Positions 1-53,447 of a stretch of DNA of 53,447 bases are shown in pieces. A program made the position numbers and the translations under genes. The notes beneath the pieces are model-generated. The model was not told the DNA's origin and searched no databases. It was given only the letters and a program-made list of their open reading frames with translations. This stretch comes from Macrostomum lignano (taxonomy: Eukaryota), in the NCBI GenBank assembly GCA_002269645.1, contig NIVC01000157.1, forward strand, positions 622,345 through 675,791. Reading direction: 5' to 3'. Numbering within the stretch: position 1 is the stretch's first letter; the number at the start of each line of letters is the position of its first letter.

Positions 1-723
1 CAGCTAATATGCTAAGTCGGGGGGGGGGGTTGGCCTTCAATCGTGCCACCTTTTTGTCGCACCTCCCCATGTGATCGCGTGCTTATTTATACCCGACGCG
101 TAAAGCTAATAAATTTTACTTTTCTCGCTTGCAACTTACCTCGTTTTCGCAAGGCCGCTAAATTCAGGTCAATATGTCTATGGACCATAGACTAAACTTC
201 AACTTCTTGAGCTAATGTACGAGCTATCAATAATTAAATACGAGTATTCGAAAACCTGCTTTTTGCATAAATTACAGATATCAGCCAGTGCACTTTAAAA
301 GTCTTAAAGTATTGCGCAACTGTGTATAGGCCTCACTGCTATATATTGGTTTTGACAATCAATATGAGAAAATGGACAATCAAAATGAAAACAGCCGTAG
401 ATCTGCATGCAGCAGCTCAGCTCAGCTTCGCAGCAGCTGCGGCTTAGGCCATAGATTTTGACGATCGAAATGAGGCTGTTTTCATTTTGATTGTCCATTT
501 TCTCATATTGATTGTCAAAACCAATATCACTCACTGTGTATATCACTGCTATGTATTTGACTGCCAGTACGAAGCATATATGGCTGATGCTAAAAAATGG
601 TCTGTCTGTGCGTGCCCGGGTCTCCGGTGCTTGCTACGTCTGTTGGATGCTTGCTGACTGGCGCCACTATATAGTATATGCAAGGGATAGATCAATGCTC
701 AGCGGCTGCGTGCAGTTTGTGGA

Positions 724-853
724 ATGCTTGTTGTCTGTGGGATTTTTTGCTGTCTGGGGAATGCTTGCTGTCTCGGAGATGCTTGGTAGATTACATCATT
801 ATTAAAATTATTACATTCTTTCTTTGCTCTCCAACGGGGGTGTAGATTGCTAA
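724..853 (+). mobile_element. Helitron 3' end remnant (hairpin, degenerate CTAA terminus)
   Basis: Near-copy of 5168-5296: TGCTTGCTGTCTG-type short repeats, TTACATCATTATTAAAATTATTACATTCTTTCTTTGCTC, then C-rich/G-rich hairpin and TGTAGATTGCTAA (CTAG in the other copy). Confidence 0.55.
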
Positions 854-1402
854 AAATTTCACAGCTTACTGGGCTGGGCAAATTGCATAGATGTCAACGC
901 TCGAGTTTAATTGCTGTGATGTCGATGTTTAATGAGGGAATTCCTCAGATGCCAAGATTAACTGGGGAAAGTACTGAGATATTAAGGCCTACTGGGGTCT
1001 TGAGATAGCCCTTGGACTATCGTGGCTCATAGGGGATGGCTGAATTGTTGGGGAGGGGGTTAGGTTGCTGAGCCATTGTAAGATCGTCAAGTAGTACGGC
1101 TCAAGTAGCTCATGTATTTAGGATAATGAAATAGTACACACAAGTGATGCTGATTTCTTCTAATAGGAAATACCTGTATTTAATAAAGGTTTTGTTTTTC
1201 AGTTAGGCTAATAATAAGGGGTCCAAGGCCGTGAGCTCCTGCTGTAGACCAGAATATGCCCCGGCCAGTGACAATATGCACTAAGAGTTTGTGCGTGAAA
1301 GGATAAGCACTATTTGCTGATTGAGAAAGAGTATTGGGTTGATAAAGTAAACTTTTTTGGCTGATGAAAGTTTTGATTCATGACAATTTGGTGTCATTTT
1401 TA

Positions 1403-1434
1403 AGCCCCCCCCCAGCGGGGGGCTAAATGGCTAG
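1403..1434 (+). mobile_element. Helitron 3' terminus (GC hairpin + CTAG)
   Basis: AGCCCCCC-CCCAGC-GGGGGGCT stem-loop (1403-1424) followed 6 nt later by CTAG (1431-1434) and then T. Confidence 0.6.
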
Positions 1435-1473
1435 TCACAATATACTAAATCTGAATCTGAAAAGTTTCTATGC

Positions 1474-1501
1474 ATGTATGTATGTATGTATGTATGTATG
1501 T
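1474..1501 (+). repeat. (ATGT)7 microsatellite in Helitron 5' region
   Basis: Direct reading of the sequence. Confidence 0.95.
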
Positions 1502-1974
1502 ACATAATCCATTTTAAAGGAGTTTATCCAACCGGTTTTTTTCAAACTTGCCCATTCGATCAGAAATTCTTGCGAATGGGTACAGTTCTCTTGGCGAAGA
1601 GATTGCTTCATTTTAGAGATATTAAATATTCGAAAAACTGTATTTTCCTATCTAATTAGTGCATTTTTCTTGCAGTGAGAGCTCAATACGTCTACGGTCA
1701 CAAATTATTAATTCTTGAGCTGATGCTATGAGCTATAAATAGCTATACCTAGCTTATTGAGTGCAAGGTTTGTCTCCATATACTCTTTTTCTGATACTAA
1801 CGCTTACTTAAAACAACTCTATAGTGGTTGGTGCGAGAAATCAAAAAGTATTGAGCTCCGAGCTCACTAGACGACTTTTATTTTTTGGTACAAGCGAACG
1901 TAAGTATAATTGATGCATAAAAGCACAAGGGTTTTAAAAGAACGCACACGCTAGTCACTGACAATAAAGCATTG

Positions 1975-4036
1975 CCTGTGCAGCGGGGCCAGAACACTAG
2001 AGAGATTTGGCAAAAACTTGCCGTAGTAGTTGATGAGGCCCAAGAAGCTCCTCGGTTGAGTCGTGTTAGTCGGTGCAGGCGCGTCCAGCACAGCTTGAAC
2101 CTTATCGTCCAGCAGGTGCAGCCCTTCGGCGTCGATGCGGTTGCCTAGGTATGTGACTTCGTCCCTGAAAAAGGTGCACTTCTCAAGCTTGCAGGTCAGC
2201 CCGGACTCCTTGAAGACCTTCAGAACTGCTCTCAGGTTGCGGAGGTGACTGGCGTCATCTTCGGCTGTGATGATGACATCATCGATGAAGGATGCAGAGT
2301 GCGGAATTTCTCGCAATAAGCTGTCCATCACCCGCTGAAACAAGCTGGCGCGCGATCGACACGCCGAAAGGCAGACGGGTGTAGCGAAGAAGTCCCAGCG
2401 AGGTGTTGATGGTACATAGCTCCTGAGCATCCTCATCCAGGGGAAGCTGCGAAAATGCCTGGCTCAGATCCAGTTTTGAGAACTTCTTACCGCCAGCCAA
2501 GCGTGAAAACAGCTCGTCGATGTTCGGCAGCGGGTAAGCCTCAGGCCGGATAGCTGCGTCGTTGACGACTGCTTGAAATCAGCGCAGATGCGCACGCTGC
2601 CGTCGAACTTCATTACCGGCACGATCGGGGACGCCCAGTCGGAATTTTTGACCGGCACCAGGATTCTTTGGTCGATTTCCTTCTGCAGCTGCTGCTCAAC
2701 CTTCTCGCGCAGCGCAAACGGCACCGGCCGCGCCTTACAGAACCTTGGTCTGGCGTTCTCCTTCAGACTGATGGACACCGGCTTGCCGCTGAGCTCGCCC
2801 AGACCTTGGAAGACTTCTGAGAACTCCTGTAGCAACTCCTTGGCTGCATCAGCTTCTTCCATTCGCTTGATAGAAGAATTTTTGGTCGCAGGCTCGGACG
2901 ACAACCGGCGACAACCAGCAGCGGCAGCTGTTCCTCGGCCGAACCTTGCGAAGCTCACACGCGTACGAAGAGCTGACCGAGGACACGGACGGTTTGACCG
3001 GTGTACGTACTGAGCTGAACCGTTGACGCAGACAGAGACATCCGGCTTTCCAGGTTTTCCTTGAACGTACGTTCGGACATCAGCGATACGGATGCCCCCG
3101 TGTCCACCTCCATCTCGAATCGCTTCTCCTCGCTGAAGACAGAGGTCACGATTGGAGGAAACCTGGCCTGCGATCGGTCAGCACCCAGATGGTAGAAGGG
3201 ATAAGCGACCTCGGCTGGGCTGGGCGGCTCGGCGGCCTGAGCTGAGCTGCTGTCTGAAGGCTGCTGGTCAACCAGCTGGTGCAGCTGGTGCGTGTGTGTC
3301 CCCGCCTTGCATGCCTTCGCGGTGTGCCCGGTTTTGCTGCAGTTGAAACAGCGTTTGTCCGCGAAGGGACATTTGGCTGCCGGATGGCGAGTCGACAAGC
3401 AGCGGAAACAGCGCCGCCGGCCTTCTGTTCCAGACTGACGGTGGTCTTGCGGTCGCTGTCGTTCCATTCGAAGCATGGAGTCGCTCTCTGTCGCTGACGA
3501 TGCCGATGTCGCTGCCGCAGGTTTTGCTGAGCCCAGCGATTGACAGTTTTTGGCTGCTGACTCGCCCGCTTGCGCAATCTGTTTGGCAGTATCGAGGGTG
3601 AGCTCGGCCTCCATCAGGAGCCGGCGCTGGATTTGCTGGTCCGCAATGCCGCACACCAGCCTGTCGCGCAGCATGTCAGACAGGCTGCCGCCGTAATTGC
3701 AGAACTCCGCAAGCTTCCGCAGCTCCGCACCGACTCTCCAGGGCGCTGAACTCGGTTATTGAAGTGGAACCTCTGAATGACCTCACTCGGCCTTGGGTTG
3801 AAATGAGCGCTCAGCAGCTCGCATATTTCGGCATAGGATTTGTCCGCGACTTTATCTGGAGAGCAGAGGCTTCTGGCCAACTGGAAGGTTTTTCTACCGC
3901 AGAAGCTCAGCAGGGTGGCCCTCTTTTTACTTTCGTCGGTGATGTCCTGTGCCAGGAAATGTTGCTCCAGACGCTCCTGGTACTCATCCCAGGTTTCCTC
4001 GGAGTCCTCATATTCTCCGATTGCGTGGTTAGGCAT
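1975..4036 (-). pseudogene. Gypsy A gag-protease-RT, frameshifted and truncated after the RT
   Basis: ORFs 3614-4036 and 2955-3674 (gag, CFRC/CFNC zinc knuckles, EVDTGAS protease), 2464-2958, 2279-2500 and 1951-2436 (RT: PFGVS, FIDDVII, YLG, FLGLINYY). Confidence 0.9.
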
Positions 4037-4056
4037 TTCTCAGCCACAATCCTCGT

Positions 4057-4237
4057 CGACTTTTATATTTTTGGTACAAGCGAACGTAAGAGTAATTGAT
4101 GCATAAAAGCACAAGGGTTTTAAAAGAACGCACACACTAGACACTGACAATGAAGCATTGTCAGTCAATCGATAAAATAAAACAGCGAGTGTACTCACTG
4201 TACACCCGCTGAGTCACGCGATACGATATTACCTACA
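4057..4237 (-). repeat. Gypsy A 5' LTR
   Basis: TG start, adjacent to the PBS remnant and gag ATG at 4036; 4057-4160 repeated at 1868-1974. Confidence 0.8.
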
Positions 4238-4397
4238 CCTAATTTGCCTTGGCTTTTTATGAACTCATAAATTTTAGAACTTATGTATGTTTTAGAATTT
4301 ATGAATATCCTCATCTTCAACTTGAATTGTTTGAAACCAGAACTGATTGTTTGAATTAAGCCGGGTGTTACTAAAGTGCATAATCACTTGAACAGAA

Positions 4398-4676
4398 ATG
4401 CTTCGAGGACGTTGTGCTAGCAACTTGAATAAAAATCGTGAAGCCAAACGAAGGCGTCTTCAACAAAGCGAGTTGCAGCGCGAAAAAGAGAGGCTGAGGA
4501 TGGCGGATCGCCGGGCAAAGGAGACGGAAGCTGCGGAACGGCAAGCTAGACTGGAAGAGTTGCGCCAGCGTGTTTCCGAGAGCCGGGCAAAGGAGATGGA
4601 AGCGGAACGGCAAACACGGCTGGAAGAGTTGCGCCTGTCAATGTTAAAATTAAGCGTAGCTCGTAGGTCTGCGTAG
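4398..4676 (+). pseudogene. Charged R/E-rich repeat ORF resembling a Helitron RepHel N-terminus
   Basis: Duplicated RRAKETEAAERQARLEELR / SRAKEMEAERQTRLEELR unit; same style as 14585-14845, which lies upstream of a Helitron helicase. Confidence 0.45.
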
Positions 4677-5779
4677 GTTTCTACGTAGGTCTTAGAAATA
4701 TCTTTTGCTCAAAAGTTGATATAAAAGCAATTCGTGGGTTACCTGTAACAAGAATAGAGTTTAACTATTTGTGTAAACAATAAATATTGAGACAAATATA
4801 TTGTACTTATACCGCGCAATTTTTTTTTTGACGGGGATTAGACAAAAAAATTTTTACGAGCTCGTACTACTTTACTAATATTAGAAATGATTTACATATA
4901 TTGGTCTAATTAGTTAAATATTTAGTCAAATTAGACCTCACAAAATGTAGGGATTATTACGTTCGTATATTGATAAAATATTTCCCATTTGGCCGAGTTT
5001 TTAATGAAAATTATATTATATATAGTATGCAAAAGACAAAAACGTAGTCTGCTTTTTTCATATCAATTTCAACCTTACTCGAAATTTACTAGAACCAGCA
5101 ACAGTGTGTCTTTGTTTGTATTGTTTTTTCATGTCTAGCTATACAAATCCAAACGCTGTTTGAATTAGCTTGCTGTCTGGGGGATGCTTGCTGTCTGAGG
5201 GATGCTTGCTGTCTGTGGGGATTGCTTGCTATATTACATCATTATTAAAATTATTACATTCTTTCTTTGCTCCCCAACTGGGGTGTAGATTGCTAGTTCC
5301 GCAGTCTAAACTAGGCCGCAAAATGCTATATTAACTTTTTCAGTTTAGTAAAACAGTTGTATCTAATAGAACATTTATAAATTGTCGAAAATGAAAAATC
5401 TCGTATTTTTCATGTTGAGAGTGATGTAACCACGCTTTGGTCGCGGGATCTGGTGAGGGAAATTTTTTTTACCTCCTCCTCCGGCCTCCGTGCACCTACT
5501 GGGCAGAGCTGTCGAGACTGGGCCGGGTCTCTGACCAGGCCAACTGACTCCTGCTCTGTTGCATCCCCCTGTTGTCTCGGTTCCGTCTCCCACTCAGCCA
5601 CACGTGCCTTTTCGGAGCCCCCTTTTCTTTCTGCCCCTCACTCGTCTCCCCGTTTCCCATGCGCCCCACCCCATCTATCATGTACTTCTCCCGCTTCCCA
5701 TCTTTATGTTACGCTTTAGCTCGTTTTTCTTGCGCTGTCCCTTCCTCATCCTGTGCTTACTTACAGTACTTCTTGTGCT

Positions 5780-6002
5780 TGTTGAAAAAGTAATGTAAAT
5801 TGTCTCTATGCTAATTATAGTAACTCTCGTTAGATTCCCCAAGTCTTAGAACTTTCTAGAACGATACTGTATAAGTTTGTCTATGCCTAAAACTAAAGCT
5901 ATTAATCAGCCACTGGCTTCATCCTCTCTTAACTTTCCCCTTTTGCTCGTTGACTAAGAAATATACTCGATCAGCTACACTACTGCGTTTGAAAAGCCAA
6001 CA
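5780..6002 (+). repeat. Copia 5' LTR (223 bp)
   Basis: Matches 10170-10212 joined to 10734-10913, with about 5 differences by eye. Confidence 0.95.
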
Positions 6003-6032
6003 GGTTATGGGCCCAGCACGCTTCCACTGCGC
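6003..6032 (+). promoter_or_regulatory. Copia primer-binding site, complementary to the 5' half of initiator tRNA-Met
   Basis: Reverse complement is GCGCAGTGGAAGCGTGCTGGGCCCATAACC, matching eukaryotic tRNAiMet nt 10-39 as recalled. Confidence 0.85.
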
Positions 6033-6106
6033 ATAAGTGGTAGCTGATCCAGAAGCCTCGCTCAGACGGAAAATAGGCTTGTTCTCGACACGAACTTTCC
6101 GAAGAA

Positions 6107-9100
6107 ATGGCGGATGATAAGTTTCAAGTCGACAAGCTGGGAAGCGGAAACTGGACTACCTGGAAGATCCAGATCAAGTTCTGTCTTATAGCGAGGAAGC
6201 TCTGGGGAGTCGTCGACGGTTCCGTAATTCTCGCAGAGGATGCTACTCAGGAGCAAGAAAACGAATTTCGAGAGCAGGAACAGAGAGCTGCTGCAGTGAT
6301 CGTTGTTTCAATCAAGAAAGAGTTCATCTATCTAATAACTTCGTGTGGCGAAGATCCACATCGGATGTGGCAAGCTCTCCAACAGCACTTCGAACGAGAA
6401 TCAACTGCGAATAAGATCTATTTGAAGAAACAGATTTTCCGGCTGCAGATGAGTGAAAGGACCCGCGTACAGGATCATATACGCCATATGAAGGAGCTGA
6501 CCGACAAACTGGCCTCTGTCAACGCACCCGTCAGTGAAGAGGACCAAGTGGTCATGCTGCTCAGCAGCCTGCCTGAGAGCTACTCTACCTTGGTTACTGC
6601 CTTGGAAGCTCGCGGTGATGATCTTACTCTGCAGATGGTTCACCAAGCACTCATCAACGAGGAGCAAAAGCGGAGTGAATTAGGTGAGCGAGGGTCTGGT
6701 GGTACACAGGGTGGAGAGTCTGCACTGAAGACCCAAAAAGGCCAAGGTCTGCCACGTCGTGCTATCAAATGTTTCAATTGCGGAAAGATGGGTCACTTTG
6801 CCCGAGACTGTCGTTCAGGAGGAGCGAAAAAGTTCGTCAAGGACCCAGGACCTGCACGGTATGTCGCCAAAACAGCCGATGGTGCTGCGACCCGGGACAT
6901 CGCTGAAACCTCGCCTGATGACGATGGACATAAAAGTAGCTGCAACGAGACATTCTTTATGTCGCCCGCGAAGACCAGCTCTGACATATCCACCTGGATA
7001 ATTGACTCTGGAGCGTCCTGCCACATGACATACTCTAGAGAGCTACTAGTCAACTATAAGCAGTTTGGACGACCTGAACGGGTCAGCCTAGGTGATGGTC
7101 GAACAGTCGAGGCCTGCGGCAGTGGTCAGGTAAAACTCATTATGCTCCTGCCACATGGCAAGCGTTTCAAGACAGCTGCAACAGATGTACTTCTAGTGCC
7201 TCAGCTGTCGTGCAATCTGTTTAGTGTTCGAGCAGCAGCAGCAAAGGATAAAGTGATACAGTTCGATCACTCTAAATGCTGGATTCGCAACAAGGATGGA
7301 CTCCTTGTTGGAAAGGGATCTGTTGTTAACAGAATGTACCAGCTTGACTGTGAAGTAAAATTGCCGGCGAACACTGCGGCAGTAGCAAATGCTGATTCAC
7401 CAGACACAAGTGCAACTTTATGGCACCAGCGCCTTGGTCATGTCAACGAACACCAGCTAAATCAAATGAGCAAAGACCAACTCGTGAGTGGTATCTCTAA
7501 GTTGCAGACTGCATGTGTAGACTTCTGTGAAGGATGTATCGAGGGCAAAATGCACTGCAAGCCTCATAGGTCAATTTCCGAAATCCGCTCTACCGATAGG
7601 CTACAACTAATTCACAGCGATATATGCGGTCCTATGCAAACAGAGTCATTTGGTGGAAACAAGTACTTCGTCACCTTTATTGATGACTACTCACGCTGCG
7701 TTAAGGTTTTCTTCATGCGACAAAGGTCAGAAGTGCTTGATAAGTTTAAGAAGTTTGAGGCCATGGTTACAACAGAAACAGGACTCAATATCAAATCACT
7801 GCGAACTGACGGCGGCGGAGAGTATGCATCAAGCCAATTTACAAAATTCCTGGAGCAGAAGGGCATTCGGCATGAGACTACTGTGGCTCATACACCTCAG
7901 CAAAATGGCGTTGCCGAACGGATGAATCGCACTCTCGTTGAATCAGCCCGCACAATGATGGCCCATGCTGGAGTAAGCAACCAGTTCTGGGCAGAAGCAG
8001 TAAACATCGCAGCTTATGTGCGAAATCGAGTCGTGACGACTGCTGTTACTCCGCAAATGACGCCGTACCAGCGTTGGTATGGGCGCAAGCCAGACGTTGG
8101 GCACTTTCGTGTTTTCGGCTGCGTAGCCTATGCCCACATACCAGATGTGAAGCGAAAGAAGCTGGACAAGAAGGCTGAAAAGCTACGGTTCGTTGGCTAC
8201 AATACGGATGGAAGAAGCTACAGACTGTTTGATGAAAGGTTGAGAAAGACAGTCATCCGCTACGATGTGGTGTTCAACGAGACTGATTTTGGGAGCTCAA
8301 AGAATAGAGCAAGAGACAAGGATGCGAGCTGGTTCAACTTGGAACTTGATGAGCCCAATATGACTGAAGAGACACCAGGTCAAGAACAGGAACAGTCGGT
8401 GTCGACAGAAACTGATCAGAAGCGATACCCTCAACGTGAAAGGAGAGCCCCTGACCGTCTCAAATATGAAGGTGCAAAAGTGGCATCTGAAACCGAACAC
8501 TTTGCGTTCAGAATGACCGAAATTATCGAACCGAAAACGATCGACGAAGCCCTGAAAGGTGACTACGCGAAGCAATGGAAAGCTGCCGCTGACTCAGAGT
8601 ATAATTCCCTGATGGAGAATGAAACCTGGGATCTCGTACGACTACCTGAAGGACGCAAGGCAATCGGATCCAAATGGATCTTTAAGGTCAAGTATGACGG
8701 TGATGGCAAGGTAGATCGTTTTAAGGAAGACTTGTAGCCAAGGGCTATTCACAGAAGTTCGGCATTGATTATGAAGAGACTTTCGCGCCAGTTGTAAAAT
8801 TCCCATCAGTTCGTGCAATGTTGGCATTAGCGGCTAAACATGGATTACACGTTCACCAGATGGACGTTGTAACTGCCTTTTTGAACGGCGAATTGTGCGA
8901 AGAAATTTACATGGAGCAGCCACCCTGTTTCGTCAAGCCAGGAGAGGAAGAGCTGGTTTGCAAGTTAAAGAAGTCGCTTTATGGACTTAAGCAAGCGCCC
9001 CGCTGTTGGAACAAAGCCTTTTGCGACTACCTAGCCAGAATTAACTTCGAGGAAAGCTCAGCCGACAGCTGTGTCTTCATTAGGAAAAGGGAGGATCTCA

Positions 9101-10071
9101 CGGCCCTAGCTGTGTACGTTGACGACCTAATACTAATTGCGAAGAGTCTGGTGGAAATGCAACAAATCAAGGATGAACTTTCCAAAAGGTTCAAGATGAA
9201 AGACATGGGCGAGTTGCACTACTGCCTAGGTGTCAACATCCAAGCAAACAAGGAGGACTGCTGTGTCAAGCTTAATCAGAAGCAGTACATAACCAATCTG
9301 CTTGAACGCTATGGACTTGCAGAGGCGAATCCAGCCTTAACTCCGATGGATCCCAACGTAAAACTAGCCAAATACGACGAGGGCAGCAAGCCAGTTGACT
9401 CTACAGTTTACCAGTCAATGGTTGGAAGCTTGCTTTATGCAGCAACTGCTACACGTCCAGACATCTCGTATGCAGTGGGAGTTGTCTTTAAGTTCAACAA
9501 AAAACCAAGAGAGATACATCTAACCGCGGTAAAACGAATCTTCCGATACCTAAAGGGAACAATCGACTTTGGCCTAGAGTACAACTCTGGTGTAGAGAAC
9601 TTGATCGGCTATTCTGATGCAGACTGGGCGAGTGACGTAGATGATCGACACTCCACCTCTGGCATCGTGTTTAAGCTATCTGGTGGCGCTATCAGCTGGC
9701 TTAGCAAGAAGCAATCAACTGTCTCACTCTCGACAACGGAAGCTGAGTACGTTGCGCTGAGCTCTGCAGCACAAGAAGCCATGTGGCTACGGCGGCTACT
9801 AAGTGATCTTGAAAGATCAGGATCTGAGCGACCCACTGTGATCTACGAGGACAACCAAGGAACCATTGCCCTTTATGAGAATTCTGCTGGAAGCCGACGG
9901 ACAAAGCACATTGATATCAGACATCACTTCATTTGTGAAGCCGTCAGCAATGGGACTATTCGGGTGGTCTACTGTCCAACTGGCGATATGGTTGCAGATG
10001 CGCTTACTTAGCCGTTACCGAAGGACAAGTTCATGCAACTGCGAACAATGCTTGGAGCTGTTAAAATGTAA
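6107..10071 (+). pseudogene. Copia gag-pol polyprotein with one frameshift (~8730) and one premature stop (10009-10011)
   Basis: CFNCGKMGHFARDC knuckle; WIIDSGASCH protease; HQRLGH...CEGC and HSDICGP...RTDGGGEY...QNGVAERMNR integrase; YVDDL RT; GYSDADW...TEAEY...EDNQG RNase H. DRFK(GR)LVAKGYSQ is split by a 1-bp loss; ALT*PLPKDKF continues to TAA 10071. Confidence 0.95.
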
Positions 10072-10212
10072 CAGAGGAGTTTGAATTTACTGACATCTTA
10101 ATCAGAATTTTGTGAAGACTGGACAAATTTTTGTAACTGCATAGATAGACAATTTTCATTAAGTGGGAGTGTTGAAAAAGTAATGTAAATTGTCTCTATG
10201 CTAATTATAGTA

Positions 10213-10725
<513 letters not shown>

Positions 10726-11100
10726 TTATAGTAACTCTCGTTAGATTCCCCAAGTCTTAGAACTTTCTAGAACGATACTGTATAAGTTTGTCTATGCCTA
10801 AAACTAAATCTATTAAATCAGCCACTGGCTTCATCCTCTCTTAACTTCCCCTTTTGCTTGTTGACTAAGAAATATACTCGATCAGCTACACTACTGCGTT
10901 TGAAAAGCCAACAGTGCTCACCGTCGCCCCATCTCCTTCTAGAATCCCAAACGGTGACGCAAGCCTCCTGACCCCCTCCTGCACCCCGATGACTCATCAC
11001 CCCCTCTTGCGCAACCTTTTCTCATGCTATTGTTCTCTTCTCAAGATTTCTCATGCGACACCCACCCCACATCCGCTTCTATTGTTCTCGTTTTTGATTC

Positions 11101-11843
11101 TGTTGTGTCTCGGCCTAATGGCCGATGGACGGGTCAAGGTTCGGGCCCTCCCCGCCTGAGACACCCCGGTCCCAGCCCTCATCCCGGCTATTCCTACCCT
11201 GTCTCGCTCGGTTCGGCGAGAGTTCGCCTGACCGAACACCCTGGGATCGGCGAGAGTTCACCGTTCCCAGGTCCCCGCAGATCCCGGCCCACGTGGCAAC
11301 CCAGAAGAACGAAAGCTCGAGCTCACCTCTCCAGTCAGATACTTGGAATTTAACGAAGTATTTATTGGCCGAGAGCAGATAGTTTGATCGAACAAATTGC
11401 AATCGATCACAACAGTTAGGCGAACGAACAAGCAGAATGCAGACGAACGAGCAAAGTGCAGATGAACAACGAGCGGACACCAATAGAGAAAAACGTGGAG
11501 CGCAGCCCGCTCAGGGCTAGCATTTAAATAATACACAAAAAAGGGGGAAGGGGTGGGGCAGACTGGAGAGGGCGAGCCAAACCCTGGGGCCCAGCCGGCT
11601 TATCAACCAGCCAGCCAATACGAGCAGCCCCAGGGTGAGGCGGGCAACGAGGGAGGGGTTAGGGTCAGCACCCAGATTGGACAGAGGTTGGGCCGGGGCT
11701 GGGTGCAAAGGGCTAGGTCATAGTTGAGACTTACGCCCCTCACAAACCCTGGCCCGGGCGCGAGACAGGGGACGGGGCGGGATGGCAAGCAAAATTGATA
11801 CACAAGTACGAGTACATACACACTGGAAGGGCGCAGCCCAACA
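11101..11843. mobile_element. Putative solo LTR (743 bp)
   Basis: TGTTG...CAACA termini; GC-rich block interrupting a TTGTTCTC-rich context; flanks ATTC/ATTA give only an imperfect 4-bp TSD. Confidence 0.5.
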
Positions 11844-13199
11844 ATTATTTGTTCTCATTTTCGCACCTAATTATCACATTTTCCCAGATTTTCTTTTTCT
11901 ATTGTTCTCATTTTCGCACCCAATAAGTACCTTTTCTCCAATTTTTACTTTTCTCCTTTACTCCGATTTCCATTTCCTTTGTTCTCGACCCGAGCCCCAT
12001 TGTTCTCAATGTTTGCTTGCGCAACACTTTCTCGACCCCCCGCTGTGCTCATTATCCACCCACCCCTACTCCGGATTGCGCAATTTTCCCATTTCTCATG
12101 TTGCTATGCCGTTCTCATGCTTCTCATCATGACTCATTCTGACGTCATTTCTCCGGCAGCCAATCAGAGAGGGAGTCATGGAAACGACCTTAGAGTGGCG
12201 GCAGTGAGGTCTATTTAAGGGAGCGGTTTTCGGCGTGAGAACCTTCACCTCAATTGTTAATTGTTAATTAACTAGTTAATTTTTTTTTAAAATTGGTTAA
12301 TTTCGGTAATTTTTATGTATTAACTAATTAACAAAAATCGTTAAATTTTTTCTTTAAGTTAAAGTTAAATGACAAAAGTTACTTATTTCTTTGTTAAATT
12401 ATTTATTCTTTCATAAGTTTTTTTTTCTTTTTTTGTTTAAACGAGAAGAAAGAAGGAGAGTCCTGAGTCAAAAAAGGGAAAAGAGAAGAGTACAAGAGGA
12501 GAGAGGTGAGAGAATATATGAGAGTAAATATGACAAATGAGAGAAGGGAATTAAGAGAGCAGAAATGAGAGCAGAAATGTTATTTTTTAAATTTTTTTAA
12601 CGATTTAAAAAAACTAGTTAACGCCCAGCACTGTGTAGAAGAGACGGATGGTCCGCCAAACTATTTGGAGCTGAGGCTCAAGCGAGACGATAAAAAACCG
12701 AGCACAAAAGACAAGGGGAACAGGCAAAGTGGATTATGTACAAATTAAGGAACCCAGATTATAACGATTCAGTATCATACTTTTCAGGCATGCACCTAAA
12801 ATGCATAATGACAGATGCGCGCCCTTACGCTCGTATGTAGCGGTTTCGTATTATCGAATTAGTATTGATTGCCAATAATCTATATACTAAAAATGAATGT
12901 GTCTGTGTGTAAATCCAATATACTAAAAATCAAAACCTGTATATACTAAAGTTGACGTGTTGTTTGTCTATATACTAAAATGAATGTGTCTGTGTGTAAA
13001 TGACAGCCTAGAGGAAAAACGGCTAGATTGATTTTCACCTGACTTGAGCCAATGGATCGGAAATATTATGGGGAGTGTCTATGTGGCGTTTAAATGTTTA
13101 ATTTCAATTAAGAAATGGGTGAAAATATCCATAATATCCACAAATCTGTTATTTCCTATCTCTGTAATGTATTTATCAATGCTCCCTTGAGCATTGAAG

Positions 13200-14271
13200 G
13201 GAGAAACTGATTTCCGCCATCATGGCGATGTACCAGGACACGACCGCTTCGGTGATGACGCCAGATGGACTGTCAGACCAATTCAGCACGTCGTCAGGCG
13301 TGCTGCAGGGTGACACTTTGGCGCCTTTTCCGTTTGTGCTGGCACTGGACTGGGTGCTGAGAACCGGCTGCCCAACCTGGATGACGGCTTCCTTTTGAGA
13401 AGACGCACGAGTCGGCGGCACCCGGAGAAGCGGCTCTCCGTTCTCGGCTACGCGGACGACCTCGCGCTACTTTCATCGACGGCTGAAGGTGCCCAGCGGC
13501 TGCTTGATGGCCTGACGGCGGCAGCGTCGCGGGTCGGCCTTAAGCTGAACGCGCGGAAGACGGTGGTGTTCACGGTGCCCTCCGACTTGCCGGCCGAGAT
13601 CAATTACCGAGACGCTGCCGGGAATGCATTTATGCTTACCCGCTGCGAGCGCTTTGTGTACCTCGGCGGTTCCGTGCCGGACGTTGCCGACGACCTGAAG
13701 AGACGACGAGGACTGGCCTGGGCCGCATTTCGATCTGTGCGCTCCGTGCTCCAATCTGAGGCCCAGGACGACGGGCTCAAGGCTCGGCTGTTTCAGACAG
13801 TCGTCGAGACTGTCCTGTTGTACAACGCCGAGACTTGGACCCTGACATACGCCTTGGAGGGGCAGCTGGACGCTGCGCATGCGGCAATGCTGCGTGCGGC
13901 TTTCGTAGTGCGCAGCGGCCCAGGCAGCGAGACCAATGCCGCGCTCTACACTAGGGCGTGCCTGACGCGGCCTTCTGACCTGCTGCGCGGGCGGCGACTT
14001 CGACTGGCTGGCCATGTCATCTGATCGGAGGCCCGCTGTCCTGAGCCGCTACACGACGTGCTGCTGCTCAAGCTGCAGGGACCGCGGAGGCGAGGCCAAG
14101 GGCGAACGGTGCGATACCCTGACTGACTTCTGAGTGACGCTGGCGCCCCGGACCAAGCAGGGGGATGCGACTTCCTGAGGGCAATGGCCCAGAGACGCGC
14201 TTTCTGACTGCTCCCCCCTTTCTGGCTACTGCGTGGCCGGCGGGAGCAGTACCTTGTTGTTGTTGTTGTTC
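13200..14271 (+). mobile_element. 5'-truncated RTE-clade-like LINE fragment
   Basis: GVLQGDTLAPF, LGYADDLALL, GLKLNARKT, FVYLG, LLYNAETW, RRLRLAGHVI motifs; (TTG)n tail at 14254-14270; possible TSD TTGAAG at 13194-13199 and 14272-14277. Confidence 0.85.
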
Positions 14272-14483
14272 TTGAAGCATAGTCTGTGGGTCAAACTGCG
14301 TATATTGAGATTCTGCCAAGCAGCATCATGTGTATTTATCTATTTTAGTTTTAAGCTAGGGAATGATTTCAATCTACAAACTCAAAGCAGCTCGGTAAAG
14401 CATATAGTACCGATATTTAAATAATTATTTTATTCTTTATTCTTGAATGACTAAGAGCTTTCGACTGATTTTCCAACGAAAAA

Positions 14484-14845
14484 ATGGTACGACGGCTATT
14501 GCGTGAGATGAAGAAGAGTCGGGATGAGAATAAACGACGTCAAGAAGAAAGTGCTGAATGTAGGAGAGAGAGAGACTGAGTAATTTGCGCGAAGCAGTGA
14601 AAAGGAATCGCGATGGAGAGTCAGCGGCCGTCCTGGAGGCCCGCCTTCGTGACAAAAGGCAGCGGATTGCTGACCGTCGGGCCACTGAGTCAGCGGCCGT
14701 CCGGGAGGCCCGTCTACGCGACGACAGGCAGAGGAAGGCTGACCACCGGGCTACTGAGTCCACGACCGACCGGAAGGCCCGCCTAAGCGACAAGAGGCAG
14801 CGTGAAATACACCGGGCTGAAAATTCTGCAATGCTGGTATCGTAA
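14484..14845 (+). pseudogene. Helitron N-terminal charged repeats (ES...REARL..DRQR), frameshifted in a (GA)n run
   Basis: ATG at 14484 reads MVRRLLREMKKSRDENKRRQEESAECRRER, shifts at ~14570 into ORF 14585-14845, which has 3-4 repeat units of about 22 aa. Confidence 0.55.
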
Positions 14846-15393
14846 GTACGGCGCGTTGGCCAATATCCGCGTTATTCTACGTTTTACCTCCTCTATTTTG
14901 GAATAAGTGTCGCCTTAAAAATGATATCTTCTAAGTTACGTAGAATTTTTAACGAAGGTAAGCTTAGATACCTAAAGGAGCTAAATGATTGCATATAGGT
15001 AAAAAGATACAATTCTGGCGGCAAATTTGCAGTAGATGCGCCAATGTTTTATTTTTTCTTATTCGAATAATTGGTATGATGTGATACGGAGCTTTGTGTA
15101 CCTTAGTTTCGCCTAAAGTAATTTCAGAATATAAACGTTTGTATTTCAGAGGCAAGGCAGTGACAAAATTTGCTTACGCATTTCAAGAACAGTTTCTCAC
15201 CTAATAGATCGCTTGACTATTCGTCTCAAAGTTTATGATATCTCACGTTGGCACAGCTGATTCCATAAAGAAATAGTTTCTGTTACTCATCTGTCAAAAT
15301 GGATTAAGCGCTTGTCACTGCATATGCCAACCTGTTATGTTACTTACGTCTTTGATCTGATAAAATCCTAATCTACTTCATGCTTACACGCAG

Positions 15394-16147
15394 GTCGGCT
15401 GGGGTTCACTCCCCGTGGACTCCAACGGAAACGTTGCACTGCCGCCTGAGATCCTTCTGCCGCCGGACAGCACCACGGAGCAACTGATTCGCTTCGTTTA
15501 CCTTCCTTCTTGGAGTCAGAGGAGCGAGATGGCTTCTTCGCATCGAGAGCCATCCTGGCGCCTTTCAATGACACGGTAGACAAGATCAACGAGGAATGCC
15601 TGCAGCTGTTTCCAGATTACCAGGAGTACAAGTCCATCGACAGTATTCCAGACGCGGATGAGCACGCAGTTTGCCACTTCCCACCAGAGGTGCTCAATGG
15701 ACTCAACGCACCCAACCTGCCGAAGCACATCCTGAAGTTCAAGATCGGAATTCTTGTCGTTCTGCTGCGCAATCTCAACCCTCCGAGACTCTGCAATGGG
15801 ACGCGCCTCATCGTCGTCGCCATGGTCAACAACGTGCTCTGCTGCAAAGTAACGGCCGGTCAGTTCCGGGCGACATCGTGCTTCTGCCTCGGATCCCACT
15901 GGTGCCAAACAACGCGGATCTGCCTGTGACGTTTAAACGGCTGCAGTTCCCGGTGAAGCCGAGCTTCTGCCTCACGATTCACAAGGCGCAGGATCAGACG
16001 CTAGAAACCGTTGGATTCGATCTGACGGTGGGCTGCTTCACACACGGCCAGCTGTACACTGCGCTGTCCCGTGCGAAAGACGCAGCGAATGTCCGTGTGA
16101 GGCTGACTGAGCCTGTTACTACGAATTTTATTTATCCTGAGGTTTTG
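15394..16147 (+). pseudogene. PIF1-like Helitron helicase C-terminal part, frameshifted
   Basis: RAILAPFNDTVDKIN, LLRNLNPPRLCNGTRL, LPRIPL, FKRLQFPVKPSFCLTIHKAQDQTL, FTHGQLYTALSR, TNFIYPEVL; preceded by the acceptor-like CACGCAG at 15387-15393. Confidence 0.9.
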
Positions 16148-16477
16148 GTTACAGTTCAAGTTAGAGTTTTGCTGCCAGCCTCAATAATTAATTGTGCACA
16201 TAGCTGTGTTTTATAACCTTGCCTAATATTTAATTAGTATTTAGTCTATGGGCTAATTTCGGATGCGTGTTAGAAGATTGCCTTTACTTTTATGACTACG
16301 ATTGCGCACATCATACTCATGCATTCTGAACCTCTATCTATTTTCCTCAATTCAATTCATTTGCCAACCCACCACCATTCTCGTACCTACCAATTCATGC
16401 TGCCTGGCGTTTGAAAAGCTTTTATATTGTTGTGCATATTTTGTTTCATTGACTTCAACCGCCAAAGCATTATTAAA

Positions 16478-17053
16478 ATGTCGCAGCCGACGACACCGAA
16501 ACAGCACAGCTCTTCCACTGCCAAACCGGAGAACCTCTTGGAAAAATTTCCAGACACCGTCACTGCCTTGAACAACAAATGAAAGTCAAGCTTGACCAGA
16601 TTGAGCGCTCGGCAAGCTGCCTCAACGAGATTTCCACCCAAGAATCTCGAAAGAATGGAAGCTTCTTTGATATTCTGATGGAGAATCAGACTGAGATTGC
16701 AACGCTTCGCCGCAGCTTAATGGAGAAAGATCAGCAGATCATATTAGTAACTGCTGAGCGCGACCAGGCCCTCGAACAATTGGCGATCGTTTCAACCGAG
16801 CGTGATCAACTGGCGATTCTGACAAGTCCAAGTCTCCATGTAGCCATTGAAGACGTGGAACGACGGCAGTCATCTCATGCTTCCAAGCGGGCGTCGTCAG
16901 AAGCCTCTATCTCTGAAACACCCAAGAGGCGCCACGATTCACCTGACCAAGACCAACAGGCCGACGGCGGCGAGAAAAACTAGGCTTTGTCATCCGCGGC
17001 GCATCCGGCCACAGCGAGGAGGCAATGGACTATGTCTATGGTTTGGTCTCTGA
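16478..17053 (+). pseudogene. Coiled-coil ORF remnant, possibly LINE ORF1
   Basis: ATG 16478 needs a 1-bp shift to join ORF 16579-16983 (heptad-rich); a further shift gives RREKLGFVIRGASGHSEEAMDYVYGL, like the start of an ORF1 RRM. Resemblance only. Confidence 0.3.
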
Positions 17054-17539
17054 CCATTGAGTTTCTCCATCTTTAACTATTTGCCTAGCATGGTCTGTTC
17101 GAAGACGCTCAATTTTTTGCTGCTTCTGCTGGTGCTGGTGCTGAAAATTTAGATGAAATAAAAGAGCAGAGAACTAAAATACTATTACTAAAATACATTA
17201 TCTACATACAGACATATACACAATACATACAACATACATTTAGTGAACTGATTACTTAAGTAATCAGTACAATATTTTGCAGTAACCTACCCGTCATCAT
17301 CATCACTTCACTAAAAACTAGAAGCTCATCTATAGCTCATAATATAATAATATAAAAATAATATAATATAAATAATATAATAATATAATAATATAATATA
17401 ACGAGTGGAACTCCTCCTCTGGAGGAGAAAGGGGAAGAACTCTCATCGCCTGAATTCCATTCCCTGAAATCCATCAGCTGAAACTCCATGACTTGAATCC
17501 CATCTTCCAAATCATCTCCAAATTCTCTGTAAAGCCTTT

Positions 17540-18595
17540 TTGCTCTCCTCTTTGCCCTCTCATCTCTACAGTGTAGTCTCTTATCTCTTCTCTCTAATCT
17601 GCTTTCCATCTCTAGTCTCTCATCTCTGCTCTCTCTTCTTTGCTATCTTATATCTAGTCTCTCCTCTCATCTCTACTCCCTTATGTATCTCTTCTCCCTC
17701 GTCTTTCGTCTGTACCCTCTCCTGTCTCTTGTCTCCTCTCTTCTCTCATATCTCTCCTCTTCACTTCTGTCTCCTGTCTCCTCTCTTCTCTCTTATCTCT
17801 CCCTCTTCTCTCCTCTCTCATATGTCATCTCTACTCACTTATCTATCGTCTCTCTTTACCCTCTCTCTCCTCTCTGCTCTCATTTCTCATATCTCATATA
17901 CGCTCTCACACTCTACTTTCTTGTCTCCCATCTTTCTTTCCTCCTTTCCACTATCCCCTGTCTCTTCTCTTCTCTCTTTTCTCCTCTCCTTTTTCCTTTC
18001 ATCTTCTCCCCTCTCTTCTCTAATCTCTAATCTCTTCTCTCTTATGTTCTCACGCATCTCTTCTCATCGCATCTCTCATCTCTCCTCTCCTCACTACTTT
18101 CCTCTCTTAACTCTCTCATCTCTGATCTTTCATCTCTCTCCTCTCTCCTCTCTCTCTTCTCCTTTAGCTTCTCTCTCCTCTCATCTCTACTACCTTATTT
18201 ATATCCTCTCCCTGGTCTTTCGTCTCTACTCTCTCCTGTCTCCTTTCTCCCCTCTTTTCTCCTCTCTTCTCTCTCATGTCTTCCCTCCTCTCTCATCCCT
18301 CATCCCCTCATCTCACTCTTTCTTTCTCCTCTACTCTCCAATCTCTTCTATTTCCTCTGTACGCTCTTATCCCTCATCTACTCTCTCTCTCTCCTATTAT
18401 CTCTCTTGTATCCCTTTGCTATCTCATATCTCCCCTCTCATCTCCTCTCTCCTCTTCTCTTCTCTCTCCTTCGTTCCCGCCTTACTCCCCTCTTCTCTCT
18501 GATCTGTCATGTCTAATCTCTCCACTCATTTCTACTCTCTTTTCTACCCACTCATCTCTTTACTCTTTTCATTCTTGTCTTTACTCTCTTCTCTG
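17540..18595. repeat. CT-rich low-complexity tract
   Basis: Degenerate (CT)n/(TCTC) sequence; homologous tract at 20070-21025. Confidence 0.9.
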
Positions 18596-18599
18596 ACTG

Positions 18600-18925
18600 T
18601 TTGAAGATTCCAAATCCATCAAGATCCTCTCCGCGAAGCAGAAATCCTGTCCGTGAAGCTGAAAACCATCGAAATCTACTCCGTGAAACTGGACTCCTTC
18701 AAAATCCTCTCCTTGAAACTTAAATCCATCAAAATCGTCTCCATAAAACAGAAATCAATCAAAAATTATCTCCGCGAAACAGAAATCCTCTCCGTGAAGC
18801 TGAACATCATCAAAATCCTCTCCGTGAAACTAAGCACCATCGAAAGCCTCTCCACGAAAAAAAAATTCTCTCCGTCAAAATTAAAACATTGAAATCGTCT
18901 CCGCTAAACTGGACTCAATCGAATT
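18600..18925 (+). repeat. Degenerate ~30-bp tandem repeat (ATCGAAATCCTCTCCGTGAAACTG-like)
   Basis: Recurrent AAATCCTCTCCGTGAA core; second array at 21030-21325. Confidence 0.8.
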
Positions 18926-18960
18926 TTTTCCGTCAAACAACTCAACTCTCTGGATTCATT

Positions 18961-18984
18961 GGTTAGGGTTAGGGTTAGGGTTAG
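18961..18984 (+). repeat. Interstitial telomeric repeat, (TTAGGG)~4
   Basis: GGTTAGGGTTAGGGTTAGGGTTAG read directly. Confidence 0.9.
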
Positions 18985-20069
18985 AACTACGCACAGCTTC
19001 GTGTTAAAAGGCACTGATAAAAATATTGAACTAATTGAATCAATTCATTGCGCAACCGATTTCACAGTCAGTCAGTATCAGTCTCAGTTAAAGTTAACAA
19101 AAACATTGCGCAATCTAATTGAACCCTCCAATACACAGCAGCAGTGAGAAGTTGAACCCTCCCCCCAACTTTATCTATTACGTCTCGCAAAACTAAGTAC
19201 AATCTTTGCAGAAAGTTAAAAGTATGGAAATAGTTTTTCAAATGCTGTGCTTTTTCTTTTCATATATAAAGCAAACAACTTATATCCCCGAACTCAGCGT
19301 TGCAAGATCTTTCCAGCAATATAAGTTTCTCCTCTCAAAGTTTAAAACTCGAGGAACAGTTAGCGTTTGAAATTTACCGATTTCCCGACTGCTTGCTTGA
19401 GAAGCTCGCAATTCATTGAATTTCACTGCCAAGCTAATACACAGGGCTGCCTATGGAGAAAAAAAGGCGCCAATAAAAAACCAATTGAATTTCGACACAG
19501 TCTATCTATTTACACTGTACAACTGCTATGTACACTCAGCCCAAGCCCTACCCCCGTTCTGGGGGAAGCAATTTAACTGAACCCCCCAACACGCGGGGGG
19601 TTTTATTTGCATTGAACCCAGAACACGCGCACCCACCACCCCTCAATACACAGCGGCCCGCGGGCGGAGGTTGGGGTGGCTATTTTTACAAACTGGCTGC
19701 AGCCCCAGGCAGAGTGACCAAAGAAGGTTATTGGGGGTTAAAAAAACAGTTTTCTGCTTTTTAAGGGATGTTAAAATGTGAAAATTAAAAATTAAAATAG
19801 CCTAAAGCCTGCTCCGGAAAATTTGCAGTTTTCCCATATAAGTTTCGACGCTGACTTGCCAGTATTGTAGGAGTTCACTTGCAACAGACAGACACACAAA
19901 CATCGCGTCAGTTTTAGTATTAGGACGAGTGGAACTCCTCCTCTGGAGGAGAAAGGGGAAGAACTCCCATCACCGGAATTCTGAAGGGGAAGAACTCCTA
20001 TCAGCTGCAATTCCATGAATTGAATCCCATCTTCCAAATCATCTCCAAATCCTCTACAATCTATCAACT

Positions 20070-21025
20070 CCCATCTCTCATCTCTTGCGCCCTGCGCTCT
20101 GATTTTTATTTTTACTCTCTTCTTTCTCCTCACTAATTACTCATCTCTAAACTTTCATCTCTCTCATCTATGATCTTTCATCTCTCTTCTCCCTCCTCTC
20201 TCCCTTCTCTCGCTTCTCTCTCTACTCTATTCCTACTCTTCTCGCTTATCTCTTCTCTCTCATATCTCATTTCTACTCACTTATCTATTGTCTCCGCTCT
20301 ACTTTCTCTCTTCCCTTTTCTCTCTTCTCTCTGCTCTCATTTCTCGTATCTCTTATACGCCCTCACCCTCTCCTTTCTTATCTACCATCTTTCTTCCCTA
20401 CTTTCTACTGCATCACCTGTCTCCTCGCCTCTCTTTTCTCTCCTCTCCATTCTCTCTTCTTTCCTCTCATCTCCCCTCATCTCTTCTCTAATCTCGAATC
20501 TTTCCTCCCTCATATCTCTTCTCTACTCACTTATCTATTCTCTCTCCTCTGCTCCCCTTTTACACTTTCCTATATGCTCCCACTCTCACCCTCTCCTTTC
20601 TTATCTCCTGTTTTTTTACACTCCTTTCTACCACCTGTCTCCTCGTTTCTCTCCTCTCTGCACTCTCATCTTTACCCTCTTCTTTCTCCTCACTACTTTC
20701 TTCTTTTAAATCTCTGATCTCTGATCTTTCATCTCTCTCCTCTCACCTCTCACCTCTCTCCTCTCTTTCCTCTCTTTTATTGCCTCTGTACGCTCTTATC
20801 CCTCTTTTCTTCTCTCTCCTGTCTCCTCTCTGCTATCTCATATCTCCTCTCTCCTATCCTCTCCCTTCATCTCCTCTCTCATCTTCTCTTCTCTCTCCTT
20901 CGTTGCCGCCTTACTCCCCTCTTCTCTCCGATCTGTCATGTCTAATCTCTCCACTCATTTCTACTCTGTTTTCTATCATCTCATCTCTCTTCTCTTTTCA
21001 TTCTTCTCTTTACTCTCTTCTCTGA
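20070..21025. repeat. CT-rich low-complexity tract (second copy)
   Basis: Shares blocks with 17540-18595, e.g. CCTTACTCCCCTCTTCTCT...GATCTGTCATGTCTAATCTCTCCACTCATTTCTACTCT. Confidence 0.9.
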
Positions 21026-21029
21026 CTGA

Positions 21030-21325
21030 TTGAAGATGCCAAATCCATCAAGATCCTATCCGCGAAGCAGAAAAATCCTGTCCGTGCAACTGAAGACCAT
21101 CGAAATCCTCTCCGTGAAACTGGACTCCTTCGAAATCCTCTCTTTGAAACTTAAATCCATCAAAATCGTCTCCATAAAACAGAAATCAATCATAAATTAT
21201 CTCCGCGAAACAGAAATCCTCTCCGTGAAACTGAACATCATCGAAATCCTCTCCACGAAACAGAAATCCTCTCCGTCAAAAAACATTAAAACATTGAAAT
21301 CGTCTCCGCTAAACTGGACTCAATC
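21030..21325 (+). repeat. Degenerate ~30-bp tandem repeat (second array)
   Basis: Paralog of 18600-18925. Confidence 0.8.
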
Positions 21326-21365
21326 GAATTTTTTCCATCAAACAACTCAACTCTCTGGATTCATT

Positions 21366-21389
21366 GGTTAGGGTTAGGGTTAGGGTTAG
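21366..21389 (+). repeat. Interstitial telomeric repeat, (TTAGGG)~4
   Basis: Identical 24-mer to 18961-18984. Confidence 0.9.
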
Positions 21390-22443
21390 AACTACGCACA
21401 GCTTCGTGTTAAAAGGCACTGATAAAAATATTGAACTAATTGAATCAATTCATTGCGCAACCGATTTCCCAGTCAGTCAGTATCAGTCTCAGTTAAAGTT
21501 AACAAAAACATTGTGCAATCTAAATCAACCCTCCAATACACAGCAGCAGGGAGAAGTTGAACCCTCCCCCCAACTTTATCTATTACGTCTCGCAAAACTG
21601 AGTACAATTTTTGCAGAAAGTTAAAAGTATGGAAATAATTTTTTAAATGCTGTGCTTTTTCTTTTCATATATAAAGCAAACAACTTATTTCCCCGAACTC
21701 AGCATTGCAAGATCTTTCCAGCAATATAAGTTTCTCCTCTCAAAGTTTAAAACTCGAGGAACAGTTAGCGTTTGAAATTTACCGATTTCCCAACTGCTTG
21801 CTAGAGAAGCTCGCAAGTTTATTCATTGAATTTCACTGCCAAACTAATACACAGGGCTGCCCATGGAGAAAAAAGGCGCCAATAATAAAACCAATTGAAT
21901 CTCGACACAGTCCTGACTCCTATCTATCTGTTTACACTGTACAACTGCTATGTACACTCAGCCCAAGCCCAACCCCCCGTTCTGGGGGAAGCATTAAATT
22001 TAACTGAACCCCCCCCCCCTTAACACGCGGGGGGTTTTATTTCCACTCGCACCCACCACCCCTCAATACACAGCGGCCCGCGGGCGGAGGTTGGGGTGGC
22101 TATTTTTACAAACTGGCTGCAGCCCCAGGCAGAGTGGCCAAAGAAGGTTATTGGGGGTTAAAAAAGCAGTTTTCTGCTTTTTTAGGGATGTTAAAATGTG
22201 AAAATCAAAAATTAAAATAGCCTAAAGCCTGCTCCGGAAAATTTGCAGTTTTCCCATATAAGTTTCAACGCTGACTTGGCAGAATTGTAGGAGTTCACTT
22301 GCTACATACATACATACATACAGACAGACAAACATCGCTAGAGTTTTAGTATTAGGACTAAAGCCTGCTCCGGAAAATTTGCAGTTTTCCCATATAAGTT
22401 TCAACGCTGACTTGGCAGAATTGTAGGAGTTCACTTACAACAT

Positions 22444-22474
<31 letters not shown>

Positions 22475-24438
22475 TCGCGTCAGTTTTAGTATTAGGAAAG
22501 AGAAGAGAAGAGAAGAAAGAAAGATATAAAATATAAAAAAAGCTCATAATATAAATATAGCTCATCTATATTCTATCGCCCCTTTCCCCACTCACAAATC
22601 CAACGACGGCCATATCAACGTATATATTAATAAACGCTATAAAAATCCTATAAATAGCATTTCGCCTCCATCGTTCTTTCCCGTACTAATAAAAAACGCC
22701 ATATCATAAAATCAGCGTTCATACAAACTTTCTTATATATTATTTTTTACTCATTACACCTGGCCTGCAGCAAGCGGCCAGAGTTGCAGCCATTGGCACA
22801 GTCGTAGCTTTCTGTGTGCAGTGCACAATGCGTCTGAGGGCTGTGTATAGATGAATAGTCTTCCATTGACTGAGGGAGCCGCCACACCCACTTAGAGTTA
22901 ATTGATCGGTATGGTATGTTAACATCTTGTATTAGACAGATTAGAGGTATAATACAATTGAACGAGAAATTCGGAACCTGTAAAGGACCATAGCAAAACT
23001 CAATTGTAGAGGGGCCTTTTGGTTAAGGCTTTTTGCTTCCAATTTACTGTAACTATACAGTACTCCGCAAGGTATTCTACTGGATGGGAGATGGGTAGAT
23101 CGGACACCCGGAGGGTGGGGATACCGCCTAGTTGTATTCTAATGTCTTGAATATTAAGTAACATCGGCTTGATCCGTTTGAGTCTAATAATTACTTTAAT
23201 TTGCATAAAATATTAGGTAGCTAGTATTGCAAGCTCAGTTTGAAGTTACTATGATTGGTATTTTTCTAAGTCGCATAAATAGGCTACGGAGCCGTTACGT
23301 GTTCAGTCTGCAAAATACTCATTAAATAAAGTTACATTCATTTATCGTCAAATATATCCGACATCTCTTCAGAATAAATCTAACTCCTACTGGTTGTACG
23401 TCGCTTCAAGTCGAATTGCATTTATTAATATCTATCTATTCATCTATCTATCTATCCAAGAGCACAAATCTGACGCTGAAAATCTGCTGCTATGCCGTTG
23501 ACTACCACACAGGGACAGCTGTTGCAAATTTGCGATCCGATAACCAGCTACATGGTGATTCGCCTGTTAGTGCCAGCACCGAATTCACAGTTTGTAATGA
23601 CACGAGTGCGCGGTGTGATACAGTGATCGTTCTTCGAGAGTTTTGCTAAGCTGTTTTTTTCTGACGCGCCGAAACTTATCTCATGCTCATGTTGTGAAAC
23701 GGGCTGGGGCCCGTGCCATAGATTTAACAGTAGAAAGACCATGGGGGTGTATTTCAAATACACATATTTTTCTTTTGTCTGAATCTCCGAAAATATTCAA
23801 CCAATTGCCATCGAAATCCAGAACACATGCTAAAATTTTCCGCTCTATTCGATGAAGCAACTCCGAGAATCACGAAAAATCGGCATCGTCGAGATATTCA
23901 ACGATTCTGCTCGGGGTGTCCGGTGGCAAAAACTACCAACATTGGCAAATTTTTTCTGTTCACAAAATCTCATCATGAAACCACGTCGGCTCAGAAAACT
24001 ATGCATATCAGTCGTAAAGGCCTTTCTTCTCAGCATCCCAGGAACCAGGGTCCCCTTCATCACTGTCTGGAGCATCGGCGGCGACCGTCTGGACCTTCAA
24101 CAAAAGCACCCGATCGGCATCGCAGAGACGGCTGCGTCCCCAAAACTGAAATGGAAGAATCCTCTTCTGCATGCAGCATTCAGTTAGCAGACATAATCGG
24201 TGAATGAAATGGACGATGGCGACCCTCTAGGTTGACCTGTAGACATACAAGCGACCTTCGGGACCTTCAACGGAGTGCCACCAGGCGGCCCCGACTAGCT
24301 GGCACCCCCAACATCGTGATTTTTCTGTCAAGGCACCAAACCAGGCATGTCTGCATGTTATACAATGCTTTTGCACCGTGTTAAATTGGAGAGTTACATA
24401 TTTAACTGGCGACTGAAAAATATAAAATATATTTAATT

Positions 24439-24614
24439 TGTCAAAAATGATATTACAGCATGTCAAAAATGATATTACAGCATGTCAAAAATGATATTAC
24501 AGCATGTCAAAAATGATATTACAGCATATCAAAAAGGATACTACAGCATGTCAAAAATGATATTACAGCATGCCAAAAATGATATTACGGCATGTCAAAA
24601 ATGATATTACAGCA
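24439..24614 (+). repeat. 8 x 22-bp tandem repeat TGTCAAAAATGATATTACAGCA
   Basis: Counted directly; 3 inverted copies at 32037-32102. Confidence 0.95.
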
Positions 24615-24678
24615 AATTCAAAGCAGAAGGATCTGAACACTGACACATAGACACAAAGGCTGAGTCAATTGTCACTAT

Positions 24679-26435
24679 TTAATTTGGTGCACAACGTGGG
24701 CAGTAATGGTGACTCACTGTCTCTTCCATTGCAGTGTGTCTTCGGCAAATTCCTTCGTCACACATGCAACACTTCCTTGTTGTCGCACTCAAGGCACGCT
24801 TCTCATCCTTTGACTTTTGTCTCACACATGTTGCACAGCACTTTCTGCCACCAACTGACACCACAGCCGCCGCTTCGCGTGCCTGTTCCTTCATTTGCTC
24901 GTCGTTGATTCGACAACCTGCGAGCTGGAACATCAGCCTGTGATGATTGGACAGATTTTGAAGAAGAGCGGCCGATTGCGAGCGCTCCTCGATCAGAGGT
25001 TGCAGAAGTTGCGCAGCTGCCTTGCGCTGGAACTCGTTGCGATAGTTCGGCGAGGCGCAGAGCTCCGGGTGCGCCAGTCTCCAGATAGCAGCGGCATTCA
25101 CAATTGCTATGTTGAGTGTGCCGCCGGATAAGATTGCCTTCTCGCATGTGTCGGACTTTCGCTTGTAGTCGGATGTGCGGAACAACCTGTTGCAGGTGTC
25201 CGTGCCACTCCTGGTAGAATTGTAGTACGAGTCTATTGCTACAGGCTTGCCATTGGGAAGCAATTGTCTGTAGTGATGCATGGTGGACAGCAACATCACG
25301 TTTCGGCGCGCTTTGGGGCAGTAGGACACACACGTGAGCTCCTCAGAAAACCGGAATTCGCTCGTGTGTGGAGCCATGGTTTGAGCTGAAATCTTGAGAT
25401 CGGCTGGCAGGCCACCACAGGTGCGCATCACTGTTCCAAAAAACGTGAATCCCATTTCTCGGTACAAGTGATTGGCCAGAGCAGGACTCGAGAAGAATCT
25501 GTCACATGTGATGCGGTACCAGTGTCCTCTGAATGTATCAGCCAAGCGGCAAACAACTTGCTCACCACTCCACACCTCTGAGCCCTTGGCTAGCCGAGCA
25601 TCGGATTCCTGTGATGCAAAAGTAGTGGACAGCAGTGTTCCTTTGCCAGTGCAGATTTCCGCATTGAACACATAGCGGATGTCCATGTCATCCTGAATCT
25701 CTGGATTCCCAGCCGATGTCAGCAGGAACAGCTTGGCACCATTGCGACCGGGCTTCTCCCTCAGAAAGACCGTGAAGTCACAGTCCATACCCCAGTAGAC
25801 AATCAGAGTTTTGTCGACGCAGAGGTACGGCCCGGGAAGGACAGGATGGCGAAGCTGACTGACAAAGGTGTCCCACAAGCGTCGGATGCCGTAGAGCTTG
25901 TCTGTTGCGGCAGTCCGCTGACGATGTTCGGCAGTTTCGAAGCACAGGTTGCGCCAAAGTAGTTGAAATTGATTTCGGCTGAACGCACACTGCAGCAGTG
26001 GATGATAGCCAGAATTCACATCAGTGCTCCACAAGTCTATCAGGGCGACATTGCGCAGATCGTTGGCTCCGCTGTACAGTAGAGCACCGATTAGCCCCTC
26101 AATCTCCATTCTGCTTGCTAGCTCAGCTGAGTCTCCACTTGTTGAGCTGATGTTCTCATTCGTTGCAGCTGTGATCAAATCCAGCATGGGGTCATCGAAG
26201 AAGCCCATCAGTGTGCCGCTCTCCGTTTCAGCGCACTCCTTCCAATTAATGCGTGGATTCAGTTCGTCTGTCAACCGAGGAACACAGTCACTAGCCCATC
26301 GTCTTGGATGTGGGGGGACTTGGGACCAGTTGATTGGGTCATGAGAAATGTCGAACAGATTTTTATTTCATCTGGACCACTCTTATCCGGAGAAAACTCT
26401 TCATCCAAATCGCTGTCAGCAAGAGCCTCTGCCAT
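24679..26435 (-). pseudogene. piggyBac/PGBD-type DDD transposase with C-terminal Cys-rich domain; probable 1-bp frameshift near 26365
   Basis: LCVD, ITCDRFFSS and YYNSTRSGTD correspond to the DDD triad; C-terminus has CCATC...CCMC...ICRRH...CPRC. The frame is open from 26367; an acidic N-terminus MAEALADSDLDEEF starts at ATG 26435 in another frame. Confidence 0.88.
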
Positions 26436-26916
26436 TCAAAAGCAGGAGAATTTGATTCTACTGGATGGATGTGTTGCGAGTTTGGACGAGAAACAGAATT
26501 TATAAGAAATTTATCCAAGCAGCAACAGTTTCCGGCAGGTGCGAGAGATTTAGCAAAGCTAAGCTGAATAGTATCAGAAAGATTAAATTATTTAAATTAA
26601 TGGGTCCAGCGGACACGTGCGTCAGAATGGAAGTTAAGACGAAGTGATGGTATACCTGCAGGGGTAATCTAGCAAATCAGGATTGAGAGTCGTGAGTTTA
26701 ATAATCTTAGTAACCCCCCACCCCCTCCAGTGACCGTCCGCCTGTGGCTAAACCCCCTAGTAACAGTTGCCCCCCCGCTCCAGATACAGTAAACTCAGCA
26801 AGAGGGATGAAATTTCCAAGCTTCAATAGATTATTCGTCGTTACCAGCGGTGGAACATACATATAATCCCGCCATAAAAGCATGCGTGTGCGTCCCACGG
26901 TGAAATCAGTACATAC

Positions 26917-29900
26917 TGATATGGATTTTAACTGTGAACTTTTACGCATGCGATTGAACTATCTATGGTCATCATTGTCGAAGACCCAGACAGTTACTAA
27001 AGAGCTGGGCGCACTAGGGAAAATGGAATTAACTAACGAACGAGCGGAGCGGGACAAGGGCTCCTACGATAACGAATTATTTCCGCTCCTTTTTGTTAAC
27101 ACAAATATACGATTAGACGGAACGAGCCGTCTTGCGAATACACATCAATTGACGACGAGGACTAACAACCCATGGCCCCACCAACATCGCCTCGAAACCG
27201 ACATCAGCGGCAGCAGCTACAAATGCCCAGAATATTCGTGTGTCGATACCACAACCATCAAAATTTCTGGAGCTACCAGGCGAACCACCAGTCAAGTGGA
27301 CTATCTGGCAGAAGGAAGTCACCGACTTCTTTTTCCTCACTGAGACTACGACCGGGGCACTACTAACAGATGACTTCAAAAAGGCATTCCTGCGCACGTC
27401 CCTGGGCTCAGAAGGAAGACGTATCCTGTACGCGCACAACCTCCAGGACGATAAGGCTAGCAGCCTGGAAGAATATATGGGCAAGCTGAAGTTAATATTC
27501 AGCAAAAGCCAAAACCCAGTCCGTGCAGAGTACGAATTCCGCAAGCGAAAGCAGGAGCACGGTGAGTCCATCAGTGACTATTTCACAGCCCTGCGAACAC
27601 TAATTACGGACTGTGAGTACGGCGCTGGAGAAGATAGGCAGCTTGCAATGCAACTGGTGATTGGATGTGCGTCTAAAAGCACACAAGAGAAACTGTTGAA
27701 CCAACACACTATTGACCTGCAGTCTTTTCTGACCACCATGCGAGCTGATGAGTCTGCGTCACTTACTGGCGAAATCATCAGGAGCAATGCAATGGCGCCA
27801 ATTCAACAAGTACACAAGCGCACATCTGCGAAGTCCGACCAGCGCAAAAGCACGGCCTCGGCGATCCCTGCAGCAACCAGAACAAGGGGAACAAGAAACA
27901 GCAATGTATGGGCTGCGGTTCAAATTCACATGCCTACAAAGATGCTAAATGTCCGGCCCTCGGAAAGCTGTGCAAAGGATGCGGCAAGCCAAACCATTTT
28001 GCCTCCCATTGCATAATATCACAACGAAGGGCCAACACCGTAAAGAAAGTACGCGCAATCAAAAGGCACGTTCGATCAGTTGGCCAGAGTGAAACACCAT
28101 CGGTTGAAGTTACAGCTGTCGGCAGGAATGGAACTTACGCGGCATTGCTGGACACGGCTGCTGAAGTTTCGACTCTTCGACATGCAGACTTGAAGCGCAT
28201 CTGGCCAGATAAGGACATCCACCCAGCGACACTGACACTACGAAACTACGACAACAGTGCGATATCGGACATAATTGGCCACATCACGGCAGAGATAGGC
28301 ATTTTAAATCGAACAACCAACGCCAGACTATTTGTCACGAAGAACAGTCTACAGTCTATCGTCAGAATGGACCTGATAAAAGTTCTGGGACTGAAGTTCG
28401 ACGGAGCTTCGATGCAAATTTCAACCAATGCCGGACAAAGTTGTGACATTATAGACGAGTTCCCTCAACTATCAGAGGAATCACTGGGTACCTATCCAGA
28501 CTACACGCATAACATAACTCTTCAAAAGGACGCTACCCCAAAGTATATTCCCACGCGGACCATTCCGCTGGCTCGTCGTGAGGCTGCAATCAGTGAGATC
28601 AAGAAGATGGAGGAAATGAGGATCTGGAGTCCTGTTGAGAAAAGTTAATGGGCCAATGCACTCGTCACTGTGTGGAAAGCAGACGGTGGCATCCGGATAA
28701 CAACGGACTTTTCGTATCTGAACAAATTCGTAATCCCAGACCGACACCCTATACCGAACATCAGCGAACTCTTCCTGAAGTTGAATGGGGCTTGTTACAA
28801 ATCAAAGATCGACCTAAAGCGAGCGTACTTTCACATCAAACTCGACAAAGAGAGCAAACTATTGACAACAACAACGACACCAATTGGACTGTATGCCTAC
28901 AATCGACTACCGATGGGTCTGGTGGACTCCGCGTCTGTTTTTCAACGATGTGTAAGCAGCACACTCGGCGACTGCGAACAAACAATAGCATATATCGACG
29001 ATATCCTGGTGTTTGGACAAACGATCAAGAAGCACGACGATGAGCTCCGCAAAGACCTCAAACTACTTCACGAAAAGGACTTTTGCATCAACACCACGAA
29101 GTCTATGTTTCGCCGCGAGAGCGTACCGTTTTTGGGCTACATTATAAATGAGAAAGGACGAATCGAGTCAGACCCCGATAAGCTCTCGGCGATCAAGAAC
29201 ACACCGGCACCAAAAAACCAGACAGAGCTACGGTCTTTCTTAGGCATGATTGACTATCACTCAAACTTTGTGAGAGACCTAGCGACGATCACTGAGCCGC
29301 TGAGACGCCTAACACGACAGAACCAAAAGTTTATCTGGGGAAGCGAGCAACAATCGGCCTTTGACCGCGTAAAGCGAATACTTAAGGAACGACTGGAACT
29401 GGCCATTTTCGATCCTAACCTGCCCACGATCTTGACAACCGACGCTTCAGATGTCGGCATCGGTGCTGTTTTTTCACAAACGCAAGCCGAAACAGAGGTT
29501 CCAATAGCATCTGCATCCCATGCACTTTCCGAGCGGGAACAAAACTCCGCTGTGAACGAGCGCGAAGCACTTGCCTGCGTCTGGGCATGTGAACACTTGG
29601 CAAAATATTTGCTGGGACGACATTTCACTTTACAAACAGATCATTCTGCACTAACGAGCCTCCTACGACACCATAGTAACAAGACGAAGTCAGCAAAATT
29701 CACACGTTGGTTGGTTCGGCTGTCCGAATTCGACTACGACATAGTCTACAAGCCCGGAAGCACCAACTACGTGGCTGACGCCCTATCCAGACTACCAGTC
29801 GTCGATGGACTGGACAGTGCGGATAACGAAGACGATGCTACTATCCGCAGCATTCTGCTCCCAAACGATATTGACACCCCTTCTGCAAGAAACCTGCAGA

Positions 29901-31390
29901 AGCTAACGAGCACAGATACCATACTACAGGAGGTTTTGAAGGCTGTCAAAAGCTCCCGAATAATTGATAAAAAGAAGACAGAGCTCAAGGCCTTTGCACA
30001 GATTCAAGACGAACTGACGATAGAAAACGGAATCCTGATCCGTGGTGAACAAATCGTGCCGCCCAGCAGCCTAGTCAAGACAATCCTGAAGCGTGCCCAT
30101 GAAGGACACCCGGGAACGTAGGAATGAAAAGACTTCTGCGATCGGCATACTGGTGGCCAGGTATGGATAGCGCCATAACGAACTATGTCAAGTTCTGTCT
30201 ACCATGCCAGTACAGTGCTAAGTCGCACAAAATTATCGTGCCAAACGGTGGATCGGTTGAAAAGCCTGACCGACTCTGGTCAAAGCTCGCGATTGACATC
30301 ACCGGGCCGTTTGCAATCGCTCTACAAAATCAACGATTCATTGTCGCGCTCATCGATTACTATTCGTCATATCCCGAGATCCTTCTCACTGGAGACACGA
30401 GATCACCAAGACTAATCCACTGGCTGACAGAGGTTTTTAATTGCTTCAGCAATCCTGATACCCTGGTATCTGACAACGGAAACAACTTTGTCTCCAGAGA
30501 AATGGAGGACTTTCTCGCTTCACGAGATATCCGTCACGAATGTGTCCCCCTGTATGAGCCAAGACGAAACGGCAAGGTGGAAGTCTTCAATCGAACGCTG
30601 AAGCATGCGGCACAAACCTTCGAGGTTGAGCGGAAGAGTTTCGAAGACGGCATACAACAGACTATATTCAGCTACCAAACAACGCCGGATGAGAACGGAG
30701 ACACCCGCAAAACTGCTATTTGGCCGCGACAAAAGAGAAAATTTCCAACCTCGCAGAACAACCAAGGCCAATGAAACACAGAACGAGCTAGTGACCACAT
30801 TAAAACAGGAATCGCACCAAGTATTCAAGCGACACTTCAAGGTCGGTGATCTGGTACGTGTTCGTTTGCCTCATGTGCCATAGGGCAGGTCCCCTTTCAC
30901 CTCTCCATTCAAAGTAATCAAAGTGGTTGGCGACTTCAAATACCGATTGGACAATGGAAAGGTTTGGACTGCGCACAACTTGGTACCATTCAGACAACAA
31001 GCGATAGATCCAGTCGAGATACAGTCAAGTGGAGCGCGCCAACATCAACAGCATGTCTGTCGGTCTAAAAGACAAAACAAAGGAATGCCACCTAAGCGAC
31101 TGATTGAGGAAGTATGAACAATCAATTGGAGAGTGCACTATTTAAGGAGGGCGGAAGTTGATATGGATTTTAACTGTGAACTTTTTACGCATGTGATTGA
31201 ACTATCTATGGTCATAATTCTCGAAGACCCAGACAATTACTAAAGAGCTGGGCGCACTAGGGAAAATGGAATTAACTAACGAACGAGCGGAGCGAGACAA
31301 GGGCTCCTACGATAACGAATTATTTCCGCTCCTTTTTGTTAACACAAATATACGATCAGACGGAACGAGCCGTCTTCCGAATACACATCA
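26917..31390 (+). mobile_element. Ty3/Gypsy LTR retrotransposon (C), full length and degenerate, nested in the piggyBac-like element
   Basis: LTRs TGATATGG...CACATCA at 26917-27147 and 31159-31390; TSD CATAC at 26912-26916 and 31391-31395; PBS-like TGACGACGAGGA; PPT AAGGAGGGCGGAAG. Confidence 0.96.
27240..31117 (+). pseudogene. Gypsy C gag-pol with frameshifts and stops (28646-28648, 30119-30121)
   Basis: Gag; CMGC/CKGC knuckles; LLDTAAEV protease; RLPMGL and YIDDILV RT; TTDASDVGIG and EREALA RNase H; HEGHPG...YWWPGM...C..C, IDITGP, SDNG, NGKVE integrase. Confidence 0.93.
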
Positions 31391-31612
31391 CATACCTTTG
31401 TAGGCACTATATATAAATAATTACAGAACTTTCAGAGCAGTCATCGCGAAGCCCTCAGGCTCGGGAATCAAGAAAGAATAACCGCCTAGAATAAAGGGGA
31501 ACACAACGAGGCGAGAGATTGCACTGTTACAAAAACCAGCACATCTTTAGTTCTTCAGTCTTTCCGGAATCTTGCTAAAATCCCATTCACAAACCGATTG
31601 CGTCTTTACACA

Positions 31613-31954
31613 ATGGCAGTCACTGAGGCGCAACTGTTGCACAGATATCTCACAGAAAATGGAGCCACAGACAACGACGCCAAGGGCTTCATTTCCTGGT
31701 GCGAGCGCTACAGAAATTGCAAGAGCAAGGCTGGCAGACATGATGCGTACACAATCTGGGCCCGATATCTAAAGCGATTTGGTAAGCAGGAACATTTCAT
31801 CGTCATGCAGTTTAACTACCCAGAAGAAATCAAGCGCTACTTGCGAAGTGTTACCGGTGGAGAGGTTGTGGATTCAGCCCCACCTGCGGTCCACGAGAAC
31901 ATCACGGCTGAACAGTTCATTCGCCTGGTCATTCGGAAGCTTCGAAGAACATAA
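31613..31954 (+). CDS. Orphan 113-aa protein of unknown function, divergent from the piggyBac transposase
   Basis: Uninterrupted ATG-TAA ORF (ACAATGG context) with globular-looking composition, inside the TTAA element and not antisense to another gene. Confidence 0.55.
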   Translation: MAVTEAQLLHRYLTENGATDNDAKGFISWCERYRNCKSKAGRHDAYTIWARYLKRFGKQEHFIVMQFNYPEEIKRYLRSVTGGEVVDSAPPAVHENITAEQFIRLVIRKLRRT

Positions 31955-32036
31955 CTCGGTGATTTGCTATAATTGATTTAAGTAGATAACTTCACCGTTG
32001 CAAAGTTGCCTCTACCCAGGTGTATCATCTTTGACA

Positions 32037-32102
32037 TGCTGTAATATCATTTTTGACATGCTGTAATATCATTTTTGACATGCTGCAATATCATTTTTGA
32101 CA
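32037..32102 (-). repeat. 3 x 22-bp tandem repeat (inverse of 24439-24614)
   Basis: TGCTGTAATATCATTTTTGACA x3, plus a partial copy at 32031-32036. Confidence 0.95.
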
Positions 32103-32999
32103 AATTAAATATATTTTATATTTTTCAGTCGCCAGTTAAATATGTAACTCTCCAATTTAACACGGTGCAAAAGCATTGTATAACATGCAGACATGCCTGG
32201 TTTGGTGCCTTGACAGAAAAATCACGATGTTGGGGGTGCCAGCTAGTCGGGCCGCGTGGTGGCACTCCGTTGAAGGTCCCAAAGGTCGCTTGTATGTCTA
32301 CAGGTCAACCTAGAGGTTCGCCGGCGTCCATTTCATTCACCGATTATGTCTACTGACTGAATGCTGCATGCAGAAGAGGATTCTTCCATTTCAGTTTTGG
32401 GGACGCAGCCGTCTCTGCGATGCCGATCGGGTGCTTTTGTTGAAGGTCCAGACGGTCGCCGCCGATGCTCCAGACAGTGATGAAGGGGACCCTGGTTCCT
32501 GGGATGCTGAGAAGAAAGGCCTCTCCGACAGATGGAGCCAGATTATTGAGCCAATTTGGATTCACCATAAAGGTTTATACGGTGTAGTGTTGGTTGTCCT
32601 TGCCACCAGTTTCTTCGACAAGGATCGTTGAATATCTCGATGATGCTGACGTCGGATGACGTTGAAAGTTAATCGTTAAAAAGGGGGGATTTTGATCTAA
32701 ATGGTGGACTTTTACGAAAATCGGTTATTCGGTTTGCGAGCTATGGTGAAATTGGTTGTGTGTATTTGTACTACACCCCCATGGTCTTTCCCCATAGGGA
32801 AAATAGCGTGGTCTTTCTACTGTTAAGAGCAAAGAGTGAGAAGTTAGGAGTCAGGAGGGCTCCTAGCAAGGAGTGAATCGATTTTTTGTGCTATAGAGTT
32901 CAAGAATCAAGAGTTAGGAGCAAGAAGTTGTTCCAAGGATAGGAGTGAGGAGTTCTAAGGAGTGTAAGGTGATTCGCTAAGGAGTCTGTCAATCTGTCG

Positions 33000-34309
33000 A
33001 TTTTTGTCATTTTGTCGATTCTCGTTTGGCTGAATATAATTTTGCGATTCTCGTTTCGCCTACATTCTTATTTCGCCGATTCTCGTTTTGCCGAAATTAA
33101 TTTCATAACCATCTGGACATTAGACCATAGACAACTACACTAATGCAAATGTGATTTAGATGTCTGCAGTTTTTGCAGCATACCAAGAATGAGTGCACCA
33201 ACAACAACGCTCAAATGACTCAAGTATACCGGCAGGCCATTGCTATGGATGCCTTTTAAGCAAATCCAGCGACATTGCCGACATTCGGTAGTATCAAGGA
33301 TGCAGCATACCGTGTTTGGCACAAAAACTTGCTCCCTCTTCCGGCCACTCGAGCTGATTATATCGTTGATCCGTAGACTCAACAGACTCTGCGAGTTTTC
33401 GATATCAATGGAGGCACACCGAAGCGCATCGTTGGGTTATCATCGAACCAGCTGATCCGCGAACTCGCAGAAACTGATCGCCATCAAATTGACGGTACCT
33501 TCAACTGTGTTTCGAATATATTTGAGATGCCCAAAAAGCAGCAAGTCACCCACGAGGCAATGTGGCACTACTTGCATGATGCCTGCAGACAACTGACTGG
33601 CCACTATCCAATGTGCAACCACTTCTTGGCCGATTTTGAGCTTGCCAGTATTGCAGCCATATCAGGACGATGGCCAGTTCACCCACCGACATGCCTGAAC
33701 CCGGGTATGCTGCTCATAAAAACTGCCATGCGTTGTTGGGCTACTTCCTGAACACTTGGTCACAGCCAAACGCTCTCTATAACCGAAAAATGTGAAACCA
33801 TTTTAATGAAGATGCAGACAGAACTATCAATGCCGCGGAGAGCCGACACCATGCGCTAAATTCGATAAGTCGCAACCACCGACTCGATGTCCACGAATTT
33901 GTAAAGGAGTTGCGAGTTGAAATTGTCAATGCAGAGACGTGCATTGAGCAGCGAGCCGGGACTGTACCACCGCAGCCGAGGCTCCGAACCTGGCAACTAG
34001 CGAATGCTCTAGCGACCTTCAGAGGGCAGTTTCTCAACGGCAAAATAAATCTACGGGACTACGGGAATGCTTGCAGCTACACTTTGCACGACGCGGTTGT
34101 CTAAGTTTCAACTGAACTGAACTCGTAGTGATATTAACATTTTAAAGTTTATTGTTAAAATGTCTGCTTCTGTGGTCTGTAATTCGACTTCTTACTGTTC
34201 GTGTTAGGTCCGAGCGGAGTTAAAATTACGCTCGTAATGCTTGTAAGCTAACGAAATTCGGCGAAACGAGAATGTCGGCGAAACGAGAATCGGCGAAATA
34301 AGAGGTTCC
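33000..34309 (+). mobile_element. Mutator/MULE transposon remnant
   Basis: Inverted ends built of TTTCGCCGATTCTCG / CGGCGAAACGAGAAT repeats (33014-33097 and 34254-34309); broken frames give QIDGTF, FLADFELASIAAI and a C-terminal INAAESRH...EFVKELRVE...EQRAGTVPPQPR, typical of MULE transposases. Left boundary is approximate. Confidence 0.75.
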
Positions 34310-36862
34310 TATATTATACTCCTAAATGTATGCACTTAAAGGAGTAATTCTCGGAGTAATTCAACAGCAAGTTTTTTAACCCGCTTGAAAAGCGGCTACG
34401 AGCGCGTAAAGCAATAAAACCATTTTAGGCTACAAGCCTGCGATTTAATTGGAGAAAGAGAGCGCATTTAATAAGTTGATGGACTAAGTCAATAGAAAAA
34501 GGTTTCACTGCTATCGCAATTAATTGCTCTCATTTGCTCTAATATTCATAAAAAATTAATAACAAGGGTGCTATTAGAGACCATAAAATTGGTCTTGATT
34601 GTTCCCAAAAAAACAGTGCTTGTTTTCGGCACAGACAATAATAATAATACATGTCGACATGTAGGATGATTTTTGATGTTTTAAGATGCAACATTGTTTT
34701 AAGAAGCGAATACGCTAACGAAGAGTTGACCTTTTTATAGTTGATGGTTTTAATTTGTGACTTAAAATGTGCTTCATTAATGTCTGTTTCTGTTCTTTCT
34801 GTAAATAAAACTCAAACCGTTCCTTCTATTCCGGGTCATCATTCCATATTGCATGACAAATCGAGTTGTCTATGGCTTGCTTTCCCCGGGTTAATTCAAA
34901 CACTTGGCTATAGAATTCTATGGGCCGTTCCGTTTTGCATGCCCACTGTTACACAAAGCACGACAAAAGCAATACGTTAATAATAATGACGTAAATGATC
35001 AGTTTTAAAGTTCAGTTCGTTCCGTTAAACAGACGTTCACTTTCGAAACATTAATGCTTACCATTAACACCGCTTAAAATTGAAAGTTCAATTCTACTTC
35101 ACCAGTCTTCGAGCAAACTTGCCACTCAAAGCCTCCAGATATTTATACTAGTTGCAGATTCGGACATCACAAAATGCAGCTCCTCCATTGATAATCTGGA
35201 TACCATTTGATCCGGCAGATTCGCCAAGTTCAACATTCTCAAAAAGCGAATCGCTCATAGAGTGTTAATTAGTCTCCTAATTAGACGGCTTTCAAAACAG
35301 AACATAAAATTCTTGCGTTCCTCTCATAAAAAAACTAAATAAAACCTTCCTTGTCCCTCTCTTTCCTAAACTTTGTCTATGGCGCAACTTTTGATCCATC
35401 AGCGAATCAGAGACAGACTTCTACCATCGACATTCTGCTCGGCTCCAACACCCAGCCTATCCCTTACATAGAGCCCGCAAATTTCTACATAGTCACCTGG
35501 AATTTTCTTACATTGAACAAGTTAATGACAATCATTATTGCCATCATTATGTCATTATTGTCGCAAGCGCACAAGCACGCAAGCCCTCAAAATTCGATAT
35601 TGACTGCTGCAAAGCTCCCCTTTACCAGCTGAAAATAGTCGTAGTCTTCTCCGACTCAGCGCTCCCTCTAAATTTCTATTTTATCTTCAGTGCGCAACTG
35701 TTTTACACATCACTGTAACTATCAAGACAAAAATAAATATTTCAATTTAGCAACTCTGCAACTGTGCTCTACTCTGCTCTACTCTTGCTCCGAAGCAACA
35801 TTGTTTAACAAGGTAGGAGAGCGCGGCTGCAGGTGTGGCTGCTGTTGTTGTGGCTGTTGTTGCTAAAGTAATTTATCTTTGTTACAATAAAAACTACAAA
35901 ATATGGGCAGCCTAGAGCTATAACGGTCATGACGGGTTCTTATGCAGTTCATGTACATGAGTCTCAATTTACGAGTACCTGAACAAGTGCAAAGTATACG
36001 GGTGTACGGGTATACATGTAAATAGCTAAGCTCAACCGGTTAAGCCAAAAGTACATTCCAACAGGTCAAAGTTGCGTCATTTCATAAGATAACGGTTCTA
36101 CCTGTAGAAGCTGTGCAGCTTCCAAACGGTATATGCACATGTACTGATTTTTTATTTGAAAAGTGCGTTTTTTTAAATTAAAAATATTTTTGCTGAGTAT
36201 TTAGAGCGACCAGCCGGGGTAAGTATCTGTTTTTAATGCAGAGGGATGTCAATCCATGTTAAAATGGTACATGTATGATAAGGACGCATCTTTTTTCAAT
36301 CTTAAAACCGCACATTTCGCTTCGATGCGCTTTTCCCCTACTGTCAGTAGGCTAGCTTATGAATATCTCCCCATTCTCTCATCCAGGCTAAGTTCTACAC
36401 TAATTTATTCCCTCACTATTAATTATGATAAATACTCAATGTACTCCTCTTAGGATTCTAATTTTGGATTGTTTACGCATCTTTGAAGGTCAGACTGTTT
36501 GGGTTTAAGACGGATTGACCTCTAGCAGTCTAGACGGGCGACACTAAGTCTGGGAGGAATGGTTTCAACCCCATTCTGACCCACAGATTTGCGGCTTTTT
36601 CACTGTTTTCAGTGATTTATGGCCGTCTAGCTGTCACTTTTGGCTCCAGCCTGTCTGGGTCAAAGAGGTCTTTCCAGCTTTCTCCCCACTCACTCTGTTA
36701 CTTTCTCCTTTAATTTATGGGTGTTTTGCTGTCACTTTTGGCGCCAGGGTGTCTAGACAAGTGGTTTTTATTATGTTTGCGCATGATTTATGACCGCACC
36801 TGTCATCTTCCCTGGGGTCTGAAGGCCACCTGGTAGGGTGGGTTTTGGGGTCTTGAGCCCAA

Positions 36863-36994
36863 CCAATCAGAGTCGACCTGACTGCTCCCGGCTTGACCAA
36901 TCAGAAAATTCGACGACTATTTTAACAAAAGCTCTCAGCCAATCGGAAAATTCGGCGTGCGTTATAACAAATCGGCTGCGTGAGAGCTATAAAA
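36863..36994 (+). promoter_or_regulatory. Triple CCAAT box plus TATA Pol II promoter, probably the U3 of a long LTR
   Basis: CCAAT at 36863, 36897 and 36939; TATAAAA at 36988-36994; a possible LTR end GTTACA at 37561 is followed by TGGCG at 37566. Confidence 0.45.
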
Positions 36995-39089
36995 GGCGGC
37001 AACTCGAACCGCGCTCGAAAACGCCCCCCCCCCGGTTTTTGTCCTTGCCAAGGCATTCTGGGGCGCTCGACTTGGCCTGATAGCCTGATACTGCCTTCAG
37101 GCTCTTCCCCCTGCGGTCCTGCCGACCTGATCCTCCTTCGCCCGGCAGTTTCAGCTTTGAAAGCTAAGTTTCCCCTGAGAAGCATCATTAATATCTCCCG
37201 GCAGTGATCTAAGAACAGCAACGACAACCGGCAAGTGAAGAGCAACAGCGTCACGCGTCAGTTAAGATCAGCAGCAGCATACCATCTGAGTGTTTCGGTC
37301 TCTGTGGATTCCCTGGCTACCGGCAGATAGGTCCTCTGATTGGTTTGTTGAGAGGCTCTCTTGACCTGCTTAACTGGGTGCACCCTTTGTCTGACCCCTT
37401 CCTAGGTAGTCTGATAGGATTTGCACTTTTGCTTACTTGCTTTTGTGTGCCAATCTCGGGGCAGAAGTGTCAGTTAATATTAAAAGTAGTCATTTGCTCT
37501 AACTCAATCTAAAGTGTTTAGGATTGCGGATTAAGTGAGAAAGTTAAATCTGGAAGTTACAGACTTGGCGTTTTCTTTCTTTTTCGCAATGCCAGCTGAG
37601 ATGAGCGGCTAAATCTAGAGGCAGAGGTCATAGTGGACCGGAAGCGGTACAGTTCCCAGTAAATCAGTCGATCTAAGAAATCATTATGTTAAGCATGCAA
37701 ATTAAGAGCCAGACTGTCGCTTTGGCGCGGTCACAGGCAGTTAAGCGGCTTAAGTAAGTTAAATATTAGTCTAACGATCTCCGAAAGTGACAATGCATCT
37801 ACATCATCGCTATCTGTCGACGTGTTAACACATTTAGTGCCAAAAGCGTGCAGTTACGTGTACTTTTACATGTACTTCTGGGAATTTGGTAATGAAATAG
37901 TACATTTAGTAGTGCATGAAGGCTCGCCAGCGCAAGAACCCCCTGCAAAAGTCCTCTCTGTCCCTGCATGGCCAATGCAATCTTAGTCCCAGCAGCGTCC
38001 CTTCTATTCGGCTATGACTTCGAGATGGACAGCTAAAAGACACTAGATGGCAGGTAAGTGCAGCGCCCCTCTAGTCAGAAGTCCGATTTCGATAGCTCCG
38101 GTTTGGTGAGCCGGGGCGCACGGACTGGTGGCAGCGGGTTAGTTAATCTGCGGATTAGCTAATCTCTACCTTTCAAATTCTCCCTGCTTGTCTCTCGCTG
38201 TCTTCTCCTAGCTATAGGACCTTGCTGCTCGCCCACAATCTAGCTACCATGGGGCTGACCATCTGACAGGAGTGAGAGGCCAGAGTTCTAAGTGATTCAT
38301 TTCTGAATTCTGAGGCCCGAAGCTATAGGCTTAAAAAGGCCGAAGCCATCATGTACATGTTATATTCCTTACTTGTGTACACTACATTATCAAATAAGCA
38401 AAATCAATGTTTTTGACGTCGTGCCGAACATACCAGTACATGAATTTGCTGACGTTTCGTATGTTACATTATTTGCTATATGGATGTTGACGTCAGGGCT
38501 GCACCAACAACTACATTGTATATAAAATGTAGAGAAAATCACTAGCTGGTTCACCGCGCCCTATCTCCAAGTGCGTAAAATTTTGCACCTATTTAGTTTC
38601 TTTTTACGTATCCTGTACGTTTTAGCATTAAACATCAAACGACTGTATTATGCACAGTTATCCTATCTATCCTCGTCTATCTATCCAATACCACGAATCC
38701 ATTTATATGTTGATTTGAGACGGTTATGCTTTGACAGAGTATTTTCTAGAAAGCGTTACTACTTTGGAAAATTGCAGGTTTGCAGAAGTAGCTCATATAT
38801 CCTGTTAATAATCCGTACTAGCTCACGCAAATTATTAGTAACTTTGTGAAAGTGCACGTTATTTTGTATAATTTTTGTCTCTCTCTCTCTCTCTTCCCTC
38901 TCTCCCTCTCCTCCCTGTCTCCCTCTTCTACCTCTTATTCAGTCAGATTACAAGAAACTATTAATTTAGCCGGGTTATCCGAGAAACGGACAGTTATCTA
39001 TAGTCGGAATGTCGGATTCTAAGAAACGACATTTACGGTAGAATATAAGGGTTACAAGCAAATCACAGTCACCTAATACTAACAGCAGA

Positions 39090-39947
39090 GGGGTCAATTT
39101 TATAAAACACGGATAGCAGACATTTATCTATAGTTAATGGTTAAAGTTTGGGGTCGAGTTTTATAAACACACTGGTAGCTAACCACGGTTAACTGTCTAT
39201 GGTTTTAGATTTATAAATCTACTGCAGAGTAAAGATTCGATTTTATAAAACAAGCAGACTGATAGTTAGAGCAAAATTTTAACTGATTAACTTTTATCCA
39301 AGTCAGAAATGGAATTTTTGCATTCGCATGATTTGCTGCGTGCGAAGCAACGCCGATCTCCGCGTATTTTCTTGACAGGAGGAACTTCCTTGTCAATGCA
39401 GACTTCAGAGAACGCTTTCGTGTCAACCCTGCTACCGCGGAGGAGTTGCTGCAACGAATCGGAGAGCAATTATCACCTGCAACGCAAAAAAACCAAGCTT
39501 TGTCTCCAACGGAGCAGCTTCTAACAGCACTTCGGTTTATGCCACAAACAGCTTCTACCACATGTTCAGAGACGCACACGGGCCACCCGAAGCTACTGTC
39601 TGTCAAGTGGTCCGCAAAGTCTCGCGGTTGGTAAATGAGGAACTCTTTTAAGAGTTGTCGGCTGGCCGAATCAAGATGCTTCATTATCAATCTGCCGGAA
39701 GTTTTTTCACAAAGCGTCTATGCCGTCGGTCAGTGGCATTATCGATAGGACTCTCGTGCCGGTTGTGTCGCCAAGAAATAACGAGGAGCAGTTTGTCGAC
39801 CGTAAGGGGAACCACTCTTCGAACGTGATGCTAGTTGCTGGCCTACAGCACCAGTTCTTGGCATGCAATGCTTCATGGCCTGGAAGTGTCAACGATGCTC
39901 GAGTGTTGCACAGTAGTAGTCTATACACGGAATTTGAGAACAATGAC
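39090..39947 (+). mobile_element. PIF/Harbinger element 1 (left end and truncated HARBI1-like transposase)
   Basis: GGGGTCAATTTTATAAAAC-type end motif; frames giving FRERFR, ALSPTEQLLTALRF, GIIDRTLVP, FVDRKGNHSSNV and SWPGSVNDARVL; cut at 39947 by a Gypsy LTR. Confidence 0.8.
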
Positions 39948-40820
39948 TGTTAGTTTTTTGAGAAGAGTCAGTGTGTAAGGCTAGTTAAAAACTCTTATGG
40001 CTAGAAACTGGCCTAGCCCCGACTTATATATTTAACTAAGCCAGCGATGCACATTGTAGAACGTACACAAAGCCAGTGCGCATAAATGAAGCATTTTAGC
40101 ATTATTGAATGGATGGATTGAGCTCTCAGTAAAATCAAATCACCCGATACATCGATACACAATGGGCCGTATGAATAAAACGTGAGAAAATCTTTAAAGA
40201 TTATCTTTCGAGCCAAGAATTTCTTTAAAGAAATTCTTTTCCGGCAAGAAAATCTGTTGGAGAAAATCTTACGAGTCAAGATATTCTAGAAAAGACATGA
40301 ATAAAAGTTTCTCGGCTCGTGAGATTTTCTCGGCGACTGCCACTTGGCTGAAAGTTGTCTAGGGCCCAAACCAAGATGTCGGTGACGTGGAATCGACGGC
40401 CGTCTCCTCAGGCTTGGGCGCAGCCCATGCTGTGTCTATGGCTAAAACCACGTGAACACCGAAAATCCGTCCAGAAAAATCCTACTAGAAAGTGGCAAAA
40501 TCCATGTGGAGTTTACCTGAACATCAGGTGACAGGAAAGTCACTTTGCTTTGAAATTTTACCCTGAGATTGAGCGTCCTGGCATCGAATGGTTGCCAATT
40601 TTTTACATGTATATCGTGATTACTCTTTGCAGGAGCCCAGAAACAATGCAAAAAAAACTGCGAGCATGTTATAAGACGCTGCGTGGGGGGTAGAAATGGG
40701 AGCTGCCGTGTGTACAAAACTGTGTCCTTGGACCGTTCGCAAGCTGAGCGACGTAAATAGCCTACCAGTGAAGTATGCTACCAGATTTCATTGAAACCGC
40801 GCAATCTTCTCTCGAGAAAC

Positions 40821-41459
40821 ATGTCTGCCGCATCGGATGCCGAGTCTGAAAGTCAACAGGAAGCCGAGGAGGAAGCCGACTACATTGTCAACGTACTCTC
40901 TAAGCACCCGGTTCTCTTATCAAAGAGTAGCACGCCCGTCGTGAAGAAGAAGGAGGAGGCGGCCATTGCAGCATTGTGCGCTGAGTTAGAAATGCTGACA
41001 GGAAAGCTGTTCGAGACCGGCAAAACATCGAAGAAGATCGCCAACATGAAGACGCGTATGAAGGGCAAGGTGGATCGAAATAGGACAGGGAATCGTCCCA
41101 TAAAACTTCTTCCATGGGAATCCAGGTTGGCCCGCATAATGGACGCGGATTCGAATCCAACAATGTCGCAAACTCCAGGGGCAAGTGCGGCTGGATTCCA
41201 AGCAAGTGCAACCGTCGTCTCGCCACAGCCAGCTGATGAGAGACGTTCACCCTCCGTGCAGCCTAAGGAACCAGCGAGGAAGCGTCGCATGTCTGGCGAG
41301 ACAGAGGAGACAGAGAAGTTGGGCAACGCCGATTTGCAACGACTGGTGCTGCTGGAGCAGCTGCGCTACGTCAGACTGAAAAGGCGACTGGTGATGGAGT
41401 CTCAGGCGAGCAGACCTGCTCTTCGCCCTCCGTCGTACGGAAACGGGTACCAGGATTGA
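40821..41459 (+). CDS. Harbinger Myb/SANT-like DNA-binding accessory protein
   Basis: KHPVLLSK...KKIANMKTRMK...NRTGNRPIKLLPWE...NP pattern typical of the Harbinger Myb/SANT (trihelix-like) ORF; open 212 codons from ATG 40821. Confidence 0.75.
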   Translation: MSAASDAESESQQEAEEEADYIVNVLSKHPVLLSKSSTPVVKKKEEAAIAALCAELEMLTGKLFETGKTSKKIANMKTRMKGKVDRNRTGNRPIKLLPWESRLARIMDADSNPTMSQTPGASAAGFQASATVVSPQPADERRSPSVQPKEPARKRRMSGETEETEKLGNADLQRLVLLEQLRYVRLKRRLVMESQASRPALRPPSYGNGYQD

Positions 41460-41685
41460 CGGCCCTGCAGACGTTAGTAATTGTTGTTAGTAATTCAGAC
41501 CGAAAAAATGCGACGAACAGCATATAGGTACTTGTTGTTTTGTTGATCGCTCTAAGGCTGAAAGTCGCATATATGTACCACTGTACTGTTTCTTGTTTGT
41601 TATTTAGACAGAGAAAATGTGACGAAGAGAAGACATTTGTCTGTTGCTTTGTTGATCGCTATAAGGCTGAAAATCACATACTTAC

Positions 41686-42493
41686 GACTGCTTGTTTTTT
41701 TCAAACTGCTGCTCCGTTTCGGGTTGCGGATACGGCGTCATTAGGAACGGTTCGATTCCGTACCCAGAGTCACCGAGGAGCACTCCAGAATTGACTCTGG
41801 TCGTGAGTAGATGACTGGAAAGTGTTTAACTTGCTACGTAAAATATATAAAGTTTACCATTTGCCCACTTGGAATCAGATTCTAAGTATGAATACGAGGT
41901 ACTCACGCGTACAGCGCCGAGTTCTTGAGCACTCTACTGTCGTGCACCGAGCCAGGCCAACTCGCATCCAAACTAGTGAACACGCACTTCTCGGAGCACG
42001 TTGCCTGAACATTGATGGAGGGAAACCCCTTCCGGTTGATGTACTCGTCACCGGCTGCTCCTGAGGGCTTTTCGATCCTCACATGCGTGCAGTCAATTGC
42101 CCCGATGGCCGACGGGAAGCCCATTGCTTCAGTGAACTGTGCCTTAGCACGGTTCGCTGAAGCACCTTCCTGTGGAAATTGAATCCATTCGTGAGACAGC
42201 CGCGCGATACTCTGCAGGACGTCCCAAACAACATTTGACACCGTGCTTTGATGAACACCTGTCTCCTTGGCAACACCGGATTGAAAGCCAGGGTTGCTCA
42301 GGTACCGCAGCGTGATCTCCATCTTCTGTTTCGGTGTCAGCGCACCGCCCCTTGTCTCGGAAGTATGTCCTAGGAAGCGCGTTGTCAGAAAGGTCACGTG
42401 ATCCTCAGTGAATCGATGAAGCTGTCTATATGTCTCCACTGGAGTGGCCTGTCGGGGCAGGTACTCCTTGGTCTTTCTGATCTGAAGGAACAT
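41686..42493 (-). pseudogene. HARBI1-like DDE transposase, two exons, C-terminal exon missing
   Basis: Exon 1 (42493-41907): GAIDCTHV, INRKGFPSINVQ, SWPGSVHDSRVL. GT..AG intron 41906-41815. Exon 2 (41814-41686) in frame: LLGDSGYGIEPFLMTPYP. Donor GTAAG at 41685, with no downstream ER.FG.LK motif. Confidence 0.85.
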
Positions 42494-43110
42494 CTCGTGT
42501 CTCGTGTTATGGGCGCTGAAGATTCGCTTGAGCCAGAGAAGGAGTTGCTCGCATAAAACTCAAGTGTCGGCTCTCTCGGCGAGAAAATCACGTCTTTTAT
42601 TCATCAGAAAGCAAGAAAATCTTTTCCTCGTGAGATTTTCTTGCCGAGCAAATCTTTTCTTGTGAAAGCTCGAGATTTTCTTGGCGAAAAAATCTTGCAA
42701 GAAACTCGCAGTTTTTTATTCTTATAAACGCAAGAAATTCTTGGATTTCTTGCAAGAAAAAAATTTCTTTTTTTTATTCATACGGCCCAATGCAATGCAC
42801 AACATCTCCCTTACGAAAGTTATTTATTCGAAAACGATCGAAATAAAATAGCATTGGTGCGAACTTATATCTCTGAGAAAGGTATGAAAAACGCAATATT
42901 GAACAGATACTGTATGAGCAGGATAAAAACAAAAATCATATTTGTTATAAGGTTAGTAAGTTATGCAATCCGAGATATTAGAGGAATACAGAAAGTATTA
43001 CAATGTTATGGCCGAATGCTGCAAGCTGATTTTTTAGATGCTTAAAAAAGTTTAAGTTAGCTCAAGAATAAGTACTACATCAAGTGACAGTCACCAGCAG
43101 CTTACAGTAC

Positions 43111-45637
43111 TTAGGCTGCCTGGTAATACTCAGGAGTCTTGACAGCTCGGCCACGCATAGTCCGATAAGGCCCATCTCGCTGCACGGCGGCTGGCTGCAT
43201 GGAGGCCGGCTGCATGGAGGCCGGCTGCATGGAGGCCGGCTGCACGGAGGCCAGCTGCATGGAGGCCGGCTGCATGGAGGCTGGCTGCATGGAGGTCGGC
43301 TGCACGGAGGCCGGCTGACAATCTCCCTGCTCGTCCTCTTCGCTGCTCTGTTGGAATTCACCGACTGTCACACCAATCTTCCGAGGCCTGATGAAGCGGC
43401 GGTTCCGTCTGAGCAACTGTCCAGTCTCAGCGAATGCGAGAACTCCCCAAGGTCGTACTGGGTTCGAACTATCAATCTCAGCTGCCACCCACTCGCGACG
43501 ACCGCGTTGTAACCACACCAGATCACCAGCTGCTAGCTTCTGCAACGGTCGAGCTCGGCGATTGTACAGTTGCGCTGCTCTAATGCGCTCTTTTTCAAAA
43601 GGCTCAATGCAGGAGTGAAGATGAATTTTCTTTGGCCGCAAGTCCTTGACAGTCGCTGGCAGGTCACATCGAAGCTTACGGCCGAAAGCCATCTCCGCCG
43701 GGCTTGGAAAGCCGCTGCCGACCGGAGTGTTGCGGTAGTGAAGCAGTGACAACTCCAGACTTTGGCCTGTCTCGGAGCATTTCTTCAACATGTTTTTAGC
43801 TGTCTGTACGTAGCGCTCAGCTCTCCCGTTCGACTACGGGTACGTTGGACTCGAGGTTCGGTGCTCCGAATTCAGCCATTGTCTGTCGAAACTCGCGAGC
43901 AGAAAACTGCGGGCCTCCATCACTGACTAGCTTCTCTGGCACTCCAAAGCTTTGAAAATGATCCCGTATCGCACTCGCGACAGCCAAGCTTGTGGCTGAT
44001 CTCATCCGTGTGACCCTCATCCAGCAGCTGTAGGAGTCAACGTACACCAAGTAGGATCCACCAGTGAACTCAAATAGGTCAGTCGAACAGACTTGGAACG
44101 GAAAATCCGGCATATTCACAGACATCAGCGCGACACGACTGGCACGACTCGCATTCACTAACGACCTGCTCTACGCAGTTCTGCATTCCTGGCCAGTAGA
44201 AATAGTCCTTGGCCTTCAAGTCCATTTTCACGATGCCAGGGTGCCCCGCATGTAGAATTTTGAGCACTGATTTCCGGGCGTGGCCGTTTGGGACATAGAT
44301 ACGGTCCTTCAGGCATAGAAGACCGGAGGCATACGTCAAGTCATTTCGAATATCCCAAAAAGGCTTCAGATCATCTGAAAACTTTGACCGATGCTCTGGC
44401 CAACCCTCCTGGATGACAGTTCGCAAACGCTCACTAGTCACATCTGCTGTCGCAGTCTTCATCATCTGCAAGATTTCTCGATTACCACTAAAGCAGCGTT
44501 CCACCGATAAAACTTGGCCGTCAAGCGCAGTCTCAAGCTGAATAGTGAGAAGATCAGCTGCACCGTGAGCTCGACTTAAAGTGTCGGCTACATAAAGGTC
44601 TTTGCCGGGCGTGTACTTCACGCGGATGTCATAAGGCTGAAACTGAAGCAGGAGTCGCTGAATTCGAGGAGTAGTGACGCACAAAGCCTTTTTTAAGATC
44701 GATTCAAGTGGCTTGTGATCGCTTTGCACTTGCACCGTACGACCCCAGATATAACGATGGAATTTTTTGCAACCATAGACGATGGCCAAAAGCTCCTTCT
44801 TAATCTGCGCGTACGCGCGCTGAGCACTTGTCATAGCCGAAGACGCGTATTCGACGGGGCGATCCTCTCGAAGAAGCACTGCGCCGATGCCGCTCTTGCT
44901 TGCATCAACTGAGACTGTGACAGGCTTGTTGGTGTCAAACGTGGCTAACACTCGGCTTGAGCATAGTTCCGCGACGATCTCATCACAAGCTTGGTCGTGT
45001 TGATCCACCCAGCTCCATATAACCTCTTTCTTCAGCAGGTGTCTCAGTGGCTCTGCAGTGGCAGACAAGTGTGGGCAGAATCTGGCCAAGTACGTGACGC
45101 AGCCAAGAAACCGCCTCAGCTGTTCTTTCTTTGCTGTCACGCCTTCAAGAGAATCGGGTCTTGCCATCTCTTTGATCGCTTTAACCTTCTGGGGATCAGC
45201 CCTCAGTCCATCAGGTCCGAGAATGTCCCCTGAATAGCTTAGCTCTGGGACTCCAACTTTCACCTTGCTGGGATTCAGCGTCACGTTTGCACGCTTGCAC
45301 TGCTCCATTAGCTGGCGCACCGCCGTATTGTGCTCCTCGATCGTGCGTCCCCACAAAATAATATCATCGAAGAAGTTTTTTGCGTTTTCCACATGGCTGG
45401 TAACATTTTCTTACATGCGTTTCTGAAACACTTCTGGGATCGAAGATAGGCCATACGGCACACGCTTCCACCTGTATCGACCAAACGGAGTGTGGAAAGT
45501 GGTAAGAGACAAACTCTTCTCATCTAGCTTAAGCTGGTGAAAGCTCTCCTTTGCGTCGAATGTGCTAAATACAGCGGCTCCAGCAGTTGCCATGCGGACC
45601 TCCTCAGCTGTTGGGATTGGGTGATATTGTACGGGAA
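43111..45637 (-). pseudogene. Gypsy E pol (RT, RNase H, integrase), frameshifted
   Basis: HPIPTAEEV, PYGLSS, FFDDIILWG, VSVDASKSGIG, HAGHPG...YWPGM, SDGGPQF, LLHYRNTP motifs in ORFs 45411-45593, 44079-45392, 43817-44158 and 43111-43791. Confidence 0.92.
43179..43313 (-). repeat. 9 x 15-bp in-frame repeat encoding (QPASM)n in the integrase tail
   Basis: GCTGCATGGAGGCCG unit counted directly. Confidence 0.95.
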
Positions 45638-45639
45638 GC

Positions 45640-46156
45640 AGGATGACCTTCTACGTCTGTACATGTCCGTCCTTCCGTCTGAAACGAAAGATGACACTAT
45701 GTTCCCGCGACCAATGGCCAGTTCCGCTTTACAATTTGCTTTCTCAAGTAAGCAAGTCCGAGGCATAAACTGGCTATGTACGTACATGCAGCGGATCAGC
45801 AAGATGTGCAGCCTGAGCAAGGGATATACAAACCACTGCATCCGCGTCACTCGCATTGCTGATCTGAAAGATTCAGGCTATTCTGTGTCTGACATCATGA
45901 GCAATACTGGCCAACAAATGGAGTCTACTGTGCGGCGGATCTCTCCCAGAAGCGTGACAGCGCGATTCTAGACATGGCAACTACTGTGGGTGCTACGTTA
46001 GAACTACGCGGTGTGAATGCCGACAGCAGTGGTATCTGCGTCTCTACTAGCAGCAAAAGCATCATCGGCCACGAGACAACAACTCTTCGGGAGGATACCA
46101 ATTCTGCAGTGTTCTCCAACTGCCAGTTCGCAAATTGTACGATCAATATCAATTAG
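45640..46156 (+). pseudogene. Crypton-like (DUF3504-type) tyrosine recombinase C-terminal fragment
   Basis: MFPRP...GINWL..YMQRISKMCSLSKGYTNHCIRVT.I..L..SG....IMSNTGQ matches the YTNHSxRAT...IMxxTGH pattern; ends in FSNCQFANCTININ. Conserved TGH His and catalytic Tyr appear lost. Confidence 0.75.
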
Positions 46157-46457
46157 TAGTAGGAATACGTGACAGGGCAATAACATATGTGTTCACCACT
46201 TTTTGTTGTACTAACATGAGTCGTATTTGTTTTGCTTTTTGCTTGTTGTTCTCATATTATATTTTTACCCTGCGAAAATTGTCTGCACGCAATCTTTGAA
46301 CACGTAATACGAACCAATAAATATTAGACCATGGTCTATGGTCAAAATATCTGCTCTAGCGTGCAACAATCAGAATCGTTGCCAGTAGGCTTGATCTATG
46401 TGACAATGGTGACGTTTGACACCCACTGAGTTGGTTCATCAACCTGGACAATGGTTC

Positions 46458-49400
46458 TGTAGCATCTGGTTTCCATAATGAATTCCAGGAATGCTCTTTC
46501 GTTTAGAGTTTGCGCGAGAGTATATTTCTTCCTTTTTCCATTTTCCTTTTTTTCCTCAAGGCAGCTCGCAGCTTAGTACTTAAAACAAAGTATCGAGCAG
46601 AATCATAACAAAATAAGTCTATGGTAGAAAGAGAGACACACGTAGGATCATATACCACATATGTCACCCCTTTGAAAAAAATTGGTAACTCCCTGTACGT
46701 TTTTTCTTTCAAGATCGCATCTTAATAAAATAGTATTCAGATCACGGTTCCTCGAGGCCTCAATCGCGTTTCAGTTAGTGGCACGTTCTCATGCTGATAG
46801 CGACGTCGACGCACTAACGGCTTGACGATCTTGGTAGCTTGATCCGTTTGTGAAACAGGTTGACATTTGTCCAACTGTGTTGCCTTTTCTCCGGGTTGAG
46901 GCTTGCCGATTAAATGTTCCAGTACCTCGTCCGTGATCGTCTGGGGTTGCTCTGCAGCACTAGCAGGCAGTGTGTGGTCCACATGTCGCTTCCAGACCAT
47001 GGGGCCCACCTTCACTAGATATGACAGCGGGGCTCGGCGTCGAAGGATTGTTCCCACAGCCCATTTGTCCTCCGCTTGTCTTCTAAAGTCCAACGTTAGC
47101 ACGTTGTCGCCTTGCTTGAACTCTCTGATCTTCGGACTGGCTCTTGCGTCATACTGAATTTTTTGTTGATGCTGCTTCTCGGCGACTCGCTGGTCCGTGT
47201 CTGGATGAAGTATGCTGAGTTTGGTTCGTATTGAGTATTTGAGCATCATTTCAGCAGGAGACTTCCCAGTAGTAGAATGGGGCGTCATGCGGTATCGTGC
47301 CAAGAAGGCATTAATGCTTTCTATAGCATCATGGCTGCTCTTCATCTCAGCCCTTAAGGCTCGCTTTGCTGTTTGCACCATCCGTTCGGCTTGCCCATTT
47401 GAGCGTGGATGCCCAATTGATGTTAGAACTTGTACAATTCCGCGACTCCTTAAGTAGTCCTTGAACTCCTTTGCAGTAAATTGGGATCCGTTGTCTGTAA
47501 GGATCTGCTTCGGATATCCGTAGCGAGCGAACGTCTCTTGGAGTCTGTTGATGGTGTGGTCGCCGATCTCATTAGGAAGATTTCCGTTGTGTTGTGGCGT
47601 CCACGAGCAACAGCCAAGTATATCCGTAGCATGGGCCGAAAAAGTCCAAGTGCAGTCGAGTCCATGGCTTCTCTGGCCAATTGAGAGGCTGTAGCGGTGC
47701 TTGTGCAGGCAGCTTTTGTTGCGATTGACATCCTGTGCATCTAGCCAAGCAATTTTCTATATCATTATCAATGCCTGGGTACCATATGTGCATTCTTGCC
47801 AGCGACTTCATGACCACAATTCCGGGGTGTCCTTCATGCAGCAGCTGCAGAAGCTGAATTTTTAACACTGATGGAATTATTGTCCGAATTCGCAGAATAG
47901 AACTCCATCTTCCACGCTCAGCTCATGCCGCCGGCTATGAAATGGCTTTAACTCTGCCTCCACTGATTCTGGCCAACCAGCTCTGCAGTAGCGAAGAACT
48001 CGCGACAGCAAGGGTTCATTCGAAGTGGCTCTTTTCAAGTCATTGGAGTCGATCGATTGCGCGTCTATCCTATTCTGGAACACGGCATCATCTGCTCCTT
48101 GAAATTCGGAAGTGTGCAGTCTGGATAAGGCATCCGCATTCCCGTGGTCTTCCGTTCGTCGGTACCGAATTTCAAAGCTGTAGGCTGAAAGAATTACTGC
48201 CCATCTTTGTAAACGGCTGGCGGCAATGCTGGGTATGTTGTTCTTAGGCCCAAAAATCGTGACCAGAGGCTTATGATCAGTTATCAGGATAAACTGGCGC
48301 CCATAGAGATATTGATGAAATTTCTTTACCGCGAACACGATGGCTAAACCTTCCTTCTCAATCTGAGAGTAGTTCCGCTCCGCTTTGGACAAACTTCGAG
48401 ATCCATAGCATATAGGCTTCTCTTCCGAGTCTTTAAGCGTGTGTGACAGAACAGCACCTACTCCATAGCATGATGCGTCCGTCTGTACTACGAGTGGCTT
48501 GCTGGGGTCATAATGCGTTAGGACCTCATCAGAGCTCAGCATAGCTTTGCATGCTTGGAACGCCTCCTGGCATTCATCAGTCCATTGAAAGTCGACGCCT
48601 TTCTGAAGCAACCTATTTAACGGTTCCAGTAGATCTGATAGATTTCGAATAAATTTCCGATAGTAGTTTATTAGACCAACCAGCTAATGCACTTCGGCAG
48701 TGTTGCTTGGTACAGGAGTATCAATGATGGCTTTAGTTATTTTGGGAGACAGGCGAACTCCTGTGGCATCAATGATGTGACCTAGAAATTCGATACTCGG
48801 CATCATAAACTGGCACTTCGACCGATTGAGTCGAATGCCATAATCTTGCAGTCTCTTTAGCACGTCCCTGAGCAGTTTATTGTGATCTTCGACTGTCGAT
48901 GCCTTTAAAACGATGTCGTCGATAAAGCAAACGGCGTCCAGACCCTGAAGTATCTTGTCCATTGCCTCTTGAAATTGAGCAGATGAACTCGCTAGTCCCA
49001 TGACCAGCCTGTTGTACTCGAATAAGCCCAGGTGTGTTATTGATAGTTGTATATTTCCGGCACTCTTCTTGCAGTTCGAGTTGTAGGAACGCTTGAGATA
49101 TATCGAGCTTGCTGAATAGCTTTCCTCCGCTTAGTTTTGCAAACAGCTCCTCAGGCCTGCTCACTGGGTAAATGTCCACTTCCAAGGCGGGGTTGATTGT
49201 TCTTTTGAAATCAGCGCAGATGCGAATCGATTTCCCATCCTTCTTCAGAACTGGCACTATTGGCCTCGCAAATTCGGAAGATTTTACCCGTCTAATTATT
49301 CCTTGGCTCTCCAAGCTTTTTAGCTCCTGCTCAATTGCAGGCTTCAGAGCGAATGGCACGGGTCGTGACTTGCAGAACTTTGGCATTGAACCTTCCTTTA

Positions 49401-50997
49401 GATGAAGCTTGGCCGTTAATTGCTTTATTTTACCTAGGCCATCCGCGAATAATTCACTGTGCTCTTGCAGAATTTTACTCAACTCTTGAGACACATCAAC
49501 AAGGAGAGTTTCCGACTGTGTACTGCAGCCAGCGCTTCCTGCGTATTTCCAGCGAGATTCCCGAGTTGCGTGATCCAATCGCGGCCCAACAAATTCTGTC
49601 TTCTGCCGTCGACAATCACGACATCAAGCTCAATGGCAGTGCCGTTGTCCAGTGCTTGCACGGTGGCTTCTCCAAGCAGTGGCATCTTTTCGCCGGAGTA
49701 CGAAGTGAGAATCATGGTTGTGCCGGTCGGTTTCACTCCGAGCTGCTCAGCTTGTTTGTTAATAATTGTACGTTCGGCGCGCGTGTCTACCTCAAACGTC
49801 ACCTTCTTCTTGCTGATTTGCAGAGTTTCCAAGAAAGGATTGAATCGTTTCTTTTTAGCGCTATTTTCGCTGAGCTGGCATTTCCTGCTGATGGCAACGT
49901 TACTGATGTTTGAGAAGTCGGGCGACTCCCCACTGCTGCCTTGGCCTCGCTTTGCGCTCACGTATTTCACCCTTCTTGTGCCTTGGCCCAATCTTGCTTT
50001 GTAATTTCTTTTCTGACCATTCTGTCTGGCTCTGTGAGCTTCTGTCGACTGCTGAGTTCTGCATGCCTTCTCCAGGTGGCCCGGTTTGTTGCACTTCTTG
50101 CAGACGTAAGATCGATGTGGGCAGCTTCTTGCCCAGTGACCCGTCGCTAAGCATCGGTAGCACCTGTCATGAGCAGAGTCTTTTGAGCTTTTTGGCCTGA
50201 CTTCTTTGACTGAGTTGGCTTGAGCTCCACTGAATCTGTTAGTGTTGATGATCGTTGCACCTTTTTCTGCAGTTTCTATGGCGGTTGATATTTTGATGGC
50301 CTCGTCCAGCGCGATGTCATCTTCTTGCAGAAGACGCTGCTGGATGAGCTTGCTGCGCAATCCGCAAACAAACTTATCTTTGATAGCTTCATTCAAAAAG
50401 GCCCCAAACATACAGGTTGCAGCCAGCTTCCTTAAATTTGCTATATACTCTGAGATTACTTCGCCCTTTTGTTGATTTCGATTGTAGAGATTGTAGCGCT
50501 CCAAAACTTTTTTTGGCGTCGGTGCGAAATAGTTTCTTAGCGCCGTTATCAGCTCGTCATAAGACTTACTTTTCGGGAGGTCTAGAGACAGCAGATCTCG
50601 CAGCAGGCAGTAGCAATCTTCACCCACCACTGTGATGAGCTCAGCCTTCTTTATGTTCTCATCGGTGATGGCTTTAGCGATAAAATATTTCTCCAACCGT
50701 TCTTCGTACACCGACCATCTCTCTGGTCTTGCTGGATCGAATGTACTGATTCTTGAAGCGGTGTGGGGTACGGCAGTCATATCCTCGTCGCCAATGTAGC
50801 ATGTGGTTTCCGTAATGAATTCCAGGAATGCTCTTTCGTTTAGAGTTTGCGCGAGAGTATATTTCTTCCTTTTTCCATTTTCCTTTTTTCCTCAAGGCAG
50901 CTCGCAGCTTAGTACTAAAAACAAAGTATCAGAGCAGAATCATAACAAAATAATTCTATGGCAGAAAAGAGAGACACACGTAGGATCATATACCACA
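46458..50997 (-). mobile_element. Ty3/Gypsy LTR retrotransposon (D), full length and degenerate
   Basis: LTRs TGTGGTA...GCTACA at 50997-50795 and 46659-46458; TSD GGTTC at 46453-46457 and 50998-51002; PBS TGGCGACGAGGAT (complement of the tRNA-Ser(GCU) 3' end as recalled). Confidence 0.96.
46737..50780 (-). pseudogene. Gypsy D gag-pol with several frameshifts
   Basis: Gag with CYRC/CKKC knuckles; EVDTRAE protease; FIDDIV RT; QTDASCYGVG and EKEGLA RNase H; HEGHPG...C..C, LDFFGP and SNGQAERMV integrase. Confidence 0.93.
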
Positions 50998-51426
50998 GGT
51001 TCCTTCTTTTTCGAGACGCTCTAGCTCGCACTTCAGTGGCTGATAGGCAGCAAATGGGACTTCCGTGGTGGCTGGACTTTTGGGACGGCATTTTCAGTCA
51101 ACTGAATGCTGTACTGCTGTTTCATACACCCAACACCCTTGAAAACGGTTGGATAGTCGGTAAAAAGTTGACTCGTAGTAATCTGAGACTTCTCTACTTT
51201 GGTCAGGCTAGGTTGGCTCTTGTCTATGGCAAAAAGCTTCTTGATGAGTTTTAGCTCGTGGAGCGCTAACCTCCAGCCTATTATCGGGTGGAGTTTTTGT
51301 AGAGTGTTCCACCTCCCGTAAAAAAGACATAAAAAGTGTTAATGTACTACTTACACATTTTATTCAGTAGTATACTAAGTAGCATGTATAAAGTTATGCG
51401 CTGAACCATACATATATTTAAATCAA

Positions 51427-51720
51427 CCAATAGGAAGAGAGAAATCTCGAGCATGCTAATTTTAGAAATCACTCAATCACGTGTTACCCGCGATTGTCAG
51501 CTCACACCCCAGTTGCGATACATCATTCAGTCTGCACTCAGATGAACCAATCAAAGATATCTAAAAATAACTCAGCTACGGTAACCAATCATGCATGCTC
51601 ACACTAAACCAATGGAGTAACTTTCTAACCTGCCATGTTTGACAGCAGCCAATCCGTGAACCTTTGACATTTAAGACAATGGACTCAATGACCTCATTTG
51701 GGGTCGATTGCCTATAAATA
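51427..51720 (+). promoter_or_regulatory. CCAAT cluster plus TATA, possible solo-LTR promoter
   Basis: CCAAT at 51427, 51547, 51585, 51609 and 51649; TATAAATA at 51713-51720; possible LTR start TGTTAC at 51482, but no TSD found. Confidence 0.35.
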
Positions 51721-52254
51721 CAAGTGGTCCGGAGCGGACCGGAGCTCAAGATTTTTGCCTTCCAGAAGGAAGAAGAGCTCCGAGAGGAAGCCTCCAAAGG
51801 TCTTCCTTCCGACCAAGTAAATCGAGACTCGGTCGAGTTCTTGCGGTAAGCCTTACTCATTTGCGCCAGGTGTTTGAGTCTGTTGAGACTCTCGAGTCTA
51901 TTGAGACTCCATTGTTGTAGTCTCCAGAAGGACTACCCTGATAGATCTTAGAGGACTATCAGCGAATACCGGAGCTATACCTAGGGTGCATTAAGACACC
52001 GCTAGAAAGAGAAGGCTTATTTGAAACCGCATTAAGGCGCAGGGACCCCCATCGATAACACGAAGCTTCTGATTGGTCCAAACGACAGATATCGGCCGGA
52101 AACGACTTCAGTGGAAGTAAAGGAACGTGGACCTGGTTTACGAAACATAGACGTCTAACGAGTCAAGAAGTCCTAGAGCTATAAGGAGATCTCTCAAACC
52201 GGAGTCAAGGTAAGCAGTACCTTCATTTGATAACTGGGTTGCCTAGCAAAGTAG

Positions 52255-53432
52255 CTAGAAGTGATTGTTCCTGATTACTGAGAAAGTCTTGGTAATAAGG
52301 AACACATAATTTTCTCCAACAACTACGAACTTCAGCCTTTTGTTTTCTGGCATGGAGAAGACACAGTCAGGTATGTCAGTCCAACAACATCTAGCTGCTG
52401 TCGTTGTACGTAGTGAGCGTCCATGTCGTGGGCTCGATTTTAGCCGATGAAGAAAACGGGTTAGGCTGCGCAGTGGAATTACATTTACATCTGCTCCCGT
52501 GTCGACTTTAAACTGAAGGGCTTTAACCGAATATTCTGTTGACAGACTCACCATCATTGTTGAGTGGCCATGCAGAGGCTCAGCTTCCGGTGTCTCAACT
52601 GTCATTACTGTCGCTAGGTCTGGTTCTTGATCAAAGCCTGGCTTGTCCTGTTGATTTTTGTCTTGGAGTTCGTTGACCCTCTTGGAAGACCGGCACGCTG
52701 ACGCAAAGTGATTCAGTCGTCCACAGATGCTGCACTTCTTCCGTAGGCCGGGCACTTCCTCCGCTCGTGTTGCATAGAGCAGTAGCCACAGCTAGGCCTT
52801 GAGGTTGGACCCGAGGATCTAGCGGGTGCCTTGGTTCGGCCTTGGAGAGCGTCAACAGACACAGCAGGGGTGCTCAGCTGCCGTGAGCTATGGCCAGAGA
52901 ACTCGCCTGTCGCTTCGACGTCTCTAAAGCCCTACCCATTTGAATAGCGCGGTTGAGAGTCAGGTTTGTCTCTCTCAGAAGTCTCTCTTCAGCGCCGCGA
53001 TCGCTGACTCCTATAACAATCTGGTGGATGACGCTATCGCTGACTGTCTCGCCATTGGCCAGTGTTCCGTAATTGCACCTAGTAACGAGCTGTCGAAAGG
53101 AGGCTACGAACTGATCGAAGTCCTCCGACTCAGCCTGAGTTCTGGTTCTCAACAGGTAGCGATCGAAAGTTTCGTTGCAAAGTGGCTCGCAGTATACCTT
53201 GAATTGCTTGATTACGTCGTCGTAAGTATTCGCCTCCTCTGCGGGAAATTTTGAGTACACTTCTTGGCCTTCTGGTCCAAGTACAGTTAGCAGTATTGCG
53301 ATCTTAACCTCTTCGCTTCTTCTGTCTTTTTGTAGCCTTCATATAAAAGTCCATCGCTTTGCTCCATCTTCTCCAATTGTCTGCTCGATTGGTGTCGAAA
53401 ACCATCGGCTCTGGAGGCCTCAGTCCTTCCAT
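52255..53432 (-). pseudogene. Gypsy gag-protease fragment (F)
   Basis: ATG 53432 MEGLRPPEPM; YCEP..NETFDRY...FDQFV..LRQLV..CNYG; CSICGRLNHFASAC knuckle; FKVDTGADVNVIP protease; frameshifted. Confidence 0.88.
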
Positions 53433-53447
53433 TGCTTTAATAGCTAG

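Follow-up and report, generated by a model that had tools for sequence, protein, structure and literature searches.

A piggyBac-superfamily transposon with compound inverted arms and a second open reading frame in Macrostomum lignano

Introduction

What kind of mobile element carries a piggyBac-type transposase, a second open reading frame (ORF2) head to head with it and inverted arms of nearly 0.9 kb? The question is raised by a locus within a 53,447-nt stretch of Macrostomum lignano DNA (hereafter the window), for which a preliminary description made from the sequence alone had proposed a possibly undescribed piggyBac lineage. piggyBac is among the main tools of transgenesis and gene therapy, and how active it is depends on end architecture. 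How long subterminal sequence affects transposition is a question that has been raised for piggyBat (PMC11707139). Here we ask to which superfamily the element belongs, how its arms are built and whether ORF2 is part of it.

Results

The element spans positions 23728-32822 of the window. As the preliminary description had it, a copy of the target site TTAA lies on either flank, at 23724-23727 (read directly) and 32823-32826. The left terminal inverted repeat (TIR), CAGTAGAAAGACCA (23728-23741, plus strand), returns as its reverse complement at 32809-32822 (minus strand); the terminal match starting with CAG that had been put at 13 bp is there, and is perfect for 14 nt. In opening with CAG the TIR keeps the first C, which is conserved in the piggyBac superfamily (PMC5381638), CCC or CACTA being commoner starts than CAG among PBLEs (PMC5381638, PMC10813416). 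On the left, the TIR is followed after 5 nt by a 17-nt perfect palindrome, GTGTATTTCAAATACAC (23747-23763; nt 20-36 of the element), giving a tip of 36 nt. On the right, 32 nt separate the TIR from an imperfect palindrome, GTGTAGTACAAATACAC in minus-strand reading (32760-32776; nt 47-63 from the right end), giving a tip of 63 nt. This asymmetry is due to a 27-nt insertion present at the right end only (32782-32808), which holds a second GAAAGACCA. By analogy, the left palindrome is a putative site for a dimer of the Cys-rich domain of the transposase.

The transposase gene, of about 585 codons, lies on the minus strand (24679-26435, ATG at 26435) and includes an ORF of 531 codons (24679-26274). 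This ORF matches the Pfam domain DDE_Tnp_1_7 (PF13843; E = 3.9e-42, 145 bits, cutoff 22.4) and the PDB structure 6x67 of piggyBac from Trichoplusia ni (T. ni; E = 4.6e-30), which bears out the piggyBac type first assigned to it. The DDD triad is intact, with D154, D258 and D359 (codons 25813-25815, 25501-25503 and 25198-25200, minus strand) aligning with T. ni D268, D346 and D447. The Cys-rich tail (24691-24837, minus strand) reads C480-x2-C483 ... C502-x2-C505-x4-C510-x2-H513 ... C525-x2-C528 and gave no zinc-ribbon match in Pfam. The gene is not one clean ORF: the ATG at 26435 is out of frame with the 531 codons. The shift, of 1 nt, falls within or close to 26355-26367, at or near an A5 run (26360-26364), and could instead be a homopolymer sequencing error.

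Among 1.84 billion representative proteins, the nearest relative is P0001 (41% identity, E = 1.2e-91), a singleton cluster and a 580-aa transposase encoded on Logan contig SRR31628394_512287 (L001). All other matches reach about 37% identity or less, those listed falling between 26 and 37%. P0001 resembles the transposase studied here in its N-terminal MA..L..DSD start (MAAALIEDSD in P0001), in the motif PHPRRW, which in the window lies upstream of the 531-codon ORF, and in the Cys/His tail, which is invariant between the two; it differs in that its ORF is uninterrupted. The MAAALIEDSD start and PHPRRW of this uninterrupted relative fix the true start of the transposase at 26435 and show that the interruption is a frameshift and not an intron. 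These sequence comparisons support the view that the transposase represents a poorly sampled lineage, for which about 15 billion predicted proteins include one known relative; in its superfamily and its poor sampling, the lineage proposed earlier stands.

The TTAA duplication and the presence of a second ORF would also suit Kolobok, another superfamily that targets TTAA, and the layout had indeed been likened to it. Kolobok elements have their own type of DDE transposase, usually with a THAP domain. Here, PF13843 was the sole domain found in a Pfam scan of the transposase, with no THAP match, the DDD triad is conserved with that of T. ni piggyBac, and all 2695 matches among the representatives were obtained in a search for which this piggyBac-type transposase was the seed. 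The PF13843 match and the 6x67 alignment refute membership in Kolobok, to which we give practically no credence, and with it the comparison of layouts falls. Judged from its sequence, the element is a genuine cut-and-paste transposon of the piggyBac superfamily.

Between the two genes sits a degraded Ty3/Gypsy LTR retrotransposon of 4474 nt (26917-31390, plus strand), flanked by the 5-nt target-site duplication (TSD) CATAC (26912-26916 on the left, 31391-31395 on the right). Its LTRs of 231/232 nt (26917-27147 and 31159-31390) are 97.0% identical and run TG..CA, and its genes follow the order gag, protease region, RT-RNaseH and integrase, with the domains RVT_1, RT_RNaseH, Integrase_H2C2 and rve in succession; such LTRs, a short TSD and the order PR-RT-RNaseH-INT are the marks of Ty3/Gypsy. 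Three lesions interrupt its pol: an in-frame stop (28646-28648) and two frame changes, one near 30121 and one between 30605 and 30774. Subtracting the insert and one TSD copy (4479 nt) leaves, as had been calculated, an element of 4616 nt in which the two ATGs, 26435 on the minus strand and 31613 on the plus strand, are 698 nt apart. Both ORFs run outwards from this central region into the arms. The left part of the inter-ATG region (26436-26916) contains an AT-rich, TATA-like stretch (26582-26601), and the right part (31396-31612) contains TATATATAAATA (31408-31419), 12 nt off the retrotransposon insertion point; either part may have a promoter role.

The left arm measures 889 nt (23728-24616) and consists of the terminal 45 nt, a diverged middle (23773-24017), a near-identical inner part (24018-24438) and a tandem array of eight 22-nt copies of TGTCAAAAATGATATTACAGCA (24439-24614). 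The right arm measures 801 nt (32022-32822) and comprises, from the inside outwards, 3.6 copies of the 22-nt unit (32023-32102), an ATTAAA, the inner duplication (32103-32522), a diverged middle (32523-32758) and the terminal part. Lengths of 0.8-0.9 kb and a compound build had been noted before and hold, yet the arms are far from uniform: the outermost ~45 nt are conserved, identity is only 61% over the ~245 nt that follow, and it reaches 98% over the inner ~420 nt (98.3% between 24018-24438 and 32103-32522). Inner duplication and array together make up about 600 nt per arm. In the left inner duplication a 21-nt motif occurs twice (24081-24101 and 24251-24271). The 22-nt repeats include TGTAATATCA, similar to the palindrome half-site TGTATTTCA, and could thus be extra binding sites for the transposase.

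Identity steps sharply from 61% to 98% about 290 nt inside each end, and the inner part must therefore differ in history from the tips. This step, together with tandem arrays reminiscent of foldback arms, would fit arms that are a separate foldback or MITE-like element around a piggyBac transposase gene, or a one-off rearrangement of a single copy that made an inverted duplication. The tips, however, are cognate piggyBac ends: they have TTAA and the TAGAAAGA core, and their palindromes are spaced much as in T. ni. Neither a target-site duplication nor TTAA borders the inner duplication, and the arm sequence has no other copy in the 53-kb window. Foldback elements carry tandem subrepeats up to their termini and a 9-nt TSD; here the 22-nt units are confined to the inner arm ends, leaving tips of unique sequence, and TTAA is the TSD, so that a foldback element was rejected. 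We consider a separate origin or one-off rearrangement of the arms improbable. The working ends look like ordinary short asymmetric piggyBac ends, the long, near-identical part being an inner inverted duplication added to them. Chimeric long reads can also yield long inverted repeats, and a palindromic chimera in the assembly might produce false arms. Such an artefact is very improbable here: the outer 290 nt are not alike in the two arms, which also have different repeat numbers (8 versus 3.6 units) and 7 substitutions between them, two different genes occupy the centre, and a clean TTAA duplication frames the element.

ORF2 runs on the plus strand from the ATG at 31613 to a stop at 31954, head to head with the transposase gene as first described, and encodes a protein of 113 aa (13.3 kDa, pI 9.5) that is predicted to be all-helical. 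With a codon table drawn from the transposable-element genes of the same window, ORF2 scores 0.26 bit per codon in log-odds and ranks first among the 55 ORFs of the window (z about 4, P about 1e-4 against stop-free random sequence). The signal is uniform along the ORF, the other five frames are all negative, and ORF2 is as coding-like as the Pfam-supported genes of the window. The start context, ACAATGG, is good, and the stops are placed in mirror image, that of ORF2 about 67 nt and that of the transposase about 62 nt off the arm. An ATTAAA occupies the same position within the arm downstream of either ORF (24437-24432 on the minus strand, in the left inner duplication; 32104-32109 in the right arm). 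An identical 3' end for the two transcripts, supplied by the inverted duplication, is therefore probable, each ORF reaching this same ATTAAA immediately beyond the array.

Against these features must be weighed the possibility that the element is an ordinary piggyBac with one gene, in which the subterminal inverted repeats happen to be long, and that ORF2 is private to this copy: an ORF due to chance, the remnant of a decayed one or a captured host gene fragment, with no role in transposition. The length of ORF2 is within chance (P about 0.1 from shuffles). No homologue was found among billions of proteins, no match in Pfam or the PDB (DUF7254, at 16 bits, stayed below its cutoff of 27) and no detectable Myb domain, and the structure model, of low confidence (pLDDT 54), matched no fold. 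In published surveys, piggyBacs are reported to have single ORFs (PMC10813416), and the transposase is the sole gene with a domain match on the contigs of the relatives P0004, P0007 and P0009 (2.3-3.5 kb). The 3.6-kb contig L001 shows no ORF2 homologue, TTAA-flanked ends or long inverted repeat, its 632 nt upstream of the gene being too short for a comparison of layout. The coding-like codon usage throughout, the good ATG context and the mirror-image stops speak against a private ORF. Pure chance is unlikely because codon usage is coding-like along the whole of ORF2, with which a captured fragment is still compatible. The one-gene reading thus remains a serious contender, at somewhat below even chances, while we lean towards ORF2 being a real coding sequence. 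A family-wide role for it, as an accessory or regulatory protein, is possible but less likely than not.

Discussion

The combination of features at this locus cannot be due to chance. With good confidence, we interpret the element as an autonomous-type piggyBac DNA transposon that inserted recently, is now crippled and belongs to a thinly sampled branch of its superfamily. It is known from a single copy; no other was found in the window, nor in metagenome, viral or prokaryote-genome collections. On the model of the T. ni structures, the transposase would act as a dimer, cutting at the tips via TTAA hairpins and reinserting at TTAA, with the Cys-rich domains binding the palindromes. The Ty3/Gypsy element, inserted between the start codons of the two ORFs, disables the present copy, and the 1-nt frameshift in the N-terminus of the transposase possibly does so too.

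A bolder proposal is a two-gene piggyBac lineage, in which ORF2, small, basic and helical, would play the part of the second protein of PIF/Harbinger as a conserved accessory or regulatory transposition factor, expressed divergently with the transposase from a shared central promoter and sharing with it an inverted-duplicated 3' region, while the 22-nt arrays would bind ORF2 or the transposase. We regard this full scheme as doubtful; no report of such a piggyBac layout was found in the literature searched. Should ORF2 prove to be a conserved accessory gene, its product would, as far as we know, be the first small helper protein in the piggyBac superfamily; if it is private to this copy, the element is a well-preserved, otherwise ordinary long-TIR piggyBac. 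With canonical tips like LE35 and RE63, very long extra inverted repeats and candidate binding-site arrays, it offers a natural test case for whether such sequence stimulates or restrains transposition.

Among the closest known systems is T. ni piggyBac (IFP2; PDB 6x67/6x68), with which the element shares the TTAA target, the DDD triad and asymmetric ends, in which the palindrome occupies about nt 17-36 at the short end and extends to nt 63 at the long one; the Cys-rich tail would correspond to the C-terminal Cys-rich domain of T. ni piggyBac. The core TAGAAAGA is common to the T. ni TIR, CCCTAGAAAGATA, and to CAGTAGAAAGACCA. LE35 of T. ni has a 19-bp palindromic repeat at bp 17-33 (PMC7351741), a location that the left palindrome of our element matches, and the distance of the right palindrome equals that in RE63 (PMC7351741, PMC5381638). 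Local alignment identity between the two transposons is low, comparable to the range of the other listed matches. The TIR starts with CAG here and with CCC in T. ni, the short end is on the downstream side of the transposase gene, not on the upstream side as in T. ni, and the length is 4.6 kb as against 2.5 kb; the inverted duplication, the 22-nt arrays and the second ORF are additional.

Long ends are known from other PBLEs. Subterminal inverted repeats of up to 400 bp were described by Bouallègue et al. 2017 (PMC5381638), whose structural groups SG2 and SG4 have long ends, PiggyBac-2_Cvir of Crassostrea virginica has a 528-bp TIR (PMC10813416), and bee piggyBac elements have TIRs of about 200-490 bp (PMC10140906). 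These share with our element a short TIR, long imperfect subterminal inverted and direct repeats and, mostly, TTAA. The arms described here are longer than any in the three surveys and, unlike those, compound, with an old, diverged outer and a near-identical inner portion; the elements in PMC10813416 have single ORFs, whereas ours has two. The lineage and the architecture are new, but long-TIR piggyBacs as such have already been published (up to 528 bp), and the suggestion that long ends are new for piggyBac has to be given up.

PIF/Harbinger elements, of a different superfamily, have two genes, a 3-nt TSD and a Myb/SANT-like second protein. The analogy is functional only, a DDE-type transposase and a small second protein occurring in one element, and ORF2 differs from that Myb/SANT-like protein in its lack of a detectable Myb domain. 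Finally, Teratorn, a piggyBac-herpesvirus fusion of teleosts with internal long inverted repeats (PMC6431247), likewise has a piggyBac-type transposase that moves extra genes and long inverted repeats inside. Teratorn, however, carries a whole viral gene set in 41-182 kb, compared with one orphan ORF in the 4.6-kb element of M. lignano.

Structure of the element

The element at 23728-32822 is a well-preserved piggyBac that belongs to a rarely sampled branch. Its tips are canonical and asymmetric, and to them an unusually long inverted duplication with repeat arrays has been added; a Gypsy element inserted later, and the second ORF is an orphan. TTAA flanks it on both sides (23724-23727 and 32823-32826), and directly inside each TTAA lies a perfect inverted repeat, CAGTAGAAAGACCA. 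This repeat is 14 nt long, against the 13-bp terminal match counted in the preliminary description. Repeat detection and pairwise alignment delimit two inverted arms, the left one 889 nt long (23728-24616) and the right one 801 nt (32022-32822). Between the arms we find the transposase ORF on the minus strand (24679-26274, 531 codons), a nested LTR element of 4474 nt (26917-31390) and, on the plus strand, a second ORF of 113 codons (ATG at 31613, stop at 31952-31954), hereafter ORF2. The TTAA flanks, the inverted arms of ~0.8-0.9 kb, the piggyBac transposase and the head-to-head second ORF that had been read from the sequence alone were all recovered, and the earlier arithmetic is exact: removing the 4474 nt plus the 5-nt CATAC leaves a Gypsy-free element of 4616 nt, with the two ATGs 698 nt apart. 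In its TTAA flanks, its transposase core with a DDD triad, its TIRs beginning with C and its asymmetric, palindrome-bearing ends the element agrees with piggyBac. A Kolobok-type layout and foldback-like arms had also been proposed, and by the features that define membership of these groups the element is neither a Kolobok nor a foldback element.

The nested element is flanked by a 5-nt target site duplication, CATAC (26912-26916 and 31391-31395), and its TG..CA LTRs measure 231 and 232 nt. Its domains (gag-like, RVT_1, RT_RNaseH, Integrase_H2C2 and rve) follow the Ty3/Gypsy order, and its pol is broken by an in-frame stop (28646-28648), by a frame change near 30121 and by another between 30605 and 30774. 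The insertion point lies 12 nt from a TATA-like motif upstream of ORF2. The insertion splits the central region and is likely to have silenced both genes or to have uncoupled them.

The transposase and its relatives

The 531-codon ORF matches Pfam DDE_Tnp_1_7 (E = 3.9e-42) and the T. ni piggyBac transposase of known structure (6x67; E = 4.6e-30), and alignment to the latter places D154, D258 and D359 on the catalytic D268, D346 and D447. Its C-terminus has the pattern C-x2-C ... C-x2-C-x4-C-x2-H ... C-x2-C, which is invariant with P0001, the closest transposase relative; it marks a candidate Cys-rich DNA-binding domain, in which Pfam detected no zinc ribbon. The first codon of the ORF is TTG, and the true start is likely the ATG at 26435 (MAEALADSDLDEEF...), which lies in a different frame. 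P0001 is an uninterrupted protein of 580 aa with the N-terminus MAAALIEDSD, and it carries the motif PHPRRWPSDFVQRL, found in the window in the main frame upstream of the TTG. With tblastn the main frame extends to 26355, and the window copy therefore holds a 1-nt frameshift between ~26355 and 26367, at or beside the A5 run at 26360-26364. A conserved intron at the break was ruled out, since P0001 stays colinear there and its frame runs on without a gap; a homopolymer sequencing error may be an alternative source of the 1-nt shift. With the frameshift read through, the transposase would be ~585 aa long.

How isolated this transposase is was best seen when 1.84 billion cluster representatives were scanned in full with HMMER (E <= 1e-3), which returned 2695 matches. 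Only P0001 was close (41% identity, E = 1.2e-91); the runner-up had an E-value of 1.9e-44 and none of the other matches listed exceeded 37% identity, in line with a poorly sampled lineage. P0001 forms a singleton cluster and was found on one 3.6-kb Logan contig (SRR31628394_512287), where its intact ORF spans 633-2375. Neither TTAA-flanked ends, nor a long inverted repeat, nor an ORF2 homologue occurs on this contig, whose 632 nt upstream of the gene are too short to settle the element layout. The gene may belong to a longer element that the assembly truncated, or it may have been domesticated. Three more distant relatives (~29-32% identity) reside on contigs of 2.3-3.5 kb with the transposase as the sole domain-matched gene, which is the usual compact form. 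A word-indexed protein search gave no matches for the transposase or for the transposase-P0001 alignment; this is a weak negative because the 2695 relatives in the same collection, P0001 among them, went unreturned, and the HMMER scan is the reliable search of the two.

No second copy of the element was found in the window or in the metagenome, viral and prokaryote-genome collections, and scans of these collections for related loci returned nothing. Exact look-ups of the window proteins, with several start choices, gave no match. The terminal 20-mer had two metagenome matches (L002 and L003), which share nothing beyond the 20-mer and were set aside as chance, and no matches in the other collections.

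Terminal ends and compound arms

In T. ni piggyBac the left end reads CCCTAGAAAGATA-GTC-TGCGTAAAATTGACGCATG and comprises a 13-nt TIR, 3 nt and a 19-nt palindromic repeat at bp 17-33, to which the Cys-rich domain binds as a dimer; at the right end 63 bp are needed, and asymmetry of the ends is required in cells (PMC7351741; PMC5381638). The left end of our element consists of the 14-nt TIR, 5 nt and a perfect 17-nt palindrome, GTGTATTTCAAATACAC (nt 20-36), while at the right end the TIR is followed by 32 nt with a second GAAAGACCA and then by GTGTAGTACAAATACAC (nt 47-63). Given that this layout of TIR, spacer and palindrome matches T. ni, as does the shared TIR core TAGAAAGA, the working ends look like ordinary short asymmetric piggyBac ends. 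The gene is flipped relative to T. ni, with the short end downstream of the transposase.

Inward from the tips the arms split into three zones. The outermost 45 nt are conserved, the middle zone (23773-24017 vs 32523-32758) is only 61% alike, and the inner zone (24018-24438 vs 32103-32522) is 98.3% identical, its 421/420 nt differing by 7 mismatches and a single 1-nt gap. Divergence between the inner arms does not exceed that between the two LTRs of the nested element (97.0% identity, 7/231), which fits a scenario in which the inner arms were essentially identical when this copy inserted. In the parent element the inner part would have arisen by a recent inverted duplication, or gene conversion would have kept it uniform. 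Beyond the inner zone lie tandem arrays of a 22-nt unit, TGTCAAAAATGATATTACAGCA, the left array with 8 copies and the right one with 3.6. The unit includes TGTAATATCA, close to the palindrome half-site TGTATTTCA, and we infer that the arrays are putative additional binding sites. Transposons commonly carry subterminal site arrays, the effect of which can be stimulating or restraining (PMC11707139). Transposase remnants in the arms were ruled out (blastx E > 0.4), and the arm ORFs 23827-24207 and 23852-24187, with codon scores near zero or low, were taken as non-coding.

The second open reading frame

The length of ORF2 is unremarkable: when the parts of the element outside the transposase are shuffled, ~10% of trials yield an ORF as long as 113 codons, and other ORFs of 111-126 codons are present in the element. 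Its composition, on the other hand, stands out, and the coding signal is real. We built a codon log-odds table from nine window ORFs (eight pass the Pfam gathering threshold, and one is a gag ORF whose matches fall below it), with the five remaining frames of these ORFs as background. At 0.26 bit per codon, ORF2 ranks first among 55 window ATG-ORFs of 90-250 codons and exceeds the leave-one-out scores of the reference genes (0.11-0.21). The score is uniform along its length (0.22-0.36 in 30-codon windows), is negative in all five alternative frames, and exceeds that of stop-free random sequence with matched base composition by ~4 standard deviations (P ~1e-4).

The setting of ORF2 mirrors that of the transposase. 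Its stop lies ~67 nt before the right arm and that of the transposase ~62 nt before the left arm; both outward-running frames reach ATTAAA at the equal arm position (32104, plus strand; 24437, minus strand), and TATA-like stretches stand ~155-205 nt upstream of each ATG. The ATG of ORF2 has the context ACAATGG. These features are read from the sequence, and their functions are putative.

Several results speak against a conserved gene. The word-indexed search found no homologue, a weak negative in view of its failure to return P0001 for the transposase; a Pfam hit to DUF7254 is taken as chance (16 bits vs a cutoff of 27), and the matches among PDB sequences had E near 1. A single-sequence AlphaFold model has five helices at low confidence (pLDDT 54), and Foldseek found no match to it in PDB below E = 2.4. 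A diverged piece of the transposase was ruled out, as no relation between the two was detected. On balance we favour, with some reserve, a coding function for ORF2, at present or until recently; an accessory role throughout the family is possible but less likely than not.

Genomic surroundings

The surrounding window is eukaryotic-looking and transposon-rich, with Copia and Gypsy genes; tRNA and Rfam scans of it gave no matches. A Copia-type LTR retrotransposon (5805-10914) is bounded by direct repeats (5805-6003 and 10716-10914, 97-99% identical). One break splits its coding region into an ORF at 6107-8737, which covers gag, a zinc knuckle, integrase and the beginning of RVT_2, and another at 8818-10011 with the remainder of RVT_2. 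On the minus strand, a second Gypsy-like element (46458-50889) has 95-nt direct repeats (46458-46552 and 50795-50889, 98% identical) and fragmented ORFs for gag/protease (49479-50780) and RNaseH (47877-48611). Also on the minus strand (43111-45392), an RT-RNaseH-integrase fragment (44079-45392) adjoins an ORF at 43111-43791 that holds 8 copies of a 15-nt tandem repeat (43164-43332) and has only a weak, sub-threshold, keratin-B2-like Pfam match.

At 17500-22500 a ~2.4 kb unit is duplicated in tandem, with blocks of 88-98% identity between the two copies; each unit opens with a very CT-rich low-complexity stretch (GC skew to -0.8), and the pair stops ~1.25 kb left of the piggyBac. Nested direct-repeat pairs at 780-5295 (780-852 with 5223-5295, and 1882-1979 with 4068-4165) enclose a GC-rich block (56-59% GC) with a 239-aa minus-strand ORF (2955-3674) for which Pfam gave no match; the whole may represent a further nested repeat element. 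Finally, a 69-nt unit is repeated three times in tandem at 14618-14824, with 64-83% identity to the first of the copies; the array lies just downstream of a fragment of a reverse transcriptase (13395-14024).

Comparison with published piggyBacs

In the literature searched we found no description of a small accessory ORF or second gene in a piggyBac. Teratorn is a fusion, and quite different in scale from our element. Long inverted ends have already been published for piggyBac. Subterminal repeats of 11-400 bp, as well as combined structures of TIRs, direct repeats and subterminal repeats, are described for piggyBacs (PMC5381638); an oyster piggyBac has a 528-bp TIR, in a survey reporting single ORFs (PMC10813416), and bee piggyBacs have TIRs of ~200-490 bp (PMC10140906). 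The arms of our element exceed every length given in these three surveys and are clearly of two ages, yet they are the same kind of feature as the published long ends.
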